From Cyanophora paradoxa CCMP329 (lineage: Eukaryota; Plantae; Glaucophyta): a stretch of 64,000 nt of DNA. Below are positions 1-64,000 of the stretch, one piece after another. The DNA lies in NCBI GenBank assembly GCA_004431415.1, contig QPMI01000029.1, positions 124,001 through 188,000 of the forward strand, in the 5' to 3' direction. The notes under the pieces are model-generated. The model had not been told where the DNA came from, searched no databases, and saw nothing but the letters and a program-made list of their open reading frames with translations. Made by a program: the position numbers and the translations under genes. How positions within the stretch are numbered: the stretch's first letter is position 1; each line of letters opens with the position of its first letter.

Positions 1-3000
1 GCCGTCCTGGAAGCGCTCGCTCGTGACCTCCAGATGGACGTCGTACTCGTCGCCGGGCTTCATGCCTGCCCACAAATTGAACCCATCGCGTGGAGTCAGC
101 ACACGCTGGAAGCAGCAATAGAAACGTAAAGACGCTGTGCTCGCCCAAATCCGCTGGAGTGAAGGGGAAGGTGGACGACGTGTCGGCCCCCGCCGGGAGC
201 GTGACCAGCTGACCGGTGAGCTTGTTCCTCACAGTCCACTTGTGTGACTGCTTGCTCGTGAGTCCGGCCGCTGCGGCCGCTGGCCCGCTGTAGCTCGGGT
301 CCGACGTAGGCGCGGAATCAAGGGTAATGGGGCGGGTAGACGAGGCGGTGCGACCACTGGCGGCAGCGCCGTCGGCGCTTGAGCTCGCCCCCGCAATGCG
401 CGCGACGAGGGGCTCAGGCTCGACGATAACCTTGACCGAAACGCTGGAGGCGAGCGCGGGACTCTGCGAGTTGTCCGTCTGCGAGAATGTCGGAGGTCTA
501 AACGCGCGTCTTCGCATTTGAATTATGACGTACGGCAGTGAAGACTGCATCGTAGACGCCGGGGCGGAGCACTCCGGCGGGAATGGCCAGAGTCGGCTTG
601 GTCACGTCGACGGTGGCAGGCAGGGTGACGCCGGAAATGGTCCATTTCGCGCCCATATCAGCCGAGCGAATCCACTGGTAGTCTCCCGAACCAACAGTCA
701 CTGCGCGAAGACGACGTGCACTCTCAGGAATCTACACTCGCGAGTTCAGCGAGTATTTCCAAGTGCGGACGGAAAGCCGGGTCGTCGGTCTTGCAAACGG
801 TGCGCTGCGCGACGGCCTTGACGATCAACTGGCGATCCGGCTTCGAGTAGACAGTCGTGCCCCCATCAACGGAGACTGCGGGGGGCTGCGCATGCAGCGA
901 TATTAGTTTTGACTGTAGGACACGTAGATACAACCAGCATAGTTAGATGCAGAGCTCAGTTTGAAATCAGACGAGCAGACCCGGCCCGCCGACTTGCGGA
1001 AGACCATGTAGAGGGGCTCGGAGCGGCCGCCCAGAAAGTTCTCCGCGACGACGGAGATGTTGTACAGCGTGTCTGCCAGAGACAATGGGCACGCGCGCAC
1101 GTTAGGGGTTGCGTGGCGATCGCGAAAAGCAAGCTTAAGCAAAATTTAAAGGCGCTCTGGGAATTGTAATCACATTAATTATATATCCAGGTACGCAGGA
1201 AATGACAAGCTAATGAAGCGAGAGCGGACCGACGGCAAGGTTCGCCGGAAGGATGCACTCGGGGCCCGTGATCGCCGTGAGATCCACGCCAGTAAGGGGG
1301 ATCAGGTTGCAGACGGGGCTGGAGGATTCGCAGCCCCATTTGTACTTGACCGGGCGCGGGCCGGCACCGGACACGATGGACGCCCGAAGCACAGTACGCC
1401 GACAGACCGCGGTCTCCGAAGGCCACTGCATCGTGTCCAGTGTCAGCGTCACAACATATGTGCACGCATGTGTGTGCTCAGAAAACGCCCCAGAAGGCAG
1501 CTATTAAAAAGAATTCCTTACGGTTCCTTTGATGACCGGAGTCGGAGGGGACGCAGGGGGCTCGACGAGGTCGGGGCCAGGCGTGGAGACGGTGGGGTCG
1601 AGCTCGTGTTTGATGGGCTCGCGGAAGTTCAGCTGCTCCTTGGGCACGATCGTCGCGTCGCTCGAGGTCTGCGCAGATGGATCCGCGGATCGAAATCGCG
1701 ATCAAGCAAGGAGCGATTGCATATCAAACGTTAACAAATAAAACGCGCACGACAAAGACGAGCTTGTTGGGGGCGGCCCAGAAGGCCGTGGCGCCCGTCC
1801 CCAGCTTCTTCGCGTCTACGTCCGTCAGGTACGTCGACGCCGGTACCCGCTCCGCCGTCCGGACGGTGGGTGCCGTGAACGTGACCGCGATTTCGCGACC
1901 TGCGCATGGAATCAACGGCCAGAAACTAGTATCAAACATGAGGAGAAGCAGTCTGATATCTTCCATTTATATATATATATAGAGTCCTGTTAACTGGAGA
2001 CGAAACGTGCAGACCCGTGTTATCAAATTCTGCGCGTTGGATGGCGATCCTCCTCGGGGGCGGGGCTATCGGGCTGGCCGTCGGGCTGGGGCTCGCAGTC
2101 GCGAAAGCGATCGGCGTCGCCGTCGGGCTGGGGCTCGCAGACGGCGTCTCTGTCGGGCTCGGACTCGGGCTCGGGCTCGGGCTTGCAGTCGGGCTCGGAA
2201 TCGGGCTCGGACTCGGGCTTGCAGTCGGGCTCGGACTCGGGCTTGCAGTAGGGCTCGGACTCGGGCTTGCAGTAGGGCTCGGACTCGGGCTTGCAGTAGG
2301 GCTCGGACTCGGGCTTGCAGTAGGGCTCGGACTCGGGCTGGGCGTGGCCGCTGGTACGGCTCCGGGGCACGGAGGTGCAGCCGCACACGTGGACGGTGCC
2401 GAGGTTCCGATGCCAACTGACTCGCGGATAAGAACTTCAGCTCGGGAAACAGAGGGGCGTCCTTGATATTCGCGCACGCGAGACTTTGTACAGGTCGGAC
2501 GATACAACCGTAGGAGAAGCATATGGAAAGCTTGTCTGGCCTCCAAATATCTGGAGCGTGTAGAATTAAATAAAAACTACGGGCTTCATAATTACGAGAG
2601 AGGCTACGTATACGTATACGGCGAGGCGGGCGAGCGCACATAGAGCGAGCACGAGCACTCGTCCGAGTCGTAGGCAACAAAGTATCGCGCCGGCATCAAG
2701 TCGGAAGCATTCGCCAATTTTGTGCTGCCATACCCTCCAGCTGCGTTACCGTTAACGTTGGAGCTCGAGTTCGTAATTCCGGGTTCGATTTGTGAATAAA
2801 AAGGGACTTACATGCCACGTCGATGTATGATGAATAGACGACTTCATTGGTTGCCGCCGTTGCGCCTTTGATGTACCAGAACACAGAGTTCGGAGACCCG
2901 CACGCGCCCATTCCAACTTTTGGAAGTCATAGAACTCGCGTGAGTACGCTGGTGCGAGTATATATATCCAGCATGCAGCGCACTTGTATGGAGCCAGACG

Positions 3001-5269
3001 CCATAAGGTTCATTAGCACCGGGTGCGCCCGTGTCGATAGCCGACACACGGGTCATGACCTTGCTGGACGCAGCCAGATCTAGATCTATCACGCTGCGGG
3101 CCCACATCCACGTGCACGTCAGCCATGCAGTAATTGTGCACGCACATGTTGGACCGAAGCTCACTGCACGTCCGATTTGACGTAATAGTAAGCTGCAAAA
3201 GATGTGAGATTAAATTCATATTGGCAGTAATAGGAGATCGATTGCGAGCAAGTATACAGGCGATAGCCAATTTGCGCATGAGAGCGTACCACTTTCGCCG
3301 CCAAGCAGGTACCACTTGGACCCTGTCTTTCAATTTCAGCGTAAAGACGCGCACACAGAAAGGCACACTCGCCGGATCTCGTGCAGGTGATGTGATACCT
3401 GCGCCGCGACGCGAGGGCCAGCCGCGGACGCATGTCAAGATGTGCCGAGGAACAGCACGTACGTATACGCATACGGGGCCTTGCAATTCGCATTATAGAA
3501 AATCACGCACCGGCCTCCATTCCATGACCCGGGGGTGCTGAGAGTTACTTTCTCGAAATTTGAACCTGTGGCCGACACGTTCAACCTGCATGTGCCACGG
3601 TGAAAACAAAGTCAAAAAGCGCGTTCTAGGCCCTTCCATGGTGGCCAGCGTATGGCGCGCGCAGTCCGGCCGCAGTGCGCGCGTGTGTGTAGCTAAAGAC
3701 TCCGGGAATTAAGACTAAAAGTACGCGATTGCAACGGTGCGGATCATTGGATGCGGGGATCGAGAGCCCTCAGGTGCAACTAGATCAGGACTCACCTCCA
3801 GAGCTCGTTATATCCCTGCTCATGACATTCGATCAGTAATAAGCGTGTATATATGCGGTGATAGCTTTGGTATGTACGCACGTTGAGATCGTCCATTGTG
3901 CCCCCTGTGACCCAGAAGCTCCCTGCAAGTATGTGTGCAGATAGAGCCAGGTGACGCATAATTAGTGTGAAAATATATACGAGTGTCTAGTTTTCGCACC
4001 ACCATACACTGTTGAGCACTGCATATCCGTCATGAGAGGAGGAAATAGATCCAGAGAAAGAAAACGCGATAAATTTCGCTTACAGCGCCGTATCGTCCGC
4101 TTGGCTTGGTGCTCATTCCGCTGAACGATGTCGATGTGTCGTCCGTCAAGCTATGGCTCGCATTATCGACTTTGAAGCTCCATAAGTCGTTAGAGTATCC
4201 GCTCAGCTTCTTCCCTCCTGTCGACGTACACGCGGGGCGCAGTCCGATGCATATGGTCATGATCAAATCATGCCTAACCCCATGTCCCCGGCCCGCCCCG
4301 CGGCTGCGCGCACCAAAGCAGTATATCTGTGCATCGATAACTTTAGTTGCGCTATAGATAGCGTCAGTGGCGCAGCGCGAGCACTCATTATCAATGCAGC
4401 GGCGACGCACTTTGGTGTTTTGTATATCGTAGGAGCATTTGCTATAAAAAACCTGCAACCGGATATCGATCATGCCATGGCTCGGGGGCCGCGGGCACTA
4501 CTGATCATGGTTCTGATAGATATCATCGGATCGCGATCGCGATGGTCTGATTGATGAGCTCGAGAACATTGTGGACGCTAGCTAGCTGTTATTGTTATTA
4601 TTAACACTAGACTACGGAGCAAGGCCAAGGCCGCGCGCGCCGCGGCGGTCCTGCTGGCCATGGCTGCGCGGACCGGGCTGCGCGGACCGAGGTCGATCCG
4701 ATGATCCAGAGGGTGGACGGTGTTGCCAAGGGGGACGAGGAGCTCGCCCCCCCCAGGAGATACGACCGTACAGGCGCGCGGGCAACGCGAAGTTAAAGCC
4801 CTCGGCCGCATCGCATGCAGCAACATTATGATAGGCGGACAGGGACTCGGATCGGGATCCGAACGCGGTCGTCGGAGTTGCGCATATTTGTGCGCGCACC
4901 AAGCCCTTCGAACTCGGCACGCAGGGATCTCGAACGAGGACCGCACTTGCCCCCAATCGCCCGTAACCAGAAAACGTTGCAATCTTGGACACCCTCTGGC
5001 AGTAAGATCCGGCCTCTGCGCACCCACAGGAATCGGCGTGAGCGCGGTCGCATGCAGCCGCTGAGCGTGAGCCGCTGATCATGAGCGCGGTCCGTTAGCA
5101 GCGCACCGCAGTCGCCATTCGTCTGCAGAGCCGCGTCCGCACTGAGAAAAGCGATGCCGAAGCTGATCACGATGCTCACGATGACAGCGAGCTCAAACCG
5201 AAGGGCGGCCGCGGGTAGCCATGGCCGTGCACGTGTACACATGGCTGTACGCTGATCATGACTGGTCAT
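1..5269 (-). CDS. Multi-exon extracellular protein: signal/anchor, kelch-like repeats, (SPSPTA)n linker, REJ/PKD-like domain; runs off the left edge; 5' half looks degraded
   Basis: N-terminal hydrophobic stretch AVIVSIVISFGIAFLSADA. Kelch-like GGKKLSGYSNDLWSF...PSGRYG at ~4.1-4.2 kb. Pro/Ser/Thr stalk at 2.07-2.35 kb. REJ-like exons (RASIVSGAGPRPVKYKW, YNISVVAENFLGGRS, LAIPAGVLRPGVY) separated by short introns. Exons between 2.6 and 5 kb do not splice cleanly, so this may be two genes or a pseudogene. Confidence 0.55.
2070..2342. repeat. Coding 24-bp tandem repeat (GGGCTCGGACTCGGGCTTGCAGTA) encoding SPSPSPTA
   Basis: Several near-perfect tandem units visible directly; translates to a mucin/extensin-like linker on the minus strand. 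Confidence 0.95.
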
Positions 5270-5628
5270 CGCTGCGCGGGATTCGCGGCGGGGCCGAACA
5301 TTAATATTGACAGCTAGCGCGCGCTGCATGCATGCGAATATGCCTAGCTCAAGATCTGATACTCAGGTCGCTAGCTATAGATGCGTATATAGTGCGTAGG
5401 CTGGATATAAACCTCTAGATCTGCGCATGCGATCTCGCGCTCGCGCGCACATCGAGCTCGCGATCGTGCGCCGGTGCCTGTGCCGCGGTGCTGCCGCAGT
5501 GCGCGCGGGTGCCGCAGTGCTGCGCATGCTGCCGCCCGGCGTGCCGGAACCCCGCGGCCGCGGGCTGTCCCCAGTGACTCCACTATGACTCTATGAGTCC
5601 ACATGTACCGTGTACTACTACTACGGTA

Positions 5629-5888
5629 ACAGGAAAATACTGGACGTTGAAAAATAGTGGAGCCGGAAATCTACTAAGTCCACTAATCTTGGACTGAAAT
5701 CTAATTCCCTGATGGTAAGCGGCCTCAATACTATACCGGTACCCCCCACAATTATAATTACAGCTCCATACAAGTCTGAAACTTTTAATTTACGATCCAC
5801 TAATTTCGGGCTCCAGTATTATGCCAATTTGTTTAAAGGGAGGGCCAAATTTTACGATCCACTTATTTCCGATCTGGTATTTTCCTGA
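5629..5888. mobile_element. Degenerate MITE-like element (CAGGAAAATAC...GTATTTTCCTG ends, internal TCCACTAAT motifs)
   Basis: Inverted ends and repeated subterminal motif; related copy at ~35,570-35,810; contains CCATACAAG, the reverse complement of the core of the 6,704 and 35,211 MITEs. Confidence 0.55.
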
Positions 5889-6117
5889 ACATGAAACACG
5901 GTACCGGTACAGTGCCACGGTGAGAGTCCACATTATGGGAGTATATTTTCAAGGCCGATAGGCTTATAATTACAGCCTGCAGTACAGGACTCCGACGGTC
6001 ACCGGCCCGGCGGGTCCGGATCCGGGATCGGAATCATCGTTGCATCGGACAGATCTGGAGTCTGGACTCCGGGACTCGACTCACTCGAGCCACTCGATGC
6101 GCATGAGCGCACGTGCC

Positions 6118-6315
6118 ACAGTGCTGACTCTGCAGTGAGTCTGCACTGAGCTCGAGTCGAGTCTGCAGAGTCTGCACTGACTCTGCAGTGTCTGCACTGA
6201 GTCTGCACTGACTCTGCAGGTGTGACTGCCTGCACAGTCTGCACTACTCTGCAGTGAGTCTGCACTGCTGAGTCAGTGGGGACTCAGTGCTGAGTCACTG
6301 CTGACTCAGTGCTGA
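6118..6315. repeat. Low-complexity quasi-palindromic array (CTGCAGTGAGTCTGCACTGA-like units)
   Basis: Repeated CTGCAG, TGAGTC and GACTC units in both orientations. Confidence 0.8.
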
Positions 6316-6354
6316 TCATGATTCATGAGTGCCCGGGGGGCCGGCGGGGGCCGG

Positions 6355-6692
6355 AATCGACTCGGCGACGACTCGGCGTCGAGTCGGCGAGTCGGGACTC
6401 GGGAGTTAAAAAAAAATTTTGAACCGTGTTTTTCGTTTAAATTCTCAGAGTCTCGAGTTTTGTACATGCATATGTAAATGCAGATCCCGATTAATATTCC
6501 CGACTCTACCGGCTGGTAATTTCCCGAGTCACGGAGTCCCGACTCCCGACAGGACCCGACTCCCGAGCCCCTCGGACTCTGGCTCGGAGGGCCGAGTCCC
6601 GACTCCCGAGTCCCGACTCCCGAGTGCCACGTCCGTTGGAGACTCGAAGAGTCGCCGAGTCACGTCAGAGCCTCCAGCTCGAGTCGGAGACT
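6355..6692. repeat. CCCGACTCCCGAG / GAGTCGGGA repeat cluster, possibly a foldback remnant
   Basis: Many GACTC/GAGTC-centred units in both orientations around an AT-rich spacer. Confidence 0.6.
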
Positions 6693-6703
6693 GGTACCGT
6701 ATA

Positions 6704-6964
6704 CCGTGTAACACTAAATTAACAGCCCGTTAATTAACAGGTTATAAAATCTGGCCCTCCCTTAGGCGAAATAACAGAGTCCCAAATTAACAGACTGAAA
6801 CATTTGGGCTTGTATGGGGCGGTAATCTTGGGGGGTAGATTGTATGGGACGACTGAACAGGAGCGAATTAGCAGAGTCCCAAATTAACAGACTGTGTCAA
6901 ATTTTCGGTCTGTTAATTTAGGACTCTGTTAATTAAGTGAGTCCAGTAATTATGTGTTACACGG
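6704..6964. mobile_element. MITE, Tc1/mariner-pogo type (TA TSD, CCGT termini)
   Basis: TA|CCGTGTAACAC...GTGTTACACGG|TA; 261 bp; repeated AATTAACAG motifs pointing inward from both ends. Confidence 0.85.
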
Positions 6965-7169
6965 TACTAGTACGTACCGTGACTACTACTACCGTCACGA
7001 CGTACTGGTACCTGGCACTACCTGCAGGCTGCAGGCTGCAGCCTGCACTGCCCTGCAGCTGGCCATGCCATGATGGAGGGCCATTGGCCATGGAGGCTGG
7101 AGAAGGCCCCTACTACTAGGCTACTACTACTAGGCTACTAGCCTAGTAGTCCCCGAGGGGTTCCGAAAG

Positions 7170-7687
7170 ACAAGCGAGTCCCTGCGGAGCAGGAGTACCA
7201 TGGCCTTGGGTGTTGGGGCTTCGAGGCGTGAGGGTGGCAGTGTGGGCACTGTGTGGCACACTGGCACCGTGGCAGGCACTGGCAGCTCTTTGCGAGTTGT
7301 TTTTAAACGGGGGCAGATCAATTAGCCGCTCGCAATTGAAAGAATTGTTGGCAATCGTACGCGTTTGACGAACGTTTGGCCGATCACAACATCAATGATT
7401 GAATCACCAAAAAACTCTGTTCGTGTGAATCGCGATCGACGATCGATCAACGTCGACGTGAAGACGGCCGATTGGGCCCCGCATCGATATCTGTACACTT
7501 ACAGCACAGTTCTGTACCCTCTCACTTGAGTGTGTACCCTTGCCGAGTGGACCCCCCTATTTCTCCTCCCCCCTCCACCGTAACCGCGCGCGATTGCGGG
7601 CCCCGTTTTAAAACAAAGAGCGGCCACCCTCACGCCTTGAGACCCCAAGACCCAAGGCCACTCCTGCTCCGCAGGGACTCGCTTGTT
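7170..7687. mobile_element. Foldback element with ~90-140 bp inverted arms
   Basis: 7,170-7,315 (ACAAGCGAGTCCCTGCGGAGCAGGAGT...GTTTTTAAACGGGG) is the reverse complement of 7,599-7,687, apart from insertions in the left arm. Confidence 0.75.
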
Positions 7688-7695
7688 TCAAGTTA

Positions 7696-7753
7696 TTATC
7701 AACGTATATACGTATGTAAATAACATTGTCTTCAGGCCACGGTAGTCGTTGGC
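7696..7753. repeat. Dispersed repeat; inverted partial copies at ~29,500-29,520 and ~29,614-29,665
   Basis: TATCAACGTATATACGTATGTAAATAACATTGTCTTCAGGCCACGGTAGTCGTTGGC matches the reverse complement of the 29.5-29.7 kb segments. Confidence 0.8.
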
Positions 7754-9718
7754 TAGTGTACATTAAGCGCACAGACAGCAGTTGCGCTAGTTGCGGCATT
7801 TACGTCTTTACGTCGACGTACGCGTCGACGCTCGCCGAGGCTGAGCTTCAAAGGCTAAAACATGCTCAAGCTTGATACCGCCGCGGGGACCTTCTATATA
7901 TAGCTAGATATCGTTTCCCTCCTCGTCTTTGGCATTTCGCCGCTCGGCCCGTCAGCGCGCCAGCCCAACAACCACCCCGGCCCCAGCCCGCCGCCGCCTC
8001 TCTACATATAAGCCACTCTAGCCTATCATAGTATGGTCAAGCGTGACCCAGGCTCCTGTGCGCGGGCCAAGGCAGGTCGGACGCGGCGGATTGCGCATAC
8101 CGCAGACTCCCGGAGAGAGTCCGCAGTGCGCGCGCCATGCCATGATGGCAGGTCGGCCCCACTAGTGCTCAGAGGGATGGAGGAGTTGATCGAGGGGTGG
8201 GCGCATGGGACTGGCTATAGCTACGGCTATCACCGAAAACCATGTCTCCCCCACTCAGGCGAACCTCCCATATTGAGCGACCCATGGCCGGCATCTGGCT
8301 AGCATCTTCGGCTACTAGGCTAGTTAGCTGATCGGTCGGAAGGGCACGTCACGTAGAACATTGGTATATGTGCCGTGGTGTACCAATGCTACGTCGACGT
8401 CCACTTTTGCAAAAAAAGGGCCATATGCATGGCAGGTCGGACGTCCGACGGCCGATGCCGCACGCCACGCGATCGTCGCTTAGCTGCAGGTGCTTCTCGA
8501 TCGCATAATCATGAATTTTCATTTCGATTTCTGCGCGCAAATTTCTTTCGGTACGTGTACGCGGAACCTTCGGGACGTTGACGTCATCAGCAAATGCATG
8601 TGCTAGTATGGGGGCTGCCGGGGCCCGGGGAGCTTGCCCCCCGGCCCCTGAGTGTTGTCTTTTGAACGATTCGAGTCTCAGAGTCTAATCGTCGACCGTG
8701 TGGTCAAGTCAAAGAAAAGTTGACTCAGTGAGCTAGCCTTCAAGCTTGCGGGCCAAGCTGCGGCTACTCATCAGCCTGGGCCGCGCGGCCTACTAGTCAC
8801 TGAGTAAATTGCCGCCCAATGATCCAGTACTAGTTTGAGAAATTTTTAATTATAAATGCTTTCCTCGCGGATCAGACCTCGTTAAGATTCTTCAAGCTTG
8901 AAAAGCTTAAGGCGAGCGTAAACGCGAGCCAGAACCGAGCCGCTGAGCGTCACGGCGTTACCGAGGCATATATATCCGATTGATTCGCATAGTGCTAGCG
9001 CTGCATTCCTGGGATTCTTGGCCGAAATGGGGGAATTCCTCGGATGGGGACAACGCTGCAGCTGCAGGAACAAAGAAATGGAAACGCTGAAACGGCTGAA
9101 CTTCGAGATCTGTACATCCGTAGCCTGTAGGCCGCCGTCGCCCTCGCCGCCGCCGCTGCAGCCAGCGCGCGCGCACGTTCACGGTCCCAGGTCCGTCTTC
9201 GGCCGGCGGTGGCCACGACCACGACCGCCCGCGGCCGCACACCGACGCCCAGCCTCGGCCTCGGCCTCAGCCGTCGTCCCGCGGGGCCGGCTCCGCCCGG
9301 ATCCCCCCGCCCTCCGCCCCCGCCCCCGCCCCCGCCCCCGCCCCCAGCCCCGCGAGGGCCCAGGGGCCCCCGCGGCCGGGCCCGCCCCGCCCCCCGCCTC
9401 GCCCCCCGCCTCCTCCTCGCGCTCGGGCCCGTGCGAGCGCGGGTCGAAGTCGCTCTCGAAGGGGTGCACGTCCCCTGCAAAGATGTCAGCAGCAGAAAAA
9501 GGAGAAGAGGCGTCAGCCGACGATTAGAAATTAAATAGTATCGGACTCGCGATCGATAGGATTCCAGCGTAGTTCTTCAGGAGCGCATGAGAAGCATGCG
9601 AGGCTCTACATCAAATCTCACAGTGCAAGTCCTTAGCGTAAGGAACTTAAAAGGAACTTAAAAAGGAATTTAGCGTAAGCTCCATCATCAGGCTAAATCA
9701 AGTTCAAGATTAATTTAT

Positions 9719-9769
9719 TTTACTACCTACGGGGGGCTCGCCCCATGCACTGTAGTCTCTCAAAAAAGC
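9719..9769 (+). mobile_element. Extremely 5'-truncated non-LTR retrotransposon copy (3' hairpin + A tail)
   Basis: CTACCTACGGGGGGCTCGCCCCA..TGTAGTCTCTCAAAAAA matches the 3' end of the 37,142-39,068 element; flanked by TTAATTTAT at 9,710-9,718 and 9,770-9,778. Confidence 0.75.
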
Positions 9770-10794
9770 TTAATTTATATATTAAAAGTCCCATGTCTCA
9801 TCGAAATCAAAGCCCGCACCGCCGTGGAGGAGGTGGATGAGGAATCCGTCCTCGCGGTCGCGCGCGGCGTGCGCCTGGGGCGGAGAGGGCCGCGGCAGCC
9901 GCGGCGGGCTCGGCGCCGGCGGCCGCAGCGGCGTCGGGCACCGCGCCGCCCGCCGCAGCGCCTGCGCGGGCGGCGTCAGCGTCAGCATCAGGGGAAGAGA
10001 TCGATGGGATCGGGGTGGGGCGAAGCGGGGCGGGGCGCGTGCACGCACGCCCTTCTAATTATGCCCTAAATATATATATATATAGTTCTTCTAAATTTGG
10101 ATCTTTAGTTACGACTCCTCTGGACGGGCTAAGGAATGTGATCGAAGCTCACAGCGGAGGCTATTTATCATCTATCCTCCTTTGGCGGATCTGATTGGGC
10201 GCCCTCTATCCTCCTCGGCGATCTGATTGGGCGCCGCGCTCCTGATTGGGGATCTGATTTTTTTCATCTATCCTCCTCTATCCTCCCCGGCGCCCTGTAA
10301 ACGCGTTCTTCTATTTTTGGATCTGACTTTGACGGGGCGGGGCGGGGGCGGGGACTAGATGGGAGCGGGGCGGGGCGGGGCGCGAGCTCTCTAGAAAACG
10401 GCGGGGGGGCGGGGTTCTCGATGGAAGGGCGGGGCTTTGCGGGGCGGGGCGGGGCGGGGCGCACGGCGGCGGGCAGGCCGCTCTCTGCGACGAGGCGCGA
10501 GAAGTGCGACCCGGGGTCTGCCGAAGGGGGCGGGAGCGGGGCGGGGCGGGCCGGGGCCGAGCGTCAGCCGGCGCCAAAGGGCGGGGCGCGGGGCAGAAGG
10601 GGACGGTAGCCGGGGGCTCCGGGAGCGAGGGGCCCGGGCGCTCAACGGCAATAGCGGTCGCTGAGGACGAGACGACGAGGCGGAGCGTTCTCTATCCTTG
10701 GACCTTCTCTATCCTTCTCTCCACCTCTATCCTCCTCCTCCTCGGCGCCGGCTCCGGCTTCGGCGCCTCGCCCAAGGGGGCATGTGGGGGGGGC

Positions 10795-13700
10795 ACCGGA
10801 GAGGAGGCGCGCAGGCGAGTCGTACTCCACGGCGATCCCCCTGCAGGCGGCGGCCGCGGCCCGCGGTCAGCGGCGGGCATCCCGCTTGAGACGGGCCGGC
10901 CGAGCTCGAGCACACGGGCAAAACGCTGAAGGAGCCTTCTAAGTATTTACTTCGTGGTCTAGCTCTTTTCGAGGCAAGGGCGCGGGGGGGCGTACCCGTC
11001 CATGAAGAGGATGCGGTCGGAGTGGATGATCGTGTCCAGCCGGTGCGCGATCTGCGGGGGAGGCGGGGGGGCGAGAGGCGGGCCATGTCTGTCTGCTGGG
11101 GCCGGGGCCGGGGCGGGGGCCGGGGCCGGGGCGGGCGCCGGGCGGCGGGGGGGCACCTGGAGGATGGTGCAGCCGGCGAACTCGCGGTCGATCGTCTCCA
11201 CGATCAGCCGCTCCGTCTGCCGGGGAGGGAAGGTCGGCGGCTAGACAGCCAGGCGAGGCGCCCCCCGGTATGCGCAGCAGAAGTCGAAGGCAGCGCTAGG
11301 CCTCGAGCTGGGGCCGGGCCGGGGCGCCGCGCGCGCACGGCGGGGTCGACGGCGGCGGTGGCCTCGTCGAGCACGAGCACGCGCGCCCGCCGCAGCGCCA
11401 CCCGCCCCAGGCACAGCAGCTGGGGGGGGGGGGGGGGGGGGGGGGGGTGAGTGGGGGGGGGAGGGGCGGAGGGGGCACCTGCTTCATCCCCAGGCTCCAG
11501 TTGCCGCCGCCCTCTGCGGACACACGCTCGGGTGAGACAGTCTTTGGGGAGTTTGAAGCTAGAGCCTTTTAGCTCAGAAAGCGAAGAGTCGGGGCGGGGG
11601 CGGGGGGGGGGGAAGGGGGAGGGGGAGGGGGTACCGGAGACGGGGGCGTCGAGGGCGCCGGGGCACGAGGCGACGAACTCCCGCAGGTGCGCCACCTGCG
11701 AGGGGGGCTCACCCGAGCTCAAACGGAGCTAAAGAGGAGCCGAAACAAGTGACGCTAAGAAGCCCAGCCGCTAGCAAGCCCAGAAGTGACGCTAGAACAT
11801 TGAAAGGAGCTAGCAAGATCTGAACAAGAAGAAGATCTAGATCTAACATAAGGAAGCGGAGTCTGATCCGAGAGGAAGGGGCTTCGGGCCGCGATCGCGC
11901 CTCGAGGGCGCCAGATCTACATGCCGACCTCGAAGGGAAGCCAAGAGGCTGCTCTAAGAAGCCAAGCCAAGAAGCCAGCTATAAGCTGGGAAGCCAAGAA
12001 ACCCGAACCGGCAAAAGGGACCCTAAGAAGAAACGCTAAGCAAACAAGCCAAGGGCCGCACCTCGAGGGCGCGCCAGAGGTCGGCTTCGGAGTGGCGCCC
12101 GAGGGGGTCCAGGTTGCTCCGCACCGTCCCCCGGAACATCACCGGCTCTGTCGGGAGGGCGGGAGGGGGGGAGGCGCGTCAGCGAGGGGGCACCAGATGG
12201 GCGAAGAAGGAGGAGGAGGAGGAGGAGGAGGAGGAGTAGGCGCTGGCTAGGCATGGTGGGCGAGATTCAGGTTGGCGAGGAGGAGTCGGGCGGGGTGGGT
12301 GAGGGCGGAGGAGGAGGAGGCGCTAGCTAGATAGCTCGCTCGCTCGCGAGCAGTGGGCCTAGACCTCCTGGGTCTGGGCGGGGCGGGGCGGGGTGGGCGG
12401 GCCCTGGGGGATGCGCAGCTCGTGCGGCCCGTGTGGGCGGGGCGGGGTGGGCGCGCCCAAAGGAGGCGCTAGCTTCTTAGCTAGGCTTCTCGCGGGGCGA
12501 AGCGTAAGGCCAAAGGCCAAAGGAGGCGCTAGCTCGCGCGCAGTGGGCTTCTCTAGGAGAAGGCGGGGGCGGGGTGCCGGTGCGCGCCCTGGGGGATGAT
12601 GGCGATGCGGGGGCGGAGCTCGTGCAGCGGCAGCGTCGCCAGGTCCACCTGCAGACGGAGGCGAAGGGAACGTAAGGAAGACTCCGCTAGAGCGGCTAGA
12701 GCGGTCGAAGCGGGGCGGGGCGGGCTTGTAGCGCTTGGATCTAATCTAGTTTAGACTTTAATCCCTCGTGCAGCGGCAGCGTCGCCAGGTCCACTTGCGC
12801 CAGCGAGGCGTAGGCGAGGCGTAGGGACTGCATGTAAGGAAGGCTCCGCTAGGGAGGCTAGCCAGAAGCCCGCACTATGGCTAGCGGAGCCGGCTGGACC
12901 TCGAGGCCATTCCTAGCAGGCTAGCAGGCCGGATGGCCGAGCCAGGCGGTGCGGGGCGGGGCGGGGCGGGCCCCGTCGAGGGCGATGGAGCCGGCGGAGG
13001 GCTCCGCGAGGCGGTACAGCGCCATCAGCAGCGTCGACTTCCCCTGCAGGCGGGGGCGTAAAAGTTGAGCGCATCAGATCGCGCTAGACGGCAAATCGGT
13101 GCCGGGCCGCGTGATCGATCCGACGCGGGGCGGGGGGCCGGTGCAGAGGATGCGGTCATATAAATATGAGATCTGAAAGGGGCCTTCTTCTGGAGCCTCG
13201 CACTCGGGCCGGGCCGAGGAGGCGGCGGGCGCCGACGTCGGCTCGGAGCTCCGAGCTCTGGGCGACTAGGGGGCGGGGGCGCGGGGGTTTGGCGCACGGA
13301 GCCGGTGCGGCCGACGACGCCCACCCGGTGGCCCGCCTGCAGCGCGGCTGTTAGCGTTGGGACGAAGGAGAGGGGAGTAGGAGGGGGGCTGAGCAGGGGC
13401 GCGGGGGCGGGGCGGGACCTAAAAGGGCTTCCTCTAAGGTCCTAAGGGGCTGGGGCGGAGCAGCGGGGGCTGGGCGGGCGCGGGGGCCCCACCTCGATGG
13501 CGAAGGAGACGCCGCGGAGGGCGGGCGGGTGCCCCGGCTGGTAGCTCACCACCACCGACGAGTACCGCAGCTGCGGGGCGGGTGAGAAGGAGGGGCGGCT
13601 TCGATCGGATCCGGAGGCGCATCAGTAATTGGAGGCGGATTCTCGGTGAGGCTTATCAGTTATTATAATATAATGTAAGGAAGCGGAGTATTTAATTAAG

Positions 13701-16700
13701 CCACTAGAAGACGAGCGCAGCTGCGAAGAGGGGGAGGGGGGGGGGGGCGGGAGGGGGGGCGGACCTCGCCGGCGGCCGGCCAGTCGGGGGGCAGCTCCGC
13801 CGCCTTCCCCGCCGCCCCCGCCGTACCCGCCGCCCCCTCCGCCGCCGCCCCCTCCGCTGCCGCCCCCTCCGGGGCGGGGGCGGGCGCGTCGGTCGCCTCG
13901 ACGGGGATGTCGGCCCCGTAGCGGTGCAGCGTCGACACCGACGGCGCCTGCGCGGCAGATGGGAGGCGGGGCGGGGCGCGTCAGATGGAAACCTTTACAA
14001 AGGTCTCTTGCACACGGTCCCCTTCAGCTACAAAGATGTTTTAAAGCGCTCTAAGCTTATATTTGACCCTTTCTATGATAAGCGACCAGGGCCGGGCGGG
14101 CGGGCGGGCGGGTGACCTGGGAGTCGATGTCGGCGCAGCCGCGGACCACCCACGTAAAGAAGACCAGCGCCTGCCCGGGGGGGAAGGCGGCTCAGCGTCG
14201 GGCGGCGGGCGGCGGGCGGCGAGGAAGTGATGGGGCCGAGAAGGCAGCACGATCATCGGGCAAGGTCGGGGAAAGTGCGGCGCGCGCGGGGCGATCGCGA
14301 GCTCTAAGAAGCTGGTACTACCGTAGGCGCACTTGGAGCGAATTGGAGATGGTGAGGCCGACGACGCGCGGCGGGTACACCTGCCCCCGCCCCGCCCGCC
14401 GGCGCAGTGAGCCCAGATGAAGAGAGAGAGCGGGGGGCAGCGGGCCGGGGCGGGCCTCTAGACGCCTCTAAATTTCGCTTAGGCGCCTGGCCTACGTCTG
14501 GAAGAGCGGGGCGGGCAGAGGCGGGGCGGGGCGGGGCGGGGCGCGCCCCGACGAGGGCGAGGCTAGGATCGCTAGAGGAGCGAGCTACATTTAGGCGGCA
14601 GCGCCCTCGGCGGGCGCCTACGTCTAGAAGGTGCCTAGCCTCTGTCTGCAAGGACGGGGCGGGGCGGGGCGGGGCGCCTGATATAATCTCGCGCCTAGAT
14701 CTCCTAGATAATCTAGATAATCTTCTAGTGGCGGGGCGGGGCGGGGCGGGGCGGGGCGGGGCGGGGCGGGCCTCGACGAGGGCGACGGCGAGGAGGGCGT
14801 TGCCGAGGATCAGCAGCGACCCCACAAAGTCCAGCCGCGCCTGCGGGCGAGAAGATGGGGGCGGAGACGGGTCAGACGGGCGGACGGACAGCCTCGGAGG
14901 GCCTCAGACGGGGCGGGTCTCGATCTAGATCTTAGGGCGGGGCCGGGACCGGGACCGGGCGGTTGAGGGACTGGGAGGGAGCCGGAGGGCGGGGCGGGCG
15001 AGCAGGGCGGGGCGGGGCGGGGCGGAGCGGTTAGGGGAAGAGAGGAAAGGCCATATGCATTCTTCAGACTGCGCGACTGGGGGAGGCGGGTCTTCTGGAG
15101 CTGGAGGGCGGAGCTCGGTGGGATGGGGCGGGTTCCGGACGGGAAGCCCGGGCGGGGAGGGCAGGACGGGGCGGGGCGAGGCAGGCGGGCGGGTTTAGAT
15201 CTTCGGCCAAGGCCCGGGCGCACGGCGAGCCAGACTTGGGCGTGGTCGAGGGAGAAGAGGCACGCGTGGCAGGCGTCCAGCAGCCGCTCGTGCTCCCGCT
15301 CGAACCGCCCCTGCGCGAGGCTCAGTGGGGCAGGCCAAAGGGGACCCGCGCCCCCTCGCCCATGGCTCAATAAAGAAGGCCAAAGGGGACCCGCGCCCCG
15401 GCCCCTCGTCCTTTGCCAAGGAGCTGAATTCTTCTCAGCCGCTTCTACGCAAGGGGCCGGAGCTAAGAACCCGGAGCTTGCTATAAAGCCAGAAGCGCCC
15501 CACCCCGCCCCTCACAAGGAGCATCCCGCTAAAAAGCTGGAATCTCGGGGGCACGGGGCGAGGCGGGGCGGGGGCGGACTTCGTCGCCAAAGGCAAGTAT
15601 CTAGTCTAGGGGTCTCGATCTCTTAGAAGAATCTAGCTAAGGAGCTGGAATAAGGAGCTCGATCTCTCGATCTCTTAGAGAAATCGACCTAAGGAGCTGG
15701 AATAAGGAGCTAAGGAGCGGGCGGCCGCGGACGGCGCTCTAAAGCCCTATGATAAAGCCGTTCAGAGGCCGCCCCGGGGCCGGGGCCAGGGCCGGGGCCA
15801 GGGCTTAGCATCTAGCAATATTAATCTCGTGGCTATAGCGAGATTTCGGACCTCGTCACCGAAGGCGCGGACGACGGGGACGCCGACCGTCGCCTCGCTC
15901 AGCATCGAGAGCGCCCGCCCGCTCGCCTCCCCTGCCGGGGCCAAGCGAGTTAGCTTGGTTTTTAGAGGATGGTCGGTTTGGATGAAGTCTGCCAATCTTA
16001 TACGATAGTCGGTCTATATAGCTAGATGACGTCGGTAAGAGCCAAGTAAGATTAGTTCTCACTCTTAGATGACAGCCCAGCTTCTGGCCGGCTACTCCTC
16101 TATTCAACAAGTTAGTTCTCAATCCACCGCGCACCGGCGAGGGTCTTGAGGGAGCGGCCGGCGGGGAGGTAGACCCGCAGGTACAGCGCGAAGGCTGCCG
16201 GCGGGACGCGGCGTTAGCGTTAATACGTGTTGGGGTGTGGATTATAAATTAATCTCAGAAACGATGTAGATGCGCATTATATGCAATAAACAAGAGGGCG
16301 GAGTCGGCGTCGGACCGAGGAGAAGGGCGGCGGCAGCAGAATGAGAATGGGAACTAGAACGGCTTTGTGGATTCAGATTCTCAGGACGTCAAGTGTTATT
16401 GTGAGGACGGCAGCGGAATGAAAATGGGAACTAACCCCCTGTGCTAGAAGCGAGTTTCTAGACGATAGAACGGCGGACCGAGGAGGAGGGCGGCGGCGAC
16501 GGCGGCGAAGTAGGGGAGGACGGCCGCCGAGAGCGCCAGCGTCGTGAACAGGATCATCAGGTACCTGTTGGAGAAAAGGATCAAGGAAAGGAAGGCAAAG
16601 GGGGATGGCTGGGAAGTAGACAGCGGAGGGAGAGGCGGGGGGTGGGTGGGGGTGGAGGTGGGGTTGGATGACGAGGGCGGGGGGTTGGGACAGAGGCGGA

Positions 16701-19700
16701 AGCTCTTGGAGAGAGACGTTTCGGAATCCAAGAAAGAGAGAGGGACGCAAGCTCTGGCCTCGAGCTGGGGCCGGGCCGGGGCGCCACGGGGCTGGGGCCG
16801 GGCGGAAGCTCTTAGAGGCGGGAGCGAAGGCGGAAGGCAAAGGCGGGAGACAGAGGCGGGAGGGCGTAGGGGGAGGCGGGGGCGCCGGGGGTGCCTAGAA
16901 AGAAGAGGGCGGGCGGGAGATCTAGAGCGGATACTAGTACGAATGGAAACAGCCGGGGTAGGCAGAGGTGAGACAGAGGCGAAGGCTTTGGCGGCAGGGG
17001 GCGCCGGGGGCGCCGGGGGCGCACACGACGGTGATGTGGAACGAGTCCGGCAGCGTCTCGTCCACCTGCCCCCGCCCCCCCGCCCCCGCCGTTATCATCA
17101 GCGACCGTGAACGCAGAGGCTCGGGTAGCTAGAGCCGACTAGAACCGTAACGCTGCCGCCCTCCGGGCTAGGGCTAGGGCATCTAGAACTGGGGGCCGGG
17201 GCGGGGCGGGGCGGCGCCTGGTCCTGGGCGCCGGCGAAGCAGTGGAGGATGTCGCCGAGGGGCGTCGTCGTGAAGTACCCGTACGGCGCCCGCAGCACAC
17301 GCTGCCGCCCCGCCGAGCCACTCAGCGGGGTCTCTTACTTCACGTCTATATATTCGTACTTTATGTCTAGATTATTGCTTCCTAGTCTCCGTGACTGCGA
17401 CCATCGCGAGGGGCGCAGGGTACGGGGCGGGGCGCGGACGTGGAGGGCGGCGCGGTGGAGGCGGCGGGCGGCGCGGAGGGCCGTCCGGTAGAAGAGGAGG
17501 CCGCGCAGCAGCAGGAAGGACCCGAACGCCACCGTGAAGCCAGCCTGCGCTCGATCGCCCGCGAGTTAGATATCCCGATATCGTTTTAGATATATTGCCT
17601 TGTTCTTGTCCTCGCTAGGATCTCTATGATCTCTAGGATTCGAGAACGTTTCACGTTAACGTTGTTTCACTCCTGTCTGCTCATCGCCTTCTGTACATGT
17701 CTCTCTCTTCATAGAGATCGCAGCGGGATCGTCGCTCTCGCTCAGTTCGTCTGTTTGGACGGGAGGACCGGGCGCCCGGACCTCAACGAGGGCGTAGGGG
17801 GAGTTGTCGGCGGCGCTCGAGATGGGCCAGACCAGGCGCCCCGTCCACACCGAGATCCAGCTGAGGGAGGAGGTGGAGGAGGCGGTGGAACGTGAGCGCG
17901 GGGCGGGGCGGAGAGAGGGCGCACTAGTCGTTGCCGATGCGCGTGCACTGCAAAACGTGATTCAAGCGTCAGAGGCGTGGCAAACGAGAAGCGAAAAGCG
18001 AGGACATAGTGGAAAGAGAGAGGCCGAGCCCCGGGCCCGCACCTGGGCCAGGACGTGCCCCATGACCGCGAAGAACGAGAGCACGTACCCCGCGCTCTTC
18101 GCCCAGATCTGAGCGCGCCATGCCAGATCGGATCAGATGAGATCAAATCATATCATATCGAATCGTTTCAGAAGGAGCGGCCGGACGCGCCTTGTAGGAG
18201 GCCCAGCCGCGGCCGCTGCCGACTGCGGTGCCGTTGTGCGCCGGCGCCGGCGCCCCCTCCGCCCCCTCCGCCCCCTCCGTCCTCAGGCTGCCCCCCGCGC
18301 TGCCGCCGCTGCCGCTGCCGCCGCTGCTGCCGCTGCTGCTTGCCGCTACGTTGGAGGCCGCCCCCACCCCGCCCTCGCCGACGACCGGGCGCTGAAAGGG
18401 CGTCGTCAAAGTCTGAGCGGAGAGGGCGCATCTTCTAACTTAACAGAAGAGAAAGGCGAACCGAGGCGCCGAGGTGGTGGTGGTGGAGGGGTACGTCCAC
18501 GAAGATCCCGTCGCCGTTACCCCCGCCTCCGCCGCCGCCGCCGCCCCCTCCGCCGTTGGCGTGGGCGCCTATAGCAAAGATCCCGTCGCCGTTCCCCCCG
18601 CCCCCTCCTCCGCTGTGGGCGTGTGGGCCTACAGCTACGCGCTCCTCGTCGTCGGGGTCGACCTGAGGAACCGAACCATAACGCGTTCGCAGTGAGCGGC
18701 GAACAAAGAGAAGCGTGCAAGAAGCACGAATCGGACGACCTTCTGGAACGGGAAACGTACTAAACCGTTCTAGAGTACACGTTCTAGACCGTTCTAGAAA
18801 AAGAGGAAGAGGGGGCCGGGGAAACGAGGGCAAAAGCGACGGACCGCCTCGAGGGGGGGCAGGAGCTCGGGCAGGTGCCGCCGCTCATTTAGATAAGAGA
18901 TTAGAGGAATTGATTAATAGAATAGGCTCGTCGTCTGGGCAATTAGACATGCTAGACGTTTAAAAGTACAGGTTTTAAGGCCTTCTCTTCGAGGAAGCGA
19001 GGGCGAGAGCAACGCGGGCGGACCGCCTCGAGGGGGGGCAGGAGCTCGGGCAGGTACTGCCGCGACGCCGGCGCCGCCGGCAGCTCCTCCCCCGACACCT
19101 GCGCCCAGCGGCCCGGCCCGTGAGCCGGAAGGATGGACGATCTAGCTAAGGCTTTGAGCTTGTCAGCGGCGGCTACAAGCTGAAGGGGCCAAGCTCAAAG
19201 CATGCAGATGGGGCATTATCTCTGGGATCGGGAGTGGACGGTCTAGTGAAGGCCTTGAGCTTGTCAGCGGCGGCTGCAAGGGGTCGAGCTTAAAGCCTGT
19301 AGATAGGGCACTATCGCTGGGGCGGGGGCCCCTTGTAAATGAGCGGCAAGCTGCAGTCTCGGCTTCCGATCTAGTGCCGCCCGGTCTATGGCCTTTCATG
19401 GCTTTCAATCTGACTCTGAATCGCTGGTGGCGGGGGCCGGGGGCCGGACCATGAGGGGCTCGACGTGGGGCCGGAGGGCGGCGGCGTCGTAGCCCCCGAA
19501 GTAGGCGAGGCGCCCGCCGGCGACCACGCCGCACACGTCCGCGTGCGCCAGCAGCTGCACCTGCGGGGGCGGGGGCGCGGGGCGGGGCGTGAGGGGGGCG
19601 CGAGGAGGGGGAGGAGGGGGCCGCGGCCCCTAGAAGGGGCTAAGAGGCTAAGAGGCTACGGCCTCGTTTCCCGAAGCATCCCCGCCCCGGCCCCCTCCGA

Positions 19701-21072
19701 ACGCTCCCAGCGCCCCGGCCGCGCCGCGCCTTGTGGGTGGTCATGAGGATGGTCTTGGCGCCCAGGAGCCCCCGGATGCAGTGCTGCGCCCCGAAGAGAC
19801 ACGGAAAGCAGCCAGAGACGAGTCAAGAGGCGGGGGCGAGCTCGAGAGAGGGGGGCGGGGAGGGGCGAGCCCGGAAGATGTGGTTGGAGGTGTGCTGGTC
19901 CACCGCGCTGCGGAACAAGCCGCGACGATCAGGCACGTTTCCAGGCGTGAGAAGCCCGGCCCGGCCCAGGGCTCTAGCCGGCGGCGGGCCAGCTAGGTCT
20001 AAAGCCAAAGGCTAGGGCCTTCTATCTACAGCCGGGGAGGGGTGGGGGGGGGGGGGGGGGGGAGCGGAGGCACCTGAGGGGGGCGTCGAGGACGTAGGTG
20101 TCGGCGTCGGCGTAGGCAGCACGCGCCAGCGAGACCCGCTGCGACCGAAAGCCGCTTAGACTCGTAGGGTAGGGTAGGGAGGCAGGGCGGGCCCGCGGGG
20201 AGGGGCGGAGGGGGGCGGGGGCGGGTCCTGACCTGTCGCTGGCCCCCGCTGAGGTTGGCCCCGCGCTCCGCCAGCACGCTCTCGTCCCCTGTCCCCCGGC
20301 CCGGGCCCCCGCGTGAGGCGCAGGCAACGAATGTGACGGCCCCAGCTCTAGCGCCGCCCGAGGCACCAAGGGGCTTTAATAAAAAGTTGAAGCTGGAATA
20401 GAATACTCGAGGCGGCGCACCGTGGGGGAGCATGAGGAGGTCGGGCTCGAGGGCGCAGGCGGCGAGGACGGCGGCGTAGCGGGCGGCGTCGAAGGGCCGC
20501 CCGAAGAGAACGTTCTCCCGCACCGTCGCGCTCTGGGGGGGGGGGGAGGGAGGGGAGGGGGAGGGGGGGGGGCGGAGAAGGGACAGTAAGAGGCAGTAAG
20601 GCAGGCAGTTGAAGAGATTTAGTTGAAGAGAGAGGCAGTAAGAGGCGGGGGGCGCCCCGGACGCCTGGGCCGGGATCTATCTATATAGGATCTAGCCCGT
20701 CCAAGCCGGGGTTCGATCGCGAGGGCACCTGGATCCAGGTCTGCTGGGGCACGTACGCCACGGAGCCCCCGACCCCCACGCTCCCTGCGGGGCCCCCGGC
20801 GCCAGCGCCGGTGAGGGGCGAGCGGCGGTGCCGCAGCCGGGCGAGAAAGGCGCGGAAACGGGCAAGGCTTAAGAGGAGGAGCTTAGGAACAGAAAGAAGA
20901 GATCTAACAGATGTAAGAGGAGCTTAGGAACAGAAAGAAGAGATCTCATAGATGTAGAGATCAAGAAGCGAAGAAGCGAGGGCTGGGCGAGACTCAAGCC
21001 CCGTGCGCGCCTCTGGGGACGCGGGCCTGCCCGAGGAACGCGTTCAGCAGCGTCGTCTTCCCCGACCTGCGG

Positions 21073-21107
<35 letters not shown>

Positions 21108-22612
21108 CGGGGGGCCAAGTCAGGGGGGCGGGGGGAGGGGAGGGGGGCGGGGGGGAGGGGAGGGAGGGGGCGGGGAGGCGGGGGCGAAGGGAGGGGAGAG
21201 GGGAGTCAGGGGGGCAAGGGGGGGGGGGGGCGGGGGGGGAGGAGGGAGGGGAGGGAGGGGAGGGAGGCGGGGCCAAGTCAGGGGGGCGGAGGGGCGGGGA
21301 GGAGGGAGGGGAGGGGAGGAGGGAGGGGAGGCGCGCCCGACGGTGCCCGTGAGCATGAGGAGGCGCCCGGGGGAGACCTGCCGCGGCCGGCGGCGGTCAG
21401 GTGGGGAGGAGGGGTACGTTGAAGCCGTATTAGAAAGGGACGGGGAGGCCTCCCCGTTGCTTGGATCAGATCAGATGGATCGGATTTAGAGGGGAGAGAG
21501 GCGGGAGAGAGGGGAGGGGGGGCGGGGGCGGTCAGGTGGGGAGGGGGGAGCGCGGCGAGGCCTTCTTTCATGTACGCTTTCGATTTCAAAAACGAATTGG
21601 ATTTAGAGAGTGTTTACTTATATCTACTAAGCGCGAAAGGACGCTCGAAAGGGGCGGGAAGGGGGAGAAAGGGGAGGGGGGGGGGTACCTCGAGGTCGAC
21701 GCCGGAGAGGACGGGGGCGGCCCCGCGTCCGTACCCCACGTCCGCCTCCCGCTGCGGGCGCGCGCACGAAGCGCGCGGGTGAGGACGCTCTAAGCTCTCT
21801 TGCATTTCTATGAGCGCTCCGAGCTCTCTAGTGCTCTCTATTTCTTCTTCTTCTCCTTCGGGGGGGGGGCGGGAGGGGCGGGCGGACGAGGAGGAGGCCC
21901 GGGCGGGGCAGTCGGGGCACGGGGGCGGCCTCGGCGCGCAGGAGGAAGCGCTCCAGCCGCCGGCACGCCGAGATCGACTCTGCAAGGGGGGGCCGCCTGG
22001 TGAGCTCGGACTCCTTTGAGAATGCTTTCTCTGCCTTCTGCTTTCAAGACTCCAGATCTAGGAGACGGGGAAGGAGGGAAGGGGGACGGAAGCGCGCGGG
22101 GCCCCGCGGCTGCGGGGGGAGGGGCGGGGAGGGGCGGGGCGGGGCGGGGCGGGGCGCACCGGAGAAGTTCTTGAGGGCCTTGGGGAGGACGACGAGGGGG
22201 AACCGCAGCGTGTTCTGCGGCGGGGATCGAGTGAGCGGGCGCCCGGGGTGAGGCGCGGGGCCGGAGCCGGGGTGAGGATCGAGCCAGGCTCTAGATCCAG
22301 ACAGCCTCGACGTCCAGCATCGAGAGATAGATTCTTCGTATGATTCTTCGGGCGGGGAAGGGCGCTCTAGATCAAATGTAGACAGCCCAGACGTTCTTGT
22401 GTCTAGATCCGCGACTTGCGCGGGGGCGGGGCCGGGGGCCGGGGCCGGGGCCGGGGCGGACGAAGAGGGAGAGGGTGGTGAAGGCGAGGGAGGCGTCAAG
22501 GGCGCCGGCCCCGGGCACCCCGAGCCCCAGCGGGTCCGTCCACCTAGGGCCGCGCGCGCGCGTCAGGCCGGAGCTCGAGGAGCTCGAGAGGGCGGGGCGG
22601 GTGGGGGAGGGG

Positions 22613-22643
<31 letters not shown>

Positions 22644-25600
22644 CCAAAGAAGCTTCGCTTCGTCTATGCGCAGGGAGCGGGGCGGGACGTGTCCGGGGCG
22701 GGGCGGGCGGGCGGGGCGGGGCGGAGCCCGGGCGGAGCTCTAGAATTCGAAGCTTCTTCTATGCGCGGGGGGCGAGGAGAAAGGAGAAGAGAAGCGGGCA
22801 GAGAGGGCGTCGAATCTTCCTTCTAAAGTGGGAGCAGCAGCAGCGGGGCGGGGCGGGGCGGGGCTGAAGGGGGCGGGGCGGGGCGGGGCGGGGCGGGGCG
22901 GGGCAAAGCCAGGGCAGATCGATATCGGAGCCAGGGCCGGGCGGGGCGGAGCCGCGGCGTGCTGCGCGGAGGGCGGGGCGGGGCGGGGGGTACATGGAGA
23001 AGATGAGGACGGCCATGAGGGGCGGGATCAGGAAGACGATCGCCAGCGACACGCTGCGCCCCGCGCCCCGCTCAGCTCCGGCGGCGGCACAGAGGGCGCC
23101 CGGGCCCCCGGCATGATCTAAATAGGTCGGCGCCGGCTCTAGACCAGCGTCGCGCGGGCCCTATCTATCCTCAATGGGGGGGCTTTGCCTCTTGAGGACG
23201 TCGGAGCGCCAGAGGAGGGCGAGCTCCGCCCCCCGCTCCTCCAGCACCTGCGGGGGGGTACGAAAGGTGAGAATGGGAGGGAGGGGGGGGGAGGAGAGCG
23301 GGGGGGGGGGGGGGGAGGAGGAGGAGGAAGAAGAGGAACGAAGACGAGCGGGGTCCGGAGCGGGGCCGGGGCCGGAGCCGGGGCTGGGCCGGGGCCGGGG
23401 GGAGAGCGGGGGGTCGAGTCGAATCGAGAGGGGGCGGCCTGCGCGCGCCGGCCGGAGGCCGGCCCGCAGCTGTCTCTCTCAGGGGGCACGGAAGGCGAAG
23501 TCGAGGGGGAGGGGGAGAGGCAGGGAGGGGTTGGGGGGGGGGGGGGGGGGGGGGGGACGGCCCTAGATCCTAGGGGAGGAAAGAGGGGGAGGGGGGTAAA
23601 CTGGGGCCGGGGGCCGCGCGCCCTGCGCTCGAAGAAGGCCTCCCAGCAGTAGAGCTTCACCAGCTTCATCGCTGCCGAGTGGGCCGGCGCGTGAGGCCGG
23701 GTTCGGAGGGAGGGGCGAGGGGAGTGTCTCTGGATCGTTAAGGCCCGGCGCGGCGTCTTCTTGGAGAGGCGGCGCTGGGGCTTCGGGGGGCGCACCCATG
23801 ACGACCTCGTTCACGATCTGCACGCTGCGCGCCCGCCCGTCCGTCAGCCGCGGGCAGAGCGGAGGCGGAGGTAGAGGGAGGAGGGAGGGAGGGCGTGGGG
23901 CGGAGGCGGACCGGTGGTCGGTGTGGGTGACGGTGCGCTTCCGCAGCAGCGCCGTCCGCTTCCCGATAAAGAACTGCGGGGCGCGAAGGCGGGGGCGGGG
24001 GCGGGGGCGGGGGCGGGGCGGGAAAGGTCGGAAGAGTAAATGAAGGGAATGCGACCGGCTGCGGGGCGGGAGGAGGGGTGGGGGCGGTGGCCCCACCTGG
24101 ATGGGGATGGCGAGGAGTAGGACGCCGACGCCGGGGAGCACCGCGAGCCGCAGCACCGTCGCCAGGCACACGCAGATCGCTGGGGGGGTGGAGGGGGGCA
24201 CGGCTCTAGATCCAGAGGCGATCCGGGCGGGGCGGGGGCGGGGGCGCACCGATGGCCTCGACGGGGCCCGACCAGAGGTAGTGCAGCGTCGTGCAGGCCT
24301 GCGGCGAGGCCAAGGCGTCAGCGGGGGGGCACGGCTGCGTCGCGTCGGGAGTTCCCGCGGCCGGGCGCGCCGCAGCTAGAGGGTTCGCTCTGGGCGGGGG
24401 GCCGGGACCGGGGGGGGGGGGGAGGGGCGGGGGGGGGGTATCGGACCTCCTGGAGCTTGGCGCAGTCGACGGCGGCGAGGGCCACCACGTCCCCCGTCGG
24501 AAGCTGTACGTGTACCCCCAGTGGCCCCCGGCCCCGCCCAGGGTCAGGCCCGGCGCCAGCCCGCGCCGGGCAGGGGGGGGGGGGGGGGGGGGGGGGGGTG
24601 GGGAGGGGGAAGGCGGCGAAGCCTTTAGGCTGGGGACCGAGGGACCGGGGGCCGTGGGGTACGGGGGCGGCCGGGGGCCGGGGGGGGGTACGGGGCCGCA
24701 CGGAGAGGTCCTCGAGGCGCATCGCCTTCCGGAAGACCGCCGAGAGCAGCGCCGCCCTCACCTGAGCGGCGGCGAAGGGGCGGGGCGAGATTAAATATTC
24801 GACCCGGGGCGAGCCGGGCGGGGGATGGATCCGAACTAGCTATAAATAGATTACCTTGAGCCCGAGGCGCGCGGAGCGGGCCGTCATCTGAGGGCGGTGG
24901 GGAGGGCGAAGCTCAGGTGAGTTCGAGCTCAGAAGCGAAGCCCGAGGCAACGAAGCGGGCGGGCGCGCACCTGCTGCATCGCGACCGAGAGCAGCCTGCG
25001 GGCCGAAAGGAGGAGATTCGGGATCGAATTCTCGACATTAGAGAGGGTGGGGGAAGCGCCGGGGCGCGCCAGCAGTCGAGGAAGAAGCAGACGGCGAGGA
25101 TCCATCCCTTGGCCACGTCGGGCGTGCGGCCCGCCGCCTTGTCCGCCTCGTACGCTGCGAAGAAGCGAAGGGGAGGGCTTAGAACCGAAAGGAAGGAAAT
25201 CCAGAAGGGATGGTGCGTGGCGAGCGGGCTCGCCTTGGGCCCAGACGAGGATCTCGCGAACGAAGTAGAAGGCCGCGAGAACGATGAGGACCGACCAGAG
25301 GCCCTTCCAGAGCTGCGAACGAAATGTTAGCGGATCAAATTCAGATTCGATCCGGATCGAATTCGAGGCGCGCGCGCACCCCGGCGCGGATGAACTCGCG
25401 GAGGAAGCAGCGCGAAAGCGCGCGGGGCAGGCTCGGGCCCTGAGGAAAGCCGATCAGAGTTCGAGAGAAAGAGCGCGGGCCGCCCTGCGCACCGCCCCGT
25501 GCACGTGGTCGGCTCCGGGCGAGTCGGCGGGCTTGAGCTTCCCCGCCTCGCGAGACCACTCCTGCTGGAACCGCTCCGTGCAGCGCTTCGCGGTGAGGTT

Positions 25601-26427
25601 GCTCGGGAGCGCCAGGTCGCTCTCCCCGAGCGCCCCCTTCCGCGCTTTCGCGACCTGCGGCGCCGGCGCGCGCGCGAACGCTCATGATCAGCCAAGGCGC
25701 GCGCGGCCGCGCGCGCGAAGGAAGGGACGGCGGGGCGCACAAGCGGGCTCAGCCTGCGGCGCGAGGGAGTCAGAGAGACCAGGTGGCGAGATCGCGAAGG
25801 CCTGGGGCGGGCGGACCAGCTGTAGGTGAAGAGGCGAGAGAGCCAGCCGGCCTTCTCGAAGCTTGTTGCTCGCGCGCGGGGCCTGCGCCGGCGCGCGCTG
25901 CGCTTCTTCTTCTCGCCGTTGGCGACCGAAGCGGCCGAGCTGGAGGAGGCGGGGCTGTCCAGCGGCACGACGACGGCGGGGCCGCGCGGCGGGGTCGCGG
26001 GGGGCGCCGCAGCGCTCGCCAGCGGAGCGGCGGGATTAGAAGCGGCGCCATCGCGTACAAAGCGCGCGACAGCGTGCTCGCGATCAACAGGGGAAGCGCC
26101 GGCGCGCGACGGGTCGGGTCCGCGCTGCGGCTGCCGCTGGGAAGCCGAGCTCGACGGGCGCTCCACGCGCGCGAACGAGCTCCGCCGCACGCCATCGATG
26201 CCCGCGTGCGCCTGCAGATGCGCTGGGCCCAGGCCCGCGAGAGACGATGAAAAGCTGAACGACGATGCAGTCGGATCTCCGCTGCTCTGCGCGCCCGCGG
26301 GCGCAACAGAGCGGGCCGCAATCGGGGTTCGATGTGTTGCGGGAAGCGCGCCCGCTGGAATGGGGAGCGCGGGCTCGCCGGCGAACGCGGGCGGGCCCGG
26401 GCCAGCGAGATCGCCGCTGTCGGCCAT
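10795..26427 (-). CDS. ABC transporter, subfamily C (MRP-like), TMD1-NBD1-TMD2-NBD2, dozens of short exons; possible extra C-terminal exons down to ~9,180
   Basis: Lasso-like FEKAGWLSRLF. TMD1 KLVKLYCWEAFF. NBD1 GKTTLLNAFLGQ, VAYVPQQTWIQ, TVRENVLFG, GANLSGGQRQRVSLARAAY, SAVDQH. TMD2 LRAPYGYFTTTPLG, ATVGVPVVRAF. NBD2 GVVGRTGSGKSTLL, IAIIPQEPVMFRGTVRSNLDP, NWSLGMKQLLCLGR, LVLDEATAAVD, IAHRLDTIIHSDRIL, EYDSPARLL. Confidence 0.93.
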
Positions 26428-26774
26428 CGGGCGCACCTGCGCTCACGTACGCGTACACAAGTGAAGGCGCGTGGCTCCTGCTCCTCGCGGCGAGAAGCTG
26501 CGCACCGAATCCGCCGAATCTCGGGCTCGCGATGGACTCGAAAGTCGCGGGCTTCGAGAGGTCCTGGTTCCACTTTCCGAGAGAGGTCACTCGAGCGACG
26601 GCGGCCGCGATCTGGCGAGCTCTCGGCTCCAGACAGTCCAATCTGCGATCAGCGGCGCGCGCGTACGCAAACACACCGGTCAGAAGCGCGGATGCCCTCG
26701 CCGGCTTTCCCTTTGCGCCCCGCGTGCTCCGGCGGGGCGCTCCCGTCCCGAGCGCTTCTTTTATCGCCTCTCGA

Positions 26775-28656
26775 ATGGCCTCCGCGAGCTCCAGCAACCC
26801 GTTCGTGCTCGACGGCTCGATCGGCGAAGGCGAGGTCGTCCGCAGCTCCGCCCGCCGCTGCGCCCGCGTCGCCGATGCATTTGCGTGTCCCAGGTTCAGG
26901 TTCTTCGGGCCGTGCGTCCCCAAGGGGCCGAGCGCTCTCGCCCGGCCCGTCAACAGCTGACAGTGCCGCCGCGGGCGCCGCCGCAGTCCGTGGCGCTGGC
27001 GGCGCTGCCGAGGAAGCCGCTTACCGTCATCTCCATCCGCGCCGGCCGCCCCAAGCCCGGTCCGCGCCTCCGCCGGCCCCTCGCGTTCCCGCGTCGCCCG
27101 GCCCGCGACCGATCCCGCCGCGGCCGCGCTCCGGCGCCGCAGGGCTCGCGGCGCAGCACCTCGCCGGCCTGCGGCTGGTCGCAGCTCTCGCGGGCGGCGC
27201 GCTGAAGGGCGGGAGCATCGGCAGCACGCAGATCGAGTTCGCGCCGGGCGCCGCCGTCGGCGCGCAGGGCCGCTACGAGGCGGACCCCAGGACCGCCGGC
27301 TCCGTCACGCTCCTCCTGCAGGCCCGCCCCCTCCCCGCCCCGCCCCTCCCGGCGCCGCTGGCTCCGTACGGCGCCCCGCGCCTCCTGAGGCGGCCGCGCC
27401 CGCAGATCGCTCTCCCCGTCGTCCTGTACCCCTCCTCGCGGGCGGCCCCCGTGGCGCTCACCCTCAGGGGCGGCACCGACACGTCCCACTCGCCCCCCTG
27501 AGACTTCGTCACAGAGGCCCGCTTCCTATACCCCCCCCCTCGCACCCCCCCGGCGCCGCCCCCTGAGGGGGGTAGGACGGCGCGGCGCACAGGTCCTCTG
27601 CCCGAATTCGAACCCCGCTCCCCACCCGTCCCCCACCTTCTCAAGCCCGCGCAGCGGGAACTACCCAAAAGGCGGCGGCATTGTGCGCTTACAGGCGCGT
27701 CTCCGCCGCTATACCCCTCCACAGTCCCCCCTCCCTCTGACCCTTTTCCCTTCCCGGTCCTCAGGCTCGGCCCATGGAGGGCCGCTGCGGGCCGTGCAGC
27801 TGACAGAGCGGGGCGACATCACTCGCATCCGGTGCCGTACCCCTCCCCTCCGTGCCATTTCCACGCCGTACCCCTCCCCTCCCCTCCTCACGACCCATAC
27901 TCCCGCAGCTGCATCGCGTTCATCGCCGGATCCGTACCCCCTCACGTAGCTCTCCCCGACCCGTCTCCTTCCCATCCCCCTTCTCTGAAGCGTACCCCCA
28001 GGTCGCCGACCGAATGATATCCGCTGCCGAGGGCCTCCTTCGCTCCAAACTCGGCAAGAGGGTACACCCCCTCTTCCCCACTCCTCGCTCGCCGCTGTTC
28101 TTACGGGGGTACAGGTAGAGATCGCAAAGGAGGTCCGCCGTGAGACGCGCGAATCTGCCTTCGGCGACGGGACCGGAATCACGTCCGTACCCCCCCCCCC
28201 CTTCCGTTCATCCTCCTGCCATTCCAGATTACTAGTTAACTCTTTATCAAACCCGTACCCCAGGCTCGTCGTGGAGAGCTCGACTGGCTGCCTCCTGGGT
28301 GCTTCCGCCCTGGGAGAGCGCGATGAGCACGTACCCCTTCCTCCAGACCCCCCTACCCCCGCCCCCGGCGACGCTCTCGTGCCCCGTTTCGCCGCAGGCG
28401 TCCGCGCGGAGGAGGTGCTCCCGCCCCGCCCGCCGGCGTACCCCCTAAGCCAACCCCGTACCCCCAGGTTGGCCAGACGGCGGCGCAGCAGCTCGGAGAG
28501 GACCTCGCGACGGGTGCCTGCGTTGACCAGCACCTCCAGGCGTGTGTGTGCCCTACCTCCCCCTCTTGAAGCCCCACGTACCCCCGCGAAACCCGTACCC
28601 CGCGCTCCAGGACCAGCTTCTGGTGTACATGGCGCTCGCCGAGGGCCCCTCCGTCG
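26775..28656 (+). pseudogene. rtcA: RNA 3'-terminal phosphate cyclase (RtcA/RTCA family), probably disabled
   Basis: Motifs LDGSIGEG..QVLR, IRAGRPKPGLAAQHL, TAGSVTLLLQ, LRGGTD..SPP, GNYPKGGG, VDQHLQDQLLVYMALAEGPS. In-frame TGA at 27,499-27,501, an apparent missing segment near 27,610, and no recognisable exon for the C-terminal catalytic His. Confidence 0.8.
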
Positions 28657-30194
28657 TGCGTACCCCTCGCGCGCCGTTCCCCTCTCCGTTCACTCCCGCC
28701 CCCTCCCCCTCTAGGGGAAAAAGCTAGGGGAAAGCTATAGCTAGAGCTAGAGAAAAGCTAGAGGGACTCAAGGATCCGGAGGTTCAGTTTAGCGCGAGAT
28801 TGAACGAGAGAAAAAAGGGGACGAAGAGGGGACTCCGGATAGGGGAGAGGGGGCTCGAGGGCTCAGGACCCGCCGCGCCGCTCCTCTAAATGATTCCCGG
28901 TCCGCATATATATTCAATTCAATAAATTATAATTCCAAACACGATGGGAGATGCCCTGGAGATAGCGCGATTGCGAGCTTGAGAATCCGGATAGAGTTTG
29001 CATAGATAGAATCCGGGAGAATGCCATGATAACGATGATGCTATCCTTGGCTTGGCTTGCATTTGCACATGTGCATGCATGCTTGGCTTGCAATTGGCCG
29101 CAGTGGCGTTACACCGGGGTACCGTCGTGCGAGCCCCACCCGCTCTACAGTGGAGACGGCTCTAGATCTCTCCCACTCGGACCGGAGCTTCCCACCGCGA
29201 CCGGCCGGGCCGGGGCCATGGGCAGACTCAGGGCAGGCATGCGTGACGGTGGGGAGGCATATACGTATACGTAGAGAGGCGGCGGGGGGGCTGGGGCCGG
29301 GGGGTTGTTGAGCTGGCGGGCTGGCGGCCGCGGGCCGAGCGGCGAAATGCCAAAGACGAGGAGGGAAACGATATCTAGAAGGTCCCCGCGGCGGTATCAA
29401 GCTTGAGCATGTTTCAGAATTTGAGCTCAGCGAGAGTAAATGCTGCACTGCGGCAACAAATGCAACTGCTGTCTGAGAGCGTAATGAACACAAGCCATGG
29501 CCAACGACTACCGTGGCCTGGCGACCCTGACGGACAATAATTGAATGTTATTTACATGCGTACCGTAGTACTACGGTATATCATAGTATGTGGATAGTAT
29601 AGTAGTATGTGTAAGTGGCCTGAAGACAATGTTATTTACATACTATGATACGTATATACGTTGATAGAAAAACGACCGTCGGACTGAGTCAAGCTGCCAG
29701 GCCGAACCCGGAAATCCCGTCAAGGTTGCCAAAGAACGCAGAGAATGAAACCTGAAAGCCGACAGTATTTGATATCCGATGATATCCGATCTGCCACCAA
29801 CAGTCAGAAGCGGAAACTGCTGCACTGCGCTGTACAAGAGGGAAAGTGCAAATAATAGACATGAATAAAGGGGATCTGATCTGTGATCTGATCTCTGATC
29901 TCTGAACATGAAAATAGTCTGGTGGGAGATGAATAAACATGCGATCGCAAAAAAGTCTGGTGCTCTCTGATCAAGGGGGAGGATGGTCCCGTAACGTACA
30001 CATAGACACACACACAACTCGCAGGGGAGCTAGCGGAAACGCAGAATAAGTGAATGAGCACGAATTCGAAGGCTGTACAAACGTGATCTTCGAAAGGTAG
30101 CTTAGGCAATTCTACACTACAACAGGCATTGTCAAGGCGAGGGGGTAGCTATATATAGCTGTACAAGCTGTACTCGAAACCACAGTACCCCTCT

Positions 30195-33100
30195 TCAAGG
30201 GGAGGAGGCCTTGGCGGGGCCGGCGGGCCGCGGGGGGAAGGAGAGGAAGGAGGCAGGCCCGGGTACGGAGAGGGCGCGGGGCCGGGGGCGGGGCGGCCCC
30301 TGGGGCAAGGGCGGGCCCTCGGGGGCGCCGGCGCCCCCCGTGCCGAGGAGGCGGTCCAGGAGCGCCGCGAGGCTGGCCACTTGCACGGGCTTCGGCAGTA
30401 CGCCGTCCTGGGCGAGCGAACGAAGCTCAGGGGGGAGTCTGGGGGGCGATTCGAGGGGGGTACGGCGCACCATGCCGGCGGTGGCGGCGGCGGCGAGCTC
30501 CGAGGGGGACGAGCTCGCGGTGACCGCTGCGGCGAAACCCCGCGTGAGCGGCGGCGGCCTTGGAGGTGGGGGTGGGGCTCCGGGGCGCGCGCACCGACGA
30601 TGGGCGTGCGGACGCGCCCGGTGGCCTCCTCGCGCTCGCGCACGCCGACGGCACACTCGCAGCCGCCGCCGCCAGGCATGAAGATGTCGAGGAGCAGGCA
30701 GGCGTACGGCTCCCCGGCTGCCGTCGCCGCCGAGTACAGGTTCAGCGCCTCCGTTCCTGTACCCCGGGTCATGATCAGACGCGGGAGGGGGGGGACGAAG
30801 AAGAAACCGGGGTGCGCACCGCTGGTGGCGGTCTCGACGGTGTACCCCAGCTTCTCGAGGAAGCGCTTCAGGAGCTTCACATTTATCGCTGCGGGGGCGG
30901 TCGGGGGGAGAGCGAGGGGGAGGGAGGAGGGGTAGGGGGAGGGGGAGGGGTACGCACGGTTATCGTCGGCGACGAGAATGCGGGCCAGCCCCGGGAGGGC
31001 CGCGGCGTGCGGCTGCGTGGGGAGCTGCGGCACGGTCAGCGAGGGAGACAAGGGAAAAGGGGGTAGGAGGGGAGGGGGGGGGGGAGGTAGACCTCCTGGG
31101 AGCTCGAGTGGGCGAAGGCGCGGGGCCGGAGGGAGATGGGCGGGCGGGCCTCCGAGGAGGCAGCGGTGATGGGAGCGACGACCTCCATGGGGGGCAGCAG
31201 GCCGCCCCGCTCGGGGGGTACGCTCGTCACCAGGATGGCGGGGAGGGGGCCGTCCGGCCCGCTCAGGCTGTTCCGGCGGCTGCCGGGGGTGGAGCGGGAC
31301 TGCTTCTTCTGCTGGGGCGTGGGCGAGGGGGCGCGGGGCGAGGGCGCGGCCGCCGCGACGACCTGGGCCGCCACCGCCTCCAAGTCCGCGGCCGGCACGG
31401 GAGCCGCGAGGGAACGCCGCCGGGCGATGTGGGGCGAGCCGCGGCCGGGGGTACCGGGGCACCCGCAGGGCGGCCCCGCCGCGGCGGGGCCGTGCGCGGG
31501 GTGCTCGGCCTCGCGGTCCTCCTCGGAGGCGTGGTACCCGCTGGTGCCGCCCGAGTCGCAGCGCCGCATCGCGCGCTGGCGGCCCGCTGTGCGCCCCCCG
31601 GGGGTGCCGGGCCGCCCGGGCGCCGCCTGCGAGGCGCGAACCTCGCGGGGCCACTTGAGCGCCGCCCCACGGCGCCGCTCGGAGACCCAGACAGCGCAGT
31701 CGCGCAGGGCGCGGTCAAGCTCCGACTGCACGGGGGTCCGGATCCGTCAGACAGTTTGCTGGGCGCTCGCTCGCATTGGGGAACCGGGCGCACGGCGCGG
31801 AGGGGCTTGGAGACGACGACGGCGCCGGTGAGGCGGCGGAGCGGCTCGATGGAACCCAGGGCGGGGACGCCGCAGCACAGGCCGGAGAGCGCCGCCGCCT
31901 CGGCCTGCATGCCGCGCAGCTCGCCCAGGGCGGCGTGCGTGCTGACCAGCACCAGCGGCGCCCCGCCGCGCTCCCCCGCGGGGCCCGCGACCGCCTCGCG
32001 CAGCGCCAGCGCCGACGCGAGGAAGGCCGCCGCCGGCACGGGGCTCGCGACGGGTACGCCGGCGAAGATCACGTTCGCCTCCACGCCCTGCGCGCGAGCG
32101 GGGGGAAGGGTCAGACGGGGGTACGGTGCGGTGAGGGGGGGTACGAGGCACCTCGGCGGCCTCGGGGGAGGCGGCGGCGGCGACGGAGTAGCCACGGGAG
32201 CGGAGGAGGGCGGAGAGGGCGGCGCGGGCCGCGTCGTTCGGCTCGAAGACGAGGGCCGAGCGGCGGAGCGTGAGGCGGCGCGAGGAGTAGGACCCGCTGC
32301 TGCTGTTCGCCCCGCAGCTCGTGCAGGACGCCGCGCTCGCCGCCCGCGGGATTCGATCCGCGGCCGCTTCGAATTCGCTCCCCTCGGGCTGCGGCGCGCT
32401 CCGTCAGGCGGGGGTACGTTGTTTTCTCGGGGGGGGTAAGCGCACCGGGAGGTGCAAGGGCATCGAGAATGTGAAGGCAGAGCCGACACCGACCTGCGGG
32501 GCGGTATACGTAGGTCAGAAAGGTGTGGGAAGGGGGGGGGGGGGGGGGGGTGAGAGTCGGCGGGGGGTACGGGCGCGCCTCGGTGGCGATTGTGATGGCG
32601 CCGCCCATGCGGTGCGCGAGCTTCTGCGAGATGGCGAGGCCTGCGGGGCCGGGGAGCCGGGCGGGGAGCCGGGCAGAGCTAGAGGCCCGTGGCGGGAGGC
32701 TCCGAAAAGGGGGCGGACCGAGGCCCGTCCCCGGGATGCTCCGGTCGAGGGTGACGTCCGTCTGCGAGAAGAGCTGGAAGAGCTGAAAAGAGATCTTCGA
32801 AGTCAGAAAAGAGACGTCTGAAAGGAGGGAAAAGAGAGAGAGAGAGAGAGAGAAGATCTAAAGGGGCGAGCGCGCCTTGGGCCGCTCGGACTCCGGGATC
32901 CCCGGGCCCGTGTCCTTGACCTCGAATTTGATCTCGCGCTCGTTGACGGAGACCGAGATCTGCGGATGCCCCGGTTACGTTCTGGCTCGACCTGACGTCA
33001 AGGTGAGCCGTGGGGAGCGGGGGCTCGCCTGGACGTGGCCCGACGGCGTCACTTTCAGCGCGTTGCTCGTCAGGTTGAGCACAACCTGCGGCGCGATTTG

Positions 33101-34228
33101 ATCCGTCAGTTCCGTCTGATTGGATTCGGTTTCTTTCGGTCCACTTCGTTTCGAGCGCGCGCGCCTGGCGGCAGCGGTCGACGTCGCCGAGGACGCGGGG
33201 CGGCAGGTCCTCCGCCGCCCTCGCCACCAGCTCCACGCCCTTCGCCTGCGCCTGCGCGCGTCCCACGCGTACGCGCTCAGAAAATTTAAACAAGGAGAAA
33301 GAGAGAGGGGTACGGGAGACGGGGCGCGCACGGCGGGGGCGGAGGCGGAGGCGACCTCCTCCACGAGCGCCCGCGGGTCGAAGGGCTCGTGTCGCAGGGG
33401 CGGGCCCCCGCTCCCGTCGTGCTCCGCCTTCGCCCCCTCCACCAGGTCCTGCACCTGAGGGGGGGAGCTCGGCGGGGGGGTACGCGGCGGTCGGAAGGGG
33501 GGGGGGTCCGGCACCATCTTGAGGAGGTGGGAGGAGGCCTTCTCGGCGATCTGGACGTACTCGGCGATCTCGGGTTCGAGCCCGGGCTGGGCCGCAATCA
33601 GCTGGAGCGCCCCCGTGACGTGGTTCAGCGGCGCTGCGGGGCGGGGGCGAGGCGTCAGACGGCCCGGCAGACGCCTAGAGGGAGGGGGTACGCCACACTC
33701 TTGCACTCGTGGGCGACCGAGCCGAGGAGGAGGCTGACCGAGCGCTGCTGCTCCGTCGCGTCCTGTACCCGGGACGAGGTCAGGGGCTCGAGCTCAGGGC
33801 GCGAAATCGGAAGGAAGGCGGAGAGGGGCGGGGCGCACGAGGCCGGCGAGGAAGAGGCCGGGGGGCAGGCCGCCGGCGCCGGCGTGGCGGTGGGCGGCCA
33901 GGCGGAGGACGACGCCGGCGCGGCCCTCGCGCTCCTCGAGGGGCATGGCGACGGCGGCGGGGGCCGCTCCCAGCTCGTGCGACACGAGGACGGCCGCGAG
34001 GGCGGCGCGCACCGCCGCGCGCGCCTCGCCCGTCACCAAATCCTCGACGGGCCGGCCGAGGGCCTCCCGGGAGGGGACCCCCGAGGCGGCGGCGGCCGAG
34101 TCGGACCAGAAGCGGACGCGGAGGCAGGAGTCTAGGGCGAGGGACGGGGCTGGGGAGGCCATCAGGAGGCGCCCGAGGCCGGCCTCCAGCGGCTCCTCCT
34201 CCCGCTGCTCCTCAAGCCGAAGGTCCAT
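30195..34228 (-). CDS. Hybrid sensor histidine kinase (PAS - HisKA - HATPase_c - degenerate receiver - receiver); an upstream exon may extend to ~34,527
   Basis: PAS (LALDSCLRVRFWSDSAAAASGVPSREALGRPV). H-box SVAHECK.PLN. N-box VVLNLTSNALKVT. G1 FEVKDTGPGI. F-box LFQLFSQ. G2 GTGLGLAISQKL. Receiver RILVADDN..INVKLL, LLDIFMPG, LPKPV. Confidence 0.92.
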
Positions 34229-35210
34229 GACCTGCTGGGGGCGCGTATACGTATGAGGCGACCGGGCGGCTGGGACGGGACGGGAGGCGATATGCACGGG
34301 CGTGCCTGCAGCTGCACGGTCGGCCGGTGGTGGTCGTACGCGTGCACTGGCGTCGGGAGCGCCGGCTCGAGCTCGGCGTCGACGTCCTTGTGGCGGGTGC
34401 ATATGGGCGGGAGCTCCAGATCCGCGGGTAGGCAGTGTACTAGGCACGGCCGCGGGGAGCTGACGGGCCGCCCGCAGCGGTTCGGTGGGAGATCTAGAGA
34501 TCTAGAGGTACCGGTGCTCGAGACCATAAATGCGCGACTGGGCGACAGGGTCTGCGGGCCAGATGGCGCGCCCAGCTGCAGTCCGGCCATGTCACAGTGT
34601 CACTGAGACTACAGGACTGCGCTCGCGATCGATATCGCAAGCTGGAAAGCCTGAAGCACGCACTGCGGCATGCGCTGAGAGCTGGGAAGCTTGCTGCTCG
34701 TTAACGTTCTGGTTTGTGACGGGGGCAGCTAGCGCTTGCACTTGCAGTCTGCAGCTGCCAGCTACGCTTACCGCTCATGATCAGCCTGGCAGAGAGTTGC
34801 AGAAACTACTAAGTACTACCGCCGGGCCGGTACACTGTGACATCTCCGTACGCGCGTACTGTCAGTGTCTGTCACTGTCGCAGTGTCACAGTGTCACAGT
34901 GTACCGCCGGTAGTACCGTAGTACGTGGACTCCGGCCCTCCGAGTCCGTCCAGGACTCCAGGCTCCGCACTTCGGCCGGGCCGGCGGACGGCGGCGGTCC
35001 GGCGGCGGAGTCCGGCCCCCGGGGCCCGGGCCCCGGCCCGGCGGCCCGCGACGGCGGCCCGCGGGTCGACGTCCACAACCGTTGAACTCCAGACTTGAAC
35101 TTGGCAAGCTTAAGTTGCCAGGCTACTAGCCTAGTAGTATCATAGTAGTATCATACTAGTATGCCAGGGCCAGCTGCAGGCTTGCCGCAGACCGTGCGAC
35201 TCTACGTATA

Positions 35211-35470
35211 CCGTCGGGCACTAAATTACTGCGGCGTTAATTAACGCGGTTTCAAAAATGGCCGGCCTCTGAGAGAAATACCGCGGTACCAAATTAACGC
35301 GGTTTTAAAAATTTGAGGCTTGTATGGGGCAGTAATTTCAGGGGTACTGTATGGGGCGACTTCTCGCAGCAAATTACCGCGGCACCAAATTACCGCGTTT
35401 TAACAAACTTTTGGCGCGTTAATTTGGTACCGCGTTAGTTAAGTGCCCGCGGTACTTAAGTGCCCTACGG
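35211..35470. mobile_element. MITE, same architecture as 6,704-6,964 (TA TSD, CCGT termini)
   Basis: TA|CCGTCGGGCACT...AGTGCCCTACGG|TA; 260 bp; AATTA(A/C)CGCG subterminal motifs; shares the GCTTGTATGGGGC core with the 6,704 element. Confidence 0.85.
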
Positions 35471-35569
35471 TACCTGACATATTACCTGTAGGCTGTAGCC
35501 TGTAGGCTGTAGGTTGCGAGGATCGTCGAGATCGAGACTTTGCAGTATATACTGGGCGCTGATAGTTAG

Positions 35570-35812
35570 AAGGAAAATACTGGGTGCTGATATCGATAGT
35601 TAGTGGATCCCGAAATTAGCTTTAATTAGTGGACCGAAATCTTAAAAGAATATTGCATGACCCAGTCCACTAGCTATTTTGGGGCTCCACTAATTCTCTG
35701 GCGATGAGCTGCCTCATTCAGTACCCCAAAACTTACTGCCCCATCTAAGCCGGCGCCTGAAAAGGTTCCGGCCCAGTATAATATATACATGTATATTTTC
35801 CTGTTCCACGGT
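35570..35812. mobile_element. Degenerate MITE related to 5,629-5,888
   Basis: AGGAAAATAC...TATTTTCCTG ends; TAGTGGA/TCCACTA internal motifs. Confidence 0.5.
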
Positions 35813-36464
35813 GGCCTGGGGCGGCAACGGGGCCTGGCCCGCCGGGCGCCTGGGCCACTGGCCCAGTGGGCCAGCCACCGGCGCCACGGCCCTCTAGATC
35901 TTGATTTTTGAATGAAGTTCCCCGGCCCGGCCCGGTGGATAATCCCTCTTGAATGAAGTTCCCCGGCCCGGTGGATCATCGGATAATCCCTATTAATACG
36001 TGGATTTTATAACTTAGAAAGGATCAGCCACCACGTGCACTGGCCCACCAGTGCCCACCAGTGCCACACTGCCACGGTGCCTAGGGCCCAGGGCGTCGGT
36101 GCCAACCGTGCCACCGTGGCACCGCCACTGCCAGGCTGCTCGGGAGCCTGCTCCCGGAGTCCGAGGCTCATATATATATAAACTTGCAATTGAAAACTCC
36201 TCCTCATGATCCATTCGCCGAATTGCTAGTTCAACGGTTCGAATTCGGTCGGACCGGGCCGGTCTGATCATCGCCGATTCATCGGCATCCAATGGTATCC
36301 ATGTCACCGGAAATTCCTCAAGCGCCCTTTCATGTGCGCGTGTCACGGACTCACTGAGTCACGTGCACGCCGCACTGCACGGAGTAGTTGCCACGGACTC
36401 ACACCTGCAGGCTGCAGCTGTATATATATATATATATTCGCGGCGGTATATGATAGTATATATA

Positions 36465-36735
36465 CCGTGGAACACATACGTAAAACACAATATTAATGCG
36501 CCAGATATTAATGCGTTTTTGGACCCGGACCCCTAATATGGCTATTAATTTAATGCGGCACCAAAATTAATGCGTTTTGAAGCTTATTGGCCGCGATAGG
36601 GGGGCACATACAGCCGTTTCTTAGCGTTCTGTTGTTAATAGACTGTTATTAACGCGCCCCCAAATTAATGAGTTTTGACGGCAAAAAACGCATGCATTAA
36701 TTTGGGGGCGCATTAATATTATGCGTGCATTAGAA
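36465..36735. mobile_element. MITE-like element with ATTAATGCG subterminal motifs; right end unclear
   Basis: Starts TA|CCGTGGAACAC; about four ATTAATGCG motifs on the left and inverted CGCATTAAT on the right. Confidence 0.55.
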
Positions 36736-36885
36736 ATACCCCCCTGGGCCCTGGCACGGTGGCACCTCAGGTTTAGTAGGTTTAAATTAGTATACGATCA
36801 TCGGATAAAACTTTATAGTAGTCGGGCCTCAAAATTTTGCTACTATAAATTAAGACCCAGAATCATCCAGTACGGTATACTAAGT

Positions 36886-36946
36886 GTGTGCTACTTTACT
36901 GTATTTTTGATTTGGGGTTCGCCCCACCGTAGTCTCTAAAAACAAA
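36886..36946 (+). mobile_element. Short 5'-truncated, internally deleted copy of the non-LTR element 3' end
   Basis: TGTGCTACTTTACTGTATTTTTGATTT + GGGGTTCGCCCCACCGTAGTCTCT + A tail; TSD TATACTAAGT at 36,876-36,885 and 36,947-36,956. Confidence 0.8.
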
Positions 36947-37141
36947 TATACTAAGTATTTCCCGACTTACTGAAGTTACAGTATACCGTATATATATAAT
37001 TATAAGTTTGGTTTTTGGTGAATTACCGGCCAGCGGGTGGCAGCGCGCAACGGCCAGCGCGCGCCAGCGCCGGCCACATGCATACTATTAAATATTACTG
37101 TCAGTTCATTATGTTATATAATTAGACGGATTCTTATTATA

Positions 37142-39068
37142 TTTTTTTTTTGAGAGACTACGGTGGGGCGAACCCCCCGTAGGTAGTGATATTAAAGACA
37201 ACAAAGCAATCACAAATCAAAGATACAGTAAACTAGCACAAAATATATACAGAATCAAGAGGGATCACGAGAAGGGACACGATCAGAAGAACGCAAAAGA
37301 TAAGGAGAACGAGCACGAGGAGAAGGAGTAGAAGAGCTCAAGGGCGTCGATGCAGAAGTACTAGTCACACTAGAACGACGAGGAGCACGGGGACGCAGCA
37401 AATAAGGAGAACGAGCACGAGGAACTACAGTCGAAGACGAAGATCTAGACGAAGACGACAAGACAGAGCTAACAGCAGAACTAGAAGACGTAGTCGCAGG
37501 AGGCAAAGGCGGTAGAACAGTAGGAGAGGCGAAACGTAGGACACCACTAGAGGGGAAAGTCGAAGCTGGCGGAGTGTCTAAACGGAATCGAGATTGTAGA
37601 GTTGGTAAAACAATGGACGGCTGAAGACTAATCTGAGGAACTGGGGACGACACGAGGAAAGGGGCAGAGCTCGGGTGCAGACTCGGAATCGGCAGTATAA
37701 GAGGAGGGGCGAAACGCAAGCCAGTAGTGACAGGGAAGGCAGACGATGGGGCTGAACCAGGCGGGAGAGGCAAATATAGCGAAGTAGAAGAGAGAGAAGG
37801 GTACACACGAGGAACGTCACCATACACAAAATACTCGCTGCCAAAAACTATACGGTCTGACGGTCGCTGAAGATAAAGAGGCGGAACTGCCTGAGGGCTA
37901 ACAGTGAGAGATGGAGGAGGAAGAGGCAGAGCTAACGACAAAGGGAACGGAATCAAAGGTACAGGGAAGGCATGGAATACACGAGGAACTGGAAGGTGGA
38001 GGGGCCAGTGCTCCTAACTAACATCGATGAAGCATCTGATGGAGGTGACGGCAAAACAACTGAGGGTAAACTAAGTTGAGGTGAAGCGAAGATTGATACA
38101 AGACTATCATGAATCAAAGGGGGCCATGCAGGAACCGGCGGGCGAGGTGGATCTGGCGGGACAGCCAGAGGGGAAGCCGAAGGTACAGGAGAGGAAAGCC
38201 GCAGGCGCCGAGACACATGGACAGGGGACGGATCGGCATCGGGAGGCAAGGTTGAATTCGACGGAGACCGGGGGCGGCGGATTCGTGAAACGGAAGGTAT
38301 CAGAGAAGGACTAGGGGGGGCAGGGAAGTACGGAGCCGCTGAGCAGGTGGCGACGGTGAGGGTGCAGGGGAGCGAATCCGTCGCAAAGTCGGAACAGGCT
38401 GACGGGGCTCGGCATATGTAGCCGCAGCTGCAGGAGCTGGAGCAAGCACTGGGGGTGCCGGATCCGGAGACTGGAGGCGGGGGCGCTGGGCAGGAGGCAC
38501 AGGATCTGGAGGATTCTCTGAACTAGAGGGGGTTCGAGGTCGGCGAACGCCACGGGCGTTAGCAGGATGTTTATCAGCCCGAACATGACGGTCACGATCA
38601 GCAGAAGACTGAAAGTTCTTCCCACAAATAGGGCATATTAATGTGGAGGCAGAAGCGGCGCTAGCGCTAGCATCGGCAGACGAGCTCAAACGAGAACTCG
38701 AGGGAGCCGGGACCGAAGCTGTATCAGCGCTAGCAGATGGCCTCGCAATGTGCTGAACTTGAGGATTCACGCCGACGCCATTAACTGTAGCAGCAGGCCT
38801 AGGGGTAGCGACTGCAGGGGGGCCCGGGACCGCGACTGCTGGGGGGCCCGAGCGCTGTAGAGGGATAGCTCCGCGCACAGAAAAGAAGCTCGCATCAAAA
38901 ATAGATTGAGGGGGGCTAGGGCGGTCACGTGACTCAGGGTTTGAACCATCGTAATCAGAGCCCTCCCCTAAATGCCGTAAACGAAGAAGCTCAATGCGCT
39001 CGACAGCAGGAGGCAACGTAATCTCGAGAATATCCAGAAAACGTTTCCACAGGTTTAGCAGAGCATTA
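37142..39068 (-). mobile_element. 5'-truncated non-LTR retrotransposon (1.93 kb) with poly(A), 16-bp TSD and a frameshifted ~600-aa ORF remnant containing a C2H2 finger
   Basis: ACGGATTCTTATTATA at 37,126-37,141 and 39,069-39,084; T-run at the left end. ORFs 38,300-39,016, 37,953-38,249 and 37,255-37,956 join through two single-base shifts. C2H2 finger CPICGKNF..SADRDRHVRADKH. Confidence 0.88.
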
Positions 39069-39737
39069 ACGGATTCTTATTATAGACGAGCGAGCTGATT
39101 CGTCTAACTAAAACTATCATTAATAATATTACCGGTTGTAGTCAACTTGCCAGTTGTAGGCTTGCAGCTCTCTCTCTATATAGTATATATATACATATTT
39201 ATATTTTATATATATAGACGGGGCCCGGGGCCGCTGGTTGGCTGGTTTTGGACTTTTAGGCTGGCCCGGCCCAGCCCCCGGATTTGTCGGCCAGCAGGGC
39301 CAGCCCTTTTCCGAAGTTCGGCTTCGTTCGACGGCCAGCTGGTCGGCGACGCTGGCTGGGGGGCTGGCTCGGGGCTAGAAGTGGGGCCTAGCCTCGATGC
39401 GGCCTAGCCTGGTCACTGAGCAGTGCACCCGCGGGCCGGGTGATCATGATCATGTCAGTACTGAGCAATCACACCACGGCGGACGGCGGGTCGACGTCGT
39501 CATCTCCCGGGATTACAAATTTGCCCGGATAGGTCCAGCCAGGCGCCGGCAGGAAGCGTCATCTCCAGCGGGCCCCGTGCACGTGCGGCGCGCCCAGCAG
39601 CCCACCCCTTCCCCGGCCCGGCCCCCACACCTCAGACCACTTCCAGGAAACTGATAACTTTAGTATGCGCGTTCAATATTATTGCGGGCTTCGGACGCGA
39701 CGGGCAATATTATTACGATCGGAAGAACGACGACCTG

Positions 39738-42700
39738 CTATGAATGACGACCGGAAGAACGCGCGGAATGCGCGGTGCCGGCACATCGGGGGCTCGCGCT
39801 TGGAGACGGGGTCCTCGTGCCAGCCGCCGAGGCGGGCGGCCGCAGATCCGCCGCCCCGCGGGCCCCGCCCGGCGTCTCCACGACCAGGTCGAAGTGCCCT
39901 CCGTCGAATTCGAAGACCGACGACGGCCGCGAGACGGCGATGGACGGGGCGGGGGACAAGCCTGCAGCTCCCGAGAACGCGCCCGGGGCGGGCGGCGGCG
40001 CCAGCGTGTCGCGACTGACGGAGACCGACAGCTGCAGCCGGCCGAGCCTGTCCCTCAAGGCGTCCGCCAGAGGGCGGTTGGGCTGAGTTCTTCCTCCGTC
40101 CGAATCGCCGCTATCGTGAGCTGCTGGTCCGTGGCGAACTCCACCGAAGTCGGCCGCGACGTGAGCTGCCGAATTATTTTGACCTCCTCCAGTACCCGCG
40201 TTCAAAGCAGCACCATCCCATAGAGGCAGCACGCCAGCGGGCCGCGGCCGGTCGGTGAGTCTCGACGATGCCGCTCGAAGCTCCTCCGCTTCCCACTCTA
40301 GAGGGCGCCTCGCTTGGCCCTGCTGGTACCCCGGCCTGTCGGGCTCGAGCTGCTCGTCTTCGGCGCCGTCGTCGTCCTCGCCCGTCTCCGAGTCTCCCCC
40401 GAGATCCACATCTCCCGCACCAATGTCCGCTGGTTTTGCGTCGACGTCCGATGGACGGCTGATCGTGAGGGGCGAGGCGATCCACGGCATAACCTTCCGG
40501 AGCTTCTCGAAAACCTGCAGCGCATGTTAATTTGACGCAGCGTCGCCCGCGAAACCAAAAGGACACAGGCGCACTCGCTCTTCGCCAAAAAGATAGAGCA
40601 AGATGAGAGTAATGACGAAGGCAATGTTTGAAATAAATCCGACAGCGGCAACAAAATTCTTCTGCTCCTCGGAAAGACCTGCATCGGGGAAAAGGAAACT
40701 TCCACTACAAATGGGAACGAATGAGCATTCAAGTACTTGATGAATGAACGTGAATGCAAAAAATAGTCGACGCACAGCCAAATCGTGACAAGTGCGCCCA
40801 TTTGACAGGCGACATCAACGCTGCCGATTCGAACGTTGGAGCGCGGTTGAATTCTCATATGCAGAATCAATCCCATAAAAAGAACGAGTTCTCCCATCAA
40901 CAGCTGCACGGCTGGCCTGCGCATTCGAATGCGCAGGCTTCAGCAAGCGAACGTATCGAGCACTCCGAGGCTAGCTCTATCTGGCGAATTCGAAACGCAC
41001 CGATCGCTAAAAACTGCCATGCAGACAGCGAGAGCCGTCTTCTGAATCATCGACACAAAGGCGAACCAGAACCGCTCGCGCTTATAACCCTGCTCGAGCG
41101 ATTAGTTTGACACACCCGGCGAATCAAGACTGCAGCTTCAAAATTTGCATCCGAGCAGACCCTGTACAGGAACGAAAAGTAGAGGCGGAACTCGCGGTCT
41201 TGGTCGTCGCGGATCCGGTCGCGGTAGAACCAGAGGAAGACAGCCGTGCCAGCCGGGACTCCAACGCCGTAAAGTCTGCACCATAAAGAACGCATTGGAG
41301 TCCGACTAAATAATACAATAAGACTTTAATGCAGACTTAAGGGGCTTATAATAAGCTTAAGACTATTTAATAGCGGCTATAATGCAGACTTTAATCATGC
41401 AGACTTTAATGCAGACTATAATGCTATAGTCTTGCATTATAGCCGTTATTGCACGAAAGAGCAAAATAAAACTCGAGTGATGAAGAAGCGATCGGACTAA
41501 CATGAGGAAAGGCACGTCGACGCCGTAAATCCAGCCACGATACTCCGCGGATGAGCAGTCGACGCTGGGATCGCGCGACAGCAGAGATACGCCCCCTCCC
41601 ACGTTTACGCAGCCTGCGGCGCAACGGAGGACGTCAAGTCTACGAGGGGCGTGGTTAACGTGAGCGGAATGCACCGAAGAGCGACGTGAGCTTGCTGATG
41701 ATCATCGGCTGGAAGAAGAAGACGAGAACAATGGCTCCGACGACGTAGATGTGCTTGGCGTTCTGCCAGAACCCGCTCTTGCGCAGGTCCATCTCCGCCA
41801 CTGCCTCCATCATGGCGTCCGCATCATCGTCAGGTTTGCTTGCGCTTCCAGCTGCAGACTTGATGCGTTTTACTGCCGCGGCCGGCTTCTTTGCGTCGCC
41901 TTCCGCCGAAACCGTCCCGGTTCCGCCTTTCGCCGATAATTTGAGAGCGCGCCGTATCCACTGCGTCAGCGGCCTGAAGATCGCGGATCCCCATCGAATT
42001 ACGTGCTTCGATGCAACGTGCATCAACGGAACGAGTAGAGCGATCAAAAACGGTAGAACTGAATCGAAACAGCAGTCAGTATTTCAACGCGCCAAGGGAG
42101 CAGAGTATAGAAACTGGAGCCGCACAGAGAGCCGCCATCGGGAGCAGAATATAGAAACTGAAATGAAGAAAACGTGCCATCAGGTGAAAGAATGTCTGTG
42201 TACGTAAATGCAATATAAATATATAATTGCGCGCACAGGAGCTTCGCGAAGACTGGACGGATTCCAGAGTGTCCCTCTCTCGTCAATCCGAGTATGCAGT
42301 CGAGATTGACGACGCGTTCCATTGGAGAGACCATAGCCTCTTCCGCCCCGAGGAGGCCGTTCAGCACCGACGGCCACCGGACGGAGAGGCCTTTCGAGAG
42401 AGTGATGAGTTGCAGATAATCGAGCAGGATCTGGAGAAAGATGCCGCGCTTCTCGTCATCGTCCGTGTTGCTCGCGTCCTTGATTGTCGTCCACGTAATG
42501 TACCTGTGTATTGGATCCGTCAGTACTATAACGAAGACAAGAATTCGGTAGTACAGACCCCGCGAAAAGCAGGAACGCCAGCGCCACTAGGAACCCTATA
42601 ACGGCAGAAGCGGCCGGGGACATGCACTCCGTGCAGGCGTAGTCTCCTGAATTCGAAGGCAACGCAAGACGCTTAATGAGCAGAGATCGGGCAGAGCGCA

Positions 42701-44533
42701 ATGGCCTGAAACAAACAAATAAGCAAGCACCAGCTCGTCCGAATCCATTCACACAGACCCCGCACAATTGCCCTTCGTATCCGTTGTTGCACTTGGACAC
42801 GTAGGGACTTTCTGTATCCACTAGGAATGCCAGCAGGTTCCGTCGCGCAGCTGCAGTACAAAGGGAAGTATTCTGACCTCCAGCTCCACTCGAATCCGAC
42901 GCGTTTCGAGGACACGTGTCGTTAGAAAGTAAAAACGTGCTTGAGCTCACGATCGAGGCTGGTGGCAAGCCCCCGAGACAGCTCTCCTTTCCGTTCAGAC
43001 ACTCTATGAAAACGTTCGGGTCGTATGTGCTCTGGAACCAGCCCCTGCAGATATATATCAGCACGTAGAAAAACAATTGCTGCCGGCGTCGCAAGCTTAA
43101 GCTTGCGAACAGAACACTGGCATACTCTTTTGCGTAAAGTTTTGCGCCGCCATCGCAAATGGCGCCTTCAGGGCATCGACGGCAAGCCGCGTCCTGCGGG
43201 TTGAGGCTGTAGAAATTGGGCCCACTGCGAAAGGACAGCTTTTAAAACATGTGTTGTAAAGAAGAACGCTTCACAATTCGAACGAACCACTCGCTGCAAA
43301 TCCTGGCCGCCTTGTCGAGGATTTCGCCAGGAATGCACTCTCGCAGGAAGACAGAGAGCGGGGCCGGTTGCAGCGGCCGATCCGCGACCGAGAAGCTCAG
43401 ATTGTACGCCGCGCCCGGCATCTCGATTAGGCGGACGTCAGAGAGAAAGGCAACGCCGTTCAGCGTGGCGTTTGTAGTCGTTCCTGTGTACATGCGATCG
43501 CGAGTTGAGTCAGACATCAGCTTGTTAAGCATCGAGACGCTTAAGGCTTGTACGCGACGCGCACCTGTCAACGAGGTCGATGTGCTCGTTGTTGAGATTT
43601 GAATGAACGATCCAGAATCCGCCACGATGGAACTGCATGATTATCTTCAGGATTCGGCAAGAGAGATCTTTAATTTGCACGTGCACGAACCCGTAGGCAT
43701 CCTTCATCGTCACCTCGAAAACAATGGACTTGCCGCTCGCTACGTCAACGGGCTGGGACCGAAGCTCCGGCACGATGCGTTCGGTCGGCGTGGCGCATGC
43801 GGAGCCGTATGCCGCCGCGTTCTCCGAGTAGGCGGTGCACGCATGTGAAGAGAATCCCGTGCACACGGAGAGGTCCGGTGTGTTTACGTACACTCCGCCC
43901 CCGCCGACTTGAGCGCGGTTCATGAGGACAGAAGAATTCGATAACGACGCGCCGCCGCACGCGTCTTTCTCAATAAACAGTCCGGCGCCAAGCGATGCTG
44001 CGTTTTGCCTTACTGCGATGGAGTCTAGGCTCATGTTGCCTCGTTTGACGAACACGGCTCCTCCTCTCACTGCAGTGTTGTTCAAGAGCGTGCAGAAGGT
44101 CAGCTTCAATACTGCACTGCTCGCGGCATGCACTCCCCCGCCCTCAGCTGCGCCCTTCATTCAATACTTCGCCCCGGTGCAGGTTTCGGGGGCCATGGCC
44201 ACTCACTCGCGGTATTCGCCTCCAGCAAAGTCTCGTGCAAGAACAGCTGCCCGTCGGCCTCCGTCCCAACTGCGCCTCCCCGGCCCCGAGCCGCATTCTC
44301 CTTCAGGGTCGATGCCGAAATCCAGACCGAAGAGTGTCCGGCGGCGTACACTCCCGCAGCGTCCCCTACAGCCGCCTGCCCCTCCAACAGCGTCGGAAAA
44401 CCTGCACGATTTCCGGTAATGCTGCTGCCGTCGATTCGAACCGCTGCGTGTCGGTCTGCTGCAACGCCGCCCCCCGACACTCCAGCGACGCAGGCCGAAA
44501 CGCTTGATCGAGAAAGCAGCAGATGCACGCGGT
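39738..44533 (-). CDS. Polymorphic-membrane-protein/pectin-lyase-repeat, Cys-rich, multi-pass membrane protein; 5' part cut off by the viral insertion
   Basis: N.A..GG(A/G)V beta-helix repeats (ENAARGRGGAV, NNTAVRGGAVFV, NRAQVGGGGVY). LRECIPGE, CRRCPEGAICDGG, CNNGYEGQLCGVC. Several TM exons (IVLVFFFQPMII, YGVGVPAGTAVFLW, FSFLY, LILHMRIQP). The reading frame is open up to the junction at 44,533. Confidence 0.8.
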
Positions 44534-44816
44534 ACACATAGTAAAATGCGGAGTTTTAACCCTCGGCTTATCTTAATTGATTTTGTTGATATATCTCGTA
44601 TATTCTATTTCAATCAATCGATAATCTGTGTATATCTTATCGAATATTCATTTATTTCGATTATTTTGTATTCTTTTCGATATTTTATCGTAAATTTCTC
44701 TTATTTTCCGATTAGTCTTACTGAGTCTATCGATAATCTGTATATATTTCCGAATAATATAACTGAATTTCAATTAGATCTTGCCTCTGGTTAAAACTCC
44801 GCATTTTACTATGTGT
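44534..44816. repeat. Terminal hairpin: perfect 28-bp inverted repeat closing a ~227-bp imperfect AT-rich palindrome
   Basis: ACACATAGTAAAATGCGGAGTTTTAACC (44,534-44,561) is the reverse complement of 44,789-44,816; the inner arms keep pairing with many mismatches. Confidence 0.95.
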
Positions 44817-45058
44817 GATTGGTCTGTTTGTTTAATTCTTTTAATCGATATTATATTCATGTACTTTCTCGATTAAATTTAATTAAATTTAATTCATTTA
44901 ATCGGAAATATATCGCTAAACTCGATTAAGATCCATAAATGATTCATTTGTTAAATAAAATAAATCGATCTCTTATTGAATTCAATCGTAATTATACATG
45001 AAATTGATATGTTTTTATCATGTTTTAATGATTCTAAGGGGGGACCCTTAGAAAATTG

Positions 45059-45402
45059 GGTGTCACAGGTGTCACAGGTGTCACAGGTCAATCCCAAACT
45101 TTTGATAGTTGATTTTTATATATGTGAAAACTTTGGGATAGACCTGTGACACCTGTGAACAACACCATTTATGGTAAGATCCTCTTTTATAATGAAAAAC
45201 TCAGTAACAATAAGTAAGAAGTTTATCTATGTAATTCTACTTGAATAAACAAATGAAATAATCGAGTGTCACAGGTGTCACAGGTCCATCCCAAACTTTT
45301 GAGAGTTCATTTTTATGCTATAGAAAACTTTGGGATAGACCTGTGACACCTGTGACACAAACCATATTCAGTAAGGACCTCATATATTGTGAAAATCTCA
45401 GT
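45059..45402. promoter_or_regulatory. Two tandem copies of an iteron palindrome (GTGTCACAG)2-3 - AT spacer - (CTGTGACAC)2; putative replication origin
   Basis: Copies at 45,059-45,158 and 45,266-45,358 within a ~200-bp tandem unit; third copy at 62,036-62,152. Confidence 0.7.
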
Positions 45403-45789
45403 GTTAGTTGGTGTAGTTGATTCAAAAAATGCATTTTATACTCTGATTCATTGTTATTTCCTGTGAAATTTGAGTCAACTCAACCCACTTAGTCAACCCT
45501 TGCATTGAATTCGTAACAAAATCCATATACTATCGATTAATATGAGTCAACCTTGAGTCCACTTTAATTATAGGGGGAATCTAGGGCAGATGCTGAGGTT
45601 TTAGTGTAAGGAAATCGAATAGTATTCGAAATACTTGACATTGCTTAATGTAGGGTGCATTCATATTTCGGCTATATCATACAGTATAATTTCTATCGTA
45701 AAGAATGACCGGAATCCGGAAAATAATCATTGTATAAAGCTATTGTAATAAAAAAGGTAAATTACCCTGTTTATCATTATAGAAACTCA

Positions 45790-46188
45790 TCAAAACGGGA
45801 ATCTATCATGTTTATGTCTCTCAGTCTTCTCAAATGTTAAGAAATTCATTGTTTTATCGATCTCATCAGCAACTGATTGTGTTTTATGCTGAGCTTCTTT
45901 ACCACAACTGAATATATCAATTGCTAACATGCCTTCATTGGAATAACAATGAGCTGTGCAATGGCTTTCATCTAACAGCAGAACCAAAGCAAAACCAGGA
46001 GGTGATAGTTTGCCATCAAATATCTCACAATGCTTATGAACAATCCTAATACCTTGTCTCAATACTGCTTGTTCAAGGGTTCCCATAATCCAATTACCTA
46101 GGAAGCTAACATGCTCATAACCTGTTGCTATAGCTGATTTAGCCTTGTAATCAAGCATAACATGAAAGCCTCTGTATTTAGTCTCCAT
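45790..46188 (-). CDS. speD: S-adenosylmethionine decarboxylase proenzyme (prokaryotic class 1B type, pyruvoyl-dependent) or neofunctionalised homolog
   Basis: 132 aa; G.H.MLD, GF..VLLLDESHCTAH (E|S autocleavage motif), LAIDIFSCG. Confidence 0.85.
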   Translation of the reverse strand: METKYRGFHVMLDYKAKSAIATGYEHVSFLGNWIMGTLEQAVLRQGIRIVHKHCEIFDGKLSPPGFALVLLLDESHCTAHCYSNEGMLAIDIFSCGKEAQHKTQSVADEIDKTMNFLTFEKTERHKHDRFPF

Positions 46189-46211
46189 TAAGAATACCTT
46201 AGAAAAATTAA

Positions 46212-46484
46212 CTAGTCAAACCTAATGCAAATATCCCTATACTCTACTCTGATTGATGAAGTAGCTCTTTTCCTGTGTGCTTGACTCTTTCTTTTGTTAC
46301 AGTCCCTACACCCTGATCCCTTCACATGATTAAAGGGATAGGTAAGGATCACTTTATTACACTGCAAACATCTCACAGATACTTTCTCTTGAGCTTTGAT
46401 GTAATGTGTCTCACTGTAATCGAATTTATCTTTACCATGAACTGTCATAGCAGCATCAATAAACTTTTTTGTTTTACTATCCAT
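46212..46484 (-). CDS. DUF723-like zinc-binding protein (repeat typical of viral homing-endonuclease-like proteins)
   Basis: FI..A..VHG.DKFDYS...Y..AQEKVSVRC..C.......NHVKGSGCRDC. Confidence 0.7.
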   Translation of the reverse strand: MDSKTKKFIDAAMTVHGKDKFDYSETHYIKAQEKVSVRCLQCNKVILTYPFNHVKGSGCRDCNKRKSQAHRKRATSSIRVEYRDICIRFD

Positions 46485-46506
46485 ACTCTATATATAATCA
46501 ATATTC

Positions 46507-47340
46507 TTATGGAGCAGTATCCTGTCCAAAAATGGGGAAATATCGATTTGTGCCATAATACTCAGCATAGGTATTCTGCCTTGCAATAAAATCGGTTCTC
46601 TCAGCATATAATACACACTTGTAGATACCAAACTTGGTGGCTCTAACCAGAAACTGATAATCTTCCAAACCAAAATTGACTCCATGATAAGCAATTCCGA
46701 AATTATCATATGGGGTGATCACAACAGCAAAATTAGGAGTTCCACCCTCTACTTGACATACAGCATATACATCTGGTGGGATATCCACAACTACCTTGTA
46801 GTGGTCACCAATTTCAACAAGAGAGTCTACTACTGCTGTTTGTTCATTTACAACAATGGGGAATATCTTTATAATGTATGGGGCATTCATGCTGGGGACA
46901 TAGGTTCGAATTCTTGTGTTAGGATCAATGGGATTGGGTTGATCATTCACAAATAGAGGCGCTCCAACAGCCCCACCAACCCTAAGACCATCACCAATAT
47001 AAGCTCCCCCCGATTTGCAGTTAATAGCTCCCGACCTAGATTCAAAAGAATAAGTAGACAGAGGATCTCCATAGCTATCTGGGTCTCCATAATGAGCAGA
47101 GAAGTTTGCATTGGTAACAAGTAGCTTAGTTGTCTTAACTATTCCATTATTTTTATCACATCTGAGTTCCTGTAATCTCAGTTTATGGGTGGAACCAAAG
47201 GTGTTCATTGTAGGTTGGACCTCTGTTGATTGGAGACCCTCTACATCATCAAAAGTAGCATGCTGCAGAACATGGTTTGCTGGTGCAGCTAATGATAGCT
47301 GAGGTGTAATAATTCGTTCAAGTGGGGGTTGCTCAGCCAT
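46507..47340 (-). CDS. Putative virion fibre/spike protein, paralog A
   Basis: 277 aa; shaft-like GGAYIGDGLRVGG; C-terminal VITPYDNFGIAY...YKCVLYAERTD resembles head domains of viral fibre-like proteins; clearly similar to the next ORF. Confidence 0.55.
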   Translation of the reverse strand: MAEQPPLERIITPQLSLAAPANHVLQHATFDDVEGLQSTEVQPTMNTFGSTHKLRLQELRCDKNNGIVKTTKLLVTNANFSAHYGDPDSYGDPLSTYSFESRSGAINCKSGGAYIGDGLRVGGAVGAPLFVNDQPNPIDPNTRIRTYVPSMNAPYIIKIFPIVVNEQTAVVDSLVEIGDHYKVVVDIPPDVYAVCQVEGGTPNFAVVITPYDNFGIAYHGVNFGLEDYQFLVRATKFGIYKCVLYAERTDFIARQNTYAEYYGTNRYFPIFGQDTAP

Positions 47341-47363
47341 TTTACATTAAAGGGATATATCTT

Positions 47364-48218
47364 TTATGGGGTCGGGTCATCAATAATATCTGGCTCCGCA
47401 TAGAATCCGGTTGTGAAGATATCAGCAACATTTACCCCACGAAGTGCTGATACAGCTGCTATATCTGTTCTCAGTCCCATAATCATAGTATTGTATACTC
47501 CAACCTCAGTGACAAACAGATCATAGGTAAATGTCAAATTGTTATAAACACAATATCCTCTGCCAAAATGGTTCGAAGCTTGAACAAAGAATAAGTAGTT
47601 GTGTCCTGGTTGATTATTATTGGCTCTACACATGGAAAGCATTGCAGTGGGAAGAGGAATATTTCTTCTTACTCGATCAGTTCCTGTAATGGAAACTAAT
47701 TCCGAATTCTCAAGAGTTACAGAGGATGCAACATAGAAATGCAAAAAAGGTTGCTGTGCAACAGGTGTGTAGAAACGAATTCGTTGTGGGTTCTCCACAT
47801 TTTGTTCGAGAGTATCTGGGACATCATTGTAGGAAACAGATGAAGATAGCTGACCTGAAACTCTGCAGCCACCACCAATAAATGCTCCTCCTGATCTCAC
47901 AGTTACAGCAGCAGTGTTTTTATCATAATCAAGGGCTTTCAGATCAACACTGTAAGCATCAGGACCTCCATTAGTAGGCTGAAAGAAGTTAGCATTTGTG
48001 ACAAGAAGTCGAGTTGTTTTAACCACACCAGAATTCTTATCAGCTCTCAGCTCTTTAACTCGAATAATCGAATTTTTATCAAAGGAGTTGCCATTGGAAT
48101 TGGGTCTCTCTGTGGATTCTAAACCACGAACCTCATCATTTACTTCATGCTGGCGAAAATGCATTGCAGGGGATCCAAGGGAATATATAGGCAGTTGAAC
48201 TCGATTATATTCACCCAT
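47364..48218 (-). CDS. Putative virion fibre/spike protein, paralog B
   Basis: Shares ELR.DKN.G.VKTT.LLVTNANF and SGGA.IG.G.RV.G with paralog A; HFGRGY...YNTMIMGLRTD. ATG at 48,218 follows a TAAAAG motif. Confidence 0.55.
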   Translation of the reverse strand: MGEYNRVQLPIYSLGSPAMHFRQHEVNDEVRGLESTERPNSNGNSFDKNSIIRVKELRADKNSGVVKTTRLLVTNANFFQPTNGGPDAYSVDLKALDYDKNTAAVTVRSGGAFIGGGCRVSGQLSSSVSYNDVPDTLEQNVENPQRIRFYTPVAQQPFLHFYVASSVTLENSELVSITGTDRVRRNIPLPTAMLSMCRANNNQPGHNYLFFVQASNHFGRGYCVYNNLTFTYDLFVTEVGVYNTMIMGLRTDIAAVSALRGVNVADIFTTGFYAEPDIIDDPTP

Positions 48219-48257
48219 TGCTTCTTTTACTAAGAAGGAAAGAAAAATAAACTGCAA

Positions 48258-48563
48258 TCAAGCCAAAGTGATTAAATTCGATCCAAGGGATTGGTAAACA
48301 GTTGAAAGAACTTGCAGGTTGGACGTCATTGCTTTAATGTTGTTATCACACTCATTGTATTTAGCAACAGGGTCACCATATGCAGCTTGAGCAAGGACAT
48401 TAACCAAGAGGTTTTTATACTCATTTACAACTGGTGAGAGCTTGTTAGTTTGCTGAATCGTTTTTTCAACTGTTTGTAATGCGTTTACAAGGGTGATTGT
48501 ATCAAAAGAAAGTGCAACAGGCTCAGTAGAATAGGTGGTTCCACCAAGAGGATAGGTCGCCAT
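48258..48563 (-). CDS. Hypothetical helical protein (101 aa)
   Basis: Intact ORF packed directly against the upstream gene; no recognised motif. Confidence 0.6.
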   Translation of the reverse strand: MATYPLGGTTYSTEPVALSFDTITLVNALQTVEKTIQQTNKLSPVVNEYKNLLVNVLAQAAYGDPVAKYNECDNNIKAMTSNLQVLSTVYQSLGSNLITLA

Positions 48564-51500
48564 TTATAATACTGTGATATTTTTAATTTGGTCTATTTGA
48601 CTTTGGAGATTCTCACAGGTTTGTGTTAAATCTTTGCATTTTTGGGATAACTCCTTCACTGCTTCAATGAGAACCGGAATTAAACCTGTGTATGCAAGGG
48701 TCAAATAATTTTCGTGATTTTTACCTACTACTTCTGGTATGACTTTTTCGACATCTTGCGCAATCAAACCTAAGTTTACTTTCTGTTTTCCATCACCAAT
48801 CTTTTTGTAACTCACACCCTGTAATTTCTCAATTGCTGAAAGGGCGCCGGTTATATTTTTAATGTCGGTTTTGTATCTTCTATCACTTCCTTGTGTAAGC
48901 CATCCCAAAAGTAAACGTCACCATTATTATAAAAAGCTTGCATTGTTATATCATTTCCTGCTCTAAAATGGATCATTTCGTAACCATAACCTTTAATGTA
49001 TGTAGTTGATGATGAACCGAAATAAACTCTCCCATTACCTTCATCTGATGTTATCCAAGTTCCGGTTGCCCAAGTTGTGCGAGCATCTTTACTATATACA
49101 TTATCCCAACTGATCATACCATTTGCTGGTGAGGTTCTCCCTTTTTCTTTCGTCCATCCAACCATACCAATATAACATCTCCCTTTTCTTGCAACAAATC
49201 TAACATGTGAGAAATAATCACAAGCAAAAGAAGCCCACGCCAAACCATCGTGATAATCTGTGGTTCCATAATTTGAGACAGTCTGATAAGTATTAACTCG
49301 CATAATGTGGAACCATCGACCTGCTCGATAGCCTCCAATATCGAAATATCGACAATTCGACCAACACAAATATTGAACATGACATGTTTGCATATTTGCT
49401 GGGACTTCAATTTGCGCCCAGTCTCCACTTGTTGAATCACCTTCAACGATACTATAAAATCCATCCACAGGATTAGAAACAGAAGCTGTCCAACCTGTCC
49501 CCCAAGAACCACTAAATGATAGACCACCACTACCTGTTCCACTCCAAGTATCAAAACCTATAATGTTTCCAACTAAATTTGTTGTTAGTAGATTTGGTTT
49601 ACTATAAATGTTATCCCAAGAAACATAGCCTGTGTGACCACCATAACTACTTCCTGTCCAAGTGCGAGTAAATCCAATGCCCATTATGTGAACTCTTCCT
49701 ACCTTTGGAATAATACGAAGGCGAATAAAGCGATTTCCCAACATAATAGGGACATTTTGTAAACCATTGTGGTTTCCATCTGGTGCGCTTTCATATTGAT
49801 GATAACTATTCACTCTTGCAATGAAAACCGCATTACCTTGTCTATTGATTCCCCAAATCTCAAAGTAACGACAATTTACCCAAGGGAGATATGTTAAGTG
49901 GGCTGTTCCCGTATATAAATCAGTGGGTATTGTGTAATCAACCCATGAGCCGTTAACAACAGTATCGCCACTCTCATTATTGTAAGCATACCCACCGTAA
50001 TTATAGTAGGGTTCCCATGCTGTTCCACCTTCAAAACCCCAACCTCCTGCATAATTATGTGGCGAATTTCCTGCTACCGAAGCATCATACTCTACACATC
50101 TAGGCATTGTTTTGTCGCCAAATTTATAATTTGTAGTTGCATTTATTGAACCTCCGTAAATGATTGTTCCGCTTATAGTCGGAGCGGACACAGTATTAGT
50201 AACTGCAAGGTTGCCGTTTTCATATGATTGTAAAATTGTAGCATCTGCTGAGTTTCTGAATACAACACACGCATTATCGTTATTAGGTCTACCTCGAATA
50301 TATGTAGCATTTGCATTTGCAAAATAGAACCGCTCGTAGTTATCTGTTGATTTTAACCATGTATTAATTGCCCATGTTGCCGTTCCTGGAAGGTCTGCGG
50401 CTGTAATTAATGCCGGACGACTGTAAATATTATCCCAACTTATCAAACCATTCGCTGGCGCTGTTCTACCTACTTCTTTTGTCCATCCAAGCATTCCAAT
50501 GTGAGTTCGTCCTTTCTTTGCGAAAATTCCAATATATGAGAAACTCCCACAAAATACGGATGTCCATAATAAACTCGAATGCCACAGTGTGTCGGCGGTG
50601 TTTTGAATATTTTGATATGTATTAACTCTCATAATATAATTCCATCGTCCATTGCGGTATCCCTGAATATCGAAATATCGCCCATTCGACCAACATAAAT
50701 ATTGAATGTGACATGTTTTCATTCCTGCTGGAACTGCACACTGCATATACCCATCGCCGCTTGCATCGTCTGTTTGGTTGCAATAAAAACCCTCTACTGG
50801 GTTATCTGTTGTGGGTTTCCATCCTGTTGTCCAAGCGCCGGATTGGAATGATACACCTGCGCTATTCCAACCACTCACCACATCAAAATCGGAATATTTG
50901 CCGACAGGATTAAAAGCGATATTATCATAATGAATTAATCCAACATCATTATCGGTTGCTCTTTGTCTACTCCAACCAAATACACCCGTAAAATAAATGC
51001 GACCTTTCACACCTTTTACCACAATCTTTTTATAGAAATCACAGTTTATAGAAGTATAGATAATAGCATTATAGGTACCATCTTGAATTCCGCTATCTTG
51101 TATTGCTTGATAGTGATTAACACGTTTTAAGAAATGCTGATATCCATTAACAGTTTCACCGTAAATATCGAAATATCTACAATTATGCCAATTTAAAAGT
51201 TGAATATAAAACGATTTCATGCCTTCTGGAATTGTCCAACGCATCCAACAACCCGTAACATCTGCGTCATTCTCAGGTGTGGTGTAACATCCTGTTTGTC
51301 CCGTTCTATGTCCTGTCCAATTAACATTCCAATTATTTGCGCTTCTATCTGTCGAAACCACATCTAATTGGTCGAAATCATAACCTTTTGGTATTGTGGT
51401 TCCACCAATTTGTAGAGTGGTAGCATTCACAGTTCCTGTGACAGTTCCACCTGTAAGAGGCAAATAGTTTGCAAGAGCTGTTGTTAACTCTGCATCAGTT

Positions 51501-54500
51501 GTATAACTGCTTAAATCTGCAGAGGTAAGATACCCTTTATTGGTAAGGTAATCATCTGTGACCACACCTGAAAGGGTGGTATTGTGTAAGTTTTTTGCTG
51601 CCATCCTCTGATTGACTTCTAAGGCTCCACCTGATGTCGTTTTTATCCATGCAATCTCACATTTCCCATGATCATCTGTGGGTTGTCCTGCTACAGGAAG
51701 GTAGTTTACAACTTTCTCCCTTGTGAACACAATTTTAGGTCTTGCTCCATCATATGCGCTTTGATCTGTAACGTTTATTTGAATAGCTGCTGAAAAATCG
51801 GCTACTTGTCCTGTTTCACCTGGGTGATAATTCGTAACATAGATACTGGGGAAAGTATCATTTACTCCTACATTGAAATCACCATCATAAACTCCATTTA
51901 CAATTGGATCCCTGGGTAATCTTACTGCAAGAGTTCCCTCCATTGGAGTGCCTGTTTGACCTGTAAAAGTCCCATTGAGACTAACATAATGATCATTCAA
52001 ATGCAATCTTTCAGGTGTATTACTCGATTGGTAAAGTGTGACTCCATTGAAAACATTTCCGATTGCATTCAACTGTGCAAACACTGGTTGTTGATCGATT
52101 TCACTCCAAGGGTGTCTGTGATTGCAGTTGGTGATCTGGGAATAATCATGACTGTGTGGATCAGGTGGAAAGGTTAATGGTGGATTTGTTATATGCTCCC
52201 ATAAATGCTCATGAGAACTGGGTGGGAAGGTTAATGGTGGATTTGTTATATGCTCCCATAAATGCTCATGTGCAAAATCTGTTATTTCATCTTTTGTGTG
52301 GGTGTGGTTATCGATCCAACCTAAAACTACATTGGATGTAGGATGATTTGGTAGATTCGCTTCAATATTCACAGTCAAATAGTCGACTTCTAGATTACTT
52401 CCATAAATATTACTTGCCCATAGGTTACTTGTGAAAATGTTACTTGTATAAAGGTTACTGGTGTAGATATTGGAAGTGACTGTAAGGTTTGTGTCATTTT
52501 TGATCACAAAAAGAGAAAGAATATTTGTGAGTTCACCTTCATCAATATATCCTTGATCTTCTAGATAATCCTCTGTGACCACTCTCGAAATATTTTCATT
52601 GTGTATGTTTTTTGCAGCCATCCTCTGATTGGCTTCCAGAACCCCACCATAATCTGTTTTAATCCATGCAAGCTCTGCCCTTCCATAATTATCATTTGCA
52701 GTTCCCACTATGGGAATGTAGGAATACTTATCTCGACTGAAAACTATCATTGGTCTTGAGCCATCTAAGCTGCTTACATCTGCTACATGAACCTGTATAG
52801 CAGAGTTGTAATTTTGGTAGGTTGCTGGGTCTGTTGGGACTCTGAATGTATCTGTGGGAATGTCAGCCTCCATGTAGCTTGACACAAAGATATTTGGTAT
52901 GGTTGCTCCTGGTGGTGGTGGGGTTTCAAAAGAGCCTGGTAATGTCCTAATATGAAGTGGTCCTCTCATAGCTGAATTTGCAAGTGTCCCATTCACATGT
53001 ACATAGTGTTCATTCAAAAAGATTCTTTCTGGGACATTACAAGTCTGATAAAGAGAAACCCCCAAGTTATCAAGAGGCTCTACCTTTGCGAATTCTGGTT
53101 GGTCATTGATCTCATCCCAAGTATGTTCATGTTTGCTTGGTGGGAACTCAGTAGGTATCCCATCAATTTCTCCCCAATCATGCCTGTGATCCTCTGGTGG
53201 ATACTTTTGAGGTTTGCCTAAGATCTCATCCCAATCATGATTGTGATCCTCTGGGGGATACTTTGCAGGTTTATTATTAATTTGTTCATAATCAGGGAAG
53301 AACTCCAGATCTCAGGTCGAAATCCATCTGGTAACAATTCCTCATGGGTTCATAAGGTTGCTCATAGTCAACAGCTGGTGGATCATGACCATCTGGTAAA
53401 TACTCCTCATCAGGTTCATAGTTCTGTTCATACTCATATTCTTGTGGGTCAAAACCATCTGGGAGTATCTCCTCCTCATTGGGTCAAACTGATCATACTC
53501 ATATTCTTGTGGGTCGAAACCATCTGGTAAATACTCTTCCTCATCTGGAACGAATTGATATTCATCAAGCTCTAATATATCGACTTCAGGAGGTAAATAC
53601 TGCTCATCTATTTGCTTTCTGGGTTCAATTATAGTTTATTGCGAACTTGCTCCCAACTAACAATATGCTGCCAAAGGCTACATCTTCAGTTGCTGTGTAT
53701 TCTCTTCCAGGCTGTTTCTTTGGTGTTAAATCGGAGGTCCATTTGGAAATGGAATAGGGAATGGAACTGTTGGTCCATTGGGACCATAATGCTCAATTAT
53801 TTCCCTTAGAGTTTTCTCACTCACAAGTTTCTCCCCATTTGCATACACATTGCTGCCATGGATATTTCGCCATTGCCTGGTTCTAATTCCAAGGTCTTTC
53901 ACATTGCTATACAAAGGCAAAAGGTGCCTATCCATTTCGACTAAATCAGGATGTAAATGGATTGCTACTGGTTGACTGGGGCTACTGTTGATTGTAATTG
54001 ATGGCTTTTTTTGATGGACATCTTTTGGAGTAAAAAACCCAAAAGGCTCATTCCTCGCAAAGTCATATGTAATATCCTTGGGGTATACATCATTTGTGTA
54101 GGAGACCTGATTTGTGTTGGCAATGGGACCCACTTGCAATACTTGGGGGACCTCAGCTTTTGCAGTGCTGCCCTCATTGTAAATTCGCAAAGCTGTGTTC
54201 TGTTTGCCCTGCTCATCTTGAACATTGAAAATCAATCGACCACTATCGAACCTGGAAGGTATATCTGGGTGAGTGCCACTGGTTTTTAGTTTCCTAGGTC
54301 TCCTTCTTGTTGCTTTGATCTCTGCCACTTGGTTTGCTTTCACATTACCCAAACTAAAAGCAACACTGACATCCTCTTTATTTGGATCAGTTTGATTCAC
54401 AGATAAAGCATGCTCCCTTGATTGAGTCTTTGAAGAATTATCAGAGCTGTGGTCAATTGAAACTGAACCCTTTACTTTAATATTATCAAAGTTCACATGC

Positions 54501-54562
54501 TTGGTGCTGCTTGCATTATCATCTTGAATGGTTTCTAGATTGGGTGGGTAATTGAAGCTCAT
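48564..54562 (-). CDS. Giant (~2,000 aa) phage-type tail-fibre protein with C-terminal peptidase S74 intramolecular chaperone; split by several 1-bp indels
   Basis: ORF 53,726-54,562, acidic LPDGFDP repeats (53.1-53.6 kb), ORF 48,851-53,065 and ORF 48,564-48,908 join by single-base corrections. HxHxWxxIxxxP tail-fibre repeats; YLPLTGGTVTG; S74 signature SDRRYKTDIKNI...GLIAQDVEKVIPEVV...YTGLIPVLIEAVKEL plus coiled coil. Confidence 0.82.
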
Positions 54563-54605
54563 GGCTTTTACTATATGGATTTATAAAATTCCTGATAAGT
54601 AAAAG

Positions 54606-56160
54606 ATGCCTCTCAGGGTTTGTTTAAGTCTTTCTGGCGGGGGTGCAAGGGGCATTATCATAACCAGGCTGCTCAAAGAAATCGAAAATCGAACTGGCAG
54701 AAGAATAATCGATCTTGTGGATCTTGTAAGTGGAACTTCCACTGGTGGGATCATTGCAATAGGTTTGAATATCAGGCATCCTGATAAACCAGGTGAACCT
54801 AAACTGACAGCAAACGATCTACACAATATTTACCTAGCTCAACTGCCCTTGATTTTTGCAAATCCTCGAAATATAATCGAAAATGCCCTTTTTAATACAA
54901 AGTATGATGTGGGACCCTTGGAGACTGCAATCAATTCAGTTACTGGTGAATCACTAATACAGGATTCCCTAAAGGACATTGTGATTACATCCTTTGATAC
55001 TCAGAATATGAAACCAATATTTATCACAAATGACAACAACTACAACTTTATGCCTTGTAAGATTGCTGCTAGGGCTACTTCTGCTGCTCCTACATATTTC
55101 TCTCCTGTAAGCATTGTTGATTTCAATCGGGGAGTATTTGTCTGTCTCATTGATGGTGCCATTTCGGGAAACAATAATCCCAGTGTGTGTGGTTACAGCC
55201 ATGCAAAGAAGATTTACAGTGATGATGATGATATTATAGTAATAAGTATCTCTTGTGGTGAGGTGGACCCACATTTAGAGTCTGATTATGTGGGTTATGC
55301 TTATGAGACTGTCAACAGCTGGGGAATTCTCTCATGGATTGCCTCAACAGATGGAAGCCCATTGATTAACATGCTCATGGCTGCAAGTGAGCTTTCTGCC
55401 CTTGATAAGATGGAGGAGTTGTTACCCTACAACTATGATCAGGATTATGGGAGATACTATAGGCTGTCAGTGCCTCTTCCAAATCATATAGTAAGCTCCC
55501 TTGATGACACTTCTAAGATCCCAGATATGCTAGCATTCACTGAAAGCTACATAGCAGCAAACAATGATATGATTAATAAGCTTTGCAGCCTTCTAGTAGC
55601 AAACTATGAACTTAAGAACCCTACAAAGGCTTACATCTCATCCACTCTCACTACATCACCTCCTTTGGATGCTAATTGGTATCAGCTTGCAGATGATGCC
55701 TTTACTGCCTCATCCTCTGTGACAGGTAAAGAGCCTTTCATGGCAAGACCTTCAGCATTTGGCTGGGAAGCTGGAGCCTTTGCTCCTGAACAGATATGGG
55801 AAACCCCCACTGAATACCTTCAAGTTGCTTTCCCATATACTTTTGAACTCTCCTCTGTGATTGCCTATGGATCAGGGACACCAATGCTTTTATTAAGACT
55901 TTCAATGTGGCAACATCCACTGATGGATCAACTGGTCTTTTATTCGATCAGATGGGCAAAACAAAATATATGTCTGTGAGAACATTAACAATGCTCACAA
56001 CTCTGGTGATGTGGCTCTATTGAGTGGATTTCCTCTAAGCATCAAGGATGCTTTTTACATAGGTTTCTCTCTCAGAATCAAATATATTCGCATTTATCCC
56101 CTTGTGTATGTGAATGCTCCCACAATGAGAGTTGATTTCACAGGTGCCTTTATTCGATAA
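54606..56160 (+). CDS. Patatin-like phospholipase with C-terminal F5/8 type C (discoidin)-like domain (frameshifted near 55,880)
   Basis: GGGARG, GTSTG, ARATSAAPTYF, LIDGA; then FTASSS...W.A...EYLQV...V..YG; after the shifts ATSTDG and IKYIRIYP.....MRVDFTG. Confidence 0.85.
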
Positions 56161-57081
56161 ACTCCAACTGAAAAGAATTATCGATTCCATTCATATCAAT
56201 CAGTTCACCAAAGTAATCTTTAAACTCAACTGTGAGTTCCCTTATCACCAGGTTTCTGTCATTTATCTGAATGAATTCTGCATGCTCACCACTATGGTAA
56301 ACATAGCCACCTATATCTTTACTCAATTGCAATCTAAGGATAGCTCCCTGGTTATGTGGTTGCGATTTCGGAATTATATTGTGTCTGCTGGCAAAAGGGG
56401 CAAGCTCTTTAATATGCATGTACAGATACTGCTCAGCATTCATATCAGACATCTTATTACTGGTGAAATAGTACTGCAAGGGCTTTGAGGAGAGTCTGGG
56501 TCCTGAGAAGGTGATTCCCCATGCTGGGTGATCAGGTGTAATAGGTTTACCATCATACTTTAAAAGGTTCTCAGGTCGATATGGAGATCCACCAACAGGA
56601 GGAGTGCTATAATACCCAGTGGTGTATTCAGTAGAACTTACACCCAAAAGCTTCCCTATTCGCTTGTTGCTTGCAATAAAACGAAACTCATGATTACTGT
56701 AAAACTCCACTTTATAGGTTGTTGGGTTGTAGAATATTTTGAACTCAAAAGCTACTGTTTTGCCTGCAATTGTTTGGAAGCTTGAATAGTTCAGCCCATA
56801 ATTATAAGGGTGTGTGACCCCAAAATGACCCTGATTGATGTAGCCACTGGGAAGGGATACACTTGTTGTGTGATCACTTGGTTATATGAACCATCTTGGT
56901 AGTTAAAATCAACTGTTAAATGATCAGTTCCCACACTGTTATAGATACTGTTTGGAATCTCTGCATAGAGAACCCTGCATTCTCTTGGTCTCTCTACTGG
57001 AGTTGTGAGGGTGACCCTGTAAGAGTTTTCATTTTGTCCTTGGCTTCTATCTCTGCTATCAATATTAACAAGTCGATTCAT
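56150..57081 (-). CDS. Minor capsid (penton-type single jelly roll) protein 1, frameshifted near 56,800
   Basis: VNIDSRDR...YRVTL...AEIPNSIYN at the N-terminus; YLYMHIKEL and LTVEFKDYFGELIDMNGIDNSFQLEF at the C-terminus. Confidence 0.78.
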
Positions 57082-57110
57082 TTTAATATATAAATATAGA
57101 TAAAAGAAGA

Positions 57111-58120
57111 ATGCCTGTGGATTACATCGAGGTTAGCTCATTTAATACAATCTCTGGTGATGGTCCCACATCAAGCTTTGTGGCTCGACTTCCCAGTACT
57201 TATGAGAATGTGAGGGCTGTGAGACTGGTCTCAGCCGAATTTTATAACAGTATCCCTATGGTGAGTGGTGAAACCAAAGCAGGAGATGTGACAGTTGACA
57301 ATGCATTTAGCATTTATTATTCTGAACAAACTCCTGGAGCTGGAAGCTCAGGAATTCCAACAGTTCGCCCAGCTGCTGACTATGAACAATGGAAACAATT
57401 CATTATAAGTCGAAACACCCCCATCCAAAGCCACCAGCAACTGGTGAATGTAATTAACTCTAAATTCGAAGGCAGAAATCCCCAACCATCCATTCGCTGC
57501 AAATGGATGAATCACTGAAACGAATTATATTCCACTCAGCAGTACCATTTTACTTGGCTTTCTCAGTAGCTGTGAACCCAAGCCAACAAACAATCCAAAA
57601 GCTGTTGAGTTCAGCTAGACTGCTTGGTCTTGATCCTGGAAGATATGGCAATTCCTCAATCCAATCCCAAGTTTATGATGCTCTCACTGATGGAATCTTT
57701 ACTGGTGGTCGCGTGAATGGCATTATATCTTCTTTTGAGCCTGAGAAGACCAGGGACAGTGTTTTGTTTGTGAGAGTAAAGGAGCTGGGTGATCTGGTGC
57801 AATGTGGGGATGGTCTTCTGACTGGTTACTTTCACAAAATAGTGGTCCCTGATAAAGACTATGGTGAGCATGTTGTTTACAATTCAACAGAAGCTCACCC
57901 ACTTTACAAATACTATAATAAGAAGGTTGGATTATCCACTTTTTCGGTTGATATTGTAAATGCTGTTAATGAACCAGTTGATTTTGAGGGTCAACCTGTT
58001 CATCTGACCTTTGAAATTCGCTATGGTGATGAGCCAGCAGGAGACCCAGTTTATGAATACTTTAAGATGAGAATGTCGCAGCTTCACCCTTCCTATCCAG
58101 TTATTACAAGCTTCGCATAA
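57111..58120 (+). CDS. Minor capsid (penton-type) protein 2, frameshifted near 57,510
   Basis: IEVSS...FVARLPSTYENVRAVRLVSAEFYN; LFVRVKEL; FSVDIVNAVNEPVDFEGQPVHLTFEI. Confidence 0.72.
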
Positions 58121-58173
58121 ATTAAGGATCATTGGTAGATTTTTTATGTTGCAGTATAATAAAAGAGAATATA

Positions 58174-59540
58174 ATGGATATCACTTCCACTCTTCAAAGA
58201 CTTTCGCTGAAAGAAGCCCTAACAACCCCAGAGGAGGCGAAAGCCTTTTTCCTGGATAACTCCCTTATGCTTGGTCTCGAATCCAAGTCTAAGCCAGTTC
58301 TTGTTGTTGTGAATCCCAGCAATACTTTTGAGAATAATGTAGGAAATCGCATTTCCTTCAAGCTACCTCGCTACAATTTCTGTGGAAAACTCGAACTTGC
58401 TTTCGACCTTCCTGCCATCACTTTTGCTGGTGATACTGATCTGGTTCGCAATGGATACACTCGACCAGTTGGTGCTTTAGTTCAGCGACTTGAAATTACC
58501 TATGGATCTTACACCTACCATATTCCATCTGATTTCCTTGCTCATTTCCCCCTGGTCTATTATTCGGAGGATCAACTAGCTAAAAAGAAACGCTCAATGG
58601 GCATGGTTCATGGTATCCCTGCTCATGGAACTAACCGACTTGGTGGCTCATTTTTCGTTGAAATCCCAGTGCCTTGGCTAAATCACTACCTTCCCTTGGT
58701 GCTTTATCTGGTGAAATGGTTGTTACTGTTTGGTTTAAGGATGCTGGTAAGGGTTATGTTGAAACTTCCTATGGTGGTCGCTCTCTCCCTGTTGTTGGTG
58801 GGACAGTTGCTGATAAGACAGAAGATGATGGTCTTGGTGATACTGCTAATGCTACACTTGCCCATGTTGGTCAAAACATCACCACTTTCAGTCTTGGTGC
58901 AACAACCCCTGTCATTTCTATTACTTCTCCTCGCCTTTACATGCATGCTATCAATGTTTCTGATGAGCTTTTCGCTACTGTAATTGAAAAAGTAAAGACT
59001 ACTGCATGGCTATTCCCTCCCTTGATATTGGATTTGTAGATGCTAGTGCTTTCCCTGCCAAGGGCAATGCCCAACCCAATCGAATTAACCTCTCTCAAAT
59101 CTCAGGTCTTGTATACGCTCTGCTTGTTCAGTTCGTGATCATGAAACTGTTGACAAATCCAATGGCTCCCACAGTGTTCTTAAGACCTATGCTAACTCCA
59201 AAGAGATAACATTCACAACTGAAATAAATGGACAGCGACTTTTTGCCACTGAGCAATTTCCCTACTCAAAGGTGCTGAGCTAATTGCTGATGCCTTCAAA
59301 TGCTCTAACATGGATAAGGTTGCTGATCGCTATGTCCTTTCAGGATTGCCTTTCTGCCTTGATGGAGAAAAGGCGATTCGAAATATTGCCCAGTCTGGTT
59401 ATGTTGATTTAACAAATTCCTCCTCTTCATTCCTCACCCTCTACATGCCTTCAGATAAGGTAATCGATGTTAATGTTCGCGCTCTCATGCATAGCTTTAT
59501 TATTGTCGACAAAGATGGTCTGAGACGTATCAATCTTTAA
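58174..59540 (+). CDS. Major capsid protein, double jelly roll, NCLDV-like; several frameshifts
   Basis: GNRISFKLPR...LELAFDLP...GALVQRLEITYG; FVEIPVPW...LPLGAL..EMVVTVWF; PRLY; PFCLD...SGYVDLT...VNVRALMHSFIIVDKDG; ~455 codons, between the minor capsid and ATPase genes. Confidence 0.82.
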
Positions 59541-60370
59541 ATGTTACCATTTTCAGTCTCCCTGCATTATTTTTATCTGTCTTTATTTAGGAAGATCTAC
59601 AACAATGACTATACCAGTTCTGATCTGGATGAATTTGTGGCTGGTGAAATGATAGAACCCCCTTTCAGACTACTCATACTAGGTAAAAGTGGATGCGGAA
59701 AAACTGAAGCCGTAAAATATTATTTGAAACAGCTGCATGATGCCAAAAAGATTGATACAACCCTTATTATATCCGCTACCTCATTCTCACATTTCTGGGA
59801 CAAAGCTGCTACTGTTCAACTGGGTGCATGGGATCCCCAATACATGTCGAAAATTATAAAAGAAAGAGAGGCAAAAAGGGAGAAAGGAGAAGAACTTAAC
59901 CATATGCTGGTGATTTTAGAGGATATGATAGAAAATGACCAGCTGGATCTCAGTCGAGATAAAACAGTTGGAATGCTTTATGTTCGTGGCAGACATGTGA
60001 ATATATCAATTATAACTATCTCTCAGAAATTACGAAAGGTTGCAAGTGTAATTCGCTGCAATAGTGATATAGTAATTATGGTTTGTGCAAGCAATCAAAA
60101 AGAGCTGGAAGCATTTGCAGAGGAGTTTTCAACTTTTCCTCGCAAAGAAGATTTCTATCAACTGTTTGAAGAGTATGTCACTCATATCAATTCCTTGTTA
60201 TACATCTTTCAAGTATAATGTGGCTACTATGTGATAAAGCCGATTTAGTTGGAGATTTCGATTTTCCTCGCTTCCACAGGAAGCCCAAGAAGAAAGAAGA
60301 TGAACTGAAACCACCAGAAAAAGAGGAAGCCCCTAAAGAAGTGAAAAGCCAAGTCCATAGCAATAAATTG
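59541..60370 (+). CDS. A32-like (FtsK/HerA superfamily) genome packaging ATPase; start and end affected by frameshifts
   Basis: Walker A GKSGCGKT, Walker B LVILEDM, A32 motifs RGRHVNISIITISQ and IRCNSD. Confidence 0.92.
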
Positions 60371-60422
60371 ATGCGATATAAACGCGGTTTATAAAATTAT
60401 CTCTCATTCTAATAAAGATACA

Positions 60423-61042
60423 ATGCCTCCAAACGAAAGATAGGGATCCCAGCTGGGGCTGTTGGCTATTCAGGTGGTGGAAACAATGGATCCATTAATA
60501 CTGAACCAATGAAATTCAATGGTATGAATGAGGTGAAGCCCTCACAGCAAGAAGAGGACCTCTTAATGCTGCCTATGAGAATCAGTCGATGACAAAGCCC
60601 CACAGGCTTCAACCAGTGACCAACTCAACATCTCACCAGAAGCTTCGAAAATGAAAGCTGTTGCTGAGGGTGCCAGGCGAATATTGGTGCTGCTGATGAT
60701 AAAGGTTTAGGCTTGCAAGATCTATCACTGGCTCGCAAAGGTGAAGGTCTTAGTAAGGAATCAGACAAGGTAATCCAGTCTATGGCTGGTGAAGTCACAT
60801 ATAAGACTGCTCCCACTCAAAATATTCATCGAATTCCAAAGGCTCAATGGGATGAGATGACTGCTAAACTCAAAGATCTGGAAGCCAAATCAAGTGCCTT
60901 GGAGCAGTATGTTACTGAGAAGAAAGAGAGATCCAAGCTAAAGGAGATGCTTCGAAAGGAAGTTTATAAAATGGGCATTACTGGTGTCCCAGATAAACAG
61001 TTTATTGCTAAAAAGAGAACCAAATTGATGAGCAGGCAGTAG
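60423..61042 (+). CDS. Hypothetical viral protein with coiled-coil C-terminus (fragmented)
   Basis: ATG after TAATAAAG at 60,423; ORF 60,713-61,042 is the intact 3' portion. Confidence 0.4.
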
Positions 61043-62035
61043 ATGAAATGAAAACAAAGACCCAGAAGGGAACTATTGAACCTGGTGCCACAAAGCTGAA
61101 GTCGAAAAGGAGTAGCCCCAACAGTATATAAAAGACGAGTTTGGCTTTAATTTTCTCTGTTTTATTAGAGACATGGATATAATACGAAAGTTATTGAGAT
61201 GCTCAGTCTGCATGTGGTGAGCAATTGCCACAGTGGATGCTGTGACACAACAATAGAGTTTGAGATGTCAGATACTGAGGATAATGTATCTGAAGCAGAG
61301 AGAGAAGGAGATCAACAGTTTCAGTGGAGTCAATGCCAGCAGACCCACAGAGTATACATATGAGCAACAGGAGTATCCAAGGAGAAGTTCTTTACAGCGA
61401 AAACGTTTTCTCAGCAAATATTAATGGAGGATACAATTAGTTTGATCGAGTTTACTAGTGATGACCTTTAACTGAGGGTGCTATTAGACACATTCTAGCA
61501 AAGCAGAAACGATATAGAGAGACCCAGCATATAGAGAGTATAAGAAACAACAAGCCCTGGCATCCTATTATCGCAGAAAAGCCCAAAAAGAGAGCAGAGA
61601 CCCAGAGGGAGACCGATTAAATATTATTTGCCAACTGAAAGTAGCAATGGACCCCAGGTCTATAAGATAATTGAGAAAAGCGGTCTCAGTATGCAACTGA
61701 GGCAGCTATAAAATATATACAAAGGAATTGGCTTTATACTTGCAATCAAGTCACAGATAACTTTGTAAATATGCTTTTGTTGTTTTTTGTTTGCATTCTC
61801 AGACACTGAAACAGTTATGTGAATGTTTACTGATCTATTTCTCTTTGGTTTGTTGCATACATATTGTAACCTTTTAATCTCTGTGACATTTCGATATATG
61901 CCCTATATCTCCATGCTTTATGCATTTATCTAACTCAGTCATGGTCATCTCATCAAGAGTCTTTGCCATTTTGTCTTCACTATACACAATCAAGTAAGCC
62001 TTAAGTATTCTTGTCAAATTTTGGTCTTTTCGATC

Positions 62036-62152
62036 GGTGTCACAGGTGTCACAGGTGTACAGGTCTATCCCACCGATTTTCAAAATCATTTTTTATGTTG
62101 ACTTTCCTGGGATGGACCTGTGACACCTGTGAACAACACCATTTCAGTAAGG
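62036..62152. promoter_or_regulatory. Third iteron palindrome, immediately downstream of the D5 primase-helicase
   Basis: GGTGTCACAGGTGTCACAGGTGTACAGGTCTATCCCA...TGGGATGGACCTGTGACACCTGTGAACAACACCATTT, homologous to 45,059-45,170. Confidence 0.75.
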
Positions 62153-62199
62153 CTATAAACATTACATATACAAATCAATCATTATCGTTTGTTTAATAT

Positions 62200-64000
62200 T
62201 CACATCCTTCCATTGTCTTCTTGAACCCTTGTTATCTTTCGAAGTCCAATGTAGCCCTTGCTCTGGTTCCAGAATTCGTTTAACCTCTGATTTAACATTG
62301 AAGATTTCCCTTACTCTTTCATAACAGATACACATTCAACTTTATCATCTACACTTTGTATGATCTGTAAATGATATCATGGAAACAAAGTCGTTAGCAT
62401 TATGTGTAACCTCGAAATTATCTCGAAGCCATTCACCAATCTTGTCATTTTCAGCTATAAGTTAATTCCCTGTTCAATAATCGATTGAGGGGGACTTCTT
62501 AAGATCTCTTCAACCTCTTTGTTCTTCCACATATCCAGTAATATCTTCATGTGAGCCATCTTATACTCATCATCATTGTGAAGAAGTGTGAACAGAGTTG
62601 GATCAGCTTTCTCTGACCAGCTTCAGGCTTCTCTCTGAAATATTGTGATCTCTGGTATGAAAGTCTTCTTTGAATTGCGAAGTCTGGTTTATTAATAGTC
62701 AAATTGTCATTAGTTGTAATGTAGACCTGAAACATTGGGTAAGGATAACTGGATCTTTGAACAAGGCTCTCACAGTCATTTCATTTCCACCTGTGACCTC
62801 CTTAATCTTGGAGATCTGCAGTTTATCACCATCTTCAGCCTCATTACTGAATACAAGTCGCTTTCAAGGAGTTTGGCAAGTTCAGGAGTAGCCTCTGATG
62901 AGTTCTTTTTAGGCTTAGTCCAATAGGATATTTCGAGAGGGCTGTAATAACGACCAGATATCTGTTTGCAGTATTCCTGAACAAGTGATTTACCATTAGC
63001 ACCAGCACCAGTCCACATATAGAACTTCTGGGATTTAGTTGATCCACTAAGGGCAATTGCAATGGATGCCAGAAGATACTTTCGCTCTGCTGGATCATCC
63101 ACAATCTCTTTATAAATCTGATTTAGATGCTCTATTTTCTTGGGGTCTACATTTTCAGTATAGTCATAACCCACAGTCTTGCTCACCATATCTTCCAGTT
63201 TACCCTTTCTGAAAGTCATAGTGGTCAGATCAAATACACCATTTTCGAATCCAATCACATATGGAACAGTGTCAATCTTCTCAAAGAATTCATCATCATT
63301 CAGCAGTGGGACCAAGTCAGTCAGAAGGATTTGCGAAATCCTGATTGTTTAAGGTTTTGGCAATGGTCATCAATGTTTTGGATCTTTCTTCGAAAGTTGC
63401 TTTGTTTCCTCATCCTTTAAAGCTCTTTGACTATAATGCACAGCCCTTCCAAGGTATTGGGGGCAACAAGACGGCTTATATCTAGGTAAATCTTTAGGTT
63501 TGTGTCATCATGCTCCAAATCCCAGATCAGTATTGAGTTTGAACCATGACTTTTTGGAGTATCTCCATGTATGTTTAAGAACCTCTTTCATACTAAACTC
63601 ACATTCATAATGAGCGCCACCAGAACCAGCGGATTTATCTATAAGATTGAAGATATCAGATTGCATTCCAATGCAGATGAATCGTTTTTTGCAATTTCCA
63701 CTGTAGCTTGACACAATGTATTTGTTATCATCTCTTTAGCTTTCATAACATACCAGTTATTCGATTCATGTGAACCATTGCAGCATGGGCAATTGAGTCC
63801 CTTGTTAGCAGCATCAAAGTTAAAGCCAAGTTCAGTTTTAGAGATTATATTGGGATGCATAAATCCATACCACCAGCTCTTTGATAATATTGTTTTCCAG
63901 TTCATCATGTGAGGTAGCATTAGCAGTATACTCACTCTTATAGATGTAGTTATCTATTATCCACTTTTGAAGTCATCAGTAGGCTCATTGAAATCACAGG
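62200..64000 (-). CDS. D5-like primase-helicase (SF3), 5' part outside the window; multiple frameshifts
   Basis: D5_N (DTVPYVIGFENGVFDLTTMTFRKGKLEDMVSKTVGYDY), Walker A WTGAGANGKS, ATPELAKL, C-terminal KGYIGLR; upstream CPCC..SH zinc motif. Confidence 0.9.

Follow-up and report, generated by a model that had tools for sequence, protein, structure and literature searches.

The AT-rich right part of the window, by which we mean the whole stretch of 64,000 nucleotides analyzed here, raises the question of whether a virus has integrated at this locus, to which family it belongs and how it would replicate. GC content is 63% on the host side and 39% in the element, with the best change point at position 44,533. 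Short-read contigs at host depth start near 43.1 kb, reach 44,559 and cross the 44,533/44,534 boundary with 0 mismatches and 0 gaps in 4/4 runs (dated 2012, 2019, 2024, and 2024, possibly all from one strain). This overlap, seen in short-read contigs, includes 26 element bases, below the 31-base rule for bridging. A chimeric assembly, in which host DNA had been fused to a virus that was free or contaminating, would fit the fact that no single read bridges the junction with 31 bases on both sides. We nonetheless regard it as highly improbable, considering that host-depth contigs continue unbranched into the element in every run and that the 4-base flank shared at the break is what chance alone predicts for tens to hundreds of insertion sites (assuming a contig k of 31). 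The sharp GC-to-AT junction and the endogenous small DNA virus proposed by a first-pass annotation both stood, as junction and viral genes are real.

The same annotation had the junction cutting an open host exon. The 3' part of the host gene, delimited from translations, occupies 41,500..44,533 on the minus strand (left limit approximate), contains introns and is cut at 44,533. Its frame is open right to the boundary, and its first 24 codons resemble the other beta-helix-type repeats of the same gene, a level that 0.29% of 8,354 control windows attained, so that an exon was probably cut as claimed. From sequence patterns, we take the product to combine beta-helix-type repeats rich in Gly with Cys-rich segments and predicted membrane-spanning stretches; a Pfam search of the gene gave no match. 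The host gene thus read codes for a membrane protein, and the insertion likely sits in one of its exons. We are confident that the element represents the left 19.5 kb of a single integrated copy from a multi-copy Polinton-like virus (PLV) family, likely in the glaucophyte Cyanophora paradoxa and likely in a host exon.

The minus strand of the element encodes an S-adenosylmethionine decarboxylase (AdoMetDC; 45,790..46,188; PF02675, 3.9e-11), a small Cys-rich protein resembling the zinc-binding portion of phage endonucleases (46,212..46,484; phrog_681 and phrog_559, E about 1e-8 to 1e-9), two paralogous genes of unassigned function (46,507..48,218; 277 and 284 aa, 33% identical, no family match) and a fibre-like protein (48,570..52,969), whose 1,372-aa ORF has weak phage tail matches (1.2e-5) and whose C-terminal Peptidase_S74 chaperone (6.4e-18) lies in a shifted frame. 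The C-terminal cassette of this gene shows lower depth and is not CpG-depleted. A frameshifted acidic-repeat gene (about 52,970-53,720) adjoins a 278-aa gene of unassigned function (53,726..54,562, minus strand). On the plus strand follows a patatin-like phospholipase (54,606..56,157; PF01734, 1.2e-20) with a frameshifted C-terminal extension, which we take from its motif pattern to be a putative discoidin domain and which had no match in Pfam, PHROG or PDB. The same holds for 2 putative pentons, also assigned by motif pattern: penton 1 (56,150..57,081, minus strand) is in three frame pieces and penton 2 (57,111..58,120, plus strand) in two, its break matching a one-base insertion at 57,504 in short-read contigs. 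The double jelly-roll major capsid protein (MCP; 58,174..59,540, plus strand, five frame pieces) was recognized by similarity to a Cyanophora protein, P0001, the A32-like packaging ATPase (59,541..60,218, plus strand) by PF04665 (Pox_A32, 3e-13) and ESM Atlas, and the D5/P4-type SF3 primase-helicase (62,162..64,000, minus strand, split into several frame pieces and running past the window at its 5' end) by D5_N (1.4e-9) and phage DNA primases.

Most of the genes first named from the sequence found support, the pentons and the discoidin part being the exceptions. The earlier statement that the window holds no integrase, pPolB, protease or VLTF gene agrees with the outcome for the element ORFs scanned, which matched none of these, including the Maverick/Polinton markers pPolB, rve integrase and cysteine protease, in an element that is incomplete and runs off the window. 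From what is known of the family, the ATPase would package copies into a capsid of double jelly-roll type that has pentons and a fibre chaperoned by S74, the patatin may aid membrane entry, and the AdoMetDC would likely feed polyamine synthesis.

We also looked for relatives of these proteins. The nearest relative of the MCP is P0001 (EP00741_Cyanophora_paradoxa_P015758), which the five frame pieces together cover at 44-67% identity. Table S2 of PMC10120064 includes P0001 as well as a 465-aa Cyanophora MCP, about 84% identical, by eye count, to the first 176 residues of the window MCP. Only 6 matches were found among 1.84 billion representatives: P0001 itself, one Logan protein (38%), three ENA proteins (27-30%) and P0003, rejected as a spurious match to cadherin repeats. 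A word-index search with MCP alignment A1 retained P0001 only among 7,998 scored, and that with the ATPase 0/218 candidates; PDB sequence searches with the MCP gave no match, and IMG/VR scans with the MCP, the ATPase, a D5 piece and the ENA relative P0008 gave no confirmed relative.

The first-pass annotation could match this combination to no described group and suggested a possibly new lineage. The first claim fails: the MCPs are listed in PMC10120064 (366 in the C. paradoxa genome, in two clusters; Tables S2/S4) and the accessory genes are tallied in PMC12220804, so the supposedly unusual gene set is already known. Table S6 of the latter covers 156 Glaucocystophyceae PLVs and gives per-gene totals, not co-occurrence within single elements, with SAM decarboxylase in 66, phospholipase in 89, D5 in 40, the S74 fibre chaperone in 37 and protease in 0; its text names discoidin, alone or patatin-fused, for 11 glaucophyte PLVs. 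Like the Cyanophora PLVs of these sources (PMC10120064 Tables S1/S2/S4; PMC12220804 Table S6), the window element has a Cyanophora-cluster MCP, A32 ATPase, phospholipase, AdoMetDC, S74 and D5_N, no protease, and many related copies. Its existence and gene set are already known. As for a new lineage, the family is catalogued and many-copy, but the lineage is unnamed and unplaced: the consulted parts of both papers count elements without group name, tree placement, or description of terminus or origin. No text joining "S-adenosylmethionine decarboxylase" with "Polinton-like" was found in open-licence PMC and bioRxiv. The window copy is of the D5 subtype, while 49/156 family members have pPolB (Table S6). 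As 85/156 members carry rve in that table and none a tyrosine recombinase, integration was probably carried out by an rve integrase encoded past the window end.

PLVs in the broad sense have a double jelly-roll MCP, an A32-like ATPase, a penton, and a genome of 15-45 kb that is bounded by terminal inverted repeats and encodes an integrase; the element has the first two and measures at least 19.5 kb, its right end lying outside the window. We asked whether it might instead belong with the NCLDV-related small viruses (the Mriyavirus/Zora/Zephyr/Alpensee continuum), or on a deep branch beside them, and not with Aquintoviricetes-type PLVs. Fold comparison was made on the model of P0001 (pLDDT 68), leaving out a single-sequence fold (pLDDT 34). 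The model is a double jelly-roll with best matches to PBCV-1 (Z 30.7, rmsd 3.1, 351 aligned), faustovirus and SGIV (Z 27-31; most NCLDV capsids 24-31), far above PRD1 (20.1) and the virophages (15.6-16.3; mavirus 16.3, rmsd 5.0, 359 aligned; Sputnik 15.9), and is thus not of virophage type. On this model, the capsid is nearer to NCLDV than to virophage capsids. An NCLDV-related placement is also favored by Capsid_N/Capsid_NCLDV on 12-18% of the members of ESM Atlas neighbours (recognition 1773, below the 2300 guide), by the scarcity of MCP matches given above, and by Table S6 of PMC12220804, where the PLV MCP column is matched by only 2/156 family members (virophage MCP 0/156).

On the contrary, the ATPases of the same table match the PLV model in 107/156 and the NCLDV model in 1, and none of the 50 PDB entries listed in the fold ranking is a capsid of a PLV or polinton, which leaves this ranking unable to tell PLV and NCLDV capsids apart. 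Other endogenous MCPs in the PMC10120064 catalogue, from Ostreococcus, Reticulomyxa, Paulinella, Acanthamoeba, and trichomonads, also match PBCV-1, PoV or iridovirus first; therefore, an NCLDV best match is not diagnostic. The consulted part of PMC11071308 contains nothing on MCP ranking. Hence, of the initial reading of the MCP as NCLDV-like rather than Polinton/virophage-like, the separation from virophages held, while that from Polinton-like capsids does not follow from best matches. Mriyaviricetes (Yaravirus, Gamadviridae; PMC11253617) and Zora/Zephyr (10.64898/2026.06.19.733378) share with the element a small genome, an NCLDV-like capsid fold and an SF3 helicase. However, the VLTF2, VLTF3, RuvC, and HUH endonuclease described for Mriyaviricetes had no match among the window ORFs scanned, the right part of the element lying outside, and mriyaviruses are described there without integration genes, whereas the Cyanophora family mostly has rve. 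The main text of 10.64898/2026.06.19.733378 (Zora, Zephyr, VC40, and Alpensee groups) does not name Cyanophora. Altogether we judge such a placement, among the NCLDV-related small viruses or on a deep branch beside them, unlikely.

We also considered the frame breaks. All 12 indels among those listed are one-base insertions in short-read contigs relative to the window, each adding a base beside an identical base, and four of them sit at the MCP, penton-2, and patatin breaks; the breaks look like long-read errors. Single element contigs among those listed reach about 4-70x host depth with many variants (short reads, in which depth is not copy number), and being far deeper than the host they indicate a multi-copy family. 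Probably, the frameshifts stem from errors of assembly, in a family that is recently active. A decayed relic with genuine frameshifts would agree with the many breaks across the element genes, the CpG depletion of its core (o/e 0.17-0.46) and the methylation of young TEs and silenced genes in C. paradoxa (PMC12344493). We find it improbable for this copy, considering that every listed indel is a single-base shortfall, that the unique host flank is error-free, that neither the 1,372-aa ORF nor the terminal arms are broken, and that PMC10120064 reports such an artefact for multi-copy viral regions. Because short-read contigs pool all copies, the frameshift-free state of this particular copy is not provable from them.

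The left terminus (44,534..44,816) consists of a perfect 28-bp inverted pair (44,534-44,561/44,789-44,816; chance expectation 0, fold z = -10.3) around an AT-rich loop of 227 nt, which alone folds weakly (-15.4 kcal/mol). Degenerate AT-rich repeats (44,817..45,050; 22% GC) follow and are likely part of the terminal repeat. The hairpin termini of poxviruses and ASFV have a short, almost fully paired AT-rich terminal loop. Of the hairpin terminus first proposed, the perfect inverted pair at the end was confirmed, but its long, loosely paired loop is unlike the poxvirus type. A separate MITE was also considered for the 283-bp end unit. A JGI contig (L031) matching the terminal 20-mer was rejected, since it has zero protein similarity to the window and a single match is about chance level.

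What is new here is a set of TGTCACAGG palindromes, one located downstream of the D5 gene and two close to the terminus. Palindrome A (45,060..45,160) has converging 9-nt TGTCACAGG repeats flanking an AT-rich spacer, palindrome B (45,266..45,358) is 82% identical to it over 137 nt, and palindrome C (62,037..62,135) lies about 30 bp past the stop of the last D5 fragment. The exact 18-mer of two TGTCACAGG units occurred in 30 IMG/VR loci. In 11/30, it lies 9-318 bp past the 3' end of an ORF of at least 250 aa and outside any such ORF; the others are inside coding repeats (11/30) or in neither class (8/30). Results showed a VapE-like SF3 domain in 10 of the 11 preceding ORFs (10/30 loci overall), the one in L018 having no family match, while a composition-matched permuted 18-mer was so placed behind an SF3 gene in 0/11 loci. 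This points to a likely phage-type origin and bears out the iteron origins of the first-pass annotation. In the phage replicons (L004, L008, L010, L013-L015, L017, L020, L021, and L027), the 18-mer closely follows the helicase gene, and several have it in converging pairs that flank a spacer, like the window palindromes; they differ in being prokaryote-type viruses with a VapE-like SF3 subfamily instead of D5_N.

Judging from the sequence, the TGTCACAGG repeat shared with bacterial viruses is likely the replication origin of the element. We lean toward a D5 subtype replicating by a phage-type replicon instead of the pPolB that is the alternative within the family: the primase-helicase would bind the converging TGTCACAGG repeats, melt the AT-rich spacer between them and prime host polymerases, one origin traveling directly behind the D5 gene and two others near the terminus.

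The replication start of PLVs without pPolB is treated in the consulted literature by hypotheses only, with terminal repeats as origin or hairpin priming. Accordingly, the 28-bp pair could fold back and prime replication, a mechanism proposed for Halocafeteria elements that have rve and no pPolB, leaving the 9-nt palindromes as helicase-loading or vestigial sites. Its position exactly at the element end suits this, as do the terminal palindromes found preferentially in non-pPolB, rve elements of Halocafeteria (10.64898/2026.07.28.741278), where PLV subtype 4 and virophages likewise have a self-complementary end beside the insertion site and a non-pPolB replication gene. Those palindromes are 52 nt long, in contrast to the 28-bp arms, weakly paired 227-nt loop and separate internal iteron palindromes seen here; moreover, the element itself encodes a primase-type protein, and primase-helicases are what the repeats go with in the iteron test. 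We thus hold fold-back priming to be doubtful and prefer the iteron origin. The two models are not mutually exclusive. Entomopoxvirus-associated PLVs (consulted part of PMC11296320) also have a D5-type primase-helicase and terminal repeats proposed as origin; they differ in having a tyrosine recombinase and a protease, and no origin sequence is defined there. No text pairing "Polinton-like" with "iteron" was found in open-licence PMC and bioRxiv.

In conclusion, we tentatively suggest, as a possibility somewhat short of even, that the D5-type PLVs of glaucophytes constitute a deep, as yet unnamed lineage whose capsid resembles those of giant viruses, and in which the primase-helicase and the TGTCACAGG palindrome travel as one phage-type cassette, kept identical to the letter between phages and eukaryotes, with the origin copied into the terminal repeat. 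If true, no replication origin would have been defined by sequence earlier for a PLV without pPolB, and replication-module swapping within one family would be explained. The link between SF3 primase-helicases and a 9-nt iteron palindrome makes the replication start of such PLVs concretely testable, in a family that is the virus lineage resident in a key model glaucophyte and that apparently interrupts genes of its host.

The GC-to-AT step that the first-pass annotation placed at 44,533/44,534 was confirmed, as GC content falls from 63% in 1-44,533 to 39% in 44,534-64,000 and a fit over 2.1 kb places its best change point at 44,533. Among 24 sequencing runs listed under one organism code, 20 contained the stretch or part of it, and 14 at least half of its words. 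In all four runs examined, a host-depth contig (41-114x) reaches 44,559 with no mismatches, thus extending 26 bases into the element. Short-read contigs of this kind are built with k = 31 and, as they are assembled from read k-mers, the junction k-mers are present in the reads. The contigs are also unbranched at 44,533, therefore a common empty allele is absent. These results speak for a real junction, although the 26-base overlap falls short of the 31-base bridging rule. With tens to hundreds of copies, another insertion would be expected to share four of the flank bases. Single element contigs among those listed reach 4-69 times host depth, a ratio that does not convert to copy number, and show many variants, indicating a multi-copy family.

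We also considered the host side of the junction. The minus-strand frame is free of stops for more than 100 codons from the junction, and the score of its first 24 residues resembles those of the four further Gly-rich repeats that were scored in the gene, a level attained by 0.29% of 8,354 stop-free control windows. The open frame and the repeat match point to insertion into a host exon, as had been proposed, but a possible CAG acceptor lies 74-77 nt inside the frame, and the exon is therefore probable rather than proven. The interrupted gene, whose pieces matched no family in a Pfam search, would encode a putative membrane protein, judging from its hydrophobic stretches. Other host genes encode a protein of the RNA 3'-terminal phosphate cyclase family (26,251-28,711, plus strand) and a PAS-domain protein (33,797-34,501, minus strand). 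The region at about 35,200-39,100 has lower GC, is rich in repeats and carries long purine-skewed minus-strand frames (37,258-39,076); a Pfam search of its frames returned no match, and it looks like a transposon remnant.

Pfam scans placed AdoMet_dc, Patatin and Pox_A32 above cut-off among 20 element ORF pieces, and matched Peptidase_S74 and D5_N among 9 further proteins. The D5 piece matches PHROG primases as well as 62 phage records, of which the 12 listed are mostly annotated as DNA primase. The major capsid protein (MCP) is split into five frame pieces, each 44-67% identical to its nearest relative, P0001. The gene set first read from the sequence thus held for MCP, A32 ATPase, D5, AdoMet decarboxylase, patatin and, through S74, the tail fibre, while the putative pentons and discoidin found no tool support in searches of the element proteins. 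All 12 indels listed, out of 87, are one-base insertions adjoining an identical base, and four of them coincide with the MCP, penton-2 and patatin breaks. This is the same pattern as the long-read error described for multi-copy viral regions in PMC10120064, but short-read contigs pool all copies and cannot prove such error at this one. The C-terminal fibre cassette (48,570-51,500) has a CpG o/e of 0.83 compared to 0.17-0.46 in the other gene segments, its short-read depth is lower and contigs jump between its internal repeats; it is likely a variable module for receptor binding that the element acquired recently.

The idea that this gene combination matches no described group did not survive, since the MCP is already catalogued in PMC10120064 and the accessory genes in PMC12220804. 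P0001 is EP00741_Cyanophora_paradoxa_P015758, which PMC10120064 itself includes among its Cyanophora MCPs (HHpred 98.5% to an iridovirus MCP), together with a 465-aa paralogue about 84% identical, by eye count, to the first 176 residues of the window MCP. The same catalogue holds 366 Cyanophora MCPs in two clusters (272 and 94), under an unnamed "Iterative HMM searches" heading. PMC12220804 tallies 156 Glaucocystophyceae Polinton-like viruses (PLVs) by gene, and its supplement, with 67 headers matched to 67 values, gives Pox_A32 in 139, its own mCP model in 97, lipase/phospholipase in 89, rve in 85, PF02675 in 66, pPolB in 49, D5_N in 40, S74 in 37, and protease and tyrosine recombinase in none. 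Discoidin appears there in 11 glaucophyte PLVs, alone or fused to patatin, and PMC8502044 notes MELD-virus-like contigs in C. paradoxa. We consider C. paradoxa the very probable host, on the basis of the viral protein and not of host genes. The element is real, yet a copy of a catalogued PLV family.

A search of 1.84 billion representatives with the MCP gave six matches: P0001, a Logan protein (38%), three ENA proteins (27-30%) and a cadherin protein, dismissed as spurious. The distant ENA relatives P0004, P0005, P0006 and P0008 (24-30% identity, contigs of 1-12 kb) are evidence that would place the lineage outside Cyanophora too. A capsid model from a 12-row alignment (pLDDT 68, pTM 0.72) was closest in VIA-align to PBCV-1 (Z 30.7, rmsd 3.1, 351 aligned), followed by faustovirus (28.8), SGIV (27.3), PRD1 (20.1), mavirus (16.3) and Sputnik (15.9), and Foldseek agreed. 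The modelled capsid is therefore not of virophage type. The fold is nearer to NCLDV than to virophage capsids, but it does not tell an NCLDV-like from a Polinton-like MCP: the ranking comes from a structure list containing no PLV, and MCPs of several other protists in PMC10120064 also match PBCV-1, PoV or iridovirus first. According to PMC12220804, 107 of 156 Glaucocystophyceae PLV ATPases match a PLV model. A 2026 framework preprint (10.64898/2026.06.19.733378) describes NCLDV-related PLV groups, with no Cyanophora in the available main text.

At the left terminus, the first 28 bases of the element recur inverted at 44,789-44,816 (2 window matches, 0 expected). Without the stem, the folding energy of the loop is -15.4 kcal/mol, compared to -46.2 with it. 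The terminus is a stem-loop, unlike the nearly paired poxvirus-type hairpin, so that only the inverted stem remains of the hairpin terminus initially suggested. Terminal palindromes are reported for PLVs and virophages that lack pPolB and bear rve (10.64898/2026.07.28.741278). Scattered TCGA-type words raise the CpG o/e of the AT-rich terminus (44,534-45,050) to 2.17, in contrast to the depletion in the element core. An AT-rich JGI contig carries 20 nt identical to the terminus (L031:2248-2267), a match treated as chance, as protein comparison of that contig with the window gave no similarity.

Converging TGTCACAGG units on either side of an AT-rich spacer form three palindromes, at 45,060, 45,266 and 62,037, the last directly behind the D5 gene. 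The exact 18-mer of two units was found in 30 IMG/VR loci, partly redundant (L001/L018 are one contig; L012/L023 and L016/L019 are alike). In 11 loci it lies 9-318 bp behind an ORF of at least 250 aa and outside all such ORFs, in 11 within ORFs, many with Gly-x-y-type repeats, and in eight in neither class. A family scan covering 16 of the 47 ORFs near the 18-mer found a VapE-like domain in 10 of the 11 adjoining ORFs, the L018 ORF having no family; the other five comprised a D5 (L022, 622 bp off), one collagen and three without family. A permuted 18-mer gave 11 loci, nine inside ORFs, two in neither class and none behind a helicase, which favours the earlier reading of the repeats as iteron origins. 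The converging-pair pattern occurs in six loci, three of them behind VapE-like genes and already in the 18-mer count. We therefore lean towards the palindromes as a candidate helicase-binding origin, an analogy that crosses SF3 subfamilies, the phage genes being VapE-like and the element gene of D5 type. Terminal repeats were hypothesised as origins for PLV primase-helicases in PMC11296320, whose available part gives no sequence, and a search of open-licence PMC/bioRxiv literature did not find "Polinton-like" together with "iteron". The iteron is conserved behind VapE-like primase-helicases at 35-63% GC (L004, L008, L010, L013-L015, L017, L020, L021 and L027). In L018, an 828-aa ORF (3482-5965, plus strand) without family in Pfam and PHROG searches ends at an iteron palindrome, its product being a candidate divergent replication initiator. 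The palindrome also occurs in L034, where no long ORF lies close to it.

With integration site, multi-copy state, gene set and capsid fold in hand, a life cycle can be proposed. Integration would be rve-mediated, and excision would be followed by D5-primed replication from the TGTCACAGG palindromes, to which the terminal stem-loop might contribute. A32 would package the genome, and fibre and patatin may mediate entry. Between rounds, methylation might silence the element, considering the CpG o/e of its core (0.17-0.46 vs 1.06 in the host) and the methylation of young TEs and silenced genes that PMC12344493 reports for C. paradoxa.

The aspects worth following are the candidate phage-type origin and the unplaced capsid lineage. 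In particular, the TGTCACAGG iteron behind VapE-like primase-helicases may be an origin marker for such phage replicons.

Follow-up and report, generated by a model that had tools for sequence, protein, structure and literature searches.

The locus at positions 44534–44816 raises the question of how the end of an integrated DNA virus is built and how such an end could be copied. The window, that is, the whole stretch of 64,000 nucleotides of Cyanophora paradoxa CCMP329 analysed here (contig QPMI01000029.1, positions 124,001 to 188,000; positions given below are those of the window), contains a virus-like element that begins at 44534 with an inverted repeat. The first-pass annotation had described this repeat as an opened hairpin of about 283 bp, paired incompletely along its length like a poxvirus telomere, and had regarded such an end as untypical for polinton-like viruses (PLVs).

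Junction, stem and loop

The GC content is 65% in the 300 nt to the left of 44534 and 28% in the 283-nt unit. Twenty-two sequencing runs are listed, the stretch is present in 20 of them, and the contigs of four runs (X1, X7, X9 and X16) were examined. These four runs share identical contigs and possibly derive from the window's own strain, and thus they are not independent. The host flank (43528–44533, − strand) is GC-rich and is found at single-copy depth (41–108). A contig of 1878 nt at the same single-copy depth matches 44260–44533 with 50 differences; in all four runs the match stops at 44533, and 737 nt of the contig are left over. We read this contig as a host paralogue without the insertion. 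Since the paralogue match ends at 44533, the insertion point should correspond to the first base of the outer arm of the repeat. According to the GC shift and the end of the paralogous contig, the unit starts at the insertion point as had been proposed.

The host flank has reading frames on the − strand that reach the junction, and one of them remains open over 124 codons counted from there. The interrupted sequence (43528–44533) reads as a repeat protein rich in Gly and Ala; it belongs to a small gene family, in which two diverged host paralogues are about 80% alike, and shows no Pfam match. At the boundary (44530–44559), the single-copy junction contig ends at 44559 in four of the four runs, which suggests another insertion sharing the last four host bases, by chance or by target preference.

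A perfect 28-bp inverted repeat opens the element, as the first-pass annotation had noticed. The outer arm is located at 44534–44561, its first base being the first viral base, and the perfect inner arm is located at 44789–44816; the spacing of the perfect arms is 227 nt (no strand is assigned to the arms, the loop or the other repeats of the element). The 283-nt unit was folded as DNA, resulting in −46.2 kcal/mol for the + strand (z −10.2) and −51.1 kcal/mol for the − strand (z −10.9), and none of the 200 shuffles was as good in either case. The 28-bp stem is the longest perfect inverted repeat in the window among arms less than 600 nt apart. Scanning the window with the stem motif gave two matches only, which are the two arms, and the unit is single-copy in the window. 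The arms go on imperfectly to about 47 bp with 81% identity: the outer extension (44562–44580) pairs with 44770–44788, the imperfect portion of the inner arm (44770–44816 as a whole), via pyrimidine mismatches. Both halves of the unit are T-rich on the + strand (AT skew −0.35 and −0.23), and 44 of the 80 mismatches in strict register are pyrimidine:pyrimidine, in accordance with the earlier description.

An 82-codon ORF across the loop (44546–44794) was rejected because it has no Pfam match and its frame is shifted by a common one-base insertion variant. The Rfam scan gave nothing on the 283-bp unit and only sub-threshold miRNA-like matches on the palindromes at 45.1–45.4 kb. The phage DNA search gave one match of 29 bp, by chance.

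The loop (44581–44769) comprises 189 nt, is AT-rich, and is T-rich on the + strand. The arms had been supposed to keep pairing throughout this interior. In strict register, 33 of 113 positions of the inner 227 nt are paired compared with 31.8 ± 4.5 in shuffles, and 866 of the 2000 shuffles reach this value. The inner 189 nt folds at chance, shuffles being as good in 59 of 200 cases (+ strand) and 27 of 200 cases (− strand). With gaps, the self-complementarity of the inner 227 nt, which includes the 19-bp arm extension, is above shuffles (1 and 3 of 2000 reach the score), and 30 of 2000 reach it when the CG-centred 6-mers are fixed. For the inner 189 nt, the gapped self-complementarity is marginal (61 of 2000) and is at chance with the CG-centred 6-mers fixed (501 of 2000). 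The best local match between the halves of the unit is a direct repeat of 57 nt (approximately 44590–44646 and 44702–44755). In a true inverted repeat, one half is expected to be T-rich and the other half A-rich.

The CG dinucleotides in the loop are present mostly in a TCGA-like context and are spaced about 20–22 nt. The four inner left CG motifs are each mirrored on the right, at most 2 nt off the stem axis. With this tolerance, which was picked after the data were seen, 314 of 100,000 random placements match, and 2 of 81 axis positions work, one of which is the stem's own. Helical phasing of the motifs is not significant (581 of 5000). The CG-motif array extends beyond the inner arm up to 44987, within a segment (44817–45050) of 24% GC. 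The CpG observed/expected ratio reaches 2.2 within the unit and 2.1 over this next 234 nt, compared with 0.18–0.45 in the remaining element. As for the paired blocks listed earlier, the CG motifs indeed mirror about the stem axis, whereas the bases between them pair only at chance, and the loop shows no pairing beyond the motifs. The inner pairing is at chance and the apparent pairing comes from the mirrored motifs. Therefore, the unit is a stem and a long loop with a dyad-symmetric motif array, not a 283-bp paired hairpin, and pairing along the full length in the manner of poxviruses is not supported.

The viral element and its copies

The visible element extends from 44534 to the window end (19.5 kb, about 39% GC), its right end lies beyond the window, and several of its genes are in pieces. 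The first recognisable viral gene encodes S-adenosylmethionine decarboxylase (45790–46188, − strand; PF02675, E 3.9e-11). It is followed by a likely fibre gene (48567–52969, − strand), in which a 1372-aa ORF with internal 1329-nt repeats (48851–52969) adjoins an endosialidase-type fibre chaperone domain (48567–48899; PF13884, E 7e-18); it resembles a phage fibre in a eukaryotic virus. A patatin-like phospholipase (54606–55979, + strand; PF01734, E 1.2e-20), an A32-like packaging ATPase in two pieces (59541–60388, + strand; PF04665, E 3e-13) and a D5-like SF3 helicase region in pieces (62717–63453, − strand; PF08706, E 1.4e-9) were also identified. Long relatives of the D5-like helicase carry an AEP primase domain.

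Five pieces at 58174–59540 (+ strand) likely form an NCLDV-type double jelly-roll major capsid gene. The language-model features of this candidate fall into Capsid_N clusters (0.97), and the recognition value is 1753, under the tool's 2300, which is a moderate signal. A 456-aa relative (P0167, 64%) is present in the eukaryote protein set. No Pfam match and no PDB sequence match was obtained for the candidate, and two single-sequence structure models, one of them for this protein, were unusable (pLDDT 34). Because of the A32 ATPase, the D5 helicase and the likely NCLDV-type capsid, the element is assigned to the PLVs. It is a multicopy integrated polinton-like virus, and the 283-bp unit is its left end.

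The Pfam search for enzymes took in the main ORFs and 77 further open frames of at least 48 aa between the large ORFs. No match to a polymerase, RVE, tyrosine recombinase, HUH, protelomerase or resolvase was obtained in the visible 19.5 kb; the first-pass annotation had suggested looking for HUH, tyrosine recombinase, protelomerase and Holliday-junction resolvase genes. Neither pPolB nor the RVE integrase, the hallmarks of Mavericks/Polintons, is found in the visible 19.5 kb, where the D5 helicase is present. HUH and VLTF gave no match in the window.

Relatives were sought in IMG/VR. The stem motif gave 0 matches there, and the ATPase, D5 and the protein P0154 as single queries gave no relatives. 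An alignment search with the ATPase yielded three viral loci and one metagenome locus with 29–32% identity (the metagenome scan covered 16 of 64 parts), and no comparable stem is present at these four loci. The D5 alignment search yielded 544 loci, of which 80 were kept, many of them labelled as giant-virus contigs. A perfect 28-bp repeat within 400 nt occurs at four of the 84 relative loci. The one examined among these four, an inverted repeat at 11767–12141 of L005, was rejected: the contig is giant-virus-like, the repeat lies at its end and overlaps an ORF, and it probably has no relation to the present stem or arose in assembly. Neither IMG/VR nor the 84 loci yielded a close relative whose end is visible.

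Contig depth is only a rough guide here and gives no copy number. Contigs with a variant at 44827 begin 26–31 letters to the left of it and run from part of the inner arm into the viral interior; their depth is about 24–92 times that of the single-copy junction contig. In three runs, a left-arm variant with a one-base insertion in the outer-arm extension (44562–44580) shows about 34–42 times the single-copy depth. The interior viral genes show 35–56 times (X1, X7 and X9, at places with one or two contigs) and 122 times at one place in X16. Thus, as far as depth is a guide, many copies have the stem linked to viral sequence, and its depth does not clearly exceed that of the virus. An excess of depth at the terminus over the interior genes is seen in X7 and X9 (about twofold) but is absent in X1 and X16; as a sign of two ends it was dropped, being inconsistent between runs. 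An X9 contig at about 11 times the single-copy depth fits both sides but not 44632–44734, which indicates that the loop centre diverges first.

Further repeats are present in the window. A self-palindromic unit of 9-bp repeats occurs in two copies at 45059–45402 (45059–45205 and 45266–45402), with 32–35-bp arms and a 23-nt spacer, and a third copy at 62036–62144 adjoins the 3' end of the D5 gene. As two copies are located inside the left end and one beside D5, they enclose the capsid and accessory genes and leave the replication gene outside. Outside the element, imperfect inverted repeats of about 300–400 bp (7697–8010 and 29266–29666) surround a 21.6-kb stretch of 60–75% GC, and this very GC-rich stretch is possibly another large integrated element. 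MITE-like short units with inverted ends are located at 5836–6763, 7170–7686, 35317–35751 and 36914–37176; in the last, arms of 37 bp are separated by 189 nt, and the right one is similar to 9714–9767.

Fold-back priming and other explanations

We tentatively propose, with a probability of about 0.45, that the left end works as a fold-back, self-priming end. First, the viral end would be released in single-stranded form. The bottom strand, whose 3' end is at 44534, would then pair through this end with the inner arm and leave no overhang. The 3'-OH of the folded strand would face the viral interior at 44817, and it could prime copying without a terminal protein. The loop would be mostly unpaired, and its motifs, continuing beyond the stem, would act as putative binding sites of an initiator or integrase. 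Finally, the integrated duplex form would be restored when the hairpin is opened again, through nicking or recombination by an enzyme that the window does not show. The geometry of the pairing without overhang follows from the sequence, and from this geometry we infer its use.

The z values of about −10 on both strands and the start of the outer arm exactly at the boundary argue for fold-back priming, as do the D5_N and A32 matches together with no polymerase match in the visible part. Since no protein-primed polymerase is found in the visible part, priming without a terminal protein would suit an element with a D5-type helicase. Against it stand the results that no nickase, resolvase or integrase match is present in the visible 19.5 kb and that the loop is long and pairs at chance, unlike the tight palindromes described in the available part of a preprint (10.64898/2026.07.28.741278). 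The earlier model of a viral end is thus retained in so far as an integrated virus ends with this unit and folding back is a tenable reading of it, whereas full-length pairing is not supported.

It is possible, although rather doubtful, that the unit acts as double-stranded DNA only, as a dyad-symmetric array of sites, at an origin or for recombination, to which the D5 helicase or an integrase would bind. In that case, the 28-bp arms would be inverted binding sites, and a single-stranded hairpin would not be formed. The CG motifs mirror about the axis while the intervening bases do not pair, and the CpG-rich array continues to 44987 inside a CpG-poor element. That the array runs on beyond the stem is accounted for equally well by a binding site in double-stranded form. 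Inverted repeats have been proposed as origin and recombinase substrate in PLVs with D5 and tyrosine recombinase, according to the part of the study available (PMC11296320). However, 28 bp paired perfectly from the first viral base exceed the need of a binding site and match the need of a self-priming end, and no recombinase match is present in the window.

We regard it as unlikely that the unit represents a MITE, with terminal repeats of 28 bp, which inserted at the end of a founder virus or turned into this end and then multiplied together with the virus. The size would suit a MITE, as would the short terminal repeats, and the window contains several other short, unrelated units whose ends are inverted (three of those above, at 7170–7686, 36914–37176 and 35317–35751). 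No TSD of at least 3 bp flanks the unit, the only match being 2 bp with one copy inside the arm. A stray MITE is disfavoured because the inner arm joins the multicopy viral interior and the unit has no such TSD. In addition, the CG-motif array runs on from the unit into the virus, the left-arm variant (34–42 times) is not above the interior genes (35–56 times at the places with one or two contigs), and no other start of the viral sequence is visible, host DNA stopping at 44533. A stand-alone, TSD-flanked MITE had been named as what would speak against a viral end; the unit lacks the TSD and, by rough depth, shows no excess over the viral genes, and it occurs once in the window.

The least probable explanation is a free virus with covalently closed, mismatched hairpins like those of poxviruses, in which a nick at the stem base and fill-in would give the integrated form: the order of outer arm (at the junction), loop, inner arm and unique DNA agrees with it, as do the AT-rich composition and the mismatched extensions to 47 bp, the motifs are mirrored about the axis, and the capsid and D5 look NCLDV-like, but two thirds of the unit show no pairing beyond chance, no Holliday-junction resolvase or protelomerase match is present in the visible part, and, as a weak point, no flip/flop form was seen in the four runs. 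No strand-changing joint at the hairpin is listed in these runs, in which the contigs there are about 60 nt and too short for a flop isomer. A PLV-sized virus with an NCLDV-type capsid and D5, whose closed hairpins of about 283 nt were opened at the stem base and left flip/flop copies in the genome, is improbable. If this were true, such a PLV would show poxvirus ends in miniature and in an integrating form, and could serve as a model of how those ends arose.

Comparison with known viral ends

In the case of parvoviruses and AAV, extended terminal palindromes serve rolling-hairpin replication. The order of arm, inner part, inverted arm and unique DNA is the same here, and in both cases the 3' end would prime into the genome. 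Unlike in these viruses, the inner part does not form a paired T or Y, no HUH Rep match is present in the visible part, and the element encodes a D5 helicase, a packaging ATPase and probably a double jelly-roll capsid protein.

Poxvirus ends are closed hairpins in two isomers, which are cut from concatemers by the A22 resolvase beside a resolution sequence, as described in the available part of PMC8956199. They share with the present element an AT-rich imperfect inverted repeat at the genome end, an A32 ATPase and a D5-family helicase. In contrast, most of the present unit is unpaired, no resolvase match is present in the visible part, and the element is integrated.

In PLVs associated with entomopoxviruses, the end module consists of inverted repeats, a D5 primase-helicase and a tyrosine recombinase, and the repeats are proposed as origin and as substrate for integration by the recombinase (PMC11296320, available part). 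D5-type replication and inverted repeats are common to both, whereas here no tyrosine recombinase match is present in the visible part and the repeat lies within one terminus. The NCLDV-like PLV groups, namely the Mriyavirus relatives, Zora and Zephyr, are similar in the PLV-sized genome, the NCLDV-like capsid, the A32 ATPase, the lipase and replication by a primase-SF3 helicase, as far as the preprint could be consulted (10.64898/2026.06.19.733378); they differ in HUH and VLTF, for which the window gave no match. Hairpins go unmentioned in the main text of that preprint, and an end of the present type is not described in the available parts of it, of 10.64898/2026.10.13.758929, of PMC12220804 or of PMC11071308. 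No report of a long-loop terminal fold-back in a PLV, or of a rolling hairpin in connection with a polinton, was found in a literature that was mostly non-subscription.

The closest case is found in Halocafeteria seosinensis. According to the available part of the preprint mentioned above (10.64898/2026.07.28.741278), terminal palindromes occur in endogenous virophages (subtypes 1, 2, 5 and 6) as well as in PLV subtype 4, where they sit within TIRs adjoining TSDs, together with RVE integrases. Elements with such ends preferentially have replication genes other than pPolB, and hairpin priming was proposed by analogy with parvoviruses and poxviruses. Thus, a hairpin end cannot be called unprecedented for PLVs, contrary to the earlier view. 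The present unit resembles this type in its position, as an inverted repeat with which a small integrated DNA virus terminates, in its association with a non-pPolB replication gene, and in the same proposal of hairpin priming. The palindrome illustrated in the preprint is 52 nt, and its screen used arms of at least 20 nt and a gap of at most 10 nt; cases with longer spacing are possible there. Here the perfect arms are 227 nt apart and enclose a mirrored motif array, and the unit is not a tight palindrome of that kind. Compared with the part of the preprint available, terminal palindromes and hairpin priming are known, and the 227-nt spacer with mirrored motifs is new. Since the perfect arms are 227 nt apart, a screen with a gap of at most 10 nt would miss the present unit, and fold-back ends of this shape escape such screens.

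A tight palindrome reads alike in both orientations, whereas the asymmetric long loop found here does not. Because the loop is asymmetric and tens of copies are present in one genome, hairpin transfer predicts flip and flop isomers that can be counted. The hairpin model is thus made directly testable in a long-read assembly. The left end described here bears on how the ends are copied in PLVs without a protein-primed polymerase.

Follow-up and report, generated by a model that had tools for sequence, protein, structure and literature searches.

In a Polinton-like element of Cyanophora paradoxa, the gene that comes first from the left end, an unbroken reading frame at 45790-46188 on the minus strand of the window (the whole stretch of 64,000 nucleotides that was analyzed), is predicted to encode a pyruvoyl proenzyme of the class 1b AdoMetDC fold that belongs to the SpeDA-type clade and is likely an arginine decarboxylase. 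Judged from its sequence, arginine is probably the substrate, and we consider it reasonably likely that the enzyme feeds the polyamines of the Polinton-like virus. The initial annotation had named the product a SAM decarboxylase. That label is probably wrong, since the tree, the motif and the gene neighbourhoods of the relatives all point to arginine decarboxylases; the accompanying remark that a substrate switch was possible agrees well with placement in an arginine-type clade.

The ORF runs from ATG to stop over 132 aa and carries ESH, HCTAHCYSNE and DIFSCG motifs, as had been reported. It matches Pfam AdoMet_dc with 43.7 bits (cut-off 25 bits), and all four of its PDB matches with E < 0.001 are class 1b AdoMetDCs from T. 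maritima or Aquifex. Ser75 (the predicted pyruvoyl serine), His80 and Cys95 align with the processing and catalytic residues of the T. maritima enzyme (equivalents of Ser63, His68 and Cys83). The predicted structure (pLDDT 89) superimposes on the Aquifex and Thermotoga class 1b AdoMetDCs with Z scores of 14.8 and 14.4, respectively, at an rmsd of 2.4 Å over 112-113 residues (2iii: Z 14.8, 2.4 Å, 112 aligned); across all those class 1b structures the values were 14.0-14.8 and 2.4-2.5 Å, and Foldseek recovered the class 1b fold with an E value of 7.5e-8. The Pfam label and the fold would also suit a true SAM decarboxylase that gives decarboxylated SAM to a host spermidine synthase, and validated class 1b AdoMetDCs of two algal giant viruses are described in the available portion of PMC9992855; the evidence presented below makes this reading quite unlikely. 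Against TIGR03330, the equivalog of true AdoMetDC, the ORF scored 44.3 bits, under the cut-off of 75.65, and an Atlas search with the decarboxylase returned generic AdoMet_dc clusters only (0.89-0.90).

The HCTAHCYSNE segment, initially regarded as divergent, is the usual form in a large clade whose signature, LLDESH..AHCYS without Trp-Pro, covers the HCTAHCYS part of the ORF. At position Ser+8, a proline occurs in 0 of 55 archaeal cores versus 28 of 28 (lower-ranked) Pro-type viral cores, and an aspartate at Ser-2 in 55 of 55 versus 0 of 28; the ORF has Ser83 and Asp73 at these sites. Because a proline at Ser-12 is found in both groups (55 of 55 archaeal and 26 of 28 viral cores), Ser+8 is likely the position of the discriminating proline which, according to the available text of PMC10407285, is kept in AdoMetDC and not in SpeDA, the latter being little diverged from the former. 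Among the 140 of 150 profile hits that were parsed, none has the proline at Ser+8, and 133 have the aspartate at Ser-2. The motif alone is not decisive, since the validated AdoMetDC of phage phiYS40 (L179, 59-493) is an exception to the proline rule, with isoleucine at Ser+8; a true SAM decarboxylase can therefore be without it.

The same residues bear on an ornithine (SpeDC-type), lysine or other amino-acid decarboxylase, which we regard as improbable. This fold has switched substrate several times (PMC9992855 and PMC10407285, in the portions available), direct synthesis of putrescine would need no partner enzyme, and a virophage gene in the supplement of PMC7805220 looks SpeDC-like by eye. 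The diagnostic Gln, Thr, Phe and Tyr of SpeDC are nevertheless absent from the ORF, as judged by eye against the fusion alignment, the first three sites being occupied by Leu70, Glu74 and Cys81; furthermore, the assayed members of the Poseidonales clade are described as inactive on ornithine and lysine (PMC10407285, available text).

The initial annotation had suggested building a phylogeny. The resulting tree comprised 38 rows (34 from an earlier 71-row set and four added) and 134 columns, with long outgroup branches, and was built without SpeDC and without other SpeDA clades. In this tree the ORF lies with Poseidoniales-type archaea in the archaeal, SpeY-linked clade (100/98), and the validated phage AdoMetDCs of S-PM2, P2559S and phiYS40 form a separate group (99/99). 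Forcing the ORF in with the validated AdoMetDCs was rejected (p-AU 0.027), which argues against a true SAM decarboxylase. BLAST of the ORF gave 111 bits to the best archaeal row versus 37 bits to the SpeD of S-PM2. The ORF occupies its own sub-branch (98/98) apart from the archaea, so that a further substrate shift is possible; its nearest rows are proteins of 52-59% identity, followed by a group that includes PQ-loop fusions.

Scanning of 54 of the 64 GTDB parts yielded 293 confirmed loci, the best 80 of which were compared. Of these 80, marine group II-type archaea account for 79, and the remaining one is on a contig labelled Yoonia. A DHS/SpeY-like gene accompanies the decarboxylase in 79 of them and an agmatinase-like gene in 36. 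A homologue of E. coli SpeE was found in none of the 80, which again speaks against a true AdoMetDC. Five of these genomes (MAGs, incomplete) contain one AdoMet_dc match each and Spermine_synth in none of the five. Identity between the ORF and ten GTDB Poseidoniales-type proteins ranges from 41 to 56%. In the available text of Li et al. (PMC10407285), Poseidonales and MGII/III genes in the order speB-speD-speY were assayed as arginine-only decarboxylases and grouped with those of Gimesia maris, Solirubrobacter, Nannochloropsis and Tribonema; SpeY is described as coupling agmatine (PMC13625781, available portion). The link between the ORF and SpeDA is thus one of lineage and gene order, the assayed SpeDA sequences lying outside the comparison. 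In GenBank phages the matches were weak and of the Pro type only (E >= 8e-5). In L012, L017, L028, L031, L034 and other GTDB Poseidoniales loci, a single open frame encodes both the decarboxylase and the SpeY-like protein, an apparent fusion.

Fusions were also observed among the long relatives (n = 41, i.e., 38 of the 40 profile hits of at least 200 aa, plus three others). Seven carry PQ-loop segments, five a DS domain (four of these over the cut-off) and one an arginase/agmatinase domain. None of the 41 is fused to Spermine_synth, a further point against the true AdoMetDC. SAM-using methyltransferases are present in six of the 41, four of the NNMT type (P0231, P0264, P0287 and P0289, two of them also with a DS domain) and two with a SET domain (P0223 and P0285); SAM-linked contexts therefore exist in the clade. 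The PQ-loop proteins, in which membrane segments are joined to the SpeDA-type domain, are P0065, P0075, P0213, P0228, P0229, P0265 and P0332. Transporter-coupled or methylated-polyamine pathways are possible on the basis of these fusions. The PQ-loop family is broader than its arginine movers. Some of its proteins are described as moving arginine (PMC8364130 and PMC6803629, available portions), and the PQ-loop fusions lend weak support to arginine as the substrate.

The element itself extends from 44534 to 64000 and continues past the right end of the window. At about 44534 the GC content drops from 63% in the host part to approximately 39% and stays low up to the window end. The left end consists of an imperfect 283-bp palindrome (44534-44816), recognized by repeat analysis, at which contigs with other flanks stop (at 44534). 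Contigs join other flanks at this position and one enters unrelated DNA at 44820; the palindrome is a candidate terminal hairpin or separately mobile mini-element. On the minus strand a host reading frame (44157-44537) reaches the boundary, so that a host gene seems to be interrupted here. Within the non-coding left end, a palindromic repeat block occurs twice (45054-45402), with a third copy at 62031-62144 beside the helicase gene, and constitutes a candidate origin.

Directly upstream of the decarboxylase, on the same strand, lies a gene for a 90-aa CxxC...CxxC protein (46212-46484, minus), whose zinc-finger match is weak and below the cut-off, followed by two ORFs of 277 and 284 aa (46507-48218, minus) with visibly similar N-terminal halves and without a Pfam match. 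A Peptidase_S74 (fibre chaperone) domain at 48564-48908 (minus; Pfam, 65 bits) adjoins a long repeat-containing ORF (48851-53311, minus) that is without a Pfam match and presumably fibre-like. The right-hand part encodes a patatin-like phospholipase (54606-55979, plus; Pfam, 75 bits), a probable minor capsid protein (57111-58120, plus; assigned by position, without a Pfam match), a probable major capsid protein (58174-59540, plus), an A32-type packaging ATPase (59541-60218, plus; Pox_A32, 50.3 bits) and a fragment of a D5-like primase-helicase (62776-63348, minus; D5_N, 38.8 bits). Both capsid frames are broken in this copy. The major capsid assignment derives from likeness to P0354, an intact 456-aa EukProt protein with which the first 173 aa are 66% identical. 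The Atlas clusters nearest to P0354 (0.98) are viral, with Capsid_N/Capsid_NCLDV on 12-18% of members, a signal of low recognition value, and this capsid type has no Pfam, PDB or profile match. By its gene set (A32 ATPase, patatin, S74, D5-like helicase and probable capsid) the AT-rich element is Polinton-like, and the proposed setting in a small eukaryotic virus is thereby borne out.

In three DNA runs, the numbers of contigs aligned to the final 20 kb of the window were 2997, 7747 and 3329. In run X1, the seven listed element contigs have depths of 796-4477 versus 76 for the host flank; read from contig depth, the element is a multicopy family, summed depth not being equivalent to copy number. 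No contig of runs X16-X18 and X21 covered the host flank (41001-44335), and none of X21 covered the decarboxylase gene, absence of cover being uninformative in both cases. Contigs of X16 and X17 contain a junction (45568/56333) between sequence that follows the patatin gene and the left end in inverted orientation, a candidate for a shorter or rearranged family member. One X17 contig resembles part of the decarboxylase gene and the gene upstream of it less closely, and suggests that a second, diverged family exists. In the repeat part of the fibre-like gene (48670-51337) the CpG observed/expected ratio (O/E) reaches 1.04 and contigs skip 0.5-1.8 kb; its repeat modules are variable and were perhaps swapped recently.

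Frames are broken in several genes of this copy, and short-read contigs differ by single bases at such sites, so the breaks may reflect either errors in assembly or lesions that this copy has suffered. They would also be in keeping with a decarboxylase gene that is a catalytically idle or non-enzymatic passenger, as would its accessory nature and its position at the end of the element. We consider this very unlikely, given that Ser, His and Cys are intact, that the differences listed from contigs are mostly synonymous (five of six), and that the gene turns up in unrelated small viruses as well as in many elements already published. Contigs from four of the five putative RNA runs cover the decarboxylase gene, differing from it by between five positions in 277 bases and 116 in a 1.9-kb piece. 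These runs were assigned to RNA by guess and found by a search with the same stretch, and contigs give neither strand nor level; they offer a weak hint of transcription. A sigma-70 promoter scan revealed nothing above chance, the model not being applicable to a eukaryotic virus.

Genes of this family were found in other viruses. From 224 IMG/VR loci 80 were kept, of which 13 are non-Pro, 66 Pro-type and one unparsed. In L091, L098, L099, L100 and L183 the non-Pro gene has an A32-like ATPase gene and capsid-like genes as neighbours; in L102 its neighbours are a recombinase-like and a primase-like gene. These contigs are called Polinton-like by gene set alone, since the capsid model of L099 has a pLDDT of 31 and the capsids yielded no match in profile comparisons. 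In the tree, the six rows of this viral set group as a separate clade (96/86), and a topology that unites them with the ORF was rejected (p-AU 0.017), indicating at least two separate viral captures. SpeE, SpeY and agmatinase were not found near the gene in 17 non-Pro viral loci, and Spermine_synth was absent from all four virus records carrying the gene that were searched (partial records). Giant-virus bins carry both non-Pro genes (including L092 and L093) and Trp-Pro-type genes; the separate existence of the latter weighs against a true AdoMetDC in the present element. IMG/VR scans with the decarboxylase alone, alignment A1, the ATPase and P0354 recovered no relative, and a scan with alignment A5 recovered distant relatives only.

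Base composition shows a further peculiarity. From 45701 to 64000, GGCC occurs 0 times (28 expected) and GTAC seven times (65 expected). GTAC is also scarce in the small viruses of IMG/VR: 9 versus 45 expected in L091, 3 versus 46 in L099, 0 versus 51 in L102, 1 versus 14 in L098 and 5 versus 21 in L100. This scarcity looks like restriction-site avoidance, perhaps of giant-virus enzymes.

The CpG depletion of the virus noted initially is real: O/E is 0.37-0.40 in the element (0.37 in its coding part) and 0.15 in the decarboxylase gene, versus 1.06 in the host part. The low value of the gene suggests long residence in this virus lineage. The initial annotation had connected the depletion with a SAM decarboxylase that would deplete SAM and so weaken silencing of the integrated virus by host DNA methylation. 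The CpG-poor element is compatible with such a role, and the available portion of a bioRxiv paper (10.64898/2026.10.09.758095) describes an integrated giant virus that its host silences through 5mC. The proposal nevertheless needs SAM as substrate, and the substrate is probably another one. Six other small-virus contigs with this gene type, a separate capture, have CpG O/E values of 0.71-1.06 versus 0.37 in the element, such that depletion does not track the gene. In addition, the loss of CpG is accompanied by element TpG and CpA values of 1.33 and 1.25, a pattern explained more simply by a history of methylation followed by deamination than by escape from it, and the pyruvoyl enzyme is described as being inactivated by its own substrate (PMC10407285, available text). 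The SAM-draining role is thus unsupported and highly improbable.

In the favoured reading, arginine decarboxylation for polyamine supply, the proenzyme is predicted to cleave itself at Ser75, and the processed enzyme would convert arginine to agmatine. Agmatine might serve directly as a DNA counter-ion, or a host agmatinase or deiminase could lead from it to putrescine and spermidine; the polyamines would then support genome packaging and translation during reactivation of the virus. With E. coli SpeE, two DHS/SpeY proteins and agmatinase as tblastn queries, no match was obtained in the window; the reported lack of a spermidine synthase there accordingly stands, and host enzymes would have to finish the pathway in the absence of a partner in the visible element. 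The description of the gene as stand-alone is shown only for that part of the element, 19.5 kb, which the window includes. A polyamine role in DNA packaging, as originally envisaged, is predicted here too, via arginine rather than SAM.

Alternatively, the same arginine decarboxylase might drain arginine (or produce agmatine) in order to counter a giant virus infecting the same cell or a response of the host. The evidence for the substrate applies equally to this proposal, no downstream polyamine enzyme was found in the window or in the 17 non-Pro viral loci, and Polinton-like viruses have been described, in sources available in part, as acting against giant viruses. On the other hand, the giant-virus bins L092 and L093 carry the same gene type themselves, and the SpeDA enzymes that have been assayed turn over slowly (kcat 0.02-0.58 per s; PMC10407285, available text), which would make a poor arginine sink. 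We consider such a role unlikely.

Genes of this kind are already on record in tabulated form. Table S6 of PMC12220804, in its available portion, lists PF02675 in endogenous Polinton-like viruses, namely in 66 of 156 glaucophyte elements, 45 of 706 from Rhodomonas lacustris, and 17 of 57 and 10 of 177 in two Cryptomonas. Tables S1, S6 and S7 of PMC7805220 contain PC_0120, with 22 members in virophages and GKS2 PLVs, which is labelled "DNA methyltransferase" in one column. The word "decarboxylase" is absent from the main texts of both papers, in which the gene is tabulated only, without a substrate. We found no paper that gives the AdoMet_dc genes of PLVs or virophages a substrate or a SpeDA assignment, the supplements of bioRxiv papers and PMC10120064 being outside the scope of the search. 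PMC11633385, considered as a prior record, concerns phosphatidylserine decarboxylase. The enzyme class and the presence of an AdoMet_dc domain in such viruses are thus already known, each separately; the reassignment of the substrate and the evidence for repeated capture are new.

A metabolic gene is seldom retained by a small virus, and one that recurs points to a limiting resource. Should the enzyme act on arginine, Polinton-like viruses would, like phages and giant viruses, be limited by their supply of polyamines or agmatine, and a widespread annotation of these elements would be incorrect. Tentatively, and with slightly less than even confidence, we propose that PLVs and virophages have acquired the smallest PLP-free amino-acid decarboxylases on repeated occasions, the arginine type at least twice, as a one-gene switch on host polyamine or arginine metabolism. 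Such enzymes would then be the first of the SpeDA type in eukaryotic viruses, and the "AdoMet_dc" of more than 100 endogenous elements would largely be mislabelled agmatine makers, of importance for reactivation or for competition with giant viruses.

Compared with known systems, as they appear in the available portions of the respective sources, the one described here is not of a new kind. With the SpeDA clade of PMC10407285 it shares the class 1b fold, the catalytic triad, the lack of the Ser+8 proline and the lack of a spermidine synthase partner; unlike that clade, the ORF is virus-encoded, has no speY or speB in the visible element, forms its own sub-branch and is known from its sequence. 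The gene set of the element resembles the glaucophyte row of PMC12220804 (A32, lipase, S74 and D5_N, with capsids mostly unrecognised). The viral homologues in PMC9992855 are likewise small auxiliary polyamine genes of prokaryotic type: true class 1b AdoMetDC is reported there in phages, HaV01 and Yellowstone Lake phycodnavirus 2, and the pyruvoyl arginine and ornithine types only from phages, with no Polinton-like virus named in the available text. A functional parallel in that source is the ADC pathway of chlorovirus PBCV-1, in which a eukaryotic DNA virus also derives agmatine from arginine by means of a repurposed decarboxylase; the PBCV-1 enzyme, in contrast, is PLP-dependent and of another fold, and belongs to a giant virus that encodes the full pathway to homospermidine.

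Follow-up and report, generated by a model that had tools for sequence, protein, structure and literature searches.

Graded avoidance of CG in an endogenous Polinton-like virus of Cyanophora paradoxa, with a CG-retaining fibre tip as a putative exchangeable cassette

A stretch of 64,000 nucleotides from the glaucophyte Cyanophora paradoxa CCMP329 (contig QPMI01000029.1; hereafter the window) carries a viral element in which the dinucleotide CG is scarce nearly everywhere except in the distal part of one fibre gene, which raises the question of what purged the virus of CG and why the fibre tip stands apart. A preliminary description had ascribed the purge to long exposure to a host methyltransferase or defence, and the tip to a recent swap from another virus or phage.

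The element begins at 44,533, where GC content drops from 63% in host DNA to ~40%, and is at least 19.5 kb long. The features of the window that matter here are as follows.

44,533-64,000, no strand assigned: endogenous AT-rich Polinton-like virus (PLV), recognised by a step in GC and CG, by gene content and by multiple copies in public contigs; the right end lies beyond the window
44,533-45,050, no strand assigned: left terminal region, with 47-nt inverted arms (44,534-44,580 and 44,770-44,816) and TCGA enriched ~7-fold
45,790-46,188, minus strand: S-adenosylmethionine (AdoMet) decarboxylase (PF02675, E 3.9e-11)
48,564-48,908, minus strand: peptidase S74 chaperone, the C-terminus of the fibre (PF13884, E 7.5e-18), frame broken in this copy
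49,097-49,567, minus strand: tip domain D4, mostly CG-purged, 56% identical in amino acids to D2
49,607-50,107, minus strand: tip domain D3, with the lowest sister depth and sister contigs ~99% identical
50,426-50,899, minus strand: tip domain D2
50,918-51,385, minus strand: tip domain D1, adjoining the boundary
51,284-51,566, no strand assigned: boundary at which the conserved shaft gives way to the variable tip, marked by depth steps, a loose end at 51,546 and the change-point
51,421-53,700, minus strand: fibre shaft with phage-tail-like repeats, CG-purged, with frame breaks in its 5' part
54,606-55,979, plus strand: patatin-like phospholipase (PF01734, E 1.2e-20)
58,174-59,540, plus strand: probable major capsid protein, in pieces
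59,541-60,218, plus strand: A32-type packaging ATPase (PF04665, E 3e-13), a PLV hallmark
62,200-64,000, minus strand: D5-type primase-helicase, in pieces, start beyond the window (PF08706, E 1.5e-9), a replication gene as expected of PLVs

Being multi-copy and AT-richer than its host, the element agrees in these respects and in length with PLVs of 14-40 kb. The first piece of the broken ORF preceding the ATPase is 66% identical to protein P0007 (456 aa, tig00020904_g15213.t1), a homologue that matched neither Pfam nor PHROG; from the size of the ORF and its position beside the ATPase we infer that it encodes the major capsid protein, in PLVs a double jelly-roll. Candidate ORFs for a minor capsid protein, at 56.1-58.1 kb, gave no match in a Pfam scan. 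No maturation cysteine protease, the marker of virophages and, together with pPolB, of Polintons, was found among the 20 viral ORFs scanned from this element, which is incomplete in the window; an integrase (rve) is absent from the window, the right end of the element being outside it. Seven viral ORFs had no exact-sequence match in the protein collection. The search for free-living relatives returned none among viral contigs with the ATPase and P0007, nothing for the capsid alignment in metagenomes and no match for P0002 as a single query; one match at 0.76 in the Atlas is a lead only.

Glaucophyte PLVs with the same equipment have been surveyed, and among 156 such elements the A32 ATPase was recorded in 139, lipase in 89, AdoMet decarboxylase in 66, D5_N in 40, S74 in 37, rve in 85 and MCP-POL in two, the capsid being mostly missed by standard models (PMC12220804 Table S6). 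In the 19 host rows of that table, AdoMet decarboxylase occurs in glaucophytes and otherwise in three cryptophyte rows only, and S74 is described as common in PLVs (PMC12220804).

Some further observations concern the element and its surroundings. Inverted GTGTCACAGG repeat cassettes, which are candidate replication origins, lie at 45,054-45,170, 45,260-45,367 and 62,031-62,144, one of them immediately downstream of the D5 helicase gene. The 19-mer GTGTCACAGG also occurs in 19 IMG/VR contigs, several with a similar inverted layout; tblastn with 13 ORFs from the PLV matched none of these 19 loci, and none carried the CG signature. A small Cys-rich ORF (46,212-46,484, minus strand) with weak zinc-finger matches (E ~0.01) is possibly a homing-endonuclease remnant. 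The C-terminal extension of the patatin (55,620-55,979), presumably similar to a discoidin domain, had no Pfam match. Discoidin-patatin fusions are known from glaucophyte and rhizarian PLVs (PMC12220804). On the host side, a minus-strand ORF with GGA-type repeats has its start ~370 bp from the left end of the PLV, which lies upstream of it (region 43,525-44,530), and an RNA 3'-phosphate cyclase gene (26,700-27,500, plus strand; PF01137) appears by eye to have very short introns.

CG depletion was measured with the motif VCGB ([ACG]CG[CGT]) in the body of the virus (45,051-48,563 and 51,421-64,000; 16,093 bp) and in the tip (48,600-51,420; 2,821 bp). The ratio of observed to expected CG falls from ~1.1 in the host to 0.07-0.45 in per-kb windows of the PLV, except at 48-51.4 kb; it is 2.2 in the left terminal region, the terminal ~500 bp being rich in CG, chiefly as TCGA. 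Host DNA in the window shows no CG depletion. The body contains 26 VCGB sites (1.6/kb) and the tip 39 (13.8/kb). The best change-point segment, 48,674-51,339, holds 39 of 67 VCGB sites; its log-likelihood gain is 36.1, whereas 1000 permutations reached 15.6 at most. When protein and codon usage were kept, the body had 16 VCGB against a mean of 113.8 in 200 synonymous codon shuffles (minimum 92), and the tip had 38 against 40.4 expected. The shaft is nearly empty, with two sites at 51,421-51,800 and none at 51,801-53,700. Context bias and a step near 51.4 kb, both of them expected from the preliminary description, are thus borne out by the counts, as is the breakpoint that it placed near the motif GGTTIPKG: the motif lies at 51,383-51,406, the last dense VCGB is at 51,339, and sister depth steps at ~51,284 and 51,566. 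Its statement that CG occurs freely in ~48.6-51.4 kb was right for the tip as a whole but passed over its unevenness, since observed/expected VCGB is 1.40 in D1, 0.80 in D2, 1.57 in the linker, 0.47 in D3, 0.21 in D4 and 0.80 in S74. Three VCGB lie in the 683 bp of D4 and its tail, whereas D1-D3 have 31 over 1,821 bp (p=0.018), and three TCGA sites of D4 align to other CG contexts in D2.

The rule by which CG is avoided is likewise finer than the one first proposed, namely that CG survives in the body nearly always as TCG or CGA. The depletion is real, but a two-class split is too coarse: relative to local composition, TCGA stands at 1.24, TCGC at 0.55, TCGG at 0.29 and TCGT at 0.24, and the VCGB classes at 0.04-0.16. 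A half-site model that gives each flanking base its own factor (T 1.12, G 0.45, C 0.28, A 0.21) accounts for all ten NCGN classes, these symmetric counts being equally compatible with a 5'-flank and a 3'-flank rule; its deviance is 4.0 with six degrees of freedom, compared with 75.6 and eight for the TCG/CGA split. CG avoidance is thus shown to be graded, with T tolerated best, followed by G, C and A. In the host the flank factors are 0.91-1.15, so that no comparable gradient exists there, although TCGA is mildly high (1.65). Independent effects on the two strands would be the pattern expected of a methyltransferase that is sensitive to flanking bases. Flank preferences of this kind are known to exceed 400-fold in some cases (PMC11879396), and context-dependent mCG (CGC/GCG) has been described in Amoebidium (PMC11244446).

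Arginine codons bear on whether the motif was selected against or simply decayed. In the body, CGC, CGG and CGT make up 22 of the 56 Arg codons that follow T and 2 of the 82 that follow A, C or G (p 1.7e-8); the corresponding fractions in the tip are 8/23 and 4/18 (p 0.5). Arg itself has not been lost overall, since 56 of all 138 body Arg codons follow T, equal to the background of 0.40. After non-T bases Arg is moved to AGA/AGG, of which 15/85 follow T against a background of 0.295. In the capsid, all 15 Arg residues aligned to P0007 are conserved, and seven of their nine CGB codons follow T. Because Arg CGN codons code for another residue once deaminated, codon choice under decay alone should not depend on the preceding base; the redistribution without loss therefore favours selection on the motif rather than decay only, and the selective cause would be either escape from silencing or a mutation load linked to methylation.

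The tip comprises four related domains of ~160 residues, D1-D4, followed by S74. D1 and D3 are each 32% identical to D4. A model of the domain built from an 11-row alignment is all-β (pLDDT 77), the single-sequence fold being poor (pLDDT 49.5), and Foldseek finds weak similarity to CBM6 and CBM29 (E 3e-4 to 1e-3, TM 0.42-0.58), Eph ligand-binding domains having similar scores. The domains are thus predicted β-sandwiches which weakly resemble sugar- or glycan-binding modules. The repeated domain had no sequence match in Pfam, PHROG or PDB, and D4 searched on its own had none in PHROG. Homologues were found in 11 proteins (P0001-P0006 and P0008-P0012) and at five loci (L020-L024), all 30-40% identical to the tip. 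They share the ~160-residue domain and its WDN-type end, some with S74 or collagen repeats; the domain is single in 10 of the 11 proteins and double in P0001, and none of the five loci has the signature of the body (VCGB 0.49-0.90). Locus L021 combines a cap methyltransferase, a weak capsid-N match and an S74 fibre, and the 110-kb contig L022 encodes RNase III and a helicase; from their gene content we read both as of giant-virus type. No donor above 40% amino-acid identity was found for the tip, and outside nucleotide matches span 34-70 nt only. The tree groups D2 with D4 (100/99), and D1 with both (88/94); D3 sits on a long branch among outside homologues, its fork being open, which hints at a separate origin of D3. 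GC3 (0.19-0.33 in the tip, 0.24-0.39 in the body) and CG-free codon score are alike in tip and body.

Sister copies were examined in short contigs from public runs; 14 such runs, all of one organism, contain half or more of the words sampled. Runs X15 and X20, presumably of RNA, were set aside as a source on expression. In run X1 the summed contig depth, which is not copy number, is 8.9-15.9k from 51,566 upward in the shaft, 5.6-8.2k at 51,284-51,565, 0.7-4.0k over the tip with its minimum at D3, and 17-42k below 48,322; runs X5 and X8 have the same profile. Seven of the 12 joints shown (48,892>49,089; 48,895>49,596; 48,896>50,430; 49,118>50,940; 49,215>50,609; 50,403>50,940; 50,438>50,940) connect domain ends or homologous D2/D4 positions, which is consistent with sisters lacking one to three domains, repeats of 80% likeness being able to mimic such joints. 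D3 sister contigs differ in 3-6 letters over 276-480, and those like D1, D2 or D4 by ~7-17%. Judging from these contigs, the tip appears as a minority, shuffled module, and the order of its domains may differ within one genome. Comparison of fibre tips among sisters, which the preliminary description had proposed, thus places the boundary of a minority tip at 51.3-51.55 kb but reveals no purge in progress: in 26 tip variants among the 40 listed of 492, sisters lose four VCGB and gain three.

Two other features of the sister contigs deserve mention. Many of the single-base frame breaks seen here are not present in them, and that of S74 near 48,903 is missing from about half of the sister depth in two of three DNA runs; such breaks are therefore assembly errors or private decay. 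The regions of the ATPase (59,411-60,067) and helicase (61,382-64,000) have a sister depth of 3.6-6.7k against 10-27k (X1) with the CG signature kept, so that low depth alone does not amount to CG retention.

A second signature overlies the first. GGCC is absent from the whole 19.5-kb element, although the body should contain 24 by expectation, and six GTAC are present in the element against 56 expected; in the host flank both are present at 0.85-2.5x. The tip shares part of it, with one GTAC against 9.2 expected (shuffle minimum 4) and four GCAC/GTGC against 14.2 (shuffle minimum 5), which, together with its GC3 and codon score, means that the tip is not foreign-looking by those measures. Avoidance of GGCC and GTAC is unexplained by CG methylation, and the motifs look like restriction-type targets. 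GATC and AGCT, with two each in the tip against ~10, fell inside the codon-shuffle range and were dropped.

The purge might owe nothing to selection on the motif, methylated CG in integrated copies being deaminated at rates that depend on the flank. We judge this improbable: the 1.3-fold enrichment of CA/TG is in its favour, the multiplicative fit suits per-strand mutation equally well, and three of the four listed sister tip alleles that remove VCGB do so via G>A, but the host flanks retain CG, and the arginine count is intact in spite of the residue changes that deamination would cause. The arginine pattern could nevertheless be mimicked by selection for mutational robustness if rates were very high. 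It is also unlikely, if less remotely so, that the pressure was exerted by a co-infecting giant virus or by competing PLVs, through their nucleases or methyltransferases, and not by silencing in the host. Restriction sites act all-or-none, unlike the graded, multiplicative pattern over ten NCGN classes, and no methyltransferase turned up among those ORFs of the window that were scanned against Pfam. The GGCC/GTAC layer speaks for such an agent, which probably accounts for that layer only. PLV methyltransferases have in fact been proposed as a guard against giant-virus restriction (bioRxiv 2026.06.19.733378), and Dam-type methyltransferases are tabulated for 10 of the 156 glaucophyte elements (PMC12220804 Table S6).

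With regard to the tip, the main rival supposes that nothing was imported: selection on CG would be relaxed this far from the fibre promoter (2.3-5 kb), or overridden by fast diversification, and the CGs would have arisen in place. We regard this as a minority possibility that has to be taken seriously, because the tip equals the body in GC3 and codon usage and shares its GTAC/GCAC avoidance, CG gains roughly balance losses among the listed sister variants, and no donor is at hand. The step is sharp, however, and coincides with the boundary in sister depth, D4 is more purged than D1-D3 although farther from the promoter, and the 3' part of the D5 gene remains purged (VCGB ratio 0.10). Given the same observations on codon usage, shared avoidance, CG turnover and missing close donor, a single recent swap is not borne out, and the codon-usage comparison suggested at the outset lends it no support. 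A transfer of the whole tip with S74 from a bacteriophage is largely refuted and in our view hardly credible. S74 does match 53 PHROG families, mostly tail fibres, and Foldseek also retrieves phage tail proteins (E ~3e-4), but no tblastn match to the tip was found among 50,697 phage records and none in prokaryote genomes, those of its homologues with a readable gene context lie in giant-virus-type contigs, S74 is present in the 37 glaucophyte elements counted above, and the four domains differ in CG signature and tree position. Of the earlier proposal of an acquisition from another virus or phage, what stands is the minority, shuffled module.

We therefore lean, with slightly better than even confidence, towards a graded CG purge driven by a silencing methyltransferase of the host, combined with a CG-keeping tip that is an exchangeable cassette of predicted glycan-binding domains. 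The purge is likely due to selection having removed the sites that a host silencing cytosine methyltransferase methylates best; the pressure first proposed is thus supported as context-specific and selected, with a methyltransferase as its putative agent. The host DNMT1/DNMT3 would methylate TCGA poorly, and PLV copies with few good targets would escape silencing or methylation-linked damage and then spread. Tip domains may be drawn repeatedly from an AT-rich viral pool that is free of CG pressure and would share the GTAC/GCAC pressure with the body, and they may recombine at their conserved WDN ends; D4 would be the oldest resident, largely converted to TCGA. More tentatively, and with rather more doubt than belief, one may suppose that the lineage recoded its whole genome to the TCGA blind spot of the host enzyme as a sequence-level defence against silencing, the signature serving as a residence clock for receptor-binding domains from a pool shared with giant viruses. 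This may be backed by the AdoMet decarboxylase, which is encoded within this CG-avoiding virus. The enzyme consumes SAM, the methyl donor, so that an anti-methylation role is conceivable, polyamine supply being the ordinary reading.

The element and its modular fibre are of known kinds. S74-capped PLV fibres, such as the laminin-G arrays of cryptophyte elements and Gezel-14T, have the same long fibre with repeated domains of glycan-binding type and a C-terminal S74; the repeated domain here differs in being without a Pfam, PHROG or PDB sequence match, and the sister contigs suggest varied domain orders. In the glaucophyte survey, whose main text has the word 'methylation' twice, we found no CpG analysis and no description of such a tip domain (PMC12220804). 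In C. paradoxa, 32% mCG has been reported, with most repeats and viral-origin genes methylated (PMC12344493), and the supplement text of that study holds no analysis of methylation by flanking context. Host CG methylation represses integrated viruses there as in Amoebidium (PMC11244446), and Halocafeteria PLVs are described as without 5mC (bioRxiv 2026.07.28.741278). The counter-defence proposed for a punuivirus (bioRxiv 2026.10.09.758095) and for GKS2 PLVs, in a text where 'CpG' is absent (bioRxiv 2026.06.19.733378), is enzymatic and based on TET, whereas evasion here would be encoded in the sequence, with TCGA as the tolerated context. A literature search with thin coverage of subscription journals and bioRxiv supplements brought up no PLV in which CpG avoidance is graded by context. 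Neither avoidance of CG that is graded and selected nor the dating of fibre domains by it appears to have been reported.

These results suggest that methylation by the host exerts real selection on integrating viruses of protists. The genome of this virus may preserve a trace of the flanks that an uncharacterised methyltransferase of the alga prefers, from which a ranked prediction follows: methylation should be lowest at TCGA, then rise through TCGC and TCGG/TCGT to the VCGB classes. The CG signature also offers a means of dating domain exchange in PLV fibres.
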